Shown: positions 1-64,000, counted from the stretch's first letter. The stretch is DNA of 64,000 nucleotides from Candidatus Multivoradales bacterium (GCA_965248925.1 CBDFLE010000006.1:4768001-4832000), one strand, 5' to 3'. Notes: generated by a model not told the origin, from the letters alone. Numbers and translations are program-made.

Positions 1-8
1 CGGTTGCC

Positions 9-845
9 TTGCCAGCGGTGGCGGCGGCGTTGGCTGAGGTCGACGACCAGCAACTCGATATCCCCTTGCTCGATCTTTATCTGCGCTTGGCTCCCCTAGA
101 GCGGGGTGAGTTGGGGGCCGCGCTAGCGCCAAGGCGCGAGCATCTGCTGGCCCTAGTGCCGCGCCGCGAGGATCTTGACGAATGTTCTGCGTTGGTCTTG
201 CGGGCCTTACTCGGCGAACCCGCGGCCGAGGTGGCGGCCGGCATCGAGCGGTTGGCAAGCGTCGACCGCCGGACCGTGGTAGTGCAGATTCGCGACCGTT
301 CAGACATCCTGTGCCTACTGCCGTGGGCAGACTGGATCGAGGCTGAAGCCGAGTCAATCGCCGCCTTGGCGGCCACGGTAGCGGCGCGCTGCCAACTGCG
401 GAGTTTGCTGCCGCAGCTGCGCGGCCTGCTGTCGCGAGTGCCTGGCCCCGAGGTCATTCGCGCCCTTGGCGAAATGGGCGACCAAGACAGTGTGCGCGGC
501 CTGATCGATCTACAACGTGGCCACGAGGAGCTACGGCCGGTGATCCTCAAGAGTCTCGGCGAGATCGGTGGCGGCGAGGCGCGAAAAGCGCTGCGGGAGG
601 TGATCGACGGCCCGGATGCGACCCTTGAGCGGGTTGCTTTCCGGGCGTTGTCGCAATGTGCCACAGCGGCTGACGAAGCGCTCTTTCGCGATGCTATCGA
701 GCATCCCGACTGGAATGTTCGCCTGGCGTGTGCCGAGGTGCTCGGGCGTTCTGCTCGGGTCGACAATCTCGGCGCCTTGGCACGATTGGTCGCTGATCCG
801 GCGTCGATAGTTTCGCAACGCGCGCTGTCCTACCTCGAATCCTAA
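9..845 (+). CDS. HEAT-repeat (PBS-lyase type) protein of the chemosensory cluster, probably 5'-truncated by the window edge
   Basis: Repeated helical motifs such as 'VIRALGEMGD', 'ILKSLGEIGG', 'DWNVRLACAEVLG'; directly upstream of cheR. Confidence 0.75.
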   Translation: MPAVAAALAEVDDQQLDIPLLDLYLRLAPLERGELGAALAPRREHLLALVPRREDLDECSALVLRALLGEPAAEVAAGIERLASVDRRTVVVQIRDRSDILCLLPWADWIEAEAESIAALAATVAARCQLRSLLPQLRGLLSRVPGPEVIRALGEMGDQDSVRGLIDLQRGHEELRPVILKSLGEIGGGEARKALREVIDGPDATLERVAFRALSQCATAADEALFRDAIEHPDWNVRLACAEVLGRSARVDNLGALARLVADPASIVSQRALSYLES

Positions 846-855
846 GAGGCCGGGC

Positions 856-1683
856 ATGAACGATCGCCAGCCGACAATGAGCGAGGAGGAGTGTCTGCTG
901 CTCGGCGAGCTGATCTCGACCCGTTTCGGCCTGCACTTTCCGGTACGTAAACGCGAGATCTTGGAATCGCGGCTGCGGCCGCGGCTCGAACTCTATAGCT
1001 TGCGCAGTTTCTTCGATTATTACTTGCTGCTGCTGGGGGAGAATAGCGGCGAACTCGAGCATCTGGCGCGGCTGGTGTCGAACAACGAGACCTATTTTTT
1101 CCGCGAGAGCTATCAATTCGAGGCTTTGTTGTTCGAACAGCTAGCTGAGGTGGTGGGCGACTCGGATCGGTTGCGGGTGCTATCGGCGGGGTGTTCGTCC
1201 GGCGAGGAGCCTTACACCTTGGGCATCATCTCGCTGCGTCACGCTCTACAGCTGGATGGCACCGCGGTTGAGATCGATGCTTTTGACATCGATCAGCGGC
1301 GAATCGAGATGGCGCGTCGGGGGGTCTACCGGTCCTACTCACTACGCAGTTTGGAGGCCGCTCAGAAGCGGCTCTATTTTCGCCAGCTCAAGGATGATCG
1401 GTTCGAATTGCGGCCCCTCTATCGCCAGCCAGTGCGCTTCGCGACTGGCAATATTGTGCAACTCGAGACCTTCCGGGCCAATGAGCCTTACGATGCAGTG
1501 TTCTGCCGCAATGTGCTGATTTACTTCGGCGCGGCAGCCTTGCACCAGGCGATCGACAATTTTGCTGCTGTGCTCCGTTCCGGAGGCTTGCTTTTTCTCG
1601 GTCATTCCGAGTCGATCATTGGCCTGGGCAAGCCCTTTGAGACCCTGCGTCTGGATCGCTGCATGGCCTATCGGCGGCTTTGA
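856..1683 (+). CDS. cheR: Chemotaxis protein-glutamate methyltransferase
   Basis: Motifs NETYFFRE, SAGCSSGEEPYT, FCRNVLIYF, LFLGHSES. Confidence 0.95.
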   Translation: MNDRQPTMSEEECLLLGELISTRFGLHFPVRKREILESRLRPRLELYSLRSFFDYYLLLLGENSGELEHLARLVSNNETYFFRESYQFEALLFEQLAEVVGDSDRLRVLSAGCSSGEEPYTLGIISLRHALQLDGTAVEIDAFDIDQRRIEMARRGVYRSYSLRSLEAAQKRLYFRQLKDDRFELRPLYRQPVRFATGNIVQLETFRANEPYDAVFCRNVLIYFGAAALHQAIDNFAAVLRSGGLLFLGHSESIIGLGKPFETLRLDRCMAYRRL

Positions 1684-1821
1684 ACTCGCCGTCTTCTAAA
1701 CTCACCGTGGGTTGGACCCTTTGCCGGGGTCGAATCCGCTAGCATGAGCTTGATGCCTGGGGTCGAGGCGGCTCGATGGTCGCCGTGGTTACCTGGGCGC
1801 TGGGGAGCTAAGTCCATCGAT

Positions 1822-2862
1822 ATGAGGCGTATCCGTGTCGCGGTAGCCGACGACTCCAGCTTTGTTCGCCGGGCGATAGTGCGCCTGCTGCAGGAGCATC
1901 GGCAGATCTGGGTGGTGGGAGTCGCGGCCTCGGGGGAAGAATTACTCGCCAACCTCGGAGTTTGGCGTCCGGACGTGATCACTCTCGACCTGGCGATGCC
2001 GGGAATCGGCGGTCTGGCGACTCTTGATCGACTGATGATCACCCGCCCGACGCCGGTGATCATCTTCTCCACCCACTCCGGTCAAGGAGCGCCGCAGACT
2101 ATCGAGGCGCTGCATCGGGGAGCGGTCGATTTTATCGATAAGCAGCGCTATTCGATGGTCGACTTCGAGGCTCTGCGGCAGGTGCTGGTGGAGAAGATCC
2201 TACAAGTCTGCAGCCAGCGCCCGCGGCGCGGTCGCAGTCCCCGGTCAGCAGCCGCGGAGAACGCGCTTTTCGCCGGCCAGGTGGACTTGCTGGTCATCGG
2301 TGCGTCGACCGGTGGGCCGCCGGCTATTCAACAGATTCTCGAAGACTTGGGGCCGAATTTGAAAGTGCCGGTGGCGGTCGCCCAGCACATGCCCGAGGGC
2401 TTTACGCGAGCGTTTGCCAAGCGGATGAACGCGCATTTGTCGGTGGCGGTGCGCGAAGCGACGGATGGTGAGCGGTTGCAGCCGGGTACGGTCTACATAG
2501 CTCCCGCGAACTATCACCTGACTTTCGCCCAAGACATTGCTGGTGCCGGGTTGATCGCCCAGGTGGCGCGCACCCCGCTCGACACCGCGCACCATCCCTC
2601 GGTCGATCTGCTGTTCTCTTCAGCCGCGCGAGTAGTGGGTGGCGGCACCGTGGGGGTGCTGCTGACCGGCATGGGGCGCGATGGCAGCGAAGGGTTGATG
2701 GACCTGAGACAAGTCGGTGCCCACACCATTGCGCAGGACCAGGCCACCAGTGTGGTCTATAGCATGCCGAGCTCGGCGGTGGCTCTGGGTTCCGTCTGCG
2801 AAGTGCTACCGCTGGGCGAGATCGGCAGCCGGCTGCGGCGAATGCAAGCTCAACTCGACTAA
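1822..2862 (+). CDS. cheB: Chemotaxis response-regulator methylesterase (REC + esterase)
   Basis: N-terminal REC (ADDS, TLDLAMP); esterase motifs GASTGGP, QHMP, PSVD, LTGMGRDG. Start moved to ATG 1822 because the REC domain begins there. Confidence 0.95.
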   Translation: MRRIRVAVADDSSFVRRAIVRLLQEHRQIWVVGVAASGEELLANLGVWRPDVITLDLAMPGIGGLATLDRLMITRPTPVIIFSTHSGQGAPQTIEALHRGAVDFIDKQRYSMVDFEALRQVLVEKILQVCSQRPRRGRSPRSAAAENALFAGQVDLLVIGASTGGPPAIQQILEDLGPNLKVPVAVAQHMPEGFTRAFAKRMNAHLSVAVREATDGERLQPGTVYIAPANYHLTFAQDIAGAGLIAQVARTPLDTAHHPSVDLLFSSAARVVGGGTVGVLLTGMGRDGSEGLMDLRQVGAHTIAQDQATSVVYSMPSSAVALGSVCEVLPLGEIGSRLRRMQAQLD

Positions 2863-2896
2863 CTCGAAATCACTTCAACTGTACGCCCAGGTGGTG

Positions 2897-4516
2897 TCAG
2901 ACCGCCGGTTGGCCGGTCAGCTGACGCCGGAGAAGTTCGTTCTCGAATGCCACGCCGACCTGGGCGGCGGCCAATTCAAGCATTTCTAACTCGTCTACTG
3001 GCCTGTAGGCGTCGCCATTGTCGGCGTAGATAACCGCGATTACCCGTTCGGTGCCAACCACGGGGATCGCCACCACCTGGTCGAAGTTCGGGCGGCCGAT
3101 CTTGTTGGCCAGATTTTCGGGCAAGCGAGCGTCAGCGAAGCTCGACGAGTGTGACGAGCCGCTGTCGATGACATCGATCAGTGAGCAGCGATCAGTCATT
3201 CGCAGGTGCAGGCCGCCACAGAGCTGGGCCAAGGGCTTGCGATCGACACCGAAGCCGAAGGCGCCGAGGGAAGCCAGGGTGTCGGGGCGAGCGAGAAAGA
3301 GGATGGCCCGTTCGACAGACTCGCTGAGAATATGCATCAAGTTCAAGGCCATGGTTGCCGAGATAACGCCGGAGCGCAGGTCGGCTACGATGCGCCGCAA
3401 TTTGTTGAACCCGGCCTTGGCCTCTTTCTCGACTTCGCTGCGAAACTCACTGAAGCCACGATCACGCACCAAGCTCGCCAGGCAGGAGGCCACCGCCTGC
3501 GGCGCACTGGGCACCGCGGCGACGGCGCCGGCCTCGTAGCTGCGGGCGGTCTGGAGGACATCGTCGACCATGGTGACGACGGTGGCTCGGGGTCGCTGCC
3601 GACGGATACTTTCTACTGTGCCGAGGTCGAAATGGTCGCTTCGCAAGTCGATCAGGACCACTGGCGCGGGCTCACCGGGTAGGGCTGAGCCAGCGTCGCG
3701 CACTTCGACCTGACCGAGGTGGCCATTCTCTTGCGGCATGAAGCCGCGCAGCTGATCGATGAACTGCCCATCGTGGGTCAGTACTTGCAAGCGCGGCCGG
3801 TTCTGCGGACTCCGGGTCTGCGGGGTCGACCGGTTTTCCTTCGGTTGCGCCTGGCCGGGGGCCAGCACCGCGTCGGAGAACTCTGCTACATCGGCCAGGG
3901 TGAAGGTGGTGCCGGATTCCAGCGGTTCGCTGCGGTTGCGCCGCTCGCGGGCGGCGGCGACACCATTTTCCGGGATGCCGGTCATGCCCCCCCCGGTATC
4001 GTCGAGAGAGTCGCCCTCGTCGTACATCTGGGCGCCGCGAAGCAGTAGTTGCTCGGTGTTGAGGCGAATATTGGCCAGTACATCACCCGGATACATGCCG
4101 AGTTCATCGATCGGTTTGAGTTGATCGCGGACGAATTCGAATTCGCCTTCTTTCCAGATCATGACGCGGAAAATAGTGCGCTCGATCTGACGCGTCACCA
4201 CCTTGTGAATCTGATCGGTGCTGACCAGCTGGGTAGCGGTGAGCACTTGCCCCAACGACTGTCTCGGCCAGGCGCTGCCTTGGATGCGCAGAGCCTGATC
4301 GAGGGCGTCTTGGGTGATCAACCGGCGGGCCACTAACAACTCACCTAGCCGCTTCGAGTCGGGACTCAGGGCATTGATGATGCGGCCGCGATGAAAGGTG
4401 ATTTCAGCCCGCTGGTCGCGCCGGCTGAGGGTCAGCGTGCCAGTGCTGTGGCCGAGGTGAACGAACTGCAGAACGTCAGCAACGGTGACGTCTTCGAGAT
4501 TGCCGGAGATGCTCAT
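2897..4516 (-). CDS. DUF4388/PatA-N domain protein with degenerate REC and C-terminal GAF-like domain
   Basis: N-term 'SGNLEDVTVADVLQFVHLGHSTGTLTL...FHRGRII', 'WKEGEFEF'; C-term 'IPVVGTERVIAVIYADN'. Confidence 0.75.
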   Translation of the reverse strand: MSISGNLEDVTVADVLQFVHLGHSTGTLTLSRRDQRAEITFHRGRIINALSPDSKRLGELLVARRLITQDALDQALRIQGSAWPRQSLGQVLTATQLVSTDQIHKVVTRQIERTIFRVMIWKEGEFEFVRDQLKPIDELGMYPGDVLANIRLNTEQLLLRGAQMYDEGDSLDDTGGGMTGIPENGVAAARERRNRSEPLESGTTFTLADVAEFSDAVLAPGQAQPKENRSTPQTRSPQNRPRLQVLTHDGQFIDQLRGFMPQENGHLGQVEVRDAGSALPGEPAPVVLIDLRSDHFDLGTVESIRRQRPRATVVTMVDDVLQTARSYEAGAVAAVPSAPQAVASCLASLVRDRGFSEFRSEVEKEAKAGFNKLRRIVADLRSGVISATMALNLMHILSESVERAILFLARPDTLASLGAFGFGVDRKPLAQLCGGLHLRMTDRCSLIDVIDSGSSHSSSFADARLPENLANKIGRPNFDQVVAIPVVGTERVIAVIYADNGDAYRPVDELEMLELAAAQVGVAFENELLRRQLTGQPAV

Positions 4517-5172
4517 TGGCCTCCTTGGAGGAGTCGCACCAGACTCTCGAGACTGTGCAGCTTGCGGGCCGCCAGGGCGTAGGCTTCGGCGGCAAATAGT
4601 GCTGAAGCGGCATGCGCCGCCAGCAGATCAAGGATCTCTCGATCGTCGGAGGATAGGGCCGGTTTATGGTCGAATAACTTGTCCAGCACCAACACCCCGA
4701 CGATGACATTCTGCACCCTCAAGGGCACGACGGCCAGGGCTTCGCCTTTGCCTTCTCCGAGCCGGATGACGCCGTCTTCCAGGGTCTGGTCGACCAGGGG
4801 CTCGCCACCGCGATAGAAGTCACCAGCGAAGTGATTTGGCAGATGCCCGTCGGCGAATCCGCGGCGCAAGGCCAGGCGACAGTGTTCGCTGTCGGAATCG
4901 CGCCACAGCAGCGCGAAGCGTTCGGCACCGAGTAGGTCGACGGCTATTTCAGCGATGGTCGCTTGCACCTCTTCCGAGCTTTGGGCGGCGTACAGCTGGT
5001 AGGTGGCGACGAACATCTTCATGATCTGGCCGCCGCGGTTTTCAATCACCACCATTCGCTGGGTGAGGTCTTCGTTCTCGGCTTCCAGAGACCGCAAGCG
5101 CTCCTCGAGCTGCTGGGCGGTCGCCCGGGACTCGCTCTCTGGAGTGCTGGTCGGCTGTAATTCGGTCGCCAC
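4513..5172 (-). CDS. Coiled-coil + GAF domain protein
   Basis: Heptad-rich N-term; GAF end 'VVPLRVQNVIVGVLVL...DREILDLLAAHAASAL'; stop overlaps the next start. Confidence 0.75.
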   Translation of the reverse strand: MATELQPTSTPESESRATAQQLEERLRSLEAENEDLTQRMVVIENRGGQIMKMFVATYQLYAAQSSEEVQATIAEIAVDLLGAERFALLWRDSDSEHCRLALRRGFADGHLPNHFAGDFYRGGEPLVDQTLEDGVIRLGEGKGEALAVVPLRVQNVIVGVLVLDKLFDHKPALSSDDREILDLLAAHAASALFAAEAYALAARKLHSLESLVRLLQGGQ

Positions 5173-5230
5173 TTTGAAGATCTCTGGTCGGTGCCTCTGA
5201 GGGAGACTCTCGCGAATTGCCGTCCGCTAC

Positions 5231-5599
5231 TCACAGGCGGGAGATGATCTTGAGCACCTCATCTGCCTGGAAGGGTTTCTTGATGTAGGCCGCGGCTCCC
5301 GCCTTGAGGCCCCGAATGGTGTCTTCTTCTTTGCCCTCGGTGCTGATGATCACCACCGGGATTTCGGCCACCGCGGGGGTCTCTTTGACTTTGGCAAGGA
5401 ACTCCAGGCCGTTCATCTTCGGCATGTTGATGTCGAGCAGGATGAGGTCGACCGTCGAGCTGCCAGTATGCTCACTGAGCCGCTGCAAGGCCTCCTGACC
5501 ATCCATGGCATGGATCAGTTCCGACTGGCGCAGCAGTGTGCCGAAGATTTTGTGGATCAACTTGGAGTCGTCGATTACCAGGACCTTTTTCGGTTCCAA
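5231..5599 (-). CDS. Single-domain response regulator (CheY-like)
   Basis: VLVIDDS, LLDINMPKMNG, IISTEG, YIKKPF; TTG start preceded by GGGGA. Confidence 0.9.
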   Translation of the reverse strand: MEPKKVLVIDDSKLIHKIFGTLLRQSELIHAMDGQEALQRLSEHTGSSTVDLILLDINMPKMNGLEFLAKVKETPAVAEIPVVIISTEGKEEDTIRGLKAGAAAYIKKPFQADEVLKIISRL

Positions 5600-5810
5600 A
5601 ACAAGTCCCCCTGCGGAGGGCCTCCCGGCCACTCTTTCGATCCACCGGTGGACCAATGGATCAGATTAGCCTCGGCCCTGGAGATCTCTTGCTCCACGGC
5701 CAGTCGAAAAACAGCAAGCTTCCAAGCTACCGCTGAAAGTATAGCCCGATTGCTACTTTTTGTCGCGGTGGCCTTCGCGGCGCCTTGACCGGCGCCGCTG
5801 CCTGGTTAGT

Positions 5811-7010
5811 TTAGAAGCTGAAGTGAGCACCGAGAACGATCAGCTCGGTCGAATCGTCGAGAATATTGAACAGCAACGCGCGCTCGATGTCCGCCGGGTT
5901 GTCGGGAAAGGCGAAGCGGTTGCCAGTGACATCGTGGTAACTCAGTTTGAGCACGAAATTGGGATTGAACCAGCGGTTCAATCCGATCGCCACCTCTTTG
6001 TGCTCCTCGGTTTGGCGCACCACCGGCGGTAGAGGAAGGGGCAGCAAGAGGTCAAAGTCCCAATCTTCGAAGCGTCCGGCGACTTCCCAATTCTCGTGCA
6101 AGCGGAAGGCGACTTCACTGTAACCACCGTTGGTCTCGAAGGCGCCGTCCCGCTCTTGGTGGGTGAACTCTGAGCGCACTATCCAGCGCCCAGAGAGGTA
6201 CTCGGCATGCAGACCCCAGGTATCGACATCCGTAGGCACGTTGCCGCCGAGCACCGAAGCGATGGTCTGCTCGCCGGTGTAGGCTGAGAGGCCGATCTTG
6301 AAGCCGTCGACCGGGGTCAGCAGGTCAAGTTTTACGCCGATCATGTCGCGAGTTACGAATTTGGAATCGACGAAGCCGCTCAGCCGCAGGTCCTGATCGG
6401 CGGCTAGCAGGCTGGGAATGCGGAATTCTCCCTTCAGTTGGCCGATATAGAGATCGTACTGAAGACCAAACTCTCCGGGGTTGTGATGTAGCCCGGTGAT
6501 GCCAATGCCGTTGTAAAACTCGGCGATTACCCCCTGCGGGCCATAGATCGACTGCGGTAGCAGAAAGAAAGGGCGCAAAGTGCCGACGTTGAAGAATTCG
6601 GCATAGAGCGCGAAGGGATGGGGAACGCGGCCGACACGTAGCTTCAATGAGTCCGAAAAGGCCCATTCGGCAAAGGCGTACTCGAGTTCCGCGACGGCTT
6701 CGCCCTGGTCGTCTTCGAGGAATTGTATTTGGCCGACCAAGGTCAGCTGGTCCGCCGGTGTAGCGGTGATGTTGAGCGTCAAGTCCGCGTTGTCGTAGCT
6801 GCCTTCGTCGTCACCGACGGAATAGGCGTTGCCATCGGTCTTGCCGTAAGCCCAGCCGCCGAAGCCGTGCAGGACTACTTTGTCTCCTAGATCTAATGCC
6901 GACGCCGCTCCGGCAAAGCCGAGAATGATCGTCACCATCGCTCCCCCGGCGATGATCATTCTTGCTTTGTGCGTGGCGCGGCCCCTCTGGTCCCCTGAGA
7001 TGAGCCCCAT
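5811..7010 (-). CDS. Outer-membrane beta-barrel porin-like protein (start uncertain)
   Basis: Signal peptide ending 'AASA', amphipathic strands, 'EYAFAEW..LRVGR', C-terminal Phe (GAHFSF). Confidence 0.7.
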   Translation of the reverse strand: MGLISGDQRGRATHKARMIIAGGAMVTIILGFAGAASALDLGDKVVLHGFGGWAYGKTDGNAYSVGDDEGSYDNADLTLNITATPADQLTLVGQIQFLEDDQGEAVAELEYAFAEWAFSDSLKLRVGRVPHPFALYAEFFNVGTLRPFFLLPQSIYGPQGVIAEFYNGIGITGLHHNPGEFGLQYDLYIGQLKGEFRIPSLLAADQDLRLSGFVDSKFVTRDMIGVKLDLLTPVDGFKIGLSAYTGEQTIASVLGGNVPTDVDTWGLHAEYLSGRWIVRSEFTHQERDGAFETNGGYSEVAFRLHENWEVAGRFEDWDFDLLLPLPLPPVVRQTEEHKEVAIGLNRWFNPNFVLKLSYHDVTGNRFAFPDNPADIERALLFNILDDSTELIVLGAHFSF

Positions 7011-7620
7011 GCGCTTTCTCCTTGGTCTGCTGTTCTCGAAATCACGGCCCAAGGGCCGCAGGAGGGGAAGTGTATAACAATCCACCTGGGCTTTTTTCGA
7101 TTGATTGAACGTGGAGTGATGAATTCACGGGTGATGGAGGAAAATCTGTCAGATCGTGACGACCTCTCTCTCCTGCTGCCCCGGCAGATGAATAGATGAG
7201 GCGGCGGCGTACCTGCTGCCCGGGGCCTCGGGTCATCCAGCTCCGTCTTGAGTATCGGACTAGCTGCTGGTATCACCAGACTCGAAGCCGTCTTCGAAGA
7301 TCGGAGCCTCGGGCGCAGCCTCCCTTGCGATCGAGAAGTAGCGGTAGCGCAAGCCAGTGCCGTTGGGCATCGAGCCGTCGGCGACACTGACAGCTCGATG
7401 CCCACATTCACTTGCCGGGTTCCGGAGCCTGCGCTCGGCTCATCAGGCTGCGCTTTTACGAAGGTTTGAAGTCCCTCGCTAGGGTGTGACGCCCCGGGCG
7501 GGACGGAGAGAAACGCGCCTATTTTCACCCGTTTGGGTAGTTCCCGAGACTTCAGAGTTTAGGGGTGGAAGATGAGGCAGGTCCGTGCGCGCTTCGCCGC
7601 GATGTGATGAGATCGGCGCG

Positions 7621-8511
7621 ATGAGCCCGATCGAGCAATTGGCCTTCGACATCCGCCGCACGGTGTTTCGCCATGTGCTCGACAATGGCGGTGGCTACCT
7701 GTCGCAGGCGTGCTCGTCGGCCGAGCTGCTGGCGACTCTGTACGGCGAACTGATGCATCTCGGCCCGTCAGAGGTCGCCGGCTTGCCGCAGCCTTTCGCC
7801 GGGGTTCCTGGGGCCGGCGCCGAGCGGCGCTCGGGGCGGCGCCACAACGGGCCGCTGGCGCCTGACCTCGATCGCCTGGTGTTCTCACCAGCGCATTACG
7901 CGCTAGTGCTCTACGCTACTTTGATCGCCAGCGGTCGGCTGCACCCACGGGCCTTGGAGGCATTCGACCAGGACGGTTCGACGCTGGAGATGATCGGCGC
8001 CGAGCACTCGCCCGGTTTCGAACTCACCACCGGCTCGCTGGCGCAGGCTTTGTCGACCGCTGGCGGCATTGCTCTGGCGCGGCGCCTGCGCGGCGATAGC
8101 GGTCATGTGTGGGTATTCATGAGTGACGGTGAATTCCAAGAAGGCCAGACCTGGGAAGCCATCGCCGCCTTGGCCTTCCACCAGCTCGACAATCTGACCG
8201 TGGTAGTCGACGTCAATGGTCAGCAATGCGATGGACGAATGTCGGCGGTGATGAGCATCGAGCCGCTGGCCCGGCGCATCGAATCTTTCGGCGCCACCGC
8301 CCGCGAGGTCGACGGGCACGACATAGAGCAGCTAATAGCCGCTGCCGGTGATCGCGGCCCTGGCCGACCCACCTTCGTTCTCGGCCGCACCGATCCCGCT
8401 CGCGGCATCGACCTGCTGCGGCAGCGGGCACCTCTGCTGCATTCGTTGACAATCGGCTCAGAGCAAGAGCTGGCTCGGTGGCGGCAGGCCTACCAGGAGC
8501 TCTACGGATGA
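7621..8511 (+). CDS. Transketolase N-terminal (TPP-binding) subunit
   Basis: TTGSLAQ and TPP motif 'SDGEFQEGQTWEA...DVNGQQCDG'. Confidence 0.9.
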   Translation: MSPIEQLAFDIRRTVFRHVLDNGGGYLSQACSSAELLATLYGELMHLGPSEVAGLPQPFAGVPGAGAERRSGRRHNGPLAPDLDRLVFSPAHYALVLYATLIASGRLHPRALEAFDQDGSTLEMIGAEHSPGFELTTGSLAQALSTAGGIALARRLRGDSGHVWVFMSDGEFQEGQTWEAIAALAFHQLDNLTVVVDVNGQQCDGRMSAVMSIEPLARRIESFGATAREVDGHDIEQLIAAAGDRGPGRPTFVLGRTDPARGIDLLRQRAPLLHSLTIGSEQELARWRQAYQELYG

Positions 8512-9518
8512 GGCCCGAGTTGGTTAGCCGGCCCTATGTCGAGCGCTTTGTCGACTGGGCGGCGGACAAACCCGAGGTGGTGGTGCTGTCGGCCGACTTG
8601 ACCAACTCGTGCGAGATCGGTCGTTGGCGGGACACCTATCCAGAGCGCTTTTTCTCGATGGGCATGGCGGAGCAGAACATGCTGAGCTTTGCCGCCGGCC
8701 TGGCTCGTGAGGGCTTGCGGCCCTTTGTTCACACCTTCGCCGTATTCCTCTACCGGCGGCCTTACGATCAGTTGGCGATGTCGATCGCCTATCCGAACCT
8801 GCCGGTGCGGCTGATGGGTTTCTTACCTGGAATCACTACCCCTGGTGGGGTCACCCATCAGGCGATCGAGGATCTCGCCATTCTGCGGGCGACGCCCAAC
8901 ATGACGATCCTCGAAACCGGCGACGCGACCGAGGTTGAGTCGGTGCTCGATGCCGCTGACGCGGTCGATGGGCCGGTTTACGTGCGCCTGCTGCGGGGTG
9001 AGATCCCACGGCTGTTCCCAGCCGACGAGCCGTTGCGCCTGGGGCAGTCTCGGCAACTCAGCCGCGGCCGTGACCTGGCCCTGATCACCAGTGGCATCGC
9101 CACCGAAGAGGGTATCCGGGCCGGTCGAGTTCTGGCCGAGCATGGTGTCGGGGTGAGCCATCTGCATGTTTCCACCTTGAAGCCTTTCGGCGATCCGGCG
9201 TTGGAGCGGGCGATCGGCGAGGCGAAAAACGGGGTGATTACCCTCGAAAACCATTCGATCATCGGTGGCCTGGGCGCCGCGGTGGCTGAGTACATGGCCG
9301 AGCAGGCGGTCGGCGTGCCGCTGCGCCGCCTCGGGCTGCGCGATCGCTATGCCCACGGCGCTAGCCGTCCCTATTTGATGCGCACCCTGGAACTCGATGC
9401 CCAGGCGGTATTGGCGACGGCGTCGCGGTTGCTCGGTCGCGAAATTTCGGCCGCCGGCCTAGCCGCCGATCCCCCCTTCACCCCGTGCCGCTCGCTGGTC
9501 AACGCCGAGGCCTTGTGA
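8508..9518 (+). CDS. Transketolase C-terminal (pyrimidine-binding + C-terminal) subunit
   Basis: SADL, 'GMAEQNM', 'GGVTHQAIED', 'ENHSIIGGLG'; ATGA overlap with the upstream subunit. Confidence 0.9.
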   Translation: MRPELVSRPYVERFVDWAADKPEVVVLSADLTNSCEIGRWRDTYPERFFSMGMAEQNMLSFAAGLAREGLRPFVHTFAVFLYRRPYDQLAMSIAYPNLPVRLMGFLPGITTPGGVTHQAIEDLAILRATPNMTILETGDATEVESVLDAADAVDGPVYVRLLRGEIPRLFPADEPLRLGQSRQLSRGRDLALITSGIATEEGIRAGRVLAEHGVGVSHLHVSTLKPFGDPALERAIGEAKNGVITLENHSIIGGLGAAVAEYMAEQAVGVPLRRLGLRDRYAHGASRPYLMRTLELDAQAVLATASRLLGREISAAGLAADPPFTPCRSLVNAEAL

Positions 9519-9562
9519 GGTTGCCGGTGAGGTTGCCAGTGAGGTTGCCAGTCTCGTTGCCG
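9515..9562 (+). repeat. 12-bp tandem repeat GTGAGGTTGCC(G/A), 3 copies plus 1 degenerate copy
   Basis: Seen directly; spans the transketolase stop and the RLP GTG start and encodes VRLP-VRLP-VRLP-VSLP. Confidence 0.9.
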
Positions 9563-10699
9563 CCGACCGTCCTTGAGTTGTCTGGCGAGCGGATTGTGGC
9601 GCTCTATGCCTTGGCCGGAGAAGAGAGCGCGGCACGGCAGCTGGCCGAGCATCTCTGTGTCGAACAGACCATCGAATTTCCCGTCGATCTGCTGCCCGAC
9701 GACGATATTCGCCACCACTTGGTGGCCAAGCTGGAGGATTTTCAGCCCGCCGCCGAAGCCGGTCGCTGGCTAGCGACGGTGAGTTTTGCCGAAGAACTTT
9801 CCGCCTTCGCTGGACCACAGCTGCTCAATCTGCTGTTCGGCAACATCAGCCTGGCGCCTGGGGTCAAACTGCTCGACTTTCAACTTTCGGCTCGGATTGT
9901 GGCCGGCTTCAGCGGGCCGCGTTTTGGCGTTGCCGGCCTGCGCCGCTTGCTCGGTGCGCCGCGGCGGCCCTTGCTGGCCACCGCCCTCAAGCCGCTGGGT
10001 TTGGCGATTGAGGAGCTGGCGGCGATGGCGGCCGACTTTGTCGAGGGTGGGATTGACTTGATCAAGGACGACCATGGCTTGGCCGATCAGCCCTTTGCCA
10101 GCTTTGCCGAGAGGGTGCGGCGAATCAGCACGGCGGTCGACCGCGCCAACCAGCGGCATGGCCGCCGCAGTCTCTATCTGCCATCGCTCAATGTCGCCGC
10201 AGAGCAGCTGTTACCGGCTGCTGAGCTGGTGGCGGCCAGCGGTGCTAGAGGAGCGATGGTGTTGCCCGGTTTACACGGTTTCGACGCCTTGCGAGCCTTA
10301 GCCGCGAACGACGATCTGGGGTTAGTGTTGATGGCCCACCCGGCGTTCCTGGGCGGCTGGGTGAGTTCACCCGCGAGCGGTCTCGATCACTCGCTGGTGT
10401 TCGGCCGCCTGCCCAGGTTGTTCGGTGCCGATATTTCGGTGTTCCCCAACTTTGGCGGCCGTTTCTCCTTCACTAGCGAGCAGTGTGCGGGCATCAGTGC
10501 GGGTCTAGGCTCACCTTGGTCGGGGATTGCCAGCGCATTGCCGGCCCCCGCTGGTGGCATGAGCCTCGAACGGGTTGGCGAGATGATCGACTTTTATGGC
10601 CGCGACGTCGGGCTGTTGATCGGCGGCGACCTGCACCGTGGCCCGAGTCGAGTCGAGCGCGCCGCCCGCCTGCGGGAGCTGGCCGCAGCAGCTGTCTAG
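9515..10699 (+). CDS. RuBisCO-like protein (form IV RLP)
   Basis: 'EQTIEFP', 'LFGNISL', 'GPRFGVAGLR', 'ALKPLG', active-site 'IDLIKDDHGL', 'PAGGM'. Confidence 0.9.
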   Translation: MRLPVRLPVRLPVSLPPTVLELSGERIVALYALAGEESAARQLAEHLCVEQTIEFPVDLLPDDDIRHHLVAKLEDFQPAAEAGRWLATVSFAEELSAFAGPQLLNLLFGNISLAPGVKLLDFQLSARIVAGFSGPRFGVAGLRRLLGAPRRPLLATALKPLGLAIEELAAMAADFVEGGIDLIKDDHGLADQPFASFAERVRRISTAVDRANQRHGRRSLYLPSLNVAAEQLLPAAELVAASGARGAMVLPGLHGFDALRALAANDDLGLVLMAHPAFLGGWVSSPASGLDHSLVFGRLPRLFGADISVFPNFGGRFSFTSEQCAGISAGLGSPWSGIASALPAPAGGMSLERVGEMIDFYGRDVGLLIGGDLHRGPSRVERAARLRELAAAAV

Positions 10700-10839
10700 G
10701 CGCCACCACTCACGTCGACCGGAGAAGGCATTGATGAGGTCTGCGGGGAGAGGGTCGAAGAATGGCTCGGAAACGTCGATCCAACCTTTCGCCAATCCGG
10801 CGAGGGCGCGCATTAGCCGGGGCTGCTTGCCGGCTTTTC

Positions 10840-11400
10840 TCAGGCAGATTCGTAGGCCTCTCGCAGCCAGCCCAAAAGTTCGTCGTCGACCTGGTCGACG
10901 GAACTCAGCCGCACTCGGTGGCTGACCATGGCGTTGAAGCTGCCGGCAGCCTCGAGGCGCTCGCCAGCGGGCTTGCCTTTGAGCTGGATGCCGACGTCGA
11001 CACGGGTGCGGGTCGACGGTTGGATGAGACCGAACTGCTTGCTGCGCCGCAGGCTGACGTAGGTTTTCTTGGGTGAGAATTCGACCTCGGTGCCGAATGC
11101 CGCCACCCCTTTGGTCAAGCGGTCGTAGATCGGCTTGAGGTCGGACTTGGCGCCGGCATATTGGTTGGCGAGCAGGTCGTCTTGGCTGGCGGGTTGCTCA
11201 CCAGCCAGCGTGTAATGGGCAATCAGATTGGCGAAGCCGTGGCTGACGCCGTGCTCCTTTTTCAGCAGCTTGAGAACCTGACCGTGCTTGCCGAGCCCGC
11301 TGGCACGAGTGATCTTTAGCCAGGCATCCATGTCCTTACCGGTCTTCTCTGGCAGGTTGGCGACCATCGAGGCGGCCATCTCTTCGGGGGATTTGGGCAT
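10840..11400 (-). CDS. DUF4287 + DUF5655 domain protein
   Basis: 'NLPEKTGK..W', 'LKKEHGVSHGFAN'; 'PKKTYVSLRRSKQF', 'DDELLGWLREAY'. Confidence 0.75.
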   Translation of the reverse strand: MPKSPEEMAASMVANLPEKTGKDMDAWLKITRASGLGKHGQVLKLLKKEHGVSHGFANLIAHYTLAGEQPASQDDLLANQYAGAKSDLKPIYDRLTKGVAAFGTEVEFSPKKTYVSLRRSKQFGLIQPSTRTRVDVGIQLKGKPAGERLEAAGSFNAMVSHRVRLSSVDQVDDELLGWLREAYESA

Positions 11401-11588
11401 CGTACACGCCGCTCCTTCGTAACGCTGTTCGTAAGGCAGAACGTATTATCGTCTGATTATCGTCTGACGGGCAGCATAGCAAGTGACGGGCTCGGTTCGA
11501 TCGCCGGGAGACTGGCGAAGACAGTCGCGGCCGGTTCAGGGTATGCTGTCGGAATCAAAAAGGTGCGGTTCGGGGCGTTGGGGACACC

Positions 11589-12524
11589 ATGAACTCTGCG
11601 AACAAAAAGATGCGGGCGAGCTACCGGCCGATGCTGGCTAGCTTGCTTTTGGGCTGGCTGGTCGGCTGCGGCATGCCGTTGGCCGAGAATTCCAATGCCG
11701 GCTCCGGCAGCAGGGGAGCGGATATCGATACGGTACCGTCGGGGGATGGAGTGCCGATCGCCTATCGGCTCGTTGGCCGTGGCGAGCCGGCGGTGATTTT
11801 GGTGCACGGCTGGGCCTGCGACCAAAGTTTTTGGTCCGCGCAGGTGGCCCCCCTCGCCATGGATCATGCGGTGGTCACTCTGGATTTGGCGGGCCATGGC
11901 GAGTCTGGTGCCGGCCGGCAGCGTTGGAGCGTGAATTCGATGGGCGAGGATATTCGCGCGGTGGTTGAACACCTCGGCTTGCGGCGAGTGGTCTTGGTGG
12001 GGCATTCGATGGGTGGACCGGCGGTGCTCGAGGCGGCTCGCCTACTGCCGGATCGGACCCTCGGAGTGATCGGCGTCGACACTTTCCGCGACGCAGAGAG
12101 CCACGCCGACAGTGAGCAATGGCAGACTCTGATCGAGTCTTTTCGCCAGGACTTTGAGGTTACCTGTGGCCAATTTGTCGACGCGCTGTTTCGCCAGGAT
12201 GCCGAACCAGCCCTGGTGGCGAGTGTTGAGAAACGGATGTGTGATGTGGATCCGGACGTCGGTCTAGCCTTGTTGCAAGCGCTGAGTCACTACCGCCTCG
12301 ACGCCGCGATGGGCTTTGTGGCGGCACCGATTCGAGCGATCAACTCAGACCTTTTTCCCACCCAAACAGAGATCAACCGCCGCTATGCGCCGGAGTTTGA
12401 AGTTGAGGTAATGCACGGCATCGGTCATTTTCCGATGCTCGAGCGGCCACGGGACTTCGGCGAGCTGCTGCTCCATGCGGTCGAAGACTTGGCGGCCCGC
12501 TGGGTGGACCTTGGCGCCGGGTAA
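11589..12524 (+). CDS. Alpha/beta-fold hydrolase, probable lipoprotein
   Basis: Lipobox-like LVGC; VHGW, DLAGHGES, GHSMGG nucleophile elbow, GHFPMLE. Confidence 0.85.
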   Translation: MNSANKKMRASYRPMLASLLLGWLVGCGMPLAENSNAGSGSRGADIDTVPSGDGVPIAYRLVGRGEPAVILVHGWACDQSFWSAQVAPLAMDHAVVTLDLAGHGESGAGRQRWSVNSMGEDIRAVVEHLGLRRVVLVGHSMGGPAVLEAARLLPDRTLGVIGVDTFRDAESHADSEQWQTLIESFRQDFEVTCGQFVDALFRQDAEPALVASVEKRMCDVDPDVGLALLQALSHYRLDAAMGFVAAPIRAINSDLFPTQTEINRRYAPEFEVEVMHGIGHFPMLERPRDFGELLLHAVEDLAARWVDLGAG

Positions 12525-12594
12525 AATGTTGGTTCTAGTATGATCTGGGGTCAGGGGACCCGAGGCGTAAGGGAATGCCAGCGAGCGAACAACT

Positions 12595-13836
12595 ATGAGC
12601 GAACAAGGGGTGATGAACCGATCTTCGCGAGTCCAAGCGCGGCGAATCAAAGTGGATTGTGAAATCGCAATCCGGCCGCCGGACGCGGTCGAACCGGTGC
12701 GGGTCTTGCGGCTTTACAACATGTCGATGACCGGCATGTTCATCTGTGCTGAGTCATTGCTCAGTCCCGGCACTCTGTTCTCTTTCGAGATCATGCCGCC
12801 AGCGGACGGCAAGCCTATTCATGGCAAGGCACAGGTGGTTTGGACTCGCCAGGCCAGCGGAGGGCCGAAACATCAAGCAGGCATGGGGGCTCACTTTCAT
12901 GCCCTGGACGACGTGAATATGAACCTGCTGCGGCGGCTGGTCGAGTCCAACCAGGCCGACAGCGCGAGCCGGCTGTCACCTGCAGATCAGCTGCGGCGTG
13001 TGGTGGAAGATGCCCTAACGGATACCCCCGAAGGGGGAGTCGCAGCGGTTCCAGAGACAGCATCCCAGCGGCCTGCGCCTCGGGTTCCGGTGGTGCGTCA
13101 GGCACGCCCTCTCTATGGCACTAGCGTGGCTAGAAGCGCCAAGGAACGATCCTTGGGTTGGTGGCCGCTGCTAATCGTCCTGCTCCTTGGGCTGGGTGCG
13201 ACGAGTTTCTGGCTGATGCATCGGAGAGATCCCGCGCCGCCGCCATCGACGGCCAGCAAGCCGGCCGAACCGCTGCCGCCGGTCGCCGAAGCCGCTGCCT
13301 CACCTACTGAGTCGGCGGCGACCGCGGCAGTGACCGTGGTAGAGAACGCGCCACTTGCCGAGCCCCTGGTGGCCGCGCCGGCGGCACCGGCAGCAGCTGT
13401 GGACCAAGCTGTTACAACGCCGCCGGTGGTCGATCCTGTGGTGGCTGATTCGGCGCCGCCGCCAGTGGTGGATCAGCCGCCGTTAGCGCCCCTCAAGGAT
13501 GCCCGCCGCGCCATTGAGGCCTGGGCCGCGGCTTGGTCGGAACAGCGGGTCGATGGCTACTTGGCGGCCTATGCCAGTGGTTTTGTGCCGCCGGGAGGCA
13601 GGAACCGCGCACAATGGCGCAGCTATCGCCGCGATCGACTGAGCGCTCCTTCGTTCATCTCGGTGCGTCTGTCACAGCTCGACATCACTCGCCAGGGGGA
13701 TGAGCGGGCGCGGGGGACGTTCCTGCAAGACTACCGCTCGAGCACCATCTCGGATGTGGTGGAGAAGACTTTGGAGTTGGTCTGGGAAGAGGGTGGCTGG
13801 CGGATTCTCAGTGAGACTTCCAAGCCGGTCTCCTGA
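12595..13836 (+). CDS. PilZ domain + TM + Pro/Ala linker + NTF2-like C-terminal domain protein
   Basis: RxxxR and NMSMTGMF PilZ motifs; one TM; 'WAAAWSEQRVDGYLAAYA...QDYRS...WRILSE'. Confidence 0.7.
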   Translation: MSEQGVMNRSSRVQARRIKVDCEIAIRPPDAVEPVRVLRLYNMSMTGMFICAESLLSPGTLFSFEIMPPADGKPIHGKAQVVWTRQASGGPKHQAGMGAHFHALDDVNMNLLRRLVESNQADSASRLSPADQLRRVVEDALTDTPEGGVAAVPETASQRPAPRVPVVRQARPLYGTSVARSAKERSLGWWPLLIVLLLGLGATSFWLMHRRDPAPPPSTASKPAEPLPPVAEAAASPTESAATAAVTVVENAPLAEPLVAAPAAPAAAVDQAVTTPPVVDPVVADSAPPPVVDQPPLAPLKDARRAIEAWAAAWSEQRVDGYLAAYASGFVPPGGRNRAQWRSYRRDRLSAPSFISVRLSQLDITRQGDERARGTFLQDYRSSTISDVVEKTLELVWEEGGWRILSETSKPVS

Positions 13837-13860
13837 TCGCCTAGTAGGACTCGGCCTGCT

Positions 13861-16800
13861 TCAGGCGGTGGCGGCGGTTGCTTCGGGGTGCAGGTCTTCG
13901 ACCTCCACCGCCACCAGCTTGGAAACCCCGCGCTCTTCCATGGTGACGCCGTAGAGGGTGCCGGCAACCTCCATGCTCAACTTGTTGTGGGTGACGACCA
14001 GGAATTGAGTGTCCTGGGCCATCTCCCGCAGGCAGTCGACGAAGCGCAGGACATTAGCGTCGTCGAGGGGAGCGTCGACCTCGTCGAGAATGCAGAAAGG
14101 CGATGGCTTGGTCTTGAACAAGGCAAAGAGCAGGGCGATGGCGGTCAGAGCCTTCTCGCCGCCCGAGAGCAGCATGATGCTCTGCGGCCGCTTGCCGGGC
14201 GGGCGGGCGACGATCTCGATGCCGGTGTCGAGGGGGTCTTCCGGATCGAGCAGGCCCATCGACGCCTCGCCACCGCGGAAAAGGCGGGTGAACATTTCGC
14301 TGAAAGTGCTGTTGACCGCCTCGAAAGTCTCCAGGAAGCGCTCTGAGGAAACCTCGTTGATCTCGCGGATAGTGTTGCGCAAGCTCTCCATCGAGGAAGC
14401 TATATCGCCGCGCTGGGTAGTCAGGAAGCCGTGCCGCTCGTCTTGCTCGTCGTATTCCTCGGCAGCCAGTACATTGACCGGGCCGAGCCGTTCGAGAATC
14501 CGCTTGCAATCGGCCAATTCCGCTTCGAGCTGGGCCAAGCGCTCCCGGTCTACGGCTTCGGGTAGGTCATCCTCTTCGACCATGACCGCCGCTGCCGCCG
14601 CGGTTTCGCCCTCCTCCAGTTGTTCTGGTTCGCCGTCGTCGGTCGAGGCTTCCACGGCCGGGTCGCCTGCCTCGGTGACTTCGCCAGCGAGGAGGGTTGC
14701 GGGATCTAGTTCAGCCGCGGTGTCGTTGGCTGCCGGGTCGTCGGTCTCATCCCCAGCTGCCAGTCCCAGCTGCTCTTGCGGCCGCGGCAGGGTGCCGGGC
14801 AAGTATCTATCGAACGCCTCGAAGTAGGCCCGAGCTTGGTGTTCTGAATCTTGGCGCAGGCCGGCGCGTTCGATGCGCAGTTCTTCGATGCGACCGCGGT
14901 AATCCTCGCGCGCTCGGCGATGGGTTTCCACCCGATCTTCGAGGGTGCGTACCTGCTGCCGGCGTTGATCGAGGGCGGTCTGGGCGATGAGCACTGCTTC
15001 TTGCGCTCCAGCTCTTTGCTCGAGGGCGATCTGGAGGGTTTCCTCGGCCTTCTCCATATTCAGCTCCAGCTCCCGCAAGCGGGTCGCCAAGGCGTCTTCT
15101 TCTTCGCTCCACAGTTGGATCTGGCGATGGCTTTCGGCCAGTTGGCGGCGCATCCGCGCGCCTTGTCGCTGCTGCGATTGGAGGCGCTCTTCGAGCAATT
15201 CCAGTTTGCCGCGCCGGCCGGCTCCGGCGGTGCGTACCGCTTCGCGTTGCTGACGCGCGGCATCCACCGCGGCCACCGCCTCGGCGATTTCCTCAACAGC
15301 CTGCCGCAGGCCCTTCTCGGCCTCGGCCAAGCGCTCGGCGAGTTCTTGCTTTTGCTTGGTGGCGGTGCCGATCTGGCGATCGATCTCCTGCTGTTCCTCG
15401 GCGATGGTGGCGATCGAAGCGGCGAACTTGTCGCGCCGGCCGAGCGAGTCCTGACGTCGGGCCTGGTCCACCGCAATCTCGCGTTCGAGCCTGGCCAGAC
15501 GCTCATCGAGGCGCCGGATCTCCCCTGCCAGAGCGGTGCGCTGGTCGACTAACTGGCGTAGTTGCAGCGTTTTTTCCTCAAGCCGCAGCTCGTTCTGGGG
15601 AATGCACTCTGCCAGTGTTTCGAGCTCGCTCTCGCGGGCCAGGATTCCTGGGGCCGCCTGCTCGCGTTGCACCCGCAAAGTGCCGGCCAACGCCCAATGC
15701 CGCTGGCGACTGATAAAGGCGACGCCGGGGTGCTGGCTGGCCAGCCGGGCGGCGTCGTCAACCGAGTTCACCAAGAAGGCTGGCGGCAGTGCCCGACCAA
15801 GCTCCTCTGACAGCCCCAAAGCGCTGGCCAGAGGCTGGCTGATCGCCGGGTCGTCGATCTTCGTTTGAGCGTCGTTGGTGCCAGGGGAGGTGCTGCCAAA
15901 AGAGGTGCCGGAAGCGGAGCCAGCCATTTGTGGCAGCAAGAAGATGCCGGATGCGTTGGCGTTGGCCAGCCGGTCGGCGAGCGCCAAGCCGTCGTCGCCG
16001 GGGGTCAGCACGACGGCGTCTGCGAGTTGGCCGAGGAAGTGGTCGATGCCATGCTCCCAGCCTTCTACCGGCCGTACCAGGTCGGCCAAGAAACGGGGCT
16101 GGTCGAGGCCGATGCCGCTCAAGATCTCGATTAGCGAGCGACGGCGCTCAGCGTGCTCGGCGCTGAGTTCGGCGAGGATCTGCTGTCGTTGGCGGTCGCC
16201 GGCCAGCTTCGACTCCAACTGCCGACGCTCGTCGCCCAGCTTCGCTTCCGCGGCCAAGGCGCGGTCGAGATCGGCGCCCATCTGCTGGCGTTGCTGCTGG
16301 CCTTCTTGCTGCTGACCGCGGGCTGCTGTGACCCGGGTTTCGATCTCTGCCAGCCGTTGGCTCGCTTCTGCGAGCTGCTGGCCGATGTTGCCACGTTCTT
16401 CTTCCAGGAAGCGACGGCGGAAAGTACGGCGCTCGATCTCGATTTGCTCGCGCTGCATGGCGGCGCGCAGCTGCTCGACCTCGGCCGCGGTTCTCTGCTG
16501 CCGCTGTCGCTGCTCGACCAACCCGCCCTCGCTCTCGACCAGCGCTTGATCGGCGGCGGCGATCAGCCGATCGTCCTCGGCGACCTGCTCGGCGGCGGCG
16601 TCACGCTCGCTGACCAGCTCTTGAGAACGTTGATCGAGTTCGCCGAGAGAATTCTGGTCGGCTGCGCTCGAGCGGTTTCTCTCGGCGGCGTGCTGTTGGC
16701 CACGGCTGTGGCGCTCGACGATCTCTTGGCGGGTCTGGCGAGCGCCCTTCAAGTACTCCTGGCGACCTTCGATAGTCGCTGCCAGGTCGGCGTGGCGTTG

Positions 16801-17664
16801 ATGGGCCTCGGCGACCGCGCTGGCCAGCCGGTCGAGGTCTTCGCGGCCGGCGCTCAGATCGGCGCTGTCGCGGCTCAATTCGGCACTCAGCCCGGCGTCT
16901 TGGTCGACCTCCTGGTGCAGCCGCTGTTCGAGTTCGGCGAGCGCTAGGCTGAGCAGCGACCAGCGGCCGAAGAGCACCAGCTTGAGCAAGCCTAGGTGGG
17001 TGCCCTCGTGCAGGCGGTAACGTCGAGCGGCGCTGGCTTGGCGCTTGAGTGAGCGCAGCGCCCGTTCGACCTCGGAGATGATGTCATCGAGGCGCAGCAG
17101 GTTGCCGGTGACTTCTTCGAGCTTGACCTCGGCGATCCGTTTGCGCGCCTTGTAGCGGGTGATGCCGGCAGCTTCTTCGAGCAGCTTGCGGCGCTCCTGC
17201 GGTTTGCCGGACAAGATCATGCCGATCTTGCCCTGCTCGATCACCGAATAGGCGCGGATACCCAGGCCAGTGTCCATCAGCAAGTCCTTGACCTGCTTCA
17301 GGCGGACGACCTTGCCATTCAGCCGATACTGCGAGTCGCCACTACGAAAAACCCGTCGGCCGATCGACAACTTGCCGTCTTCGGCATATTCGAAAGACGG
17401 ATCGGTGAGTAGTTCCAGAGTGACCTCGCCCATCCCCAGCGGCTGGCGCTTGTCCGAACCGTTGAAGATCACATCTTCCATCGTCCGGCTGCGCAGCGAT
17501 TTGGCGCTCTGCTCCCCCAGCACCCAGGTAATGGCGTCTGAGAGGTTCGATTTGCCGCAGCCGTTGGGGCCGACGATAGCCGTGATACCACCGGCGAAAG
17601 ACACCTCGACCGGGTCCGGAAAGGACTTGAATCCAGCTATCTGCAGTCGGTGGAGCTTCATCAT
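13861..17664 (-). CDS. smc: Chromosome segregation protein SMC
   Basis: GFKSF, Walker A GPNGCGKSN, long coiled coils, signature LSGGEKALTA, Walker B LDEVDAPLD; start set at MMKLHRL. Confidence 0.95.
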   Translation of the reverse strand: MMKLHRLQIAGFKSFPDPVEVSFAGGITAIVGPNGCGKSNLSDAITWVLGEQSAKSLRSRTMEDVIFNGSDKRQPLGMGEVTLELLTDPSFEYAEDGKLSIGRRVFRSGDSQYRLNGKVVRLKQVKDLLMDTGLGIRAYSVIEQGKIGMILSGKPQERRKLLEEAAGITRYKARKRIAEVKLEEVTGNLLRLDDIISEVERALRSLKRQASAARRYRLHEGTHLGLLKLVLFGRWSLLSLALAELEQRLHQEVDQDAGLSAELSRDSADLSAGREDLDRLASAVAEAHQRHADLAATIEGRQEYLKGARQTRQEIVERHSRGQQHAAERNRSSAADQNSLGELDQRSQELVSERDAAAEQVAEDDRLIAAADQALVESEGGLVEQRQRQQRTAAEVEQLRAAMQREQIEIERRTFRRRFLEEERGNIGQQLAEASQRLAEIETRVTAARGQQQEGQQQRQQMGADLDRALAAEAKLGDERRQLESKLAGDRQRQQILAELSAEHAERRRSLIEILSGIGLDQPRFLADLVRPVEGWEHGIDHFLGQLADAVVLTPGDDGLALADRLANANASGIFLLPQMAGSASGTSFGSTSPGTNDAQTKIDDPAISQPLASALGLSEELGRALPPAFLVNSVDDAARLASQHPGVAFISRQRHWALAGTLRVQREQAAPGILARESELETLAECIPQNELRLEEKTLQLRQLVDQRTALAGEIRRLDERLARLEREIAVDQARRQDSLGRRDKFAASIATIAEEQQEIDRQIGTATKQKQELAERLAEAEKGLRQAVEEIAEAVAAVDAARQQREAVRTAGAGRRGKLELLEERLQSQQRQGARMRRQLAESHRQIQLWSEEEDALATRLRELELNMEKAEETLQIALEQRAGAQEAVLIAQTALDQRRQQVRTLEDRVETHRRAREDYRGRIEELRIERAGLRQDSEHQARAYFEAFDRYLPGTLPRPQEQLGLAAGDETDDPAANDTAAELDPATLLAGEVTEAGDPAVEASTDDGEPEQLEEGETAAAAAVMVEEDDLPEAVDRERLAQLEAELADCKRILERLGPVNVLAAEEYDEQDERHGFLTTQRGDIASSMESLRNTIREINEVSSERFLETFEAVNSTFSEMFTRLFRGGEASMGLLDPEDPLDTGIEIVARPPGKRPQSIMLLSGGEKALTAIALLFALFKTKPSPFCILDEVDAPLDDANVLRFVDCLREMAQDTQFLVVTHNKLSMEVAGTLYGVTMEERGVSKLVAVEVEDLHPEATAATA

Positions 17665-17839
17665 GATCGCCAGGTCCGTAGGTCCGTTGAAGGGAGGCGG
17701 GAAGATAGCAGACCCCCGATCGAACCACAAGGAGTAGGGGTTGAGAATCTCGACGCCGCTATATGTGACTATTCTAGCGCGGCCGGTCCAGGCGGTCCAG
17801 GCTAGATCTGGACTCATTACCAAGCGGCTCCGGGGTCGC

Positions 17840-18436
17840 TTAGCGGGCTTCGCCGCGTTCGGGAAGCAACTCGCGGAGGAAGAAGGCAGCCCACAGTAGC
17901 AGCGGCATGGCGAGGCGGAAGGGGAGGTCGAGCAGATGCTTGGCGAGGCCCCAGAAATTGCGCCCCCAAGCGCCGTAATTGTCCATGCTCCAGCTGTCGA
18001 GTTGGGTGGCGTAGACGAATTTGACCCAGCAGAAGAGCAAGACGACGTGGAAGCACACCGACAGCAGGGTCGCCCAGCCGAGGCCGCCGAGGCGCCGCCG
18101 CCAGCCGACCCCGGGCACCGCCAAGAAAAAGGCGCCCATTAGAATCAGCGGGAAGTGGGTGTCGGTGACCCGCACTGAGTAGAGGGCGCCGCGGGAGGTT
18201 GGGAAGTCGGTGCGGGTGACTACAAAGTAGTGGCGGTCGCGGACCTGCAAGCGGGTTACCGACGGCCGCTCGCTGAGCCGCACTAGATTCTCGGCGGCGC
18301 GGGTCAGGAAGAGATTGTAGACCGGCGTGGCCAGCACCCAGAGCAGAATCACCGGTGTCAGCCAGAGCAAGACGCCGACGATGAAACGGCTAGCCCAGGA
18401 GCGCTGCGTTGGCCGTTCGCGGCGCGCCTTGCTCAT
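17840..18436 (-). CDS. Membrane protein co-transcribed with the exosortase (exosortase H-associated protein-like)
   Basis: About four hydrophobic segments; 13 nt downstream of the exosortase gene. Confidence 0.55.
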   Translation of the reverse strand: MSKARRERPTQRSWASRFIVGVLLWLTPVILLWVLATPVYNLFLTRAAENLVRLSERPSVTRLQVRDRHYFVVTRTDFPTSRGALYSVRVTDTHFPLILMGAFFLAVPGVGWRRRLGGLGWATLLSVCFHVVLLFCWVKFVYATQLDSWSMDNYGAWGRNFWGLAKHLLDLPFRLAMPLLLWAAFFLRELLPERGEAR

Positions 18437-18449
18437 CGCTGCTCGCGGT

Positions 18450-19028
18450 TCATTCCGCCGCCGCCGGACGGGCCGGGGCGGTGGCGAAACGGTTGGCCCA
18501 GAAAATCCACAGCAGCACGCCGCAGAGAATCACGATGGTTTGCCAAATCACCGTATGTGAGCTGTCGAAGAGGGCCGGGAAGTAGGCGCCGGTGAGAAAA
18601 AGGGCCACCACCCGCACCAGGTTGATGGCCTGGATGGCGAGGAAGCCCAACACCAAGCCGATGCCTCGCGCCTTCCATGGGCTGGGGAAGGCGAGCACCG
18701 CGGCGAGGAAGATGATCATGGTCTCGATCCCATTGCAGCCGTTCTTGATGTTGACGGCGAATTTCGGACTGCGGATGATCGTGCCGCGCATCTCGATGTC
18801 TTGGCCGATGACCTTGAGCGCCACGCCGCTGGCTTTGGCGACGCCGCCGGTGAAGGGCTCGACGGCGTGATCGTTGACCCAATTTAGCGACAGCAGGGTG
18901 AAGCCGCCGCCAAGGATCAGCACAAAGAGCAGCAAGAACTGGATTTCGAGCTTGTAGGCCCGCCAGCCGCCGGCTGCTTGTTGGTTAGGGCGTTCGGTCG
19001 CGGGGGTGTTGGTTTTCTTCTTCGCCAT
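18450..19028 (-). CDS. xrtH: Exosortase, most like exosortase H (IPTLxxWG-CTERM type)
   Basis: Catalytic triad context 'GCNGIE' (Cys), 'NLVRVVALF' (Arg), 'HTVIWQ' (His); short multi-TM protein. Confidence 0.8.
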   Translation of the reverse strand: MAKKKTNTPATERPNQQAAGGWRAYKLEIQFLLLFVLILGGGFTLLSLNWVNDHAVEPFTGGVAKASGVALKVIGQDIEMRGTIIRSPKFAVNIKNGCNGIETMIIFLAAVLAFPSPWKARGIGLVLGFLAIQAINLVRVVALFLTGAYFPALFDSSHTVIWQTIVILCGVLLWIFWANRFATAPARPAAAE

Positions 19029-19285
19029 GGTGCGGGGGGATTGTACCCGCAGTGGCGCCCGGCGGGAAGCGCGGCGCCGGTCCTGCCGCCGCGCACTCAC
19101 TCGTTGACAACCTCGGTCGGCAGCCTTAGCATCGTTCGGGTCCCACGGACCCCTAGACAACTATTCGCCGAGACGGTATCTGCTGCGTCGGTATCTGTCG
19201 AGACGGTGTTTGCCCAGAGTTGTGCCACGTTCGCTGGCACGATGGGGAAGGGTGCGGCGGGGTCGCCGCTGGAGAGCTTGCCAGG

Positions 19286-19861
19286 ATGGACGCTAGAACT
19301 GAATTCGAGTCTTGCCGGGTGCTGATGGACCGGGCCGAGATCGGTCGGGTGGTGCGGCGCATGGCGGTGCAGTTGGTTGAGCTGGAGCCGCGGCTTGAGC
19401 GGATGTTGCTGGTCGGTATCCGCACCCGTGGTTTGCCGCTGGCCGAGCGGTTGGCGGATGAGATCGAGGCTATCGAGGGTCTGCGACCACCGATCGGTGC
19501 GCTCGATATCACCCTCTATCGTGACGATTTGTCGACTATCGGACCGCAGCCGGTGGTGGGCGAGACCAGCTTTCCTGTGCCCCTGGACGATCGGGTGGTG
19601 GTGCTGGCCGACGATGTGCTCTACACCGGTCGGACGGTGCGGGCGGCTCTTGACGAGCTATCCGACTGGGGGCGGCCGAGTGTTGTCCGCCTGGCGGTGT
19701 TGGTCGACCGCGGTCGCCGCGAGCTGCCGATTCAAGCCGATGTGGTGGGTCGGCTGATGCAGACCAGTGCCGAGGAGTTGGTCGAAGTGGCGCTCGAGGC
19801 GACGGATGGCTGCGACGAAGTGCGGCTGCTGCGGCCGCTGGCAGGAGGAGCGCGGCAATGA
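19286..19861 (+). CDS. pyrR: Pyrimidine regulatory protein / uracil PRTase
   Basis: [34 protein letters not shown]. Confidence 0.95.
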
Positions 19862-20853
19862 CCCCACCCTCCAAGACCGCATCTTCCAAGACCGCATCTT
19901 CCAAGACCGCGGTACCTGGGCGCACGTGGCGGCGCAAAGACTTGCTCGGCATCGATGAATTGGCGCCCTGGGAGATCGAGCTGGTGCTCGACACCGCTGA
20001 ATCCTTTCGCGATGTCTCGGTAAGGCCGATCAAGAAAGTGCCGACGCTGCGCGGCAAGACAGTGATCAATCTGTTCTTCGAAGCGTCCACCCGCACCCGA
20101 TCGAGCTTCGAGATTGCCGAGAAGCGGTTGTCGGCCGATTCGCTGAATTTCTCTTCCCAGTCCTCGGCCCTGACCAAGGGGGAGAGTCTGCTCGACACCG
20201 CTCGCAACCTGGAAGCGATGGCGCCTGATCTGGTGGTTATTCGCCATCAGCATCCCGGGGTGCCGCAGATGCTCGCCGCACGGCTCGACTCGGGGGTGAT
20301 CAACGCCGGCGACGGGGCCCACGAGCATCCCACCCAGGCGTTGCTCGATGCTTTTACCATCCGCCAGCACAAAGGCTCGCTAGAGGGCTTGCGGGTGATG
20401 ATCGTCGGCGATATTGAACACAGCCGGGTTGTAAGGTCGAATATCCACCTGCTGCGCAAGCTGGGCGCGCGGGTGAGCCTTGCCGGGCCCCGGCTGACCA
20501 TGCCGGTGGAGGTCGAAAGTCTAGGGGTTGAGGTATTCTGGGATCTTGATCAGGCGCTCGCTGGCCAGGACGTGGTGATGATGTTGCGAGTGCAGATGGA
20601 GCGGCACGAGAAAGCCGTGTTTCCGTCGGTCCGTGAGTACCACAAGCTGTTCGGCCTGACCTCCGCTCGCTTGGCGGCGGCGGCTGACGATGTTCTGCTG
20701 ATGCATCCTGGGCCGATGAATCGTGGAGTGGAGATCGCCAGCGAGGTGGCCGACGGGCCCCGCTCGGTGATTCTCGAGCAAGTGACCAACGGGGTCGCGG
20801 TGCGCATGGCGGTGCTCTACCTGCTGGCGGGTGTCGGCAAGGAGGCGGCATGA
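19858..20853 (+). CDS. pyrB: Aspartate carbamoyltransferase catalytic subunit
   Basis: [31 protein letters not shown]. Confidence 0.97.
19870..19910 (+). repeat. 15-bp tandem repeat TCCAAGACCGCATCT (about 2.7 copies) in the pyrB 5' end
   Basis: Seen directly; encodes [14 protein letters not shown]. Confidence 0.9.
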
Positions 20854-22139
20854 GCAGGCTAGTGCTCAAAGGGGGGCGGCTGGTGGATCCGTCGCAGGGG
20901 CTGGATGGCGCTTTCGACCTGCTGATCGAGGACGGTCGGGTGGCCGAGGTGGCAGTCGGGCTCGAGGTGGATGGCGCTGAGGTCCGCCGGGTCGAGGGCT
21001 TGGTGGTAGCGCCTGGCTTTGTCGATACCGGCGTGCGACTCGGCGAGCCGGGGCACGAGTATCGCGAGACGTTGGGGGCAACCCTGCGGGCGGCAGCGGC
21101 GGGGGGATTCACCGCGATAGCCGGGCTGGCGTCGACCGCGCCGGTGGGCGATCAACGAGCGACCACCGAACTGCTGCTCAGCGAGGCCGCGCGCCATCCC
21201 TGGGCTCGGCTGTGGCCGGTGGGGGCGGTGACCCGCGGCATGGCCGGCGAGGAGTTGGCCGAGATTGGCGAGATGCGCGAGGCTGGAGCAGTGGCTTTTG
21301 GCGACGATGCGTGGCCGATCGACGACCCCGCGGTGCTGCGCCGCGCCTTGCTTTATGCTCGCCATTTCGATGCCCTGTTGGTCGAGCGGCCGCAGGATCG
21401 ACGCTTGGCCGGCGAGGGGGTGATGCACGAAGGACGTTGGTCGACCCGCCTCGGTCTGCCTGGCATTCCGCCCTTGGCGGAGGAGGTGGCGGTGGCTCGC
21501 GACCTGCTGCTGGCTGAAGAAACCGGCGGCAGGCTGCATCTGGCGCCGATCTCCACCGGTCGGGTCGTAGAGCGTCTGCGCCAGGCCAAAGCGGCGGGTC
21601 TGGCGGTGAGCTGCGCGGTGAGCGTGCATCACCTGCTACTGAGTGATCACCACCTGGCCGACAGCGGCTTCTCGCCATTCTTCAAAGTCTTGCCGCCTCT
21701 CCGCCCGGCAGCCGATGTCGAGGCGCTGCAAGCCGGCCTCGCCGACGGTACGGTGGACGCCCTCCGCAGCGATCACACCCCCTACCATGGGGACGAGGTC
21801 GAGGTGCAATTCAGCGCGGCGCCGTTTGGTATCGTTGGCCTGGAGACCGCCGTCAGCCTGTGTCTCGATCGGTTGGTCGCCGCCGGGGTGATCGGCCTGA
21901 GCCGGCTGATTGAATTGTTCTCTACCGCTCCGGCGCGGCTTTACGGACTGGATGCTGGCAGCTTGGCGGTCGGCAGTCTGGCGGATGTCACTCTGCTCGA
22001 TTTGGCGCGTTCAGTGACCGTCGAGCCGGAGAAGTTCTACGGCACGGCGCGCAATACTCCCTTCGCCGGCTGGCAGCTGCGCGGTGCCCCGGTTGGTACT
22101 TTGCTGGCGGGCCGGCCGATCGACTTGGCCGGACCTTGA
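20850..22139 (+). CDS. pyrC: Dihydroorotase family protein, probably non-catalytic PyrC'
   Basis: Full DHOase fold downstream of pyrB, but the HxH metal motif reads '[10 protein letters not shown]'. Confidence 0.85.
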
Positions 22140-22191
22140 GCGGCGGCCGGTGAGCAGAGACTTCTCTCATATTTTTCAAGGGGTTAGTGCG

Positions 22192-23058
22192 ATGTATGAA
22201 GAGCTACTCCAGACTGCGGTACGGGCTTCGCGGGGGGCTGCCGGCAAGCTGCTCGAGTACTTCGGCACCGCCGATCTCGACGTCCGGGCCAAGGGTGATT
22301 ACGATTTCGTCAGTCGGGCCGATCACGAGAGTGAGGCCTACATCTTGGGCGAAATCCGCCGCGACTTCCCTGCCCACCGGATTTTGGCGGAGGAGAGTGG
22401 GAGTTCGGGCAGCAGCGGGTCAGCGGGCGACGGAGCGGATTTTCAATGGGTGATAGACCCTCTCGACGGCACTTCGAATTTTCTTCAGGGACTGCCCTAT
22501 TGGGCGATCTCGATCGGTTGTCGCCGGGGTTCTGAGATGGTGGCAGCGGTGATTCTCGATCCTTTCGACGACCGCCTGTTCAGCGCCACCCTCGGCGGTG
22601 GGGCGTTTCTTGACGGCCAGCGTTTGTCGATCTCTCAGCGGCCGGGGTTGGACGGTGCTTTCCTCGCCACCGGTTATCCATTCAAGGCACGGCGGGCTTT
22701 GGACACCTATCTTGATGTGTTTCGCGATGTCTTTCTGCGCTCACGAGCGATTCGCCGCTGCGGTGCTGCCGCCCTCGACCTGGCTTACACCGCCGCTGGG
22801 GTCTACGACGGTTTCTTCGAGTTTCGCCTGGCGCCGTGGGATCTGGCCGCCGGTTCGTTGCTGGTACACGAAGCCGGCGGCGTGGTGACCGACCTGGATG
22901 GCGGCGAGGACTACTTGGCGGGTGGCAATGTGATTGCCGGGCCAGACTCGCTGCATGCGGAGCTGCTGGCGCTGGTGCGGCGTCACGTCGATGAGGCGCG
23001 TCTCGACCAGATCGACCCGCGTCAGGCGCCTGTTATCACTGCTCCAACAGTGGGTTGA
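22192..23058 (+). CDS. suhB: Inositol monophosphatase family protein
   Basis: WVIDPLDGTSNF, RRCGAAALDLAY, PWDLAAG. Confidence 0.9.
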   Translation: MYEELLQTAVRASRGAAGKLLEYFGTADLDVRAKGDYDFVSRADHESEAYILGEIRRDFPAHRILAEESGSSGSSGSAGDGADFQWVIDPLDGTSNFLQGLPYWAISIGCRRGSEMVAAVILDPFDDRLFSATLGGGAFLDGQRLSISQRPGLDGAFLATGYPFKARRALDTYLDVFRDVFLRSRAIRRCGAAALDLAYTAAGVYDGFFEFRLAPWDLAAGSLLVHEAGGVVTDLDGGEDYLAGGNVIAGPDSLHAELLALVRRHVDEARLDQIDPRQAPVITAPTVG

Positions 23059-23211
23059 GGGAGGGCATCTCGGGCCACCGCCAAGGCCGGTCAATGAGAT
23101 GGATTGGAGTCTCGGGCCGAGTTGGTGGATAATAGGTGGCCCTGGATAGGTTGCTCGCTCATCGAGCCGGCCAGTGGGTGCCTCGTGACCGAGGTGGATG
23201 GGACCGGGAAG

Positions 23212-24342
23212 ATGCGCCAAAGAAATTTCCTCAGCCGAGCCTGCAAGCGCTTGATCGACCGACTCCGAGGCCACTTCGCCAGGCGTCCGTCGGCCGGCGA
23301 CCGGCCGTTGTTGGAGATCCAATACCATCCGCCGAGTATTCGCTACGGGGTTTGGTACTTCTTTCTCTCGCAGCGTCAGATAGTGCGTCTGTCGGTCGTT
23401 GCCGCCCTCTACGTCAGTTTCCTGCTGTTTAGTCTAGTGGTGACTCCGGCGGCGGTGCGCAGTCGCGTTTACCAGGGGCAATACCAGAGGCTGCTAGATC
23501 AGCGAGCCCGCTTTGGCGAGCGTCTGCATCCGCTGGTCGACCTCCTAGCGGAGCTAGAGAGAGAAACCGACGCGGCGCGGATTGAGATGGCCAAGATCTA
23601 TCTGGCCTACGGCTTCAGCTATGAGGAGTCCCGCGGCCTGGGGGGATATCCCTTCGTCCCCGAGCAGATCGAGGGCGATCCGAAATATAAGAAAGAGGTC
23701 GAGCAGGGCAATCGGCTACGGGCGCGAGCCAGCGAGCAGCTCGGCGTGCTCGGCACTTTCCTTGAGGAAGTCCAGAGCTTCGAGCAGGCGGATCAGCTGC
23801 GGGTGCGCACCACGCCATCGATCGCGCCGCTGCGGGGCAGAGATTTTGTCCTCACCAGCCCCTTTGGCAGCCGCCGGGATCCGTTCACCGAGGAGTTCAA
23901 CTTCCATGCCGGCATCGATATGGCGGCGCCCACCGGCTTGCCGATCTATGCCACCGCCGACGGCGTTGTGGCTTTTGCCGGTCGCTATCCGCTGAAGCGC
24001 TCGGTGGGTTGGTGGCGCTATGGCAAGATGGTGATGATCACTCACGGCGAGCACTTCGTCAGCATCTTTGGCCACTGCGACGAGATCCTCGACCTGCGGG
24101 CCGGTCAGCGGGTGGAGAAGGGACAACAAATCGCCACCGTTGGCAACACTGGCCACAGCACCAATCCTCATCTGCACTACGAGATCCGGCGCCGTGACGA
24201 ACAAGGCGATCTCGGGCCGGTCGACCCGCGGATCTACATCCTCGATCACCGTTGGACCGAGGAGGAGCTCCTGCTGGTGCTTTCTCGCCAAACCCCCGAC
24301 GCTTCTGAATACGAACCTTTGCCGCGGATAGCCCGGCGCTGA
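23212..24342 (+). CDS. M23 family metallopeptidase with N-terminal TM and coiled coil
   Basis: HAGID and PHLHYE zinc motifs; 'TSPFGSRRDPF'. Confidence 0.9.
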   Translation: MRQRNFLSRACKRLIDRLRGHFARRPSAGDRPLLEIQYHPPSIRYGVWYFFLSQRQIVRLSVVAALYVSFLLFSLVVTPAAVRSRVYQGQYQRLLDQRARFGERLHPLVDLLAELERETDAARIEMAKIYLAYGFSYEESRGLGGYPFVPEQIEGDPKYKKEVEQGNRLRARASEQLGVLGTFLEEVQSFEQADQLRVRTTPSIAPLRGRDFVLTSPFGSRRDPFTEEFNFHAGIDMAAPTGLPIYATADGVVAFAGRYPLKRSVGWWRYGKMVMITHGEHFVSIFGHCDEILDLRAGQRVEKGQQIATVGNTGHSTNPHLHYEIRRRDEQGDLGPVDPRIYILDHRWTEEELLLVLSRQTPDASEYEPLPRIARR

Positions 24343-24354
24343 GTCCGCCAGGCT

Positions 24355-25455
24355 CTACCAGCCAAAGCTGGCTTGGCGGGGCATCGGCTCGCCGTGGCGC
24401 TGCAAGTAGCGCAGCTCGCGGTAGCTGATCAGCTCGACGCCCGCGGCCTTGATCGCCGCTAAGGCGATGGATGAGCTGAAGAATTCGCTATCCGCCGCGC
24501 GCTGGCGCCAGTCGCAGGTCGTGGCTTTCATTTCGGCGCTGGGTAGGGCGGCGTGGATGAAGATCTCAGAGACGAAACCTGGCCTTAGCTGGCGCAAGCG
24601 TTGGCGCCAGAACTCAGCGGTTTGTTCGATGCGGGGCGGGCCTTTGACGTAGAGGAAGTCCGGATGAATCACCCCCAACTCGTCGGCCATCTCGATCAGG
24701 AATAGCGCCTTGCGCGGCCCCATCAAGTCGGGCCCAGCGATGCGGCAGGGCAGCGCATAGAGTTTGGCAATCCTGAGGTAGAGTTCGTGGTAGCTCGGCT
24801 CGAATTGCAACGTGCCCATGTGAGAATCCAGGTGGGTGACGTCGATTCCCGCCGCGAGCGCTCGGTCGAGCTGGGCTCGAAGTTCGACCTCGACCTCCGC
24901 CAAGGTTGCGTGGGCATAGACTTGTGCCGGATTGGGATACAGGAAACCGAGTTTATCCACCAGGCCCGGCACGGCTCCCGGACCACTGACTGGACCCCAT
25001 CGGTATCGCTGCCACTCGCTGGTGAGGGTCAAGTGGATTCCGAGATTGGCTCGCGGGCTCCTGCTGGCGAACTCGGCCACCCACGGGAACCAGGCGCAAG
25101 GAACCATGATCGTGGCGGAGGTCAGGCCGCCTGATCGCAAGGCCTCGGAAGTGGCCACCGAACTGGCGTGGTTCATTCCGAAGTCATCGCCGTTGATGAT
25201 CAAGACTTTGGCATCGGCAGCGAAGCCGAGTCGCTCGACGAGGGGCCTTTGGGGAGGCTGAGGCGGCTTTGCGGCGCCGGTTACGGGCCGGCCAACCGAG
25301 CCGCTGCTCCCGGCGCTGGTCTGAACTCCGCGATCGTCGAATGGTAGACCGAAGTAGGTCGCCAATGATCCGCGTGAAATCCAGCCGAGGGCCAAGAAGA
25401 AAATCACCAGGAGCGTTGATCGTCGTAGCATCAGATGACTCCGCCTGCTGAGCAA
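24355..25455 (-). CDS. YdjC/ChbG-like carbohydrate deacetylase with signal or anchor peptide
   Basis: INGDDFG, GIHLTLTSEW, THLDSHMG. Confidence 0.85.
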   Translation of the reverse strand: MLSRRSHLMLRRSTLLVIFFLALGWISRGSLATYFGLPFDDRGVQTSAGSSGSVGRPVTGAAKPPQPPQRPLVERLGFAADAKVLIINGDDFGMNHASSVATSEALRSGGLTSATIMVPCAWFPWVAEFASRSPRANLGIHLTLTSEWQRYRWGPVSGPGAVPGLVDKLGFLYPNPAQVYAHATLAEVEVELRAQLDRALAAGIDVTHLDSHMGTLQFEPSYHELYLRIAKLYALPCRIAGPDLMGPRKALFLIEMADELGVIHPDFLYVKGPPRIEQTAEFWRQRLRQLRPGFVSEIFIHAALPSAEMKATTCDWRQRAADSEFFSSSIALAAIKAAGVELISYRELRYLQRHGEPMPRQASFGW

Positions 25456-25651
25456 GTTGATAGGTGCTGGTCGCGCTCGCGACAGATGAATTACCTGGCT
25501 CTCTCTTGTATACTATGTTTTGACGGCATGTGTTTCAACCGACTGCCGGCAGGAGTTGGTGTCCCGTTGGCGTCGCCCAACTGAGAATCGGATATGCTCT
25601 GTGCCTTGCTGCGGCACAATTCGAGATCACAGTAGGTTGACGGAGAACTTC

Positions 25652-26533
25652 ATGAGCAAAGTCGACAGCTCGCCGACGATGATCATTCCCCAAGGCACCG
25701 AGATCCAGATCGACGTTCACGGCCAGCTCTCGGTGCGGACTCCGGGCAATTTGGTGATCCAGAATTCGGGGCACTATGGTGAGATCGAGTCGGTGGGCGG
25801 CTCGATTCGGGTCGAGGCCAACGCTGAGGTCGAGGCGGTCAGCGTGCGCTGTGCCGAGACCTGCTACATCCAGGGCAGCCTGACTTCGTGGAAGGTCAAG
25901 GCGAAGGCGATCCATCTTGAGGAGAGCGCCCAAGCGCGGATCGTCTTGCAGGAGACCGAGTCGATCGAAATCGGCAAGAACGCCAAGCTGGTGGGCAATT
26001 TCTCGTCGGAGAAGGAGCTTTTCCTGCTCTTCTCGCGTTTTGCCCAGCAGCTGCGCTCGCTGCCCTTCTATTTCGATCGCAAACAGGAGTCACAGCTCGA
26101 ACCGCGGCGCGCCGAGGAGCGGACGGTTGCCGCGACCCCGGTTGCTGTGACCCCAGTTGCCGCGACCTCTTTAGCTGTGGGCGCGGCCGAAGTAGCCCGG
26201 CAAGCGGCCGTGCTGCAGGCCGCGGCGCCGGGGAAAGTGGCCGTCGAGGAGCTGTCTTCAAAAGTGCTGGAAGCAGGTAGGGAGCTGCCCGACCAGCTTT
26301 TTTTCGCCCTGGTGCTGCTCGAGCGAGAATCTCAGAACGAGGCCTACGGCACCACCTCCGTGCGGGTGTTAGTAGAGTTGGTCAAACTGCTCAAAGCGAG
26401 AGATTTCGAGACCCTGCTACATACTTTCACCACCTTATTTACGCGCGTGGTGGAGCCAGGCGATGATGTGCGCCGTGCCGAAGAGTTGATCGCTGGCCAT
26501 TTCGAGGCCACCGCCAAGGCCACCCCCGGTTGA
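25652..26533 (+). CDS. Hypothetical protein with a bactofilin-like beta-helical N-terminus
   Basis: 'IIPQGTEI...GNLVI...IEIGKNAKLVGNF' pattern; GGAG RBS before ATG 25652. Confidence 0.5.
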   Translation: MSKVDSSPTMIIPQGTEIQIDVHGQLSVRTPGNLVIQNSGHYGEIESVGGSIRVEANAEVEAVSVRCAETCYIQGSLTSWKVKAKAIHLEESAQARIVLQETESIEIGKNAKLVGNFSSEKELFLLFSRFAQQLRSLPFYFDRKQESQLEPRRAEERTVAATPVAVTPVAATSLAVGAAEVARQAAVLQAAAPGKVAVEELSSKVLEAGRELPDQLFFALVLLERESQNEAYGTTSVRVLVELVKLLKARDFETLLHTFTTLFTRVVEPGDDVRRAEELIAGHFEATAKATPG

Positions 26534-26681
26534 GCGACGGCGGTTCGCGGTGAGACGTCTTGGTCGGTGGCGAGATATCGGCCATAATGTCCAGCGCCGG
26601 TTCACCGCAGTGTCGTAGCGAGTACCGAAACCCCATCGGATCCAGCGCCCATTCCCCAACATCCTTGACGAGAGGCTGGTT

Positions 26682-28073
26682 GTGAGTCGCAAGAGAAGAC
26701 CTGGCAAGGGCGCCAGCGGCCCAGCTCGCAAGCCCTCTCGCCCGCGCCGGCCAAAGGATCGAACCCGCCGCTCGACCGTTGGGCATTGGCTCGATAGCCT
26801 GGCGCCGCTGGGTGCCGGCGCGCTGCTCATGGTGCCACCGCTAGTGTTTTCACCGCAGGCTTACGACGCTTTTCGCTTGCCCAAGATGCTGCTCGGCGAG
26901 GGTCTGGCGGTGGTGGCCCTATTGCTGCTGCTGCCTCGCTTGCGCCATGTCGACAAGATTGACTGGCGAGCGCTGGCCCGCCATCCCGCGCTGTGGGCAG
27001 CGTTGCCCCTAGCGGCGGTCTCCGCCTTCGGTCTGTTGGCTAGCTCCTATCCACACCACCTCTACCGGGCGCTACCTCCCTGGCTGCTTGGATTGGCTTG
27101 CGCGGTCGGTTGGAGTCTCGGCCTGCAACCCCGAGAGCAACGCTGGTTGTGGCGCGCCACCATTGTGCCGGGAATGGTCTTGGCGCTACTGGGTATTTTG
27201 CAATTCCACGGTTGGTATCAGCCGCTGGAGTTTAGCCAGCAGATTGGCGAGCGCTTGCAAGTCACTTCGTTGGCCGGCGGCGCTTTTGACTTGGCGGCTT
27301 TTCTACTGCTGCCTTGCCTGGCCGCGCAGGCGGCGGCTTGGAGTGCCTCGGGTTGGCGCCGCTGGGCCTGGTGGCTGGCTCTGGCGATCTGCCTCTATGG
27401 CATCGCGGCGAGCCAGACCCTGTCGGTGCTGCTGGTGCTAGGGGTGGCCACCGGGGTGCTGTGGTGGCAGTTGCTGCCCCGGCGCAGGGTGGTGCAGGGG
27501 TTGGCAGCCCTGGCCGGGCTCGGCTTGCTGCTGACCTTGGCGGTGACGCCGTTGCGCCAACGAGTGGTACGCAAGGCCGCTGAATTGTCCTCGGGCGAGA
27601 TCAACCGCGTGCTGAGTGGCCGGTTTGACGGTTGGCGCGCCGCTTGGTGGATGTTCACGGAGCAGCCGCTGAGCGGTGTAGGCCATGGTGCATTCCGTGC
27701 TGAGTACGGCAGCGCGCGATTGCAGCTTAGCGCCCGCGGAGTGCAATTCTCCCGCTTTCAGCATCAGGTTTTTTTTACCCATGCTCACAATGAGTACCTG
27801 CAAGCCTTGGCGGAATGGGGGGGGCTGGGGTTACTCGCCATGCTGTGGGCGGGGGGAATGATCTGCCGCAGTTTGGCCGCCAAGCTGCGGCATTTACCGA
27901 GGAGCGGACCGCAGGGGCGTCTACAGGCTGCTGAGCTGCTTTCGATGGTGGTCGCCGTGGCCCTGCTGGCGGCGGTTAACTTTCCTCTCCACCTGGCTAT
28001 TTGCGGCTTTCCGATCGCTCTGCTGTTCGCTGCCGTGCTGCGCCCGACCGGCGCTGTCGGGGAGCCGGCGTGA
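26682..28073 (+). CDS. O-antigen ligase family membrane protein
   Basis: Many TMs; 'PLSGVGHGAF', 'HAHNEYLQALAEWG'. Confidence 0.85.
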   Translation: MSRKRRPGKGASGPARKPSRPRRPKDRTRRSTVGHWLDSLAPLGAGALLMVPPLVFSPQAYDAFRLPKMLLGEGLAVVALLLLLPRLRHVDKIDWRALARHPALWAALPLAAVSAFGLLASSYPHHLYRALPPWLLGLACAVGWSLGLQPREQRWLWRATIVPGMVLALLGILQFHGWYQPLEFSQQIGERLQVTSLAGGAFDLAAFLLLPCLAAQAAAWSASGWRRWAWWLALAICLYGIAASQTLSVLLVLGVATGVLWWQLLPRRRVVQGLAALAGLGLLLTLAVTPLRQRVVRKAAELSSGEINRVLSGRFDGWRAAWWMFTEQPLSGVGHGAFRAEYGSARLQLSARGVQFSRFQHQVFFTHAHNEYLQALAEWGGLGLLAMLWAGGMICRSLAAKLRHLPRSGPQGRLQAAELLSMVVAVALLAAVNFPLHLAICGFPIALLFAAVLRPTGAVGEPA

Positions 28074-28756
28074 AGGGGTGGCAGCTAGCTGTGGTGCTCA
28101 CCGCGGCGCTCGGCGCGCTGCTAGTGTGGCAACTCGGGAGAGCCCATCGACGCTGGCAGGCGAGCCGTATCTTGCGCACCGTCGAGGCGGTGACTCAGCG
28201 GGTCCAAGAAGCTGGTTCGACGGTGCCGCCGCGGGTGCGACAGCAGCTGTTGCAGCGCAACTTGGAGATTCTCAAACAGGCTGCTGAGCAGGCTCCTGAT
28301 GAGGTTACCAACCTGGTGCTGCGCGGTGGGCAATACTCCCTACTCGGTCGTCAGGAGCTAGCCCTGCGCAGCTATCGGCAGGCCCTGGCCCTCGAGCCTC
28401 GGGCCGAGATCTATCTCAACTTGGGGCATCTGCACTGGGCTCGGGAGGAGCGCGAAGAAGCTCGCCGAGCGTTCACTTTCGCGGGTTTTCTGGATCACTC
28501 TCAGGTGCCCTCTTTGCGCAAATTTTTTGCCGCTGGGGAGCGTCCCTGGGGTCATCCTCAGACCACCCTGGCGCCCCTGCTCGAGCCGTCGGGGCAGCTA
28601 TCGGCCAACGGCTCGGTCAGTGGTGGTGGAGTCGCTGGCGGTGGCGCTGGCGAGATCGGTGGCAAGAATGGCGAGTCGACCCCGAAGCGGTCGGGAAATA
28701 CGCGGGGACCCCGCTTGAACCGCCCAGCCAAGCGCGGGCAAGGAGGCATTGGATGA
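28070..28756 (+). CDS. TPR-containing membrane-anchored protein
   Basis: TPR-like 'ALRSYRQALALEPRAEIYLNLG'; GTGA overlap with the ligase gene. Confidence 0.7.
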   Translation: MKGWQLAVVLTAALGALLVWQLGRAHRRWQASRILRTVEAVTQRVQEAGSTVPPRVRQQLLQRNLEILKQAAEQAPDEVTNLVLRGGQYSLLGRQELALRSYRQALALEPRAEIYLNLGHLHWAREEREEARRAFTFAGFLDHSQVPSLRKFFAAGERPWGHPQTTLAPLLEPSGQLSANGSVSGGGVAGGGAGEIGGKNGESTPKRSGNTRGPRLNRPAKRGQGGIG

Positions 28757-30105
28757 GCAGCGAGGAGCAACCGGACGGCGAGGCTGGGAAACGGGTGGCG
28801 GAGTGGCGGCAGCGTCTTGGCCAGCATCAGGTGCAGCTCGGAGTGATCGGCTTGGGGTACGTGGGCCTGCCGCTAGCGCTGTCCTTTGCCGAACGTGGTT
28901 TTCGGGTGATCGGCTTCGATGTCGATCAGCGCAAGGTCGCGGCCTTGGCCGCGGGGCGGTCGTACATCGAGCATCTCGATCGCGGCCGGGTCAGCCAGGC
29001 GGTGGATGCCGGTCGGCTGCAAGCGACTAGCGATTTCGACCGTCTGAGCGAGCCCGATGCCTTGCTGATCTGTGTGCCGACACCGCTCGGTGCTTGTCGG
29101 GAGCCTAATCTCGACTTTGTCCGCGCCACTGGCGAGCAAATCGCTCGCCGGCTGCGCTCTGGTCAGCTGGTGATTCTCGAGTCGACCACCTATCCGGGCA
29201 CCACCGAGGAGCTGTTGGTGCCCTTGTTAGAGACCTCCGGGTTGCGCTGTGGCGAGGATTTCCACGTCGCTTTCTCGCCCGAGCGTGAAGATCCAGGCAA
29301 TAAAGAGTTTGGCACGACAGCCATTCCCAAGGTAGTGGGCGGTGTCGACCCGCTGGCCGGTGATCTCGCCGAAGCGCTCTATCAGCAAGCATTCGAGAAG
29401 ACAGTGCGGGTTTCTAGCGCTCGAGCCGCCGAAGCCACCAAGCTGATGGAGAATATTTTTCGCGCGGTCAACATCGCCCTAGTCAACGAACTGAAGACGG
29501 TTTACGCGGCGATGGATGTCGATGTTTGGGAAGTGATCGATGCCGCCGCCACCAAGCCCTTTGGTTTTATGAAGTTCACTCCCGGTCCCGGTTGGGGCGG
29601 GCATTGCATTCCGGTGGATCCTTTCTATTTGTCGTGGAAAGCGCGCGAGCATGGGCTGGAAGCGCGCTTTATCGAGCTGGCTGGCGAGATCTGTCGCGAG
29701 ATGCCGCGGCGGGTGGTGGATCATCTGCAGCGGGCGCTCAATGACCGCGGCAAGCCGGTCAAGGGGAGCAAGGTGCTGGTGCTCGGCATCGCCTATAAAC
29801 CGGATATCGACGATCCTCGCGAGAGTCCATCTTTTGAGCTCATCGAGCAATTGTTGCACCTCGGTGCCGAGGTCAGCTACTACGACCCGCACATTCCACA
29901 GGCACCCCGCATGCGCACTTGGCCGGATCTACCACCAATGCGTTCGGTGAAACTCAGCGGCGATCTGTTGGCGGCGCAGGACGCGGTGCTGTTGGCGACC
30001 AACCACTCGCAGGTGGACTACGACCAGGTGCTCAACCGAGCCCAAATGGTGGTGGATACCCGCGGCGTCTACCGCCAGCCGTCGGCCAAGGTGGTCCGCG
30101 CTTGA
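28753..30105 (+). CDS. UDP-N-acetylhexosamine (nucleotide-sugar) dehydrogenase, WbpA-like
   Basis: GLGYVG, ESTTYPGTT, FSPEREDPG, GGHCIPVDP, DDPRESP. Confidence 0.92.
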   Translation: MSSEEQPDGEAGKRVAEWRQRLGQHQVQLGVIGLGYVGLPLALSFAERGFRVIGFDVDQRKVAALAAGRSYIEHLDRGRVSQAVDAGRLQATSDFDRLSEPDALLICVPTPLGACREPNLDFVRATGEQIARRLRSGQLVILESTTYPGTTEELLVPLLETSGLRCGEDFHVAFSPEREDPGNKEFGTTAIPKVVGGVDPLAGDLAEALYQQAFEKTVRVSSARAAEATKLMENIFRAVNIALVNELKTVYAAMDVDVWEVIDAAATKPFGFMKFTPGPGWGGHCIPVDPFYLSWKAREHGLEARFIELAGEICREMPRRVVDHLQRALNDRGKPVKGSKVLVLGIAYKPDIDDPRESPSFELIEQLLHLGAEVSYYDPHIPQAPRMRTWPDLPPMRSVKLSGDLLAAQDAVLLATNHSQVDYDQVLNRAQMVVDTRGVYRQPSAKVVRA

Positions 30106-31079
30106 GCAGCTCAGGGTCGTTGGCGGCCGCTTGGCGGGGTCGCCGGGTGATGGTGACCGGTGGGGCTGGTTTTATCGGCTCCCACTTGGTGGACGCCTTG
30201 GTCGCGGCGGGGGCCCTGGTAACCGTGCTCGATGACCTTTCCAACGGTCGGCGCGCCAATCTGAGTCGGGTGGCGGAGCAGATCTGCTTTCTCGAGGGCA
30301 GCTTGCTCGACCGGCAGCTGGTGCGGCAAGCGGTGGAGGGTGCCGAGTTGGTGCTACACCAGGCAGCGTTGGGTTCTGTACCCCGATCGATGCGCGATCC
30401 GGCGACCACGGTGGAGGTCAATGTTGCCGGCACGGCGATCGTCTTCGGGGCGGCGCGGGATGCCGGCGTTGGCCGGGTGGTCTACGCTTCGTCGTCGTCG
30501 GTCTATGGTGACAGCACGGAGATGCCGCGGCGTGAGGGAGTTGAAGGACGACCCCTGTCGCCCTATGCCCTGTCGAAGATGATGAATGAGCAGTTGGCCG
30601 AGGTCTTCGGAACTAGCTTTGGCATGCAGCTGATCGGCTTGCGCTATTTCAATATCTATGGTCCGCGGCAGAGTCCTGACGGCCCCTACGCGGCGGTGGT
30701 GCCGTTGTTTTTTGATGCTTATCGCCAAGGTACAGCGGCGATTATCCACGGCGACGGTGGGCAGAGCCGCGATTTCACCTGGGTGGGCGACGCCGTGCGG
30801 GCCAATCTGCTGGCGGCGGCGGCGCCGGCTGAGGCCTGCGGCCGGGCCTACAACGTGGGTGCCGGCATGGGGGTCTCGGTCAACCGTTTGGCGCGGCTGA
30901 TCCGTCAGTTGGTGGGAGCAGGTGTCGAGCCGACCCACGGGCCGCAGCGCGCTGGCGATGTGTACGACTCCCTGGCCGACTTGACGGCGATTGGCGAAGC
31001 TCTTGGCTACTGTCCAGGGGTATCCCTCGAGCAGGGGCTAGAACTCACCCACGCGGCGACAGATCAGCCGCTCCGCTGA
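30102..31079 (+). CDS. NAD-dependent nucleotide-sugar 4-epimerase, WbpP-like
   Basis: TGGAGFIGS, AALGSVPRS, YALSK, RYFNIYGPRQ. Confidence 0.92.
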   Translation: MSSSGSLAAAWRGRRVMVTGGAGFIGSHLVDALVAAGALVTVLDDLSNGRRANLSRVAEQICFLEGSLLDRQLVRQAVEGAELVLHQAALGSVPRSMRDPATTVEVNVAGTAIVFGAARDAGVGRVVYASSSSVYGDSTEMPRREGVEGRPLSPYALSKMMNEQLAEVFGTSFGMQLIGLRYFNIYGPRQSPDGPYAAVVPLFFDAYRQGTAAIIHGDGGQSRDFTWVGDAVRANLLAAAAPAEACGRAYNVGAGMGVSVNRLARLIRQLVGAGVEPTHGPQRAGDVYDSLADLTAIGEALGYCPGVSLEQGLELTHAATDQPLR

Positions 31080-32260
31080 TGCGCATCCTGTGGGTAGCCA
31101 CCAAGCCGCCTTGGCCACCGATCGATGGCGGTAGGTTGCTGGTTGACGGCACCCTGCGGGCCCTGGCCGCGGCCGGTGCGCGCCTGACTTTGGTGGTTCC
31201 TGATGGCGGTGTCGACCGGCCTGCGGTCGAGGCGGCTCTCGACGGCGTTTGCGAGCTTCATTGGGTGGCGGCACGGCGCCGATCGGTAGCAGCCGCGGTG
31301 TTTGCCGGGCTGAGTCAGCGCCTACCGCTGAGCGTGGCGCGGCATGCCTTGCCAGCAGTGCGGGCAGCGGTGGATCAGTTGTGCCGCGAACGTCGTTTCG
31401 AGGTGCTGCACGCGGAGCAGTTACAAGCTTTCTGGGCCACTTCCGGGACTGCCGGCAGCCTCTTGCCTCGGGTTCTGCGGGCGCAGAATGTGGAGAGTGA
31501 TCTGTGGCTTCAGGCAGCCAGCAGAAAGGCTCTGTTGGCACCGGTGATGGCTTGGGAAGGGCGCCGCCTGGCGGCTTGGGAAGGGGCCTCGGTGGCGGCC
31601 GCTGATCTGACCTTGGCGTTGACCGGGGAAGATTCTCAGCGCCTGGCCAAGCTGGCCGGAGGCGGCCGGCTGGAAGTGTTGGCGGCTCCCTTTGCCGAGC
31701 GGCTGCCAGCGGCTGAGCGGGTGCTGCCCGGCGCGCCGGCGATTGTCCTGTTGGGCAGTGCCGGCTGGTTGCCCAATCGGCTGGCCGGTGAGCATTTCGT
31801 GCGCACCGTTTGGCCGCGCTTGCGGCAGCGCCTGCCGCGGGCCGAGTTGCATGTTTTTGGCGACCTGCCGCTCGCCGGTGGTGCTCCGGCGCTGCATTTG
31901 CATCCACCGCTGGTGGATTCTCGGCAGGCGTTCGCGCCCGGATCGATCTTGGTGGTGCCGCTGCGCATCGCTTCCGGGGTGCGGATGAAGATTCTCGAAG
32001 CCTGGGCGCGGGGGGTTCCGGTGGTCGCTTCGCCAGCCGCTGCTCGCGGCTTGCGGGTCGAGGGGGGGCGAGAGCTGCTGCTGGCCGAGGCGACCGACGA
32101 CTACCTGTCGGCGATCGAGCGGCTTGCGGCGCAGGAGGATCTACGGTCTGTGCTGGTGCGAGCCGGTCGCCAGCGGTTGCGGGCCGATCACCGGCCGGCG
32201 GACCTGGCGGCTCGGCAGCTGGAGCTTTATGAATCGCTGGCGGCTTCGAAGTCCAGCTGA
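31079..32260 (+). CDS. Glycosyltransferase family 4
   Basis: 'PWPPIDGG', 'GVRMKILEAWARGVPVV'. Confidence 0.85.
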   Translation: MRILWVATKPPWPPIDGGRLLVDGTLRALAAAGARLTLVVPDGGVDRPAVEAALDGVCELHWVAARRRSVAAAVFAGLSQRLPLSVARHALPAVRAAVDQLCRERRFEVLHAEQLQAFWATSGTAGSLLPRVLRAQNVESDLWLQAASRKALLAPVMAWEGRRLAAWEGASVAAADLTLALTGEDSQRLAKLAGGGRLEVLAAPFAERLPAAERVLPGAPAIVLLGSAGWLPNRLAGEHFVRTVWPRLRQRLPRAELHVFGDLPLAGGAPALHLHPPLVDSRQAFAPGSILVVPLRIASGVRMKILEAWARGVPVVASPAAARGLRVEGGRELLLAEATDDYLSAIERLAAQEDLRSVLVRAGRQRLRADHRPADLAARQLELYESLAASKSS

Positions 32261-33039
32261 GGGCTAGCGGCGGCCTCCTCCTCGGCAGCTATTTCTCGGG
32301 GCCGGTGCATGTGCTCGACATAGCGGCCGACAATCTCCTGGGGTTCTCCGTCATCGACCAGGGCTCCTTTTTCTAGCCACAAGCAGCGGGTCGAATAGTC
32401 GAGCAGCATTTCGGCATTGTGGGAGACCAAGACAATGGTGGTGCCCTGGTCACGGAAGCTGTCAATGCGCTCTTTACAGCGGTCGAGAAAACGCACATCC
32501 CCCACCGCCAATACCTCGTCGAGGATCAGCACGTCGGGAACCCAGGCGGTGGCGACCGCGAAGCCGAGCCGCGCCAGCATGCCGGAAGAATAGTTGCGCA
32601 CTGGCGAGTCGATGAATTGCGACAGGCCGCTGAAGTCGATAATCGCCTCCAGCCTTTCGCTGATCTGCTTCTTGCGTCGGCCGAGCAGCAGGGCATTGAG
32701 ATAGATGTTCTCGACCCCGGTGAGCTCATGATCAAAGCCAGTGCCGAGTTCCAAGATCGGCGACACCATGCCCCGCACCTGGCGTTTGCCGTGGGTAGGC
32801 GGCAGCACCCGAGCGATCACCTTCGCCAGGGTACTCTTGCCGGCCCCATTGGCTCCCAGGACGCCGATTGTTTCGCCCGGTTGCACCACCAGATCGATAT
32901 CGCGCAGAGCCCACAGTTGTTCGTAGGTCAGTGAGCCTTTGACGAAGTGGATGAAGTACTCCTTGAACGAGGAGACTTTCTGCTTCGCCAGGCGGTAGCA
33001 CAGCGAGACGTTTTCGAGTTGGATGGCGGGAGTGGACAT
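32227..33039 (-). CDS. Polysaccharide ABC exporter ATP-binding subunit (Wzt-like)
   Basis: GANGAGKST, YSSGMLARL, LDEVLAVGD. Confidence 0.92.
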   Translation of the reverse strand: MSTPAIQLENVSLCYRLAKQKVSSFKEYFIHFVKGSLTYEQLWALRDIDLVVQPGETIGVLGANGAGKSTLAKVIARVLPPTHGKRQVRGMVSPILELGTGFDHELTGVENIYLNALLLGRRKKQISERLEAIIDFSGLSQFIDSPVRNYSSGMLARLGFAVATAWVPDVLILDEVLAVGDVRFLDRCKERIDSFRDQGTTIVLVSHNAEMLLDYSTRCLWLEKGALVDDGEPQEIVGRYVEHMHRPREIAAEEEAAASPQLDFEAASDS

Positions 33040-33061
33040 CGGGGTGGTTGGGCGGCGACGC

Positions 33062-33859
33062 TCAGACGTAGAACGGAATCCGGTGACTGCTACGGTGAAA
33101 AACGACCGCGCCCAGCAGTAGGGCCACAATGGCCAGGCCGGTAGCAACGCTGAGATGGCTGATCGGCGGGATCTTGTTGAGGTAGATCGGGTCGCGAAAA
33201 ACCTCCAGGATCGAGCGGATCGGGTTGTAGTGCACCACCCAAAAGAACTTGCTGCCCGAGAGCATTTCTTCGGGATAGAAGACTGGGGTCAGATAGAAGG
33301 CCAGGGTCAGCCCGACCATCACCAATTCGATCACATCGCTGAAGAACACCGCCAAGGGCGACAGCAAGAGGCCCATGCCGAGGGTGAAGGTGGTGATGAT
33401 CAAGATCGACACCGGCAGGAAGAGCAGCGAGGGGCCCACCGGATGGCCGGTGAAAAGCAGGATGGCGGTCAGCGGCACCAGGGCGAAGATCAGGTTGATC
33501 ACCCCGGAAATCACCGCCGTCACCGGGAAGACGCCGGTGGGCACCGGCAGCTTCTGCAACAAGTAGGCGTTGCCCTTGAGGCTGTTCATCGAGGTGATGA
33601 TCGACTGCGAGAAGAAATTCCAGAACAGGATACCGGCCAGGGCGTAGACCGCGAAGTTGCGCACCACGGCACCATTGGGCATGCGCATTTGGAAGATGTG
33701 GGCAAAGACCATTTGCAGCACCAACAGCATCAGCAGCGGTTGCAGCATAGACCACAGGAAGCCGATCGCTGAGCGGCGATAGCGCACCCTCAGGTCGCGC
33801 AGCACCAGCTCGCCGATCAAGTCGCGGAATTGGTAGAGGTCTTGGACCAGGCTCAGCAT
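33062..33859 (-). CDS. Polysaccharide ABC exporter permease (Wzm-like)
   Basis: 'RDLRVRYRRSAIGFLWSMLQPL', 'YLTPVFYP', 'YNP'. Confidence 0.92.
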   Translation of the reverse strand: MLSLVQDLYQFRDLIGELVLRDLRVRYRRSAIGFLWSMLQPLLMLLVLQMVFAHIFQMRMPNGAVVRNFAVYALAGILFWNFFSQSIITSMNSLKGNAYLLQKLPVPTGVFPVTAVISGVINLIFALVPLTAILLFTGHPVGPSLLFLPVSILIITTFTLGMGLLLSPLAVFFSDVIELVMVGLTLAFYLTPVFYPEEMLSGSKFFWVVHYNPIRSILEVFRDPIYLNKIPPISHLSVATGLAIVALLLGAVVFHRSSHRIPFYV

Positions 33860-33976
33860 GGATTCCCAGGGTTCGGTGGCGCGCGGCGGTGCGCAGCGGT
33901 GCGCGGCGACGCGATTTTGTCACCGAAAGCGGGAGCGAGGCAAGGCGCCATGCGGAGTTGCGACGGCGGTCGGAGG

Positions 33977-34609
33977 TCAGAAGCGGAAGATCAAACCGCC
34001 TCGCAGCTCGCTTTGGGTCAGATAGTCGCTATCGTCGAAGCGGTAGCAATCATTGCGCTCACAGAAGACATCGTCGTCGCGGTCGATCAGGGTGGAGAAC
34101 ACTCGCCCCTCGAGGCGCAGGCCCAGGTGGTTGCTAATGAACATCTTGACCCCGCCACCGAGGCTGACCGAGAAGCGAGTCTCGTCAGAAAAACCGAGCA
34201 CGTCGGGCGAGAAACTGGTGGCGCCGAGGCTGCCGACCACAAACGGTTCGATATGGCCCGGTCGCCATTGATAGAGCAGGCCGATGTGGTAATAGTCGAC
34301 GTCGAGGTCGAGTATTTTGAAGCTGGAGCCGAGGGAGAAGCCGGGATCGACCAACTCGGTCGCCTGGCGACTGGCCATCAACTCGATCATCAGATTGGGC
34401 GAGACGTTGAAGCCCAGGATGAAGCCCAAAGCGTCAGATTCTTCGATCTCGGTGTCGTAGAACCCGGCTCCGGAAACGCGGTCGAACTCACCGTCCAGCC
34501 GATAGCCGACAAAAGGGGTGAACTCGAAATCGCTGGCGCTGGCGGCTGGCAGCCCGATACCGGTGACCAGCAAGGCCGACAGGCATGTCAGGATTATCTT
34601 ACGGTTCAA
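33977..34609 (-). CDS. Small outer-membrane beta-barrel protein
   Basis: Signal peptide, amphipathic strands, C-terminal 'GLIFRF'. Confidence 0.8.
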   Translation of the reverse strand: MNRKIILTCLSALLVTGIGLPAASASDFEFTPFVGYRLDGEFDRVSGAGFYDTEIEESDALGFILGFNVSPNLMIELMASRQATELVDPGFSLGSSFKILDLDVDYYHIGLLYQWRPGHIEPFVVGSLGATSFSPDVLGFSDETRFSVSLGGGVKMFISNHLGLRLEGRVFSTLIDRDDDVFCERNDCYRFDDSDYLTQSELRGGLIFRF

Positions 34610-34813
34610 GGGAACCTCCTAGATTCAGTGGTTGTCGATCGAATGCCCCTCGGTGGACTTTGGCGAACCTAGCCCGAACGGAGGGACTCCTCCTGGTGCG
34701 AGACTATGCTAGATACGTGCCGGCGAACGCTGTGGTGATTGGAACTGTGTTGGAGTTTAGTCGGCTACAATTGATCCGTCGCCATAGCCTATTCGCGAAT
34801 CATTGGAGAGCCC

Positions 34814-35734
34814 ATGTCCCAAGCTGTCGACTTAGCCGCCGCCCGGGCCTACCTTATGGCCTTGCAAGATCAAATTTGTAGCGCTCTCGAAGAACTCGAC
34901 GGGGGTGAGCGCTTCGCAGCTTTGGAGTTGCCCGGTGAGCGGGGTGGGGTGGCGCGGCCGCGAGTGTTGTCGGATGGTGAGGTGTTGGAGCGCGCGGCGG
35001 TGAACTTCTCTCACACCGCCGGTGCCGAACTACCCGCCGCGGCGACAGTGCGGAATCCGCAGCTGGCCGGGTGCGGCTTTGAAGCGGTGTCGACTTCCCT
35101 GATCGTTCATCCGCGCAATCCCTACGCTCCGACCTCGCATGCCAACCTGCGGCTATTTCGGGCTCAGCGCGATGGTGAGGATGTTGCTTGGTGGTTCGGC
35201 GGTGGCTTTGATCTAACCCCCTACTATGGCTTTGCCGAGGATGCGGAGCATTGGCACCGCACCGCCGAGGCCGCTTGCCGGCCTTTTGGCGAGCAGATCT
35301 ACAGCCGCTTCAAGAAAGACTGCGACGAGTATTTCTACTTGCCCCATCGGCAGGAGACTCGCGGTGTGGGCGGCTTGTTCTTTGACGATCTTGACGCGCC
35401 CGACTTTGCTAGCTGCTTCGCCTTGGTGCGGTCGATCGGCGATGCCTACTTGCCCGCCTACTTGCCGATCGTCGAGCGCCGTCAGGGGCAGCCGTGGGGC
35501 CAGCAGCAGCGCGATTTTCAGCTCTATCGTCGGGGGCGCTATGTGGAGTTCAACCTGATCTATGATCGCGGCACGCTCTTTGGCCTCCAGTCCGGCGGCC
35601 GGGTCGAGTCGATCTTGGCCTCTCTGCCGCCCCAGGTCAGTTGGCTCTACGATCCACAGTTTGAGCGAGGTAGCCCGGAGCAGCAGCTCGCTGAGCGCTT
35701 TCTGGTGCCTCGCGACTGGTTGCCTCCCAGCTAA
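34814..35734 (+). CDS. hemF: Oxygen-dependent coproporphyrinogen III oxidase
   Basis: [44 protein letters not shown]. Confidence 0.97.
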
Positions 35735-35816
35735 GCGAAGCTGAATCAGCGAGGTGATCGGTGCAGCGGTGGCCAGCAGCATGGCCACTCCTTGATACAC
35801 TCCGCCGGCCCCTGAG

Positions 35817-37247
35817 TTGGCAGATCATCGCTGGCTCGGGTCAGGAATCTCCAGCGTGTTGTTCAAACCTCTCTCCAGCCGATCCGTTGTCCTCGTCCTG
35901 GCGTCGGTCGTTCTGCTGTGGGGTTGTGAGCAGCCATCGCCTACCCCCGAGCGGATCTTCGACCGCCCGCCGGTGATCCTGATCGACATCGACACCCTGC
36001 GTGCCGACCACCTCGGCTGCTATGGCTACGAGCGTGACACCAGCCCCAACATCGATCGCTTGGCGGAGCAGTCAGTGCGTTTCAACTGGACCTTCAGCCA
36101 GGCTCCTAACACGCCGCCGTCGCAGACTTCGATCCTCACCTCGCTCTATCCCACTGCCCACGGCCGTACAGGCGACAAAAAGCAGCTCGCGAGTGAAGTC
36201 ACCACCCTGGCCGAAGCGCTAGCGGCGGCCGGTTATGCCACCGCGGCGTTTGTCGATGGTGGCTTGATGGCGGCTGGCTTCGGTCTCGAACAGGGCTTTG
36301 AGATCTATGACGACGAGGCCGGTCATCTCAAGAAAATCGGCCCCAAGGTAGACGCTTGGCTGGCCGCTCGGACCGATCCGCGGCCCTTCTTTCTGCTGAT
36401 CCACACCTACGACGTGCATTCCCCCTACGAGCTGTCGCCCGAGCCTCATCGCTCGCGCTACCTGGAGGGGTTGGAGCCGCCTGCGGAATACTTCCGCCGC
36501 AACGTCTCGAAGGTGATGAAAGAGACCTGGGATCGGCGTTTCGAGACTCCGCCGCCGCAGCTCAGCGCGGTCGAGCTGGCCTGGGTCAAGGCGCTCTATG
36601 ATGGCGGTATCCGCCACGTCGACAGCTGGGTTGGAGAACTCGAAGCCGAGCTCCGCCGGCTGGGGTTGTGGGAGCCGTCGTTGGTGATCTTCATTTCTGA
36701 CCATGGTGACGAGCTGGGCGAGCATCAAGATCTATTCCATGAGCGGCTCTACGCGCCAGTGACCCGCATTCCGCTGCTGATCAAGTTTCCCCACCAACGG
36801 GGCGCCGCCGCGCCTCGCCATGGGGTGGTCGAGGCGCTGGCCGAGTCGATCGACTTGATGCCCACGGTGCTAGAGACCGTCGCCGTGGCCGTGCCTGGCG
36901 GTTTGCACGGTGAAAGTCTGCTGCCGGTGATCGATGGCGATGCCAGGGGCCGCCAAGTGGCGATCAGTGAATCCCCCTACCGTGGTCGTCGCATCGCATT
37001 GGCGACCGCTGATTTTCGCTTGCTCTACACGGTCCGGGATGACCGCACCGAACTCTACGATTACCGCCGCGACCCGCTCGAGTTGGTCGACCTCGCGGCC
37101 GATCATCCGAAGGTTGAGCGGCGACTGCGAAAAGGCGTGCGGCGCTGGAACCGTCATATCGAGCAGTACCGTCGCCAATCGACCGAGATCGACAACTTGA
37201 AAGCCGAGACCCTGGAGCAGCTGCGGGCTCTGGGCTATCTCGACTAG
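35817..37247 (+). CDS. Sulfatase/alkaline-phosphatase superfamily lipoprotein
   Basis: Lipobox LWGC; IDTLRADHL, TPPSQTSILT, SDHGDE, C-term LRALGYL. Confidence 0.85.
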   Translation: MADHRWLGSGISSVLFKPLSSRSVVLVLASVVLLWGCEQPSPTPERIFDRPPVILIDIDTLRADHLGCYGYERDTSPNIDRLAEQSVRFNWTFSQAPNTPPSQTSILTSLYPTAHGRTGDKKQLASEVTTLAEALAAAGYATAAFVDGGLMAAGFGLEQGFEIYDDEAGHLKKIGPKVDAWLAARTDPRPFFLLIHTYDVHSPYELSPEPHRSRYLEGLEPPAEYFRRNVSKVMKETWDRRFETPPPQLSAVELAWVKALYDGGIRHVDSWVGELEAELRRLGLWEPSLVIFISDHGDELGEHQDLFHERLYAPVTRIPLLIKFPHQRGAAAPRHGVVEALAESIDLMPTVLETVAVAVPGGLHGESLLPVIDGDARGRQVAISESPYRGRRIALATADFRLLYTVRDDRTELYDYRRDPLELVDLAADHPKVERRLRKGVRRWNRHIEQYRRQSTEIDNLKAETLEQLRALGYLD

Positions 37248-37254
37248 CCCCACG

Positions 37255-38709
37255 GTGGAACTAGACCCCTTGCCGAACACTAGTACCGCCCGGCGCTTCC
37301 TGCGCTCGACCGCCGCTGCTGCCCTATCCCAAGGCTGGCGGGTGGGGATGACCTTAGTCGCCATGATGGCCCTGCGCCGGCTGGTGGACAAAGATGACTG
37401 GGGGCTCTACACCTGGGCCTGGGTGCTCTTCCTGATCCTCGGTGCGGCCCGCGACCTGGGGCTGATTTACCATGTGCTGCGGATCGAGCCCCGACCCTAC
37501 GGCAACCTGCTGCGCTTGGAGTTGAGCTGGGGACCGCTGGTCACCCTGGCGGCCTTCTTCGGCGCCCCCTGGCTGGCCGGCTTGTCGGCCGAGCCGCACC
37601 CGCAGATCGTGCCAGTGCTGCGGGCGATGTCGTTGCTAGTGCTGGCCGAGGGTCTGGCGGCGGTGCCCAAGACCTGGTTCGAGGGTGAGTTGCAAGTGGG
37701 CCGCACGGTGTTGCCGGAGGTGCTACGCAACCTGGTCTTCGTGCTCCTCTCGGTGACCCTGGCGTGGCGGGGTTGGGGAGTGTGGAGCATGGTGCTGGGG
37801 CAGTTAGCCGGCACCTCTCTCTACGCCGTCTTGCTCTGGCGGCGCGCCTGGGGGCGCATTCCACTGGTGCATCTACCGGGCCAAACCTGGCCTCTGGTGC
37901 GAGCCAGCCTGCCCTTGGCGCTGATTTGGTTCCTGGCAATCCTGTCGCGCCACATCGACCCGTTGGTGCTTGGCCGGCGCTTTGACTTCTCAGTGATCGG
38001 TGAGTACACCTTCGCTTATGAGTGGGCCACCATGGTGGCGGTGCAGGTGCTGCTGCCAGCGGTTCTACGCACCCTCTATCCGGCCTTGCGTCTTTATGCC
38101 GAGCAGCCGCGGCAGATGTTCCACGCCTTCGCTCTGACCGTCAAGTTGATGTTGGCTTTGGAGGTCATCGCCGCCCTGGTGGTCTTTGTCAACGCCGAGC
38201 TAGTGGTGCTGGTGGTGGCCGGTCAACACTGGATGGAGCATGCGCCGGGGTGGTTGCGGATTCTCTGTCTGGCGCCGTTGGTCGATCCCTTCGGACGGCT
38301 GGGAGGCGAGTTGCTCAAGGCGATGCATTTAGATCGGCGGTGGATGGCGTCGGCGCTGCTCACCGTGCTCACCTTCGCGGTCGGCGGTTATTGGCTGACC
38401 GGCCAGGTCGGTGCGGTGGGGATGGCTTGGGTCAACTTACTGGCCCTCGGTGGCCTGCTGATGGGGTGGAATCTTTACCGGATATCCCCCATGGATATGC
38501 GCGCTTTGCTCGCCGATCTACCCTGGATCTATCTCCTACCGTTGCCTCCCTTCGTCGCCATCTGGTGGCTTGGCGAGATTCATCCCTGGCTCCGCCTCGG
38601 TCTCTCGGCGTTGGCCGCAGTATTTGGCCTGGGGGCTATTTGGTGGCGCTTCGGCGGTGAATTCAAAGCCTTCCTCCAGCACGGCCTCAGCGAGTCCCAA
38701 ACGTCCTGA
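37255..38709 (+). CDS. Oligosaccharide flippase (Wzx-like)
   Basis: About 12 TMs, 'GWGVWSMVLGQL'; lies among polysaccharide genes. Confidence 0.8.
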   Translation: MELDPLPNTSTARRFLRSTAAAALSQGWRVGMTLVAMMALRRLVDKDDWGLYTWAWVLFLILGAARDLGLIYHVLRIEPRPYGNLLRLELSWGPLVTLAAFFGAPWLAGLSAEPHPQIVPVLRAMSLLVLAEGLAAVPKTWFEGELQVGRTVLPEVLRNLVFVLLSVTLAWRGWGVWSMVLGQLAGTSLYAVLLWRRAWGRIPLVHLPGQTWPLVRASLPLALIWFLAILSRHIDPLVLGRRFDFSVIGEYTFAYEWATMVAVQVLLPAVLRTLYPALRLYAEQPRQMFHAFALTVKLMLALEVIAALVVFVNAELVVLVVAGQHWMEHAPGWLRILCLAPLVDPFGRLGGELLKAMHLDRRWMASALLTVLTFAVGGYWLTGQVGAVGMAWVNLLALGGLLMGWNLYRISPMDMRALLADLPWIYLLPLPPFVAIWWLGEIHPWLRLGLSALAAVFGLGAIWWRFGGEFKAFLQHGLSESQTS

Positions 38710-38736
38710 ATCACTTAGGCCTAAGATGCCTGGGCG

Positions 38737-40212
38737 TTAGGGCATGGCAGCCGACCAGGCCGTGGTGTCGCCCCCTTCAAAGCCATTGGCGAAGATCTCC
38801 GCATCGAGGCGCAGGCGCAGGTAGTAGACGTTTTCCTCGCCGGCAAAAGTGGCGGAGTAGGCAATGTGCGCGCCCAGCGAGTCGGAGATCATGTCGTAGT
38901 AATCGCCGATCTTCTGCTGCTGGGGAAATCCCAGATGTGGATCAAAGAGGGGTGATAGCGCCCGGTTGGTCGACCAAGTGAGGCCGCCATCGCTCGACGA
39001 AGCATAGTATAGCTCCGAGGCAAAGGCGCCGCCGGGGCCAAAATCAGCGGCGTTCCGGGTGTCATTCCAGATTGCATCCAGGCGGCCGTCGGGAGCCACC
39101 GCCAGAGTGCCAAACCACTGCCAGGCGTTGGTGGCGCCATCGTCATTAAGAGTAATCGGCGCGCTCCAGGTCAAGCCGCCGTCGCTGCTGCGGGCAAAGC
39201 GCACATCCAGCGGATCTGGCCCAGGGGGATCGACCGAGGCCAGCAGATAGACGTCACCGCGGCTGCGGCTGGGCAGTGGACTGGTGTCGACGGCGATCCA
39301 CACCTGGCCGAGCAAGCCGCCCGGATTTGGACCGCTCGAAACGATCAGAGCCCCTCCCAGATCCACCGTCGCCAGCTGCTCGAAGGCCAGCGTCGCGCCA
39401 TCGTCGGTGGCGTTGGTCGAGCGGCTGACGACGACCTCGGCGAACGTGGCGCCAGCACCCGCGACGTAGACCTCGCCATCGAGACCCACGGCGGTGACTC
39501 CGAACACTGGTTGACCAGGAATCTGGACCGGGTTTTCGAACGACAGAACAGCATCATTCGAGCGATTGGCGATGTCGTCGCCACAGCAGCCAAAAAACGG
39601 TGACCAAGCGGCATAGAAATTCCCCGCTCCGGCACTCACGCCGAGATCGATCTCCACCCACGCCTTATCGCCACCAAAGGCAAACACCGGCGCCTCCCAG
39701 CTGGTGCCGCCGTCGATCGAGCGAAAGCTATCGCACTGCAACCCGCCACCGGGAAGACTCAAGCTGTAGTAGTAAAAATTACCCAGCTGGTCAGCCACCA
39801 GCACCGGGTCCGAGCGGAAAGTGCCAGATTCGATCTCCCCCGCCGTCCAGCTGAACCCCCCGTCCGCCGAGGCAGCGAAACCCGCCTCGCGAAAATCGCT
39901 GAGAATGCTGTCGAACTGCCGCCAGCCGACCACAATCCGCTGCGGGTCGTTGGGATCCACCGCCAGCGAGGGTTCGTTAGCGGCATCGCCGAGAATGTCC
40001 TGGCCGCTGCCATCGACATTCACTTGCACACTGGTAAAGGGGCCCCGCACCACCTTCACCACCGGTGCGACCCGCCGCATCTTTGGCGGAATCGGCTGGT
40101 GAGGATCCCCCTGCACTTCCAAAGGCCCCAGATCGCGGGGACTGAGGGCGGAGTCTTGGGCGAAGGCGGGGGTAGAGACCAGGAGAGCCAGGACAATCGG
40201 CAGGATTCGCAT
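38737..40212 (-). CDS. Secreted Asp-box (BNR)/sialidase-fold protein with IFxxGFE C-terminal tail
   Basis: Signal peptide; Asp-boxes SADGGFSW, SIDGGTSW, SSDGGLTW (x2); 'IGDYY'; tail IFANGFEGGDTTAWS. Confidence 0.8.
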   Translation of the reverse strand: MRILPIVLALLVSTPAFAQDSALSPRDLGPLEVQGDPHQPIPPKMRRVAPVVKVVRGPFTSVQVNVDGSGQDILGDAANEPSLAVDPNDPQRIVVGWRQFDSILSDFREAGFAASADGGFSWTAGEIESGTFRSDPVLVADQLGNFYYYSLSLPGGGLQCDSFRSIDGGTSWEAPVFAFGGDKAWVEIDLGVSAGAGNFYAAWSPFFGCCGDDIANRSNDAVLSFENPVQIPGQPVFGVTAVGLDGEVYVAGAGATFAEVVVSRSTNATDDGATLAFEQLATVDLGGALIVSSGPNPGGLLGQVWIAVDTSPLPSRSRGDVYLLASVDPPGPDPLDVRFARSSDGGLTWSAPITLNDDGATNAWQWFGTLAVAPDGRLDAIWNDTRNAADFGPGGAFASELYYASSSDGGLTWSTNRALSPLFDPHLGFPQQQKIGDYYDMISDSLGAHIAYSATFAGEENVYYLRLRLDAEIFANGFEGGDTTAWSAAMP

Positions 40213-40505
40213 GCGGCGGAGGATATCGCGAATCTGAGATGAGTCCCGATATGCCGTGCGGGATCGTCAGCCGATTTTGCTGACTGCGAGCCGAGCACGC
40301 TGGCTGGTTGTCAAGATGACGGGGATTCCGCTACAGTAGGGTTTCCAACTATTTGGTTGAGAAGGAATGAACAGCGGCGCGGGGGGCCTCGGCCGGTTAA
40401 TCGGCGAGTCCTGAGCGCATTCGGGCGGCTTCTGCGCTGTAGAAAATGGACTGATGTATCTCTGGAGTGACAACTGCTAACTCGTCTACCTGGGGGAGAC
40501 GCCAA

Positions 40506-42959
40506 GTGGCCAAGAAAGTATTTCTCAGTTACAGCCATCGAGATCACAAGCTACGCGACCAACTGCTGCGCTTTCTGCGGCCGTTGGAACGCGGCCAGCA
40601 AGTGAGTTATTGGGACGACACTCGGATCGAGACCGGTGAGATCTGGGCAGACGAGATCAACGAAGCCCTCGAAGAAGCGGGGGCGGTGGTGCTGTTGATC
40701 ACCCAAGATTTTCTTGATTCCGATTTCATTGCCGAGCGCGAGTTACCGCGCATTCTGGCGCGAGCCGAGCTTGGCGAACTCACCGTGTTGCCGGTATTTG
40801 CCGGTCATTCGATCGTCGACTTGGTGGAGTACGCTTTTGTTCATCCCGACACTGCGGAGCGACGTCAGGTCAACTTGAGCCGGTTTCAGGGTTACGGCTC
40901 GCCGGACAAACCGTTGGATCGTTGGCCGGCGCGCGAGCGTGCCTTCGTCAAGCTAGCGGGGCGGCTGGCGGCGTTGCTCGGCGATGAATCGGCGGCAGCA
41001 CGGCGCAGCGTGCCGCGGCGGCCGAGGTTGGAATCCCGGATTGAGGCCGATGAGGTCGAGAGTCACTATCAGCTCACTGTCCAGTTGGAACGTGACGGTG
41101 ACGAGGTAGTCAGTCACTATCACTTGCCTGGTGGCGAGCCGATCGGCCCCTACCGCCGGCCGATGCCGGCGGCGCTGGCCGATGCTCATCTGGCGCTCGA
41201 TCGTGCCGAGCCCGCCGCCTTGGAGCGGTGGATCGACAAGGCTCCCGACACCTTGGGCCCGGCCCTCTTCGAATTGCTCTTCGGTGGCAAGGGCGACTGG
41301 CAGCCAATTTTGCGAACGGTTTTCGGCGCCGTCGAGGGCGCCGCCGGGCCGCTCTCTATCCTGGCGCCTTTGCGGTTGCGTATCGCCAGCGCCGACGGCG
41401 ACTTTCTCGCCTTACCGTGGTCGCTCACCTGCTGGGAACAGCATCTGCTGATCGACGATGGCTGGACTTTCTGCACCACCGATCTGCTGGAGCCGACCCT
41501 CGATCTGGCGACCCCGACCCCGGCGCCTTTCTTGATCATCACCCCCCCTCCCGCCACCGGCGCAGTGGCGCTCGATGGCCACCTGGCGGCGTTGCGCGAT
41601 ACCTTGGAACAGGTCTGGCCACGGGGTGAAGAGCTGCCTATCCGGCTCGCCCATTCGCCAGCGGAGGTCGAGCGGGCGTTGGGCGAATTCAAGCCACGGA
41701 TCATCTATCTCCTCGGCGAGTTGGTGGTTCATCGGGGCCGCCCAGGTCTCAAGCTGGGAGGCCGCAAGGTACTACGACTGGTCGACTTGGCGAAGCGCCT
41801 CGGGGGGGCTGCTGGCGGCCCCCAGGCGGTTTTTCTCAACACTCACGGCTTCGTCCGCCCGCCCGCCCCGGCGCAGATCTTCGGCCGCGAGCTACCCCTG
41901 CTGGTGTGGCGCCGCCTGGCCGCTTGGAATGGGCATACCTCACATAGTGCCATCGCCTGGTTACGGGCCTGGCTCGGTGCTGGGGCGGATCCGGTAAAAG
42001 CCCTAGCCGACCTTGCCACCAGGGAACTCAACCCAGAACTTACCGGCCTGTTGATCCATGCCAACTACCGTAGTTGGAAGACCCACCTCTATCTGCCGCC
42101 AGCGCGGCTGCGCGTGGCGCATTTGCTGCTCGATCGGCGGATTCCCAAGGCGATCGTCAACCGGGAAATCACCGAGCTGGTGCGCTCGGATAGCCGGCGC
42201 GTGTTGGCCCTGGTGGCCTATGGCGACCCCGGCACCGGGGTCGAGCTGCACTGGGAGCAGCTGCAGCACGATCTTGACCTGGAAGCCAAGAATGTCGAGA
42301 TCGACTTCCACCAGTTATCGATTCCTGAAGAGCGGCCGGCCGCGGCCGATGCGATGCAGCGCAGTTTGGAGGAAGCCCTGGCCCTAGATCTGGATGCTCT
42401 GCCGGGAGAAGGCCCGCGCGATCTGTTGCTCCGCCGCGCGCCCCGCGCGGTGGGCGATGACAAAGCGGTGCTGTGGCTGGTCTGGGGGACCTTTGGTCAT
42501 GGTGACGAGCATCAGCCACCGCTCAAGCCGCAGCAGCTTGAGGCCTGGCTGCGTTTCGTGGCCGAGTACCTGGGCCACTACTGCCCGGCCACTCTGCGGG
42601 TGGTGTGCTTTTTGGCACTGGAGGTCGATAGCCGGGGCAGAAAACGCTTGCAAACAGCTCTCGGCGAGCTGCGCCGCCGGCCTTGGGCGAAGAGCCGCGA
42701 CTTCCGTTTTGGCAACGCTTTGGCTTTGAGCACGGTGCCCGAAGATGAGTTGCAAGATTTTCTCAAAGATTCGCGCAACTCCACCTGCCCCGAACATTTG
42801 GCAGTGGAAGCCGCGCAGCTGATCCACCGAGACAGTGGCGGTCACTTCAAAGCTACCGTAGCGCTGATCGAGGAAGCGGAGAAGGGCTCCTGGCTTGCCC
42901 TGCTCGATCGACTGCGCGGCAGCGAGACCATCGTCGAACTCGACGATGAGGCATTCTGA
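40506..42959 (+). CDS. TIR + inactive CHAT-like + inactive STAND (iSTAND) protein, third component of a MoxR-vWA ternary conflict system
   Basis: TIR 'KVFLSYSHRD...WDDTRIETGEIW...FLDSDFIAERELP'; CHAT-like 'LALPW'; degenerate P-loop 'YGDPGTGVE'; GTG 40506 follows GGGGAG. Confidence 0.75.
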   Translation: MAKKVFLSYSHRDHKLRDQLLRFLRPLERGQQVSYWDDTRIETGEIWADEINEALEEAGAVVLLITQDFLDSDFIAERELPRILARAELGELTVLPVFAGHSIVDLVEYAFVHPDTAERRQVNLSRFQGYGSPDKPLDRWPARERAFVKLAGRLAALLGDESAAARRSVPRRPRLESRIEADEVESHYQLTVQLERDGDEVVSHYHLPGGEPIGPYRRPMPAALADAHLALDRAEPAALERWIDKAPDTLGPALFELLFGGKGDWQPILRTVFGAVEGAAGPLSILAPLRLRIASADGDFLALPWSLTCWEQHLLIDDGWTFCTTDLLEPTLDLATPTPAPFLIITPPPATGAVALDGHLAALRDTLEQVWPRGEELPIRLAHSPAEVERALGEFKPRIIYLLGELVVHRGRPGLKLGGRKVLRLVDLAKRLGGAAGGPQAVFLNTHGFVRPPAPAQIFGRELPLLVWRRLAAWNGHTSHSAIAWLRAWLGAGADPVKALADLATRELNPELTGLLIHANYRSWKTHLYLPPARLRVAHLLLDRRIPKAIVNREITELVRSDSRRVLALVAYGDPGTGVELHWEQLQHDLDLEAKNVEIDFHQLSIPEERPAAADAMQRSLEEALALDLDALPGEGPRDLLLRRAPRAVGDDKAVLWLVWGTFGHGDEHQPPLKPQQLEAWLRFVAEYLGHYCPATLRVVCFLALEVDSRGRKRLQTALGELRRRPWAKSRDFRFGNALALSTVPEDELQDFLKDSRNSTCPEHLAVEAAQLIHRDSGGHFKATVALIEEAEKGSWLALLDRLRGSETIVELDDEAF

Positions 42960-43013
42960 TGCCACTGCGAGCGGCTCCAAGACCAGTGGTAGCCTCTACG
43001 GCGGAAGCAAACT

Positions 43014-43970
<957 letters not shown>

Positions 43971-43982
43971 GGCCCTGGTCCA

Positions 43983-46823
43983 ATGCTCGATGCCGCCGGC
44001 TTCGACCGCCTGTTGAGTGCCCTGCGGGGCGCCGGCTTGCGGATTGGGGTGGCCGAGGTCGAGCGCCTGCACCGGGTCTTCGAGCTGCGGCCAGCCGGCT
44101 TGGCCGAGCCTGGGCGCTTGGCCTCGTTGCTCGCCGCCGTGGTGGCTAAGTCGGTGGCCGAACGGCGCACGGTGGAGCGTCTCACCGCCAGCTTTCTGGA
44201 TCAGCAGTTGGCCAGCCGTGGGGCTACTCCACGGTTTGGCAAGGGGCGTGGCGAGGAGCGCTCAAGGGCCGCTTGGTGGACCGCGAGACGGCATCTGGGG
44301 TGGTCTCTGCTGGTCGTCGCTGCCTTGGCCATTCTGGTTCCTGAAGTGGTCTATCGGTGGGCTGGCCGACCAACGCCGATTCCTGTGACTCGGGCGAGTC
44401 AAGAGCGGCGTCTTTTGAAGCCCGAGCCAGTTGGCCAGCCTTCTCCGATCCGGTCCACGGAAGACGAGGATTGGCGCAACCCGCCCTTTCCGCAAGACCC
44501 ACCAGGCCCCGACCCCTACCGGCCCCAGGCATACTGGGTCGGTGTGGTGTTGGCCACTCTCGGTGGCGCCGCGTCGCTGGCGTTGCTGGCCTACTTCTAC
44601 CGGCGTCGGGGCCTGCCGGCGGTGCCCGAGTTGGTGCTGCGGCGGGGGCCGAGCCAGGTCTATCTCACGGCGGTCGAGTCCACTTGCCACGAGCTTTTGT
44701 CGGCCGATGCCGAGGATGCCCTGGTCTGGGGGGTCGACCGCTACGTCAGCGAGCAACCCACCCGGCGGCTCGACCTCGATGCCACGGTCGAGGCCACCGC
44801 CCGCGATGCCGGCCTGCCGCGGCTGATTTTCGAGCGGGCGAGCTATCCGCGGGAGGTTTGGCTGTGGCTTGACGAGGCCGCCGGCAGGCCGGAGATCGAG
44901 CGCTTGGCGGCTGAGATCGAGAGTTCCCTGCGTGCCCATGGTCTGCCGGTGGAGCGGGCTACCTTCCGCGGCTTACCCGAACGTCTGCTGGCCGACGATG
45001 GCCGGCTCTTTGCCCCCCGCGATGTCGACGACCGCCGTGACACCGCCTGGGTGGCGGTGCTGACTGACGGCCGGGTGCTGATGCGGCGTTGGGCGGCCGA
45101 TGACCAACGTGCCTCAATCGAGGCTCTGCTGCGCACCCTGGCGGGCTGGCCTCGCCTGGCCTGGGTCGACTTTTCGACCTCGGGCGATGCCCTCGCACCG
45201 CTCACCGATCGCCACTCCCTGCGGCACTTGCAGCCCGAGCAGCTCGCCCACTACCTGGGTGGCGCCGCGCGGCCGGCGCAGCCTGCTGCCATGGCCGCCG
45301 CCGAGCGCGCCTGGGCCGCTGCCACCGCCGTGCCGGCCTCGCCAGTGCCGGTGGCGACCGCTCTGGAGCTACGCCGCCACCTCGGCTTGCCGCCCTCGCC
45401 AAGGGCTCTCGCCGAGCTGCGCGCCGCCGCCCCCGGCCCCCCCGGCCGGCTGGCCTTCTCGTCCAAGCGCCGTGCCAGCTTGCTCGGCTGGCTGGGTCGG
45501 TCCGAGCTGCTCGACCGTCAGGACAACGGCCTTCTGCGGCAATCCCTCGACTTCTGGCGCCACCAGTATGACGGCGAAGCTGCCCGCCGCCAGCAGGCCG
45601 CCGGCTTGCAGATCTGGCAAGACACCCCCTCCGAGCTACGCCTGCGGGCTGAGCGCGCCCTGCTCGATCTGTGGCACCGCCCCGCCGTGGCGGTGGAGCA
45701 GCTCCACGACCTCTACCAGGCCCCCACTCGTGCCTTCATCGAGGGTCAGCTGGCGCTCTATGCCCCCCGTGGCGTGGGCCGTGCCAACGGGCAAGTACCC
45801 CTGCCCTGGCACTGGCGTGATCAGCCCGATCTCGACCGAGCCCGCTGGCAGGAGATGGGCCTCGGCGGCCGCCTGCCTGCCGAGCGCTTGCGCCGCCCCG
45901 GGCGCCTGTGGTTGGCTGCAGCGCTGTGCCTGGGTCTGGGTGTGGTGGGTGGTTCGCAGGCCTGGGAGAAGCGCGGCGAGCTGCGCAGCTACCTGGGTGG
46001 TGTAGAGCTGGTTCATGTTCCGGGCGGTAGCTTCCAAATGGGCACGAGTAAGGAAGACGATCGAGGAGATGATGACGAGCGCCCGCCGCATGAGGTCACC
46101 CTTGAGGAGTTCTGGATCATGCCCTACGAGGCTACCTGGGGCGATCTGCGGCGTGCTCTCACAGCAGAACCTCTGTTGGGCGATCACTTGAGGGAATTCA
46201 CGCGGGTGCTAAGTGCAGCCGTGCGCGAGAGGGTTGCCAGCGAAGATCTCTCCGACTTGGCGAACTACTTGGATTGGCCTTATCGAGATCTCGACTGGCG
46301 AGACAAGGATGAGAAACAGCCGATTGCAGGCGTTTCCTGGCCTGAAGCCCTTGCGATCTGCCAAGCATTGGGGATGCGTCTGCCCACTGAGGCAGAGTGG
46401 GAGTTCGCTTGTCGGGCGAACACAGAGACCGCCTGGTCTTTCGGCGACAAGTCTGAAATAGCAGCAGAATTTGCGGTATTCAACCCTGACCCCTTGGACC
46501 TGCTCGATGGGGAGACTGTAGGGAAGTTCTTCGCTGAGCACAGTCCGTCCCGAGTTGGCAGCAAGCGGGCCAACCCCTGGGGCCTGTACGACTTGCACGG
46601 CAACCTTTTGGAGTGGGTGTGGGATTGGTACGGTGATTACAGCGAAGGCGCTCCACCGAATCCGATAGGCCCTGAAGAAGGCGACTTCCGAGTGCTGCGC
46701 GGGGGCTCGTTCATCGACCCGGCCCAGAACCTGCGCTCCGCGTACCGGCTCAGGTACAGGCCCGGGTTCCGGGACAGGTTCATCGGCTTTCGCTGTGTTC
46801 GATCCCCCCGCCGCCAGCGTTGA
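43983..46823 (+). CDS. DGR target 1: membrane-anchored vWA-like domain + C-terminal CLec (FGE/SUMF1-fold) domain
   Basis: vWA-associated 'LDLDATVEATA...VWLWLD...VAVLTDG'; 3 predicted TMs; FGE motifs RLPTEAEWEFACR, NPWGLYDLHGN, RVLRGGS, GFRC; carries VR1. Confidence 0.9.
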   Translation: MLDAAGFDRLLSALRGAGLRIGVAEVERLHRVFELRPAGLAEPGRLASLLAAVVAKSVAERRTVERLTASFLDQQLASRGATPRFGKGRGEERSRAAWWTARRHLGWSLLVVAALAILVPEVVYRWAGRPTPIPVTRASQERRLLKPEPVGQPSPIRSTEDEDWRNPPFPQDPPGPDPYRPQAYWVGVVLATLGGAASLALLAYFYRRRGLPAVPELVLRRGPSQVYLTAVESTCHELLSADAEDALVWGVDRYVSEQPTRRLDLDATVEATARDAGLPRLIFERASYPREVWLWLDEAAGRPEIERLAAEIESSLRAHGLPVERATFRGLPERLLADDGRLFAPRDVDDRRDTAWVAVLTDGRVLMRRWAADDQRASIEALLRTLAGWPRLAWVDFSTSGDALAPLTDRHSLRHLQPEQLAHYLGGAARPAQPAAMAAAERAWAAATAVPASPVPVATALELRRHLGLPPSPRALAELRAAAPGPPGRLAFSSKRRASLLGWLGRSELLDRQDNGLLRQSLDFWRHQYDGEAARRQQAAGLQIWQDTPSELRLRAERALLDLWHRPAVAVEQLHDLYQAPTRAFIEGQLALYAPRGVGRANGQVPLPWHWRDQPDLDRARWQEMGLGGRLPAERLRRPGRLWLAAALCLGLGVVGGSQAWEKRGELRSYLGGVELVHVPGGSFQMGTSKEDDRGDDDERPPHEVTLEEFWIMPYEATWGDLRRALTAEPLLGDHLREFTRVLSAAVRERVASEDLSDLANYLDWPYRDLDWRDKDEKQPIAGVSWPEALAICQALGMRLPTEAEWEFACRANTETAWSFGDKSEIAAEFAVFNPDPLDLLDGETVGKFFAEHSPSRVGSKRANPWGLYDLHGNLLEWVWDWYGDYSEGAPPNPIGPEEGDFRVLRGGSFIDPAQNLRSAYRLRYRPGFRDRFIGFRCVRSPRRQR
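46692..46820 (+). repeat. DGR variable repeat VR1
   Basis: 129 nt, ungapped against the TR; 13 mismatches, all at TR adenines. Confidence 0.97.
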
Positions 46824-46863
46824 TCCTTGTTTTTTGACCCTTGATGCCTTGCTCTCTGCCTTC

Positions 46864-46888
46864 CGCGGCCCTGCGCAGCAGGGTCGCG
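46864..46888 (+). promoter_or_regulatory. Candidate DGR homing hairpin/cruciform downstream of VR1
   Basis: CGCGGCCCTGC-GCA-GCAGGGTCGCG: 11-bp stem with one G.T and a 3-nt loop, 40 nt past the stop. Confidence 0.65.
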
Positions 46889-46959
46889 CGAATTTCGAAA
46901 ACAATCCCAGTTTCCTGACAAAGTAGCGGTTGAGATTCGCACTATGTTAGGAATCGGCC

Positions 46960-47517
46960 ATGCGATTGAGCCTCGATGAAGCCGCCACCCGACTGGGCAA
47001 GACTACCCATCAGCTGCGCTATCTGATCAAGACCGGGCGCCTACAGGCGAGCAAGGTAGCGGGCCGTTGGCAGCTCGAATCCTCTGCGCTGCCGCTCAGT
47101 GAAGGCCAGCAGAAGGCTGTCGCCCGCCGCCAGCGGCAGCTGCGGGCGGCGGTGGAGGAGGGGCTCGGGCTGGCCGGCAGCGAACGCCCGCCGCGCTACT
47201 CGGTGCGCGATCTGAAGGCCTTTCAGATCGCTCTGCCAGTGTACGACAAAGCTCGGAGCGCGCTGGGTGGGGAGCATCCGGCGGTGGTCTCGCTGCGCCA
47301 GGTGCTGGTGCTGCTGTCGCGGGGCTGCCACCGCTACGATCGTGCCGACAAGGCCGAGGCCTACCGCCAGGCTCGCGACGCCGCCAGCCTGGCGGTGTGC
47401 GAGCTGCTGCTGGCCGAAGCGTCGGTCGGTGCCGCGTTGGTACAGCAGATCGAGCAGGAGCTGATGGCCGCTTTCGCCGGCCTGCTGCGGCGCTGTGAGG
47501 CGAAGCGCTCCCGGTGA
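46960..47517 (+). CDS. Excisionase/MerR-like HTH fused to a four-helix-bundle domain (DGR accessory)
   Basis: 'LSLDEAATRLGKTTHQLRYLIKTGRLQASKVAGRW'; C-half 'RDLKAFQIA...DKAEAYRQAR'; GTGA overlap with avd. Confidence 0.65.
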   Translation: MRLSLDEAATRLGKTTHQLRYLIKTGRLQASKVAGRWQLESSALPLSEGQQKAVARRQRQLRAAVEEGLGLAGSERPPRYSVRDLKAFQIALPVYDKARSALGGEHPAVVSLRQVLVLLSRGCHRYDRADKAEAYRQARDAASLAVCELLLAEASVGAALVQQIEQELMAAFAGLLRRCEAKRSR

Positions 47518-47843
47518 GCTGCCGCGCGCCTCTCTACACTGACGCTTTCGAGCTTGCCCGCTGGCTGGCCAAACACTTCGCTGACGATCCGCGGCCGCTC
47601 GCCCGCCGCATCTGCCACACCAGCTTGGACTTGCTCGAAGCAGTGACTCTGGCGCTCGGCCGGCAACAGCGCGAAGAGCGGGTCGAGCAAGCTGACGAAA
47701 GCCTCGCCAAGCTGCGCACCCAGCTGCGCCTGGCGGCCGAGCTGGGTGCTCTGTCTGATCGCCAACTGCTCCACGCCCTGGGCTTGGCCGATACTATCGG
47801 CCGCCAGCTCGGCGGCTGGCTGCGCTCGATGGGGCCAGTGTGA
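47514..47843 (+). CDS. avd: DGR accessory variability determinant
   Basis: 109 aa, helical; 'LRTQLRLAAEL' and 'IGRQLGGW' motifs; directly upstream of the TR. Confidence 0.88.
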   Translation: MSCRAPLYTDAFELARWLAKHFADDPRPLARRICHTSLDLLEAVTLALGRQQREERVEQADESLAKLRTQLRLAAELGALSDRQLLHALGLADTIGRQLGGWLRSMGPV

Positions 47844-47903
47844 AGGCCGCTGTGAAAAGCGTTGTAAGATCCCTGCGCCGCGCCCGAACAACGCTTTCGA
47901 CCC

Positions 47904-48032
47904 GTGCTGCGCGGGGGCTCGTTCATCAACCCGGCCCAGAACCTGCGCTCCGCGAACCGGAACAGGAACAGGCCCGAGAACCGGAACAGGAACATCGGCT
48001 TTCGCTGTGTTCGATCCCCCCGCCGCCAACAT
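47904..48032 (+). repeat. DGR template repeat (TR), non-coding RNA template
   Basis: Between avd and RT; 27 adenines, 8 in-frame AAC codons; differs from both VRs only at A. Confidence 0.97.
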
Positions 48033-48150
48033 GCCGCCGGCAGGGCGCCATGCAGGGCGCGGCCGGGGCCTGGCCCCGAAACACCCGGCCCGCCCGCACC
48101 AGTAGTCCCTGGCGACCGTCCGGGCGGGCCATCTTCTCTGGGGACTAGGA

Positions 48151-49140
48151 ATGCGCTCAGTGGCGGTCGGATCGTTTGCACGGCTGAGCGATGTCGCTGC
48201 GCTGTGGAAGGCTTGGCGCCGTTGCCGTCGAGGCAAGCGGCGCCAGCCGCGAGTGGCGGCTTTTGACCTCGATGTGGACCGTCACATCTTCAGCCTTCAC
48301 CGGCAGTTGCGCCGCGGTGGCTGGTGGCCGCGGCCTTTCCGCTTGCAGGTAGTGCAAGATCCAAAGACCCGACTGGTGGCGGCACCGGCGCTTCAAGATC
48401 GCATCGTCCAAGATTCTCTGCTAGCCGAGATCGGGCCGACCTACGAGCGTTCCTTCGTCGACCAGAGCTTCGCTTGCCGCACCGGCCGCGGGCCGCAGCG
48501 GGCGGCGCTGGCTTACTTGAAAGCAATGCGCACCCACCGTTTTCGGATGATCCTCGATGTGCGGCGATACTTCGCTTCGATTGACCATGCGATCTTGCTG
48601 CGACTGTTGGCCCGTCGGCTGCGCGATGCTGACACAGTGGAGCTGCTGCGACGGATGCTCGAAGCCGGGGGGCGGGTCTACCACACCGCCCTGGCCAAGC
48701 GAGTGCTGGGGTTGGAAGGAGAGCCATTGCCGCTGGGGTGTGGGCTGCCGCTGGGCTCACACCTGAGCCATTGGTCGGGTGGCCTCTACCTCGACGGACT
48801 CGATCACCATGTGTTGCGCCAGCTACGGCCGGGGGCCTACCTGCGCTACATGGACGACATGGCGCTATTCGCCAACTCGCGCGGTGAGCTCGAAGACCTG
48901 CGCGTGGCGATCAGCGACTGGCTGTGGCAGCAGCGCGGCTTGCGGCTGAAACGCTCCGGCGACAGCGTGCGGCCGACCAGCGAGGCCGCCACCTACCTGG
49001 GCTGGCGGCTCAGCCGTGCCGGCGTGCTGCCAGGACCCAAGGCCAAGCGGCGGCTGCGCGAGAGGTTGCGAACCGCTCAGGACCCGAGGCGGTTAGCGCG
49101 GCAGCTGCGGTCCTACCGTGGGCTTTTGTTGACAATTTAA
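48151..49140 (+). CDS. DGR reverse transcriptase
   Basis: 'DPKTRLVAAPALQDRIVQ', 'SFACRTGRG', 'LDVRRYFASIDH', 'GLPLGSHLSH', catalytic YMDD, 'YLGW'; no maturase/endonuclease tail. Confidence 0.95.
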   Translation: MRSVAVGSFARLSDVAALWKAWRRCRRGKRRQPRVAAFDLDVDRHIFSLHRQLRRGGWWPRPFRLQVVQDPKTRLVAAPALQDRIVQDSLLAEIGPTYERSFVDQSFACRTGRGPQRAALAYLKAMRTHRFRMILDVRRYFASIDHAILLRLLARRLRDADTVELLRRMLEAGGRVYHTALAKRVLGLEGEPLPLGCGLPLGSHLSHWSGGLYLDGLDHHVLRQLRPGAYLRYMDDMALFANSRGELEDLRVAISDWLWQQRGLRLKRSGDSVRPTSEAATYLGWRLSRAGVLPGPKAKRRLRERLRTAQDPRRLARQLRSYRGLLLTI

Positions 49141-49267
49141 GAAGATTTACCAGCTTGTCAGCAAAATTTTCAAAAAAGTTTCCAAACAGATGGGGAATTT
49201 CTTCAATCTTGCCGGCAAATTGTCACCTGTTCTGTCAGCTACTAGACAAAGTTCAAAGGGACAAGGA

Positions 49268-50311
49268 TCAAGGCTGGCGGCGGGGGGATCGAACACAGCG
49301 AAAGCCGATGAGCCAGTCCCGGAACTCGGGCCCGCCCCTGAACCGGATCGCGGAGCGCAGGAGCTGGGCCGGGTCGAAGAACGAGCCCCCGCGCAGCACT
49401 CGGGACTTGCCTTCGTCGGGACCACTCGGGTCTTCCCGAGCTTCAGCGCTGTACTCGCCGTACCAATCCCAGACCCACTCCCAGACGTTGCCGTGCATGT
49501 CGTAGAGAGCCCAGGGATTGGGCTTCTTGGTCCCGACCGGCTGTGGCGCATTGTCCGAGTTGTCGGTGTACCAGGCGTATTTGCCGAGCTTTTCGGAGTT
49601 ATCGCCAAAGGACCACGGCGTCTCGGTGCCGGCCCGGCAGGCATACTCCCACTCTGCCTCGCTGGGCAGGCGGAAACCGTCCGCATCGCGCTGCCACTGG
49701 GGAGGCTGGTCGCCTTCGAGCAGGTAGGCCGGTTGCAGGCGGTGGAGCTTCGACAGCTGGTTGCAAAACTCGGCTGCATCTTCCCAGCTGACCTGGTTCA
49801 CCGGTCGGTCGTCGGCCTCGCCCTCCGGCCAACCGGGGTCTTCTCCGACGACTTTCTGGTAGAGCTGCCGGGTGACCGGCGTGGCCATCATCTCAAAGGC
49901 CGCCAGGGTGACCGGGTGGGCAGGCTTCTCGTCGTCGCGGGCTTGAGGATCGTCGTCGGCCGAGCCCATGGTGAAGCTGCCAGCTGGGATTGGCACCATC
50001 TTCACTTGCAAATCGGCTGGGATCTCGAAATCTGGCGGCTTGTCCTCATCCTCCTCTTCTTCCTCTTGCTCTTCCTCCAACACCGCCACCGGCTCGCTCG
50101 ACCAGGCGAGTAGCGCCGCGGCTGCCACCAGCGCCAGCGCCGTGGCGAAGGCCGCCCACTGCCATGATTCGGCCCAGTGGAGCAGCCAGCTGCCGGCTAA
50201 GCCGCCCAAGGCCAGGCCGAGGGCGATGGCCAGCCAGGTCGGCAGGTAGTCGAGCCGGCGCAGCAGGCCGCGACGGGGAGCGGAAGAGGGACTGGCGGTG
50301 GCGGTGCTCAC
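49268..50311 (-). CDS. DGR target 2: two-TM protein with acidic linker and CLec (FGE/SUMF1-fold) domain
   Basis: FRLPSEAEWEYACR, NPWALYDMHGNVWEW, RVLRGGS, GFRC; carries VR2. Confidence 0.92.
   Translation of the reverse strand: MSTATASPSSAPRRGLLRRLDYLPTWLAIALGLALGGLAGSWLLHWAESWQWAAFATALALVAAAALLAWSSEPVAVLEEEQEEEEEDEDKPPDFEIPADLQVKMVPIPAGSFTMGSADDDPQARDDEKPAHPVTLAAFEMMATPVTRQLYQKVVGEDPGWPEGEADDRPVNQVSWEDAAEFCNQLSKLHRLQPAYLLEGDQPPQWQRDADGFRLPSEAEWEYACRAGTETPWSFGDNSEKLGKYAWYTDNSDNAPQPVGTKKPNPWALYDMHGNVWEWVWDWYGEYSAEAREDPSGPDEGKSRVLRGGSFFDPAQLLRSAIRFRGGPEFRDWLIGFRCVRSPRRQP
49271..49399 (-). repeat. DGR variable repeat VR2
   Basis: Reverse complement aligns ungapped to the TR over 129 nt; 18 mismatches, all at TR adenines. 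Confidence 0.97.
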
Positions 50312-50347
50312 CTGGTCAGCTTATCGCGTGGGCGGGGTGGCCAAGCT

Positions 50348-50520
50348 TCATTGCAAAACGGTGAGGCCCAGGCCGCGGAAATCCTGGTCGAAGGCGAGGC
50401 AGGGCACGCTTTGAAGCGCTGTGGTCACGACAGCGAAGGAGATGGCGTCGCAGAGCGACAGTCGGTGGTCTTTGCCGTAGGCGCGAAAAACCCGTTCGGC
50501 CTCGGCGCGGACGGTTTCGC
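50348..50520 (-). pseudogene. C-terminal remnant of a PIN/VapC toxin
   Basis: 'AERVFRAYGKDHRLSLCDAISFAVV...CLAFDQDFRGLG'; the N-terminal PIN Asp motif is absent. Confidence 0.7.
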
Positions 50521-50559
50521 CGAGATGGGTGCCAGGCAAATAATCTATTGTGGCATATA

Positions 50560-50588
50560 TTGACACAGAAGAGGAAAGCGAACATGCT
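50560..50588 (+). promoter_or_regulatory. Sigma70-type promoter candidate for the TA operon, probably leaderless
   Basis: TTGACA-17 nt-CATGCT, with ATG 50595 seven nt after the -10 box and no RBS in between. Confidence 0.55.
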
Positions 50589-50594
50589 CGCGGT

Positions 50595-50939
50595 ATGGCC
50601 AACCGACAGACTCTGAACGTTTCGCTGCCCCCAGCCCAAGAGCATTTCGTCCGTGATCAAGTCGCGGTGGGCCGCTATCGCACCGCTAGCGAGGTGGTGC
50701 GCCACGGCTTGCGTCTGCTCGAAGAAACCGAGCATCGACGCTTGATGGAGAAGTGGCTCTACAAAGATCTTTCGTCGGACGAGCTGGCGCTGTTGCCGGA
50801 TGAGCACAGGGAACGTGTGCAGGCCCATTTTCGCAGCTTGGTCGAGGATGCAGTCCTGGACATCAAGGGGGGGCACGTTGCCGATGGGCCGAGCGCAGTG
50901 AAGCGGCTGCGGCAGGGTATTGAAGCTCGCCAGAAATGA
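50595..50939 (+). CDS. ParD-like ribbon-helix-helix antitoxin
   Basis: 'TLNVSLP...VAVGRYRTASEVVRHGLRLLEE'. Confidence 0.85.
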   Translation: MANRQTLNVSLPPAQEHFVRDQVAVGRYRTASEVVRHGLRLLEETEHRRLMEKWLYKDLSSDELALLPDEHRERVQAHFRSLVEDAVLDIKGGHVADGPSAVKRLRQGIEARQK

Positions 50940-51241
50940 TCCGCTATCTGCTGACCGCGACTGCCGAGGGCGAGCTCGGTGAGCATCTTCGTTTCATCTC
51001 AGAAGGCAGCGGCAAGACGCGAGCGCTGCACGTTCTCGAAAACTTCGAAGAGGCCTTTGAGAGGATTGCCGCATCGCCTGGGATTGGCTACAGGAGAGAG
51101 CAACTCACCGGCCCGGAGCTGCGCTGGTGGCCGGTCTTCCGCTTCTTGGTTCTTTACGATCCCACATCCAAGCCGTTGACCGTATTGCGGGTCCTGCACG
51201 GCGCGCGTGATCTTGAGCGCATTTTTCAGCTCGATAGCTAG
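50936..51241 (+). CDS. ParE/RelE family toxin
   Basis: 'SPGIGYRREQL...LRWWPV..FLVLYD...VLRVLHGARDL'; ATGA overlap with the antitoxin. Confidence 0.88.
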   Translation: MIRYLLTATAEGELGEHLRFISEGSGKTRALHVLENFEEAFERIAASPGIGYRREQLTGPELRWWPVFRFLVLYDPTSKPLTVLRVLHGARDLERIFQLDS

Positions 51242-51297
51242 TTGAGCTGGTACGACGAGAGTGCGAGCGGCAAGCGGGGAAGGGCGCCTCTCAGCGC

Positions 51298-51333
51298 AAT
51301 ACAAAGCGGGCGCCCCGGCTAGCGGAGCGCCCG
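51298..51333 (-). terminator. Probable intrinsic terminator
   Basis: 11-bp GC stem (51307-51317/51323-51333, one G.U on the minus strand) followed by CTTTGTATT; just past the 51357 stop. Confidence 0.6.
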
Positions 51334-51356
51334 GTTGGGAGGTTCTAGTCGTTACT

Positions 51357-51920
51357 TCAACGCAGCGGGCAGCTGTTGCTGAGCACGCCGATGGCGCTCG
51401 ACTGGCCTTTGCAGGGGCGGGCGATCGACAGCTGCGCCTGGCCGCTCCACAGCACCGAGCCGATGTCGTCGCCGCTCTCATTGTCGCGGGCCGCTTTCGG
51501 CGCGGGGGTGATCTTTACTTGTAGCAGGTCGTCGTCTTGGAGGAAGACCGAAATCGGGTCGCAGAGCAAGGGCGGATCAATGCAGCCCATCGGGATGCCT
51601 TCGAGGGTGACGCAGAGCTTGCCCGGCGGGCAGTTGCAGCCGAAGGCGGCGGTCTGCGGCGGGTAGGCCTGGATGTCGAAATGCTGACGCTCGACTTCTT
51701 GACCATTGACCAGGAAGGAAACGTCAGTCGACAGGTCCACCGGACCGCGGGTCGGGTTGGCGGTGGCCGAGAAGAAGGCGGTCACCATGGTGTTGCCGTC
51801 GGCGGTGGGGGCGGCGGAGATGGCTTCCACCATCCGGTTGACTTCGTTCTTGCTTTGGGCGGCGGCCGGCAGAGTACAGATCAAGGCGATTAGGGCGAGG
51901 ACTAGAATCTGGGTGCGCAT
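51357..51920 (-). CDS. Hypothetical secreted Cys-containing protein, possibly Ig/CARDB-like
   Basis: Signal peptide MRTQILVLALIALICTLPAAA; AAGGA RBS; 'CNCPPGKLC' loop; 'DNESGDD'. Confidence 0.6.
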   Translation of the reverse strand: MRTQILVLALIALICTLPAAAQSKNEVNRMVEAISAAPTADGNTMVTAFFSATANPTRGPVDLSTDVSFLVNGQEVERQHFDIQAYPPQTAAFGCNCPPGKLCVTLEGIPMGCIDPPLLCDPISVFLQDDDLLQVKITPAPKAARDNESGDDIGSVLWSGQAQLSIARPCKGQSSAIGVLSNSCPLR

Positions 51921-52050
51921 GGTTTTGTTCCTTATCCGAAGGGTCGTTGTTTTCGCTGGCACGGCGCGGGCCGTGTCGCTTTCGGGATCAGGAACGAACG
52001 GGGGGTGAGTTTCTCCTCAAAAATTCTCGATATTTCCTGGTGTCGTCTTC

Positions 52051-54858
52051 TCAAACCCGTCGCCGTCTGAGCCACTCACCCAACACCAGCAGTCCGCTCA
52101 GCGCAGCAGCCACCCACCACCAGAGATAAGTCTGCCGGCCACCTGGCAATGGCGTCGTAGCACCATCGCCCAGGGCCACCATGCCGGCCCAGGCGGCGGC
52201 CGGGGCACCGGCTGCGCGGCGGTCGCGCTTGGCCTCGGCGAGGGCGGTGGCGACATCGGCGCCATCCGCTAGGTGGCTGGCGAAGCGTTCCATCAAGCGG
52301 GCGGCTTCGTCGTCGCGCAGTGGCCACAGGCTGGCGACCACAGCTTTAGCGCCGGCTTGGAAGAAGGCGCGGGCGAGGCTCATCGGCCCTTCGCCCTGGA
52401 GCACGGCGCCAGCGCCGGTCTGGCAAGCCGAGAGCACCACCAATTGGTCGGCGAGGGGCAGGCGGTGGATCTCGTGCGGCTGTAGCAAGCCGTCTTCGTC
52501 GTCGCTGCCGGGAGCTAGTAGGACCGCCGACCGCCAGCTGCGTTCGCTGTCGATGATGGCGTGAGCCGCCAGGTGCAGCACCGTGTGTTCGTCGCCAGCG
52601 CTTTTCAGCCGGCTCTCGCTAGCCGCTGCGCCGCGGTGCAGATGGCCGCCGAGAAGGCGGCGGACGGCCCGCCCTTCGTGACCCGCCCAGGGCAGCGGGC
52701 CGAGGGCCAGGCCGCTTTTGAAAAGCGCCCCGCGCTCGCTAGCGACAGCAGTTGCAGGGGCGGCGGCGCTGGGCAATTCAGGGTTGGCCAGCACCAGGGC
52801 GCCGCCGTGCCGTTTGCTGACCGGTCGATCTCTCCACTGCTGCCAAAGGCTGGCCGAAGGCACGATCGACAGGGCGTATTTTTCAACCAACGGCGGTCCC
52901 TCCACCTCGGCTCGTAGGGCGTCGAAAGGCAGCAGGTGGAGAATGCCATCGGGGACGATCACCAGCCGGTTGATGCTGGGCGGTAGCTGGGCTAGGGCAG
53001 CGGCCAGCAGGTCTTGATAGAGGCGCGCCGCTGCTCGCTGCTCGCTGCCGTCGCGGCGCTTGAAGAGGCCACGAAAGAGGGTGATGGCGGGCTCTAGCAC
53101 CGCCCGATCGGGCAGGCGATAGAGCTGCCGGCCGGCGTGGCTGATCACCATCAGCCACGCGCCGCCTGCCTGGTGACCGAAGATGTCTTCCCACAGCCCG
53201 ATCTGGAACGACAGCAGGGCTTCGTCGGGCCGCAGGCTGGTCTCGATGGTGCTGAGTTCAGCCAGCGGTGGTGGCGGCCGTTCGGTGCCTTGCTCGGCTC
53301 TCTGGCGGATGCCGGCTAGCTGACCTTCGACCCGCGCTAGTTCGGCCTCGGTGGTAGCTCGCTGGTTGTTGTCAAGTGGGGTTAGCAGGCGGCGATTGAT
53401 CGCTACTTGCTGTCGTAGCAGCCGTTCTTCGGCTGGGGTCGTCGAGGGTCGTTGCCTTGCCAGGGCCTGGCGCAGCACCCGGCCGCGCATTTGTTCGACC
53501 ACTTGAAAGGCCAGCTCGATATCGTCTTTGCGAGGACTGCCGCCGGGATCGTCGTCGAGCAGGCGGCTGGCAATCCAGCGGTAGGCGTCGGTCCACACGG
53601 CGAGGTAGTTGGCGCGGCCAAAAGTCTCGTCTTGACGATCACTGGTGCCTTCGAGGAGATCGAGCAGGCGCAGGGAATCGGCGATCGCCGCGCTGCGGGG
53701 CAGGGTGGCCCAGCGGACTCGTAGGCGATCGGACCAGGCGTAGGTCTCGATCCGTGGCTGGCCGGAAGAACGGGCCAGGGAGAGGATCTGGTCGATGCGC
53801 GCGGCAGCACCCTCGGGATCGTCGATCAAGGTGTGACTGGCCAGGGCACCAAGACTGTTGGCTAGCAGCAGCGGGTTGCCGAGCCGCCGAGCGATGTCGA
53901 AGGCTTGGTGCAATTGCTCGCTGCCGTCTTGACCCAGCAGTCGGCCGAGGTTCTGGCGGGCAGCAGCTTCGGTCGACTGATCGCCAGCCAAGACCGCTTG
54001 GTCAAGGGCGCGGTGCAGGGCCCGCTCAGCCAGCGGTCCATCGGCCGGGATCTGGCGCTCGGCGATTTGTACTAGGGCCAAGTCGAGCAGCGCGGTAGCT
54101 TCGGCAGTCGGGTCTTCGGCACCCTTGGCCGCGCCGGCCAGGCGCTCAAAGGACAGCCGCGCGCGGTGGTAGCGCCCGAGGCTGAAGTCGACCTCGCCTA
54201 GAGCTAGCAGGACATCGCGCTCCAGGGAGTAGACGGTGAGTTCGGCGGCGATGCTTTGGGCTTCTTCGAGTAGCCGCCGGGCGCGCCCAAGATCACCGTC
54301 GTGGCCGGTCAGCAATCTTGCCTCTTGTACTTTGATCGCGCCGATCAGTTCGGCGGTAGCGGCGAGTTTGGCGGCGTCGGTGGCGCGGCGAAGCTGGTCG
54401 AGGGCGGCCAATCGATCGCCGTGGGCATGCAACATCCGAGAGAGGTTGATGTGACTGTAAGCGGCGCCCAGAGGGTTGCCGCTGGAGGTGAAGGTTTGGG
54501 CGGCCGTGGTGAGGTGCTGCTCGGCATCCGCCTGGCCGAGGTCATTCGCTAGGGCGCCAAGGTAGAAGTGCAGCCAAGGCAGCTGGGGATGGACCGCGAG
54601 GAGGGATTCGAGCTGCTCGGCTGCGGTGGACTTGTCGTTGTCCCTAGCTCGTGCCGCCTGATACAGGCAGTCGCCCACCGCCCGGCCGCCATCGGCTATC
54701 GACAACAGATGGTGACAATCGGACCCCGGTTGGCCGCTAGGAGTCCCCGTCGCTGCTTGGCAGATCATCGCGGCGGCGGTGAGGAACGTCGCCGCCGCAA
54801 CAGAGGAGCGCTCAGCCACCCGAGTTGTCCGGCGGCGGTGGCACCGCTGAGCCGGCAT
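52051..54858 (-). CDS. TPR-like + CHAT (caspase-like) protease with C-terminal membrane anchor (start uncertain)
   Basis: 'IVPDGILHLLPF', catalytic His in 'LHLAAH' and Cys in 'VVLSACQTG', 'SLWPLRD'. Confidence 0.9.
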   Translation of the reverse strand: MPAQRCHRRRTTRVAERSSVAAATFLTAAAMICQAATGTPSGQPGSDCHHLLSIADGGRAVGDCLYQAARARDNDKSTAAEQLESLLAVHPQLPWLHFYLGALANDLGQADAEQHLTTAAQTFTSSGNPLGAAYSHINLSRMLHAHGDRLAALDQLRRATDAAKLAATAELIGAIKVQEARLLTGHDGDLGRARRLLEEAQSIAAELTVYSLERDVLLALGEVDFSLGRYHRARLSFERLAGAAKGAEDPTAEATALLDLALVQIAERQIPADGPLAERALHRALDQAVLAGDQSTEAAARQNLGRLLGQDGSEQLHQAFDIARRLGNPLLLANSLGALASHTLIDDPEGAAARIDQILSLARSSGQPRIETYAWSDRLRVRWATLPRSAAIADSLRLLDLLEGTSDRQDETFGRANYLAVWTDAYRWIASRLLDDDPGGSPRKDDIELAFQVVEQMRGRVLRQALARQRPSTTPAEERLLRQQVAINRRLLTPLDNNQRATTEAELARVEGQLAGIRQRAEQGTERPPPPLAELSTIETSLRPDEALLSFQIGLWEDIFGHQAGGAWLMVISHAGRQLYRLPDRAVLEPAITLFRGLFKRRDGSEQRAAARLYQDLLAAALAQLPPSINRLVIVPDGILHLLPFDALRAEVEGPPLVEKYALSIVPSASLWQQWRDRPVSKRHGGALVLANPELPSAAAPATAVASERGALFKSGLALGPLPWAGHEGRAVRRLLGGHLHRGAAASESRLKSAGDEHTVLHLAAHAIIDSERSWRSAVLLAPGSDDEDGLLQPHEIHRLPLADQLVVLSACQTGAGAVLQGEGPMSLARAFFQAGAKAVVASLWPLRDDEAARLMERFASHLADGADVATALAEAKRDRRAAGAPAAAWAGMVALGDGATTPLPGGRQTYLWWWVAAALSGLLVLGEWLRRRRV

Positions 54859-55822
54859 CGTGGGCTGGTGGTGGCTGGTTGATGCTGCCGGACGTTTCGA
54901 TGCGGCGGACTTCGAAGTCGATCAAGTGCAGCGGGTTGCGCTTTCGTTCGATCTCTTCACGGCGTTTCAGCAGCTTGGATCTCGAAGTTTCGGCGAGCAG
55001 CCAATACTCTCCGTCCAGCTGGCGCCAGATGGCGGCGAAGCGGGGCGTACTTGAGTTCTTGTCGTAGTAGACCTCGATGTCTTCAAGCATCAACCCGGAT
55101 TTGCAGGCGTCCTCGAGGCGGCTGTCGAAGGTGGTCTGGTCGAGGTCGAAGACCACCTGCTGGCGGCCACCAGCGGGTTGCCAGATGGCCGACCAGCGAC
55201 GCTCGCCGCCAGGTTCTAGCCAGGTTTCGAGGTCCAGCATCCGCAAGCCCCGGCCGCTGAGCTGAGCGTGACGCTGGCGCAGCTCGGCGCGCCGCACTCC
55301 GAGTTCTAGCTGATGCTGACCACGGCTGGGAGCGAAAATAGCGTCGTAGCGGCGACGACCACTCTTGGTAACCCAGGACTCGATGTCGATCAACTGAAAG
55401 TGGGAAGCGGATTGCCGCCGCGAGATGCGTCGCAGCCTGGTTCGTGAAAGACCCAGAAAGACGTGACTCGTGGCCTGTTGCCGGCGCCACAATCCGGAGT
55501 AGAGGCGCCCGTCGCGGGCGGATTCGCTCTCGATGTCGATCAGCTCGAAACCGCGGCGATGCAGCTGCTTGGTACGTCGTTCAAAGGCTCGGCCGGACAG
55601 GGACCATGCCAGGCGGTCTTGGTCGCCACCCGAGCGCCACAGGCCGCTCACTATCTGGGAGACGAAGATTCGATCCTCTGCGGTCAAGGTATCGCCAGGC
55701 CCCTGGTGGGGCTGGGCGCCGGCCGCCGCGGTAAACAGCAGGGATGAAACGAGGCTCAACAGCAACAGGGTGCGTAGTCGCTGTTCGAGACGGGTGATTT
55801 GCAAGGCTATTCGATCGCGCAT
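54812..55822 (-). CDS. Secreted protein with about five tandem repeats (polyglycine-hydrolase-like structural repeat type)
   Basis: Signal peptide; repeats 'G.eLiDiE.......Y.aiW'. Confidence 0.65.
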   Translation of the reverse strand: MRDRIALQITRLEQRLRTLLLLSLVSSLLFTAAAGAQPHQGPGDTLTAEDRIFVSQIVSGLWRSGGDQDRLAWSLSGRAFERRTKQLHRRGFELIDIESESARDGRLYSGLWRRQQATSHVFLGLSRTRLRRISRRQSASHFQLIDIESWVTKSGRRRYDAIFAPSRGQHQLELGVRRAELRQRHAQLSGRGLRMLDLETWLEPGGERRWSAIWQPAGGRQQVVFDLDQTTFDSRLEDACKSGLMLEDIEVYYDKNSSTPRFAAIWRQLDGEYWLLAETSRSKLLKRREEIERKRNPLHLIDFEVRRIETSGSINQPPPAHDAGSAVPPPPDNSGG

Positions 55823-55958
55823 GGCGTTTTGCTCCTGGGGGGACGACCGGGTCGTCGGGTGGTTTGCTCTCTCTTCCCTCAGTTCAACGCTGGCTCGGTT
55901 GTTTTCCCTCACTCCGCAGTACCGAGTGCCCATTTCCTTCTAGGTACAAGTCTGGATT

Positions 55959-56669
55959 TCATTGCAGGCGTTGTACGAAGGTCTCTGAGATCAAGCGCTC
56001 GCCGCTGGGCAGAATGGCTTCGACTTGCCACAAGATCTCGCTGCCGGCGGGCAGCTGGTCGAATAACTCAGCGGGCAGCTCGAAACGGGGCTCGGCGAAA
56101 TCGCGGCCTTCCGCCAAGAGCACCAGCTCCAGGTTGCTGACCCGCAGGTCGTAACGCGCTCCCTCAAGACCCTGCCAGCGCAGGACGGGAGCTTGGCGTG
56201 ACAATAGAGCATCGGCGGGGAGCAATGAGCTGAGTTTCTTGCCGCCGCTGTTGCGAACGATCGGCTCGCCGCCGCTTGCTGGGCCGGGCTCGGTCTGCCA
56301 GTCGCTCAGCAACCACAGGCCGACAGCGGCTAGTAGCAGGGCGGCCAGCGCCAGCTGCCAAGGCCGTGGTGAGGCGCGGGTGAAGGCGGGATGGCTGACC
56401 GGCGCCCGCTCGTCGGCTGCGCGGATTTCGTCTTGCAGTGCTTGGGCCAGCCGCCATTCTTCGGCTAGTTCGGGAGAGGCGGCGGTTTGTTCGATCAGCT
56501 CGCGCCTTTGATGCGGTTTGAGTTCACCGCTGAGGGCGTCCCACAGCCGGGCCGGCGACGGCAGCTCGGTCGGATCGGAGCTGATGGGGCGTTGGCGAAA
56601 AGCACGCCGCAGCGCTTCAGTGTCGGGGGGGTCGTGAGTGCCGGGGTGGTCTTTAATCTGATCGTTCAT
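55959..56669 (-). CDS. Putative anti-sigma factor (single TM)
   Basis: ATGA overlap with the ECF gene; helical N-term, one TM, extracytoplasmic beta domain. Confidence 0.65.
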   Translation of the reverse strand: MNDQIKDHPGTHDPPDTEALRRAFRQRPISSDPTELPSPARLWDALSGELKPHQRRELIEQTAASPELAEEWRLAQALQDEIRAADERAPVSHPAFTRASPRPWQLALAALLLAAVGLWLLSDWQTEPGPASGGEPIVRNSGGKKLSSLLPADALLSRQAPVLRWQGLEGARYDLRVSNLELVLLAEGRDFAEPRFELPAELFDQLPAGSEILWQVEAILPSGERLISETFVQRLQ

Positions 56670-57343
56670 GGCGAGAAACCTTTCCGTTGCAGGCAACTAC
56701 GCAGGTCCGCCAGGCCGCGATAGGTGAGGTTCTCCACCCGTTTGGCGGTCCAGCCGAGTAGCTCGGCCGCCTCGCGGACCCGGTGTCCCTGCAAATGAAG
56801 CGTCACCGCCAGCTGCCGGGGTCGAACCAACTGTGCCAGGCAACTGTCGAGCGCGCGGCCAATCTGCCGGCTAGCTCCCACCCTCTCGGGGCCGGGCTCA
56901 GGGTCCGGCAAGGGAGACTCGCTTTCACCGTCGTCTAGCGGTACCTCGCCACGGCGGCGGTGGCGCCGGATTTCGTCGATCAGCGCGCTGTAGGCGGTGC
57001 GCCACAGATATGACGATGAGAAGGTACGTTCTCCCTCACTTCGGCGGCGAATCTCCATCACCTTGATCAGCGCCGTCTGCACCAAGTCTTCCTTCTGATC
57101 GGCTAGCCAAGGGGGGCAAGAGCGAGCCAGGGCGCGTTCTAGACGTTGCCGCATCCAGGCGTAATCATCCTCCTCGGTCGCGGCCGCGGTGAGTGATTCG
57201 TCGATCGACAATGAGGTTCCTCGAGAGAAAGTAGTGGCTCTAGAGGCCGCTAGCGGCTCGCCCGCCTGCTGGGGTCTGGGAGCCCTTTGCTGCCTACCTA
57301 CCCCGAGTAGCACTCTGAGATTAGCATGCGTCCTATCTGGCAA
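56666..57343 (-). CDS. ECF RNA polymerase sigma factor (true start probably nearer 57211)
   Basis: Region 2 'EDLVQTAL...YLWRTAYSALIDEIRR'; region 4 'VREAAELLGWTAKRVENLTYRGLADLR'. Confidence 0.9.
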   Translation of the reverse strand: MPDRTHANLRVLLGVGRQQRAPRPQQAGEPLAASRATTFSRGTSLSIDESLTAAATEEDDYAWMRQRLERALARSCPPWLADQKEDLVQTALIKVMEIRRRSEGERTFSSSYLWRTAYSALIDEIRRHRRRGEVPLDDGESESPLPDPEPGPERVGASRQIGRALDSCLAQLVRPRQLAVTLHLQGHRVREAAELLGWTAKRVENLTYRGLADLRSCLQRKGFSP

Positions 57344-57401
57344 AGAATGGGGCTGGCAGCCGGTCGGCCGCGGGCGCTAGTAGACGGGTAATTCTTGATA
57401 G

Positions 57402-57439
57402 CTTGTGCTGGAGCCAACTCCTTGTGCTGGAGCCAACTC
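57402..57439 (+). repeat. Perfect 19-bp tandem duplication CTTGTGCTGGAGCCAACTC
   Basis: 57402-57420 is identical to 57421-57439. Confidence 0.95.
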
Positions 57440-57541
57440 AAGAAAGGAGAGCAGGATGCAAGCCACCGATGGATTCAACGGACCGGACAGGGTCGCCAGA
57501 GACTCGGTTTCGTTGCCGGTCTACACCAGTGAGCGGGGTAC

Positions 57542-57753
57542 CAGCTGTTGGCGCTGAAACCAAGGATCTTCCTCTTGCTTCTTGGTTCTGCTCAACGGCC
57601 CGGGGCACGGCTACGCACTGATGAAAGAGGTCGAGCGACGCTCGGTCGGACAGGTGCGGATGCAGCCGGGAATCCTTTACCGACTGCTCGCTGGCCTGCT
57701 TGAGGACGGTTGGATCGAGGAGTTGGTGGAGCGCCAGGAGCCTGGATGAACGG
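57542..57753 (+). pseudogene. Frameshifted, truncated PadR-family regulator remnant (not in the ORF track)
   Basis: One frame reads LLALKPRIFLLL; after a shift near 57582 it reads LVLLNGPGHGYALMKEVERRSVGQVRMQPGILYRLLAGLLEDGWIEE, with a stop at 57747-57749. Confidence 0.75.
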
Positions 57754-58731
57754 TTGGTGCGGAACCTGCTGACGGCCTTCAAGGGGTTGTTGTCCCGTGA
57801 AGGTCACGTAGTCGACTTCGGACAGCTGATCAAGGGTGTCGCTATGTTTGCGGTTAATTTGGCGGCGCCCGGTGCCGGTGCGGTGGCTGGAGCCGCCGCC
57901 GGGATGGCCGATGCGGTGAGCGGAGCTGCTGGCGACCGCGCCAAGATCTCCTTTCGCCGCCAAGCCAAGCTCGGCGGTTTGACCCGGCCAGTGAAAGAAG
58001 GGGAGCCGGATTTCGAGAGGCTGCGGGAAGCGGTGGACGAGATCCTGCTGGATCTTCGCCGGTTGCAGTGTCCCGTGGTGCTGGTCGATGGGCTCGACAA
58101 GGTGCAGGATCTGAGGGCAATTCGCGACCTCTTCTCCAGCAATCGAATTCTCGCTCTACCGCGAGCACAGGTGGTCTACTCGGGACCGATCACGCTGATG
58201 TTGGCCACCGAGTGGCAAGCCGCCGGCGGAGCCTTCAAACGCGAGCGGCTGACCAACGTTACCGTCCAAGCTCCGGATCTCGATTGGGTTTCTCTGCCCC
58301 AAGAAGTGGTCGAGGAGGGTCAGCGAGCGGTGGCCGATGTAGTTCGGCGGCGGTTGAGCCGTTTACAGTTGGATGAGGAGGACGTCTTCGAGTCCGACTG
58401 CTTGGAGCGCTTGACCCAGGCTTCGGGTGGTCTGCTGCGGGATCTGGTTCACCTGGTCAATCGGGCGATCCGCGACGCTCTCCGGCGATCGGCACTGCGC
58501 ATCGATGTCCGCGCCGCTGAGGCGGCGATCGAGGAGATTCGCAAAGAATACGAGGTGACTCTGAATACCCGCCGGGTCGACGAGCTGCGCCACGTTCGCA
58601 AGACTGGCGAGCCGAGTGGTGCCGAAGGGTCTCTAGAATTGCTCTTGGGGGGCTATGTGCTGCCCTACAGCAATGGCCGGGTTTGGTTCGAGCCCCATCC
58701 GATCCTTCGCGATCTCCGCCCAGGAATCTGA
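57700..58731 (+). pseudogene. 5'-truncated P-loop (AAA/STAND-like) ATPase
   Basis: Walker B 'VVLVDGLDKV', 'SGGLLRDL' and C-term 'WFEPHPIL' are present; no Walker A and no credible start. Confidence 0.65.
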
Positions 58732-58741
58732 AAGCTTTCGC

Positions 58742-60580
58742 ATGACCCCCTCGCCCTCTGCCAGCTCTGCTTGGGACGCGGCTGTTGGCTCGTTGCAACA
58801 GGTGGTTGACCTTGCGGAAGGTCTGGCCCTGGTGCTGGTGTCGGGGCCTGGAACCCATGCTCGCGAAGGGTTGAAACGCCTTCGTGCCGGCCTCACAGAA
58901 GATCCTCGGGCGACCTGGCACCACGTCGACCGGCAAGGTGCGGATCTGGCATCGACGCTGGCGGATTCGGGGGGCCCACGCCTACTGCTGGTTGATGGTC
59001 TGGAACGTCTCGGCGACACCGCTCGCCAAGACCTCACTATCAGGCTGAATCTCCTACGCGACACCCTGAGTACTTTTCCCACCGTCATCATCCTGTGGGT
59101 TCCCAGGGATTTCTTGGAGTCGTTTCGGCAGCTTTGTCCGGATTTGTTTCACTGGCGTTCGTTGTTATTGCTGCTGAGCGCGGAGGACATTCCGCTGCCG
59201 TTAGAGATAGTAGCGCGCCGACGGTTGGCGCAAGCAGTGGAGAGGTACGTCGCCGGTTTGCGGCCAGCGCTCAGCCAAGAGAGGGCGTTGGAATCGGTTT
59301 TGGTCGAGACCCGAGTCGTGGACCAGATTGAGGGTACCGAGTTGCCTTTCTTGGAGTGGGCCGAAGGGGTGCAGCGGGGGCTCTTGTTGGGGCAGCCAGG
59401 AAGTGGGAAAACCACCGCTCTACAGATCTTCGGACGAGATCTTGCTCGCCGAGCTGCTGACAATGCGACGGCACCAGTTCCGATTTTTCTTTCCTGGCGT
59501 CACCTCGTACGCGAGCGGAGGGCAGAACAACCACCAACCATGACCACCCTCATTCCTGGCGAGATGGCGGTCGGCCAACTCGATCAGGAAAAGCGAGAAG
59601 TTCTGGCGTCGGGCAGACTGTGCCTGCTGCTCGACGGGCTCGACGAGGTTCCCGCACCCTTTCGCAACACTTGTCTCGAGTGGTTACGCGTTCAGCTTTC
59701 GGAACGGCCCGACTGGAGCTGCATTGTCACCTCGCGCTGTACCCGCGATTGTGAACTGAGTTTCAGCGACTGGCAGACAGCCCATATGCGGCCCTGGTCC
59801 GCGGCTGATGTAGATGCTTTCTTGCACCGCTTTTTCTCCGGCCTCGAAGGTCGGGCCCGCGAGCTCAGTTCAGCAATTCGTCGCAGCCCAACCCTCCGAG
59901 TCTTTGGCGGCTCACCCTTGCTTCTCTCAGTTCTTGCTGAGTTGAGCCTTCGCTATGGCGCTCTACCTCCGTCGCAGTTTCAGCTGTTCGAGAAAGCCGC
60001 TCAGCTGCATTTGGTGGGCTGGGACCGGGCCAAGGAGCTCGGTCGTCTCCGATCGACGGTTCCACCTTCCCGTTTGCACCGGAACCTTGCCTATCTTGCC
60101 TTGCGAATGCTCCGCGTGGAGCGCCGCGAGGCGTCGATCGGAGAGCTGGCCAATACCAATTTGGCGTTTGAGGATTTTCTTTACCTCGACGAGCGGACAG
60201 GACTGTTCCTGAGGGTCGCAGAGAACAAATTCTCGTTCAGCCATCTAGCCTGGCAGGAGTACTTCGCTGCAAGTGCCCTGAGCGAGGATAGCCCGGAGAG
60301 GGTTCTGGCTGAGCTGCGGCAGCACTTCGATGATCCGGCTTGGCGAAGCGTCATTGTGATGGCAGCTGGAGACTTGACCCGGAATCTGGGCGCAGAGTGG
60401 CTTTGGCAGCAATTTTGGCCCGAGTCAACAGAGTCTTCGGCTCGCGAGCAGATCGAAGATCAGATGACCTTGGTATTGGACATCGCTGCGGAAGCCGGAG
60501 TGAGTGACGGCTACCAGGAGCATCAAGCGGTGCTGAAACGCTTCAGGGAGAACGCCACTGCAAGCCCGGATGCCGGTTGA
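58742..60580 (+). CDS. NACHT NTPase with an N-terminal inactive P-loop domain
   Basis: N-term 'LNLLRD...IILW...PDLFHWRS'; Walker A GQPGSGKTT; Walker B LLLDGLDEV; 'SPLLL'; winged helix 'FSHLAWQEYFAA'. Confidence 0.85.
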   Translation: MTPSPSASSAWDAAVGSLQQVVDLAEGLALVLVSGPGTHAREGLKRLRAGLTEDPRATWHHVDRQGADLASTLADSGGPRLLLVDGLERLGDTARQDLTIRLNLLRDTLSTFPTVIILWVPRDFLESFRQLCPDLFHWRSLLLLLSAEDIPLPLEIVARRRLAQAVERYVAGLRPALSQERALESVLVETRVVDQIEGTELPFLEWAEGVQRGLLLGQPGSGKTTALQIFGRDLARRAADNATAPVPIFLSWRHLVRERRAEQPPTMTTLIPGEMAVGQLDQEKREVLASGRLCLLLDGLDEVPAPFRNTCLEWLRVQLSERPDWSCIVTSRCTRDCELSFSDWQTAHMRPWSAADVDAFLHRFFSGLEGRARELSSAIRRSPTLRVFGGSPLLLSVLAELSLRYGALPPSQFQLFEKAAQLHLVGWDRAKELGRLRSTVPPSRLHRNLAYLALRMLRVERREASIGELANTNLAFEDFLYLDERTGLFLRVAENKFSFSHLAWQEYFAASALSEDSPERVLAELRQHFDDPAWRSVIVMAAGDLTRNLGAEWLWQQFWPESTESSAREQIEDQMTLVLDIAAEAGVSDGYQEHQAVLKRFRENATASPDAG

Positions 60581-60595
60581 GGCTCGGCATCAGCC

Positions 60596-61963
60596 TCACA
60601 AATACCCCAACGCCTGCAAACGCTCGCGCTCTTCTTCAGTCATCGCCACCTCCCGCTGCTCGAGCCCTTCTCCCAGCTTGGGCTGGGCCTGGCGCCAGGC
60701 TTCGAGGGCGGCGTGCATGCGCTCGACACGGCGGGGGAAGGTCTTGGAGGCATCGCGGCGCTCGTGGGGGTCGCGGTAGAGGTCGAAGAGGCGGCGGCTG
60801 CCGTCGCGGGTCGATTCGATCAACTTGAAGCGTCGGTCGCGCAAGCTGTAGAGCAGGCCCGAATACTGGGAGAAGACGTAGCCGCTGGCCCGTTGGGGGT
60901 CGTGCTTCAGGTCGAGCAAGTTGCGGCCTTGCATCCAGCTGGGTGCTTCGAGGCCGGCGGCGGCGAGCAGGGTGGGGGCGATGTCGATGGTGCTTACCAA
61001 GCGGTGATCTACCAGAGCTTCTTCGACTCCCGGACCGCTCAAGATCAGTGGCACATGGAGCAATTCTTCGAACAGGGTTAGACGGTGCAGCAGACCACCG
61101 TGCTCGCCGAATTCTTCGCCGTGGTCGGAGGAGATGATCACCAGGCAGTTGTCGAGGAAGCCGATCTGGCGCAGCTCGCTGAAGAGTTCGGCGAGTACAT
61201 CGTCGGTGTAGCGCAAGCCGCGGTCGTATTGAGCCGAGAGGTGCTGTAGATCAGCGCCGATCAGCTCTCTGGCGCGGTGACGGTATTCGAGCAGGTTGGC
61301 GCTGGTCGCCGCCAGACCGGCGGTGGCACCGAAGAGGTCTTGGTAGCCCTCTGGTGGCTCGTAAGGTGAATGCACCTCGTAGGTGTGGAAGAAGACGAAG
61401 CTGGGTCGCTCGGGGCGGTGGTGGCGGCGCAGCATGCGCAGCAGCCTGTGCCGGCCCGAGTCGATTCCTTCGCCTTCGTCGTCGAAGTGGTCGAAGCCTT
61501 GGCCAAAACCCAGCCGCGGGGTCATGAAGCCGCCATCGGTCACCGCCAGGGTGCGATAGCCGTGCTCCTGCAGCAGTTCTTGCACCATGGTTAACTCGTC
61601 GGGGACCCGGTGTTGGGACCAGCCGTCGGGGCGGTGCTCGAAGCTCACCCGATGACTCTCCTGGTACAGCGACGACAGCAGGGTGGTGTGGGATGGAGGG
61701 GTGCCGTGGGTGTTGACGAAGGCATTCTCGAAGCGCAGCCCGCCGCGCGCCAGCTGATCGAGGAAGGGGGTGGTTTGGCGGGCGTAGCCGTAAGCTCCCA
61801 GGCGGTCGGCGCGCAGGGCGTCGAGGGAGATCAGCAGCAGGTTGGGGGCTGAGGCTGGCGGTGGCGGTGGCTCGCTGCAACCGGTGCTTAGCGTAGCAAG
61901 GATCCACAGCAGAGCGCATGCCGAGGCGGATCTCGACCCACTGCGCTTCATGGGTTCTCTCAT
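60596..61963 (-). CDS. Sulfatase/alkaline-phosphatase superfamily lipoprotein
   Basis: Lipobox STGC; LDALRADRL, TPPSHTTLL, SDHGEEFGEHG, LQALGYL. Confidence 0.85.
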   Translation of the reverse strand: MREPMKRSGSRSASACALLWILATLSTGCSEPPPPPASAPNLLLISLDALRADRLGAYGYARQTTPFLDQLARGGLRFENAFVNTHGTPPSHTTLLSSLYQESHRVSFEHRPDGWSQHRVPDELTMVQELLQEHGYRTLAVTDGGFMTPRLGFGQGFDHFDDEGEGIDSGRHRLLRMLRRHHRPERPSFVFFHTYEVHSPYEPPEGYQDLFGATAGLAATSANLLEYRHRARELIGADLQHLSAQYDRGLRYTDDVLAELFSELRQIGFLDNCLVIISSDHGEEFGEHGGLLHRLTLFEELLHVPLILSGPGVEEALVDHRLVSTIDIAPTLLAAAGLEAPSWMQGRNLLDLKHDPQRASGYVFSQYSGLLYSLRDRRFKLIESTRDGSRRLFDLYRDPHERRDASKTFPRRVERMHAALEAWRQAQPKLGEGLEQREVAMTEEERERLQALGYL

Positions 61964-63069
61964 GCTGTAGGCAGCCGGCAGAGGGCGTCGAGATCCGCTC
62001 GTGGATGGGGTTGCCCGGCAGCTCGCAGGCGCTGACGCATCTCCCCGGCAGCGCTCGGCAGCAGATCGAGAAAGAGGGTTGCAACCAGCCGCTCGGCGGT
62101 CGCTCGAGGATAGAGGGCGGTGGCCAGGCCAGCGACAAAGCCAAGCTCGAACAAAGGTTGCAACAAGCTGTCGACAGCCGCGAAAGGCAGCGGGTCGAAG
62201 AAGTCAGCCAACCGCAGGGCGCGATCGCGCCAGCTAACCAGATGGTTGCCGCTGGGCTCGCCTCGACCCCCGAGACGGGCACTGAGTAGGCGCAGGCGGA
62301 GCTGCTCGATGCGGTCGAGCTGGAGGTACTGGCGCAACTCAGGGAACTTGCGCCAGAGAATGGCCGCCATCTCGCCGCAGCGTTGCTGCCGACGGTAGAA
62401 GTCCGAGGCCCGGTAGGGATGGTGGTGAAGGGCCTCGGCGGCGGCGCGGTAGCGGATCCGCAGGCCGTGCCGCGCCAAGCGATAGGCCAACTCGGCGTCT
62501 TCGAAGGCGGCGGCCGGGAAATCGGTGCTGAAGTAGCTTGGTTCGCGGTCGAGCAAGGAGCGGTACACGCTTAGATTGGAAGTATAGAAGTGGCGAAAGT
62601 CGTATTCGCCGCCGTCTTCGAAAAAGTGATAGCTGAACTGCTGCGCGCCAGGGCCGTCGATGTGGCGCATGGTGGCGGTCAGGGTTTGATTGTCGGCCCA
62701 CCGGGTCAGGCCGACGACGGCGAGTAGGGGATCGTCCCAAGCCTGGTGGGCGGCCAGGTGCTCGGCGAGCAGCGTGGAGGTGGGCTCGATATCGTCGCCG
62801 GTGAACAGCACCAACTCGCCGCTGGCGATCTTGAGCGCCTGGTTGCGGGCGGCTGCGGGTCCCTGGTTGGACTGCGCGGCATGGCTCAGGGTGTAGTTCC
62901 GTGGCTGCCAGCCGGCGAGCAATTCGGCGGTGCCGTCCTCAGAGCCGTCATCGACCACCACCAGCTCGACTTCGACATCGGCGATGCCTTGCTGCCGATC
63001 ATAGGCTGCCAGCACCCGGCGCAGGGTGGGGGCGCGGTTGTAGGAGGGAATCAAGATGCTGAACTTCAT
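61960..63069 (-). CDS. Glycosyltransferase family 2
   Basis: SILIPSYNR, VVDDGSEDGT, GPAAARN, FTGDD, FEDAEL. Confidence 0.9.
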   Translation of the reverse strand: MKFSILIPSYNRAPTLRRVLAAYDRQQGIADVEVELVVVDDGSEDGTAELLAGWQPRNYTLSHAAQSNQGPAAARNQALKIASGELVLFTGDDIEPTSTLLAEHLAAHQAWDDPLLAVVGLTRWADNQTLTATMRHIDGPGAQQFSYHFFEDGGEYDFRHFYTSNLSVYRSLLDREPSYFSTDFPAAAFEDAELAYRLARHGLRIRYRAAAEALHHHPYRASDFYRRQQRCGEMAAILWRKFPELRQYLQLDRIEQLRLRLLSARLGGRGEPSGNHLVSWRDRALRLADFFDPLPFAAVDSLLQPLFELGFVAGLATALYPRATAERLVATLFLDLLPSAAGEMRQRLRAAGQPHPRADLDALCRLPTA

Positions 63070-64000
63070 GACTCTCCCTCCATGCCGAGGCCCAGGGCAC
63101 GGCGCCAAGCCTGGGTGGTGAGAGCTGGGTGGTGAGCGGCCAGTCGGCGGCGGGCGTTGGCGCCGCGCCGCCGGCGTTCGCCGTCGTCGGTTAGCTGCTC
63201 CAGGGCGTCGGCGAAGCTGGCGATATCGCCAGCGGCGACTGCGCAACCGCAGCTGCCGTCGTCGAGCAAAGGGCTGAGACCGCTGCCGATCACCGGTAGG
63301 CCGCTGGCCAAGGCGTCGAGAGGGAAAAAAGGCAGCGCTTCCGGCTCGGCCATCGACAGCACGATGTCGGCGGCGGCGAGCACTTCGTCGGCGGCGTTGG
63401 CGAGGCGGCGGAAGCGGCGCAGACCGAGGTAGCCGGCCAACTCGTCGATCGACCCGGCGAGGGGGCCGCGGCCAGCGAGCAGGAAGACCAATCTCGGCTC
63501 TTCGCGCAGCTGGTGGGCCAGGGCCAGCAAGTCTTCGGCTCGCGAGGTGGCGACCAGATCCGCGATCAGCACCACCGCCAAGTCTGCTTCAATCAAGCCC
63601 AGGCTCTTTCGTGCTGAGTCCCGCAGTGCTGCTTGTTGGTCGCTTTGCGGCTGCGGTCTTGGCACCAGTGGCAGGATCTCGCGCGCTTGCTCTTCGCGGT
63701 CGCAGGACCAACTCAGGATGGTGGTGGCGTGGACGCTGGCCGACGCCGTCAGCGGCAAGTGCAGGCGCTCGCCGTCAGGCAGGTTCTTGGCGAAAGGGGC
63801 CAGTAGGTCGTTGTTGTCTGACGGCTGTCGATCTGTCGGTGGGTCGCCAATCCAGAGTACCTTGGGCGCCGCGTAGCGCTGGGCCAAAGTGATCAAAGCG
63901 GCGTCCTGAGCGGCCTGGGCGACGACCCCGTCCAGGCGGTAGATGTGCGGTGTGGTGCGGCCGAGCAGGCGCAGGCGTTGGCGACTCAAGGCAGATCCTG
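63066..64000 (-). CDS. Glycosyltransferase family 4, running off the window edge
   Basis: 'AADIVLSMAEPEALPFFPLDALASGLPVI', 'GDIASFADAL'; ATGA overlap with the GT2 gene. Confidence 0.75.
   Translation of the reverse strand, partial: GSALSRQRLRLLGRTTPHIYRLDGVVAQAAQDAALITLAQRYAAPKVLWIGDPPTDRQPSDNNDLLAPFAKNLPDGERLHLPLTASASVHATTILSWSCDREEQAREILPLVPRPQPQSDQQAALRDSARKSLGLIEADLAVVLIADLVATSRAEDLLALAHQLREEPRLVFLLAGRGPLAGSIDELAGYLGLRRFRRLANAADEVLAAADIVLSMAEPEALPFFPLDALASGLPVIGSGLSPLLDDGSCGCAVAAGDIASFADALEQLTDDGERRRRGANARRRLAAHHPALTTQAWRRALGLGMEGES

Follow-up and report, generated by a model that had tools for sequence, protein, structure and literature searches.

A probable complete diversity-generating retroelement with one template repeat and two opposite-strand targets in a Candidatus Multivoradales genome

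The window analyzed here comprises 64,000 nucleotides of a Candidatus Multivoradales bacterium (GCA_965248925.1, CBDFLE010000006.1:4768001-4832000), and all positions are counted from its first letter. It contains a cassette composed of a gene for a helix-turn-helix (HTH) protein, the gene of the accessory protein Avd, a template repeat (TR), a structured spacer and a reverse transcriptase (RT) gene, in this order, flanked by two paralogous FGE/C-type-lectin target genes that converge on it. All five cassette parts are present, and the reading frames of the cassette and of both targets are intact. The first gene (46960..47517, plus strand) encodes an excisionase-family HTH protein of 185 aa and overlaps the start of avd by 4 nt. 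Its match to Pfam HTH_17 (E 2.5e-4) is under the cut-off, and PF12728 is the precomputed domain in most of its 120 listed homologues; hhalign found no similarity between this protein and Avd (probability 0.3%). Avd itself (47514..47843, plus strand, 109 aa) scores 50.6 bits against Pfam bAvd, for which the cut-off is 40, and 50.3 bits against NCBIfam DivGenRetAVD, below the cut-off of 80.

The RT gene (48151..49140, plus strand) encodes 329 aa and matches Pfam RVT_1 with E 3.2e-14; the best solved relative of its product is 8ub7, a 328-aa RT with the motif IGSLTSQ (E 1e-23). As the signature of RTs of diversity-generating retroelements (DGRs) we took motif 4, [I/V/L]GxxxSQ, together with YxDD. 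The RT has YMDD, and its motif 4 aligns as LGSHLSH, which retains LGxxxS but ends in H. SH in place of SQ is found in 82 of 120 listed sequences (this RT and 119 homologues). According to a published survey, 15 of 155 DGR RTs deviate at the final two residues of the motif, with SH among the recorded variants and occurring in working-looking DGRs (PMC3521204), and the Q187P substitution left the misincorporation frequency of bRT unchanged (PMC7826257). A metagenome scan with the RT yielded distant relatives only (23-34% identity). The spacer between TR and RT (48033..48150, plus strand) contains a conserved stem, 48087-48096 paired with 48121-48130, between whose arms lie a conserved YRGUAG motif and a small hairpin. 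RNAalifold applied to 14 spacers gave 12 pairs, six of them with compensatory changes. No Rfam match was found in 42000-52000 at E up to 1, and a promoter and terminator scan of 46700-49400 gave nothing above shuffles.

Target gene 1 (43983..46823, plus strand, 946 aa; Pfam FGE-sulfatase, E 2.1e-48) has two N-terminal membrane helices predicted from hydropathy and, next, an alpha/beta domain at residues 232-430. A helical domain follows, then a third hydrophobic helix at 640-667; the protein closes with an FGE/C-type-lectin domain (672-942), whose end is the first variable repeat (VR1). In an AlphaFold2 model (mean pLDDT 82.4) this C-terminal domain resembles most closely the DGR variable protein TvpA of Treponema denticola (2y3c; Z 27.8, rmsd 2.3 Å, 31% identity over 210 aligned residues), other matches being Mtd (Z 14.6) and TaqVP (Z 13.2). 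TvpA is a spirochaete lipoprotein, whereas the domain found here forms the C-terminus of a membrane protein of 946 aa that is linked to MoxR/TIR genes. The alpha/beta domain of the model gave borderline matches to the vWA domain of NorD (Z 8.3, rmsd 7.2 Å, 183 aligned), the MIDAS domain of MDN1 (Z 8.2, rmsd 3.9 Å, 154 aligned) and the vWA domain of CMG2 (Z 8.2, rmsd 3.4 Å, 128 aligned). A search of 47 homologues at E up to 1 gave no Pfam vWA match, and in an hhalign comparison with 14 VWA_2 domains from this genome the probability was 0.7%, the LVAILTDG segment alone being aligned. A cryptic vWA-like fold in the target 1 extension is hinted at by the model (Z about 8) but not confirmed by sequence methods. 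Target gene 2 (49268..50311, minus strand, 347 aa; Pfam FGE-sulfatase, E 5.7e-57) encodes two N-terminal hydrophobic helices, again by hydropathy, an acidic linker and an FGE/C-type-lectin domain.

Directly 5' of target 1 lies a gene for a MoxR-like AAA+ ATPase (43014..43970, plus strand; Pfam AAA_5, E 7.8e-14), homologues of which are present in all six closer relatives. It is preceded by a gene for an 830-aa protein with an N-terminal TIR domain (40467..42959, plus strand). Pfam TIR_2 (E 1.4e-11) is its sole Pfam domain at E up to 0.001, its PDB matches are TIR chains only, and it matches the ThsB-like TIR model of PADLOC with E 2.6e-20. Its homologues adjoin MoxR in five of the six closer relatives, and it is a candidate effector of a MoxR-linked sensor system.

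The TR (47904..48032, plus strand) was compared with VR1 (46692..46820, plus strand) and VR2 (49271..49399, minus strand), which form the last 43 codons of targets 1 and 2, respectively. The original prediction held that the three repeats align without gaps over 129 nt and that VR1 and VR2 differ from the TR at 13 and 18 positions, all at TR adenines. MAFFT and an ungapped comparison bear this out exactly: 129 columns, no gaps, the same two counts and 31 of 31 mismatches at TR adenines, with no non-A mismatch in the machine alignment. The TR contains 27 adenines, of which 20 are altered in at least one VR, while none of its 102 other positions is altered in either (Fisher test, p = 1e-25). Homology to the TR ends abruptly at both edges of the repeat. 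The peptides quoted earlier for the TR, VR1 and VR2 are correct, as are the eight in-frame AAC codons and the 15^8 (2.56e9) variants calculated from them; with all 27 adenines varied, the number of protein variants rises to about 3.5e14, and no A-to-N change in the TR can create a stop codon. The two VRs differ from each other at 13 adenine positions. Eleven adenine positions are altered in both, to the same base at seven and to different bases at four; selection and a partly shared history are indistinguishable as explanations of the seven shared bases.

That one template serves two separately diversified targets on opposite strands, as originally predicted, is supported by the RT, Avd and target-domain evidence. 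The targets are paralogs with an inverted-repeat homology of 277 nt at 82%, and ordinary gene conversion among paralogous segments could in principle keep the three repeats alike with no reverse transcription. We regard this as extremely improbable: gene conversion cannot confine all 31 differences to the adenines of one copy (p = 1e-25), and it leaves the adjacent RT and Avd genes unexplained.

The paralogs also provide an internal control for the age of the exchange. In the 138 nt upstream of the VRs they differ at 36 positions (26%), compared with 0 of 102 non-A positions within the VRs (p = 2.7e-10). The comparison therefore supports, at the level of sequence, the earlier suggestion that retrohoming has been evolutionarily recent. 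An element that was active until recently may have ceased homing since, leaving both VRs as fixed alleles. Consistent with this, one sequence per VR was found in the contigs of four runs, in which VR1, TR and VR2 were matched with no other letters, and the relative L010 retains the RT, the HTH gene and both targets, but Avd and the TR have been lost, the latter from the entire genome, so that decay does occur in this lineage. The four runs come from a single sample of one study, their contigs break at the 3' part common to the repeats, and Logan contigs drop rare variants; a single VR sequence in them thus says little about clonality. Moreover, neither the cassette, with its five parts, nor either target is broken here, the structure of the spacer RNA is preserved, and the lack of non-A differences next to 26% divergence also speaks against a relic. 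We therefore consider a frozen element quite unlikely.

The search for remote targets proposed with the original prediction was run with the TR on the whole genome (7.98 Mb) and revealed no further VR of this TR; the next-best matches are part of a second DGR with its own TR. Each VR lies within about 1.1-1.25 kb of the TR. In total the host genome has three DGRs with six targets, which agrees with the view that several hypervariable sensors are maintained in such bacteria. Opposite-strand pairs of A-biased VRs were found at 10 of 17 related loci (the second VR having drifted at one of the 10) and in all six closer relatives. Judged from these sequences, the opposite orientation of the targets is standard for this RT lineage and not unusual. 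Two-target DGRs and components on different strands have already been reported in PMC5758913 and PMC10907252, and target recognition in BPP-1 is described as orientation-independent (PMC3240598). The HTH gene is located just 5' of Avd at 13 of 25 related loci and in five of the six closer relatives. It accompanies Avd, TR and RT whatever the targets, which are STAND NTPases at 10 loci and MoxR-linked at others, and is a lineage-wide candidate for an extra DGR component.

We read the locus as a complete DGR with one template and two opposite-strand targets, with a probability of about 0.9. By analogy with the Bordetella phage model, the HTH-avd-TR-spacer-RT operon would be transcribed, a complex of RT and Avd would copy TR RNA into cDNA, misincorporating opposite template adenines, and the cDNA would overwrite the 3'-terminal 129 nt of homology in either target gene. 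The diversified parts are the C-terminal lectin-fold tips of a large membrane protein and of its small membrane-anchored paralog. The DGR of phage BPP-1 (mtd, avd/bbp7, TR, brt) shares the order of avd, TR, spacer and RT, the adenine-specific differences between TR and VR and a lectin-fold gene with the VR at its 3' end. Unlike the locus described here, it is phage-borne, diversifies a tail fibre through a single target on the same strand, has no HTH gene, and its RT has SQ where the present one has SH.

The gene content, compared by sequence, matches that of the "clade 5A" loci as described by Doré et al. (2024, PNAS, PMC10907252). In DGR 8 of Thiohalocapsa PB-PSB1 and other loci of this clade, a MoxR-like ATPase is encoded directly 5' of a long target; as at our locus, the N-terminal extension of the long target has no known domain, a second, short target consists of CLec only, and an HTH gene as well as TIR and peptidase effector genes are nearby (PMC10907252). 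In the interpretation of Doré et al. the HTH gene takes the place of the VMAP effector, whereas here it travels with Avd, TR and RT irrespective of the targets. The vWA-MoxR-VMAP ternary systems presented by Kaur et al. (2020, eLife, PMC7159879) likewise place a MoxR ATPase beside a protein with a DGR-diversified FGE/FGS domain at its end and add an effector-bearing third gene, in our case probably TIR. They differ in that sequence methods detect no vWA or VMAP domain here, although the model of target 1 bears a weak structural resemblance to vWA/MIDAS domains and the 830-aa TIR protein might include a divergent VMAP region. The most likely role of the locus would be that of a variable antigen or ligand sensor feeding a MoxR/TIR conflict system, as others have proposed for such loci. 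It adds one example to a described class, in which DGRs vary the sensor tips of conflict systems linked to MoxR or STAND.

At the 3' boundary, which by sequence is of the IMH type, CCCCCCGCCGCC is common to the TR and the VRs, after which the flanks diverge, and past the shared GC-rich run both VRs continue into TGATCCTTGT. VR1 is followed by an array of four heptad units, TTGATCC TTGTTTT TTGACCC TTGATGC (46820..46847, plus strand), which overlaps the stop codon of target 1 and has no counterpart after the TR; nowhere else in the 8-Mb genome do four TTG units follow one another at 7-nt spacing. The array after VR2 (49244..49271, minus strand) begins with TTGATCC TTGTCCC and, with one-base-shifted units, leaves the 7-nt register after these two. 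The genome contains 142 triple units of T[TA]G spaced by 7 nt, about level with control spacings, and four of these 142 are at VR ends of two DGRs, where 0.0025 would be expected. Throughout the lineage, three to four TTGA/TAGA units at 7-8 nt spacing follow every VR and no TR. Downstream of the VR1 array is a GC-rich hairpin with an 11-bp stem and a 3-nt loop (46864..46888, plus strand; z -2.0 for the DNA fold of 46801-46920), and similar hairpins are located 3' of the VRs of relatives. The DNA fold of the VR2 flank contains no convincing hairpin. The SH residues of the RT, the missing VR2 hairpin, the Avd score under the NCBIfam cut-off, the seven altered positions with the same base in both VRs, and the single sequence per VR in the contigs, which give no direct sign of present activity, are counted against the reading as a complete DGR.

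The differing flank folds and the slipped VR2 array could mean that just one VR is an efficient target today; VR1 combines the full array with a hairpin. That targets of the same DGR can be diversified unequally is reported in PMC10907252. On the other hand, VR2 carries more adenine substitutions than VR1 (18 versus 13) and shows no non-A drift, and GC-rich inverted repeats accompany only 34% of the DGRs surveyed in PMC5758913. We consider a single efficient target unlikely and retain the reading with two.

BPP-1 has a comparable arrangement, with a GC run common to TR and VR, then a VR-specific stretch and finally a hairpin rich in GC; the 21 bp specific to its VR (IMH) contain three TGA at 8- and 7-nt spacing that are missing from the TR copy. 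Tentatively, and with odds somewhat below even, the VR-adjacent array of three to four TTGA/TAGA/CTGA units at 7-8 nt spacing could be a conserved VR-specific IMH core that marks the recipient as opposed to the donor, from BPP-1 to conflict-system DGRs. Our literature searches found no published description of such a VR-side array, which supplementary IMH alignments might show. The array may serve as a recognition site for the homing machinery. It may also cap frameshifts made by the mutagenic RT, since 7 and 8 are not multiples of three and the units provide a stop in every reading frame. A promoter function of the array (-35-like TTGAC) is unlikely because the array also follows the convergent VR2, from where it would be directed into the 3'-terminal part of the RT gene. 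A bolder corollary is that the HTH protein is a candidate fourth cassette component acting at the DNA target. The idea that it binds the array is weakened by arrays following VRs also in cassettes without the HTH gene (L061, L064, L065 and BPP-1). As a candidate for the signal by which a DGR picks the repeat to be overwritten, the array is concrete and can be mutated, and together with the HTH gene it could help DGR engineering for targeted diversification. The TAACTGA heptamer repeats of Beggiatoaceae and some cyanobacteria differ in being genome-wide (169 sets in one genome) and mostly 5' of start codons, with no stated DGR link (PMC4679880). According to the same source, they too are tandem 7-nt units with stops in three frames that often overlap the end of a gene.

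The template repeat (TR, 47904-48032, + strand) and the two variable repeats, VR1 (46692-46820, +) and VR2 (49271-49399, -), align over 129 columns with no gaps in any of the three, and VR1 and VR2 differ from the TR at 13 and 18 positions, respectively. As the original prediction claimed, each of these differences falls at a TR adenine. Twenty of the 27 TR adenines are altered in at least one VR, compared with none of the 102 non-A positions in either (Fisher p = 1e-25), and the homology to the TR stops abruptly at both ends. The peptides quoted in the prediction, its eight AAC codons and the resulting 15^8 = 2.56e9 protein variants were also correct; for all 27 A sites we computed approximately 3.5e14 possible protein variants, and no A-to-N change in the TR creates a stop codon. 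A search for remote targets with the TR, which had been suggested as a check, was run against the whole 7.98-Mb assembly and identified no remote VR.

Target 1 (43983-46823; 946 aa), which ends in VR1, and target 2 (49268-50311; 347 aa), which ends in VR2, are paralogs with a C-terminal FGE-sulfatase domain and an inverted homology of 277 nt at 82% identity. Over the 138 nt that precede the VRs, the paralogs differ at 36 positions, whereas VR1 and VR2 differ at none of the 102 non-A positions (p = 2.7e-10 against the upstream flanks). The TR has therefore overwritten both target copies after the paralogs had diverged, which bears out the proposal of recent retrohoming. The contigs of the four runs that contain the stretch, all from one sample, show a single sequence for each VR. 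Beyond target 2 lie a ParD/ParE pair (50550-51241), a 935-aa TPR-CHAT protein (52051-54858) and a NACHT protein (58655-60580).

The AlphaFold2 model of target 1 (61 sequences, mean pLDDT 82.4) contains long hydrophobic helices at residues 93-127, 182-207 and 640-667, the first two of which are backed by hydropathy, an alpha/beta domain at 232-430 followed by a helical domain, and a lectin-fold domain at 672-942. For the latter, TvpA, a variable protein of a DGR, ranks first (2y3c: Z 27.8, rmsd 2.3 Å, 210 aligned residues), with Mtd and TaqVP also among the fold matches. For the alpha/beta domain (window 44676-45272) the best fold matches are vWA/MIDAS domains, except for two unrelated rows tied in Z at ranks 24-25. 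These matches are borderline: the vWA domain of NorD, complexed with the MoxR-class NorQ (Z 8.3, rmsd 7.2 Å, 183 aligned), the MIDAS domain of MDN1 (Z 8.2, rmsd 3.9 Å, 154 aligned) and the vWA domain of CMG2 (Z 8.2, rmsd 3.4 Å, 128 aligned). The domain retains a vWA-like strand end, LTDG; the DxSxS motif is absent from it, and sequence profiles detect no vWA domain there. As the fold match is borderline and is not confirmed by sequence, we take the model only as a hint of a cryptic vWA fold in target 1. A MoxR-like AAA+ gene (43014-43970) and a TIR-domain gene (40467-42959; 830 aa) are located directly upstream of target 1, and the region around the DGR resembles a defence island.

All genes between VR1 and VR2 are on the + strand. 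They encode an excisionase-type helix-turn-helix (HTH) protein of 185 aa (46960-47517; Pfam HTH_17, E 2.5e-4, below the cut-off), Avd (47514-47843; bAvd, 50.6 bits, cut-off 40), whose start overlaps the end of the HTH gene by 4 nt, and a reverse transcriptase (RT) of 329 aa (48151-49140; RVT_1), which is separated from the TR by a spacer of 118 nt on the same strand. The RT contains YMDD. Its best solved relative is 8ub7 (E 1e-23), a reverse transcriptase of 328 aa, presumably from a Bordetella phage, and in the alignment LGSHLSH of the window RT stands opposite IGSLTSQ of 8ub7. Among the 120 sequences listed (the window RT and 119 homologues), this signature ends in SH in 82 and in SQ in 21, while 17 do not fit the pattern; judged from these sequences, the Q-to-H change is clade-wide. 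SH is mentioned among the variants seen in 15 of 155 DGR RTs (Schillinger et al. 2012, PMC3521204), and replacement of that glutamine in bRT is described as leaving the misincorporation frequency unchanged (PMC7826257).

The spacer, too, is intact. RNAalifold identified in 14 spacers a conserved stem, GCCCGCCCG/CGGGCGGGC (window 48087-48130), within which lie YRGUAG, likewise conserved, and a small hairpin; six of its 12 pairs show compensatory changes across relatives (18 spacers were extracted and four omitted for length or poor alignment). The A of GUAG (48098-48101), which we liken to Sp A56 of phage BPP-1, is a candidate priming site.

The reading of one TR with two targets on opposite strands is upheld, and this layout is typical rather than special. 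Relatives of the RT (E <= 1e-30) are found in 24 of 201 genomes of the same order; 20 loci from these 24 genomes and five others make up our set of 25 related loci. In a repeat screen of 17 of these loci, 10 had a single TR and, on either side of the cassette, VRs on opposite strands, the second VR having drifted in one of the ten (L053). Six closer RT relatives (50-60% identity) come from the order that also includes the Competibacteraceae MAG with the best named match. All six have an opposite-strand VR pair with A-biased differences and a MoxR gene, five have a homologue of the TIR protein, and a homologue of the N-terminal region of target 1 is carried as well. The sides of the long and short targets are swapped in two of them, L095 and L097. 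L095 is the closest of these relatives (RT 60% identical), and no HTH or Avd match was found in the 1 kb between its short target and TR (5590-6648), though the space would suffice. In another, L100, the TR lies approximately 3.4 kb from the RT (2594-6880) and the RT is split (6030-6362 and 6880-7716); this cassette was probably interrupted by an insertion.

The contig of the Competibacteraceae MAG itself (L010, 10981 nt) has the gene order seen in the window, namely MoxR, long target, HTH, RT and convergent short target. It contains neither Avd nor TR, the gap between HTH and RT being only 67 nt, and the TR is also absent elsewhere in that genome. Between its two former VRs, which share 84% of their positions, most differences still fall at the AAC-type positions. 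The locus looks like a recently disarmed DGR.

Two further DGRs were found in the host genome. DGR-B (contig C5; locus L009, G000:C5:138000-154000, 3846-13275) shares the gene order of the window DGR, i.e. target, HTH, Avd, TR, RT and convergent target, the targets being TIR-NACHT-FGE and Metallophos-NACHT-FGE proteins. DGR-C (C6:1.66 Mb; locus L068, G000:C6:1654000-1669000) lies entirely on a single strand and consists, in this order, of MoxR, a long FGE target, RT, TR and a short FGE target, with A-biased differences in both VRs; this locus has neither an HTH gene nor a TTGA array (see below).

The layouts of the relatives agree with published loci, and the window DGR therefore belongs to an already described class. 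In the 'clade 5A' loci, as described by Doré et al. 2024 (PMC10907252), a MoxR gene precedes a long target whose extension is unassigned; the second target is short and CLec-only, and the loci also contain an HTH gene, with effectors of the TIR or peptidase type close by. Kaur et al. 2020 describe FGS domains diversified by DGRs as part of vWA-MoxR systems (PMC7159879). Two targets are reported in about 13% of 372 DGRs, some with parts on different strands (PMC5758913), and target recognition in BPP-1 is described as orientation-independent (PMC3240598).

Two new leads stand out as the most useful, the cassette-linked HTH gene and a TTGA array on the VR side. A database search with the HTH protein gave 199 matches, including the protein itself, and most of its relatives there carry PF12728. 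Of the 25 related loci, 13 have an HTH homologue directly before Avd, as do five of the six closer relatives; the HTH-bearing loci are those with RTs nearest to that of the window. The copies from the window, DGR-B (L009, 7305-7901) and the Competibacteraceae contig (4380-4934) are 42-48% identical. The targets of HTH-bearing loci are mostly effector-NACHT-FGE proteins (with TIR, SIR2, Mrr, Metallophos or kinase heads) rather than MoxR-linked ones. Since the gene is kept whatever the target type, it tracks the Avd-TR-RT core and not the conflict system, and a role as a regulator or accessory of the cassette fits better than replacement of a VMAP effector.

Directly after each VR, beginning at or overlapping the target stop codon, there are three to four units starting with TTG(A), TAGA or CTGA at a distance of 7-8 nt. 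The VR1 array (46820-46847, +) reads TTGATCC TTGTTTT TTGACCC TTGATGC; the VR2 array (49244-49271, -) starts with TTGATCC TTGTCCC, and its later units slip by one base. Arrays were found in the window, L009, L048-L059 and L095-L100, and also in BPP-1 (L101, 3438-3470). In 27 VR flanks of 14 loci, T[TA]G pairs at lag 7 number 47, versus 1.7 ± 1.3 in shuffles (0 of 1000 reach 47) and none in TR flanks (n = 14); in this and the other array counts, flanks from one locus are paralogs and the loci themselves share ancestry, although the unit sequences vary from locus to locus and the spacing is preserved. Successive units in 36 flanks of 19 loci are spaced by 7 nt (58 cases), 8 nt (18), 9 nt (7) or 6 nt (3). 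Chains of at least three stops at 7-8 nt occur in 15 of 60 VR flanks (37 loci) and in 0 of 40 TR flanks; in this wider flank set the array is absent from DGRs of loci named Clostridia, Candidatus Scatosoma and gut or fermentation metagenomes. The host genome contains 142 triple units, about level with control spacings, of which four lie at the VR ends of the window DGR and DGR-B, where 0.0025 are expected; the only four-unit TTG array with 7-nt spacing in its 8 Mb is that flanking VR1. Full-text searches of the literature found no published description of the array.

In BPP-1, the 24 nt from the GC run to the hairpin read GTGACCAC CTGATTC TTGAG TAG, with three TGA outside the reading frame, 8 and 7 nt apart, and an in-frame stop, whereas the TR counterpart has none of the three TGA; this stretch is described as a 21-bp part of the IMH, the 3' boundary element on the VR side, that sets the direction of transfer (PMC3240598). 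The array may be an element by which the recipient site is recognised. It may also provide stops in every frame and thereby cap frameshifts, which is compatible with recognition. All three frames are closed within 30 nt in 15 of 36 VR flanks, compared with 163 of 4304 long-frame stops of the host. A real frameshift bearing on the stop-cap reading is seen in VR2 of DGR-B, where one nucleotide is deleted at a position of a TR adenine and the reading frame becomes approximately 80 nt longer, and indels opposite AAC are on record (PMC5758913). The window arrays close only two of the three frames and some of their units are TTG without A, which argues that the array is more than a set of stop codons.
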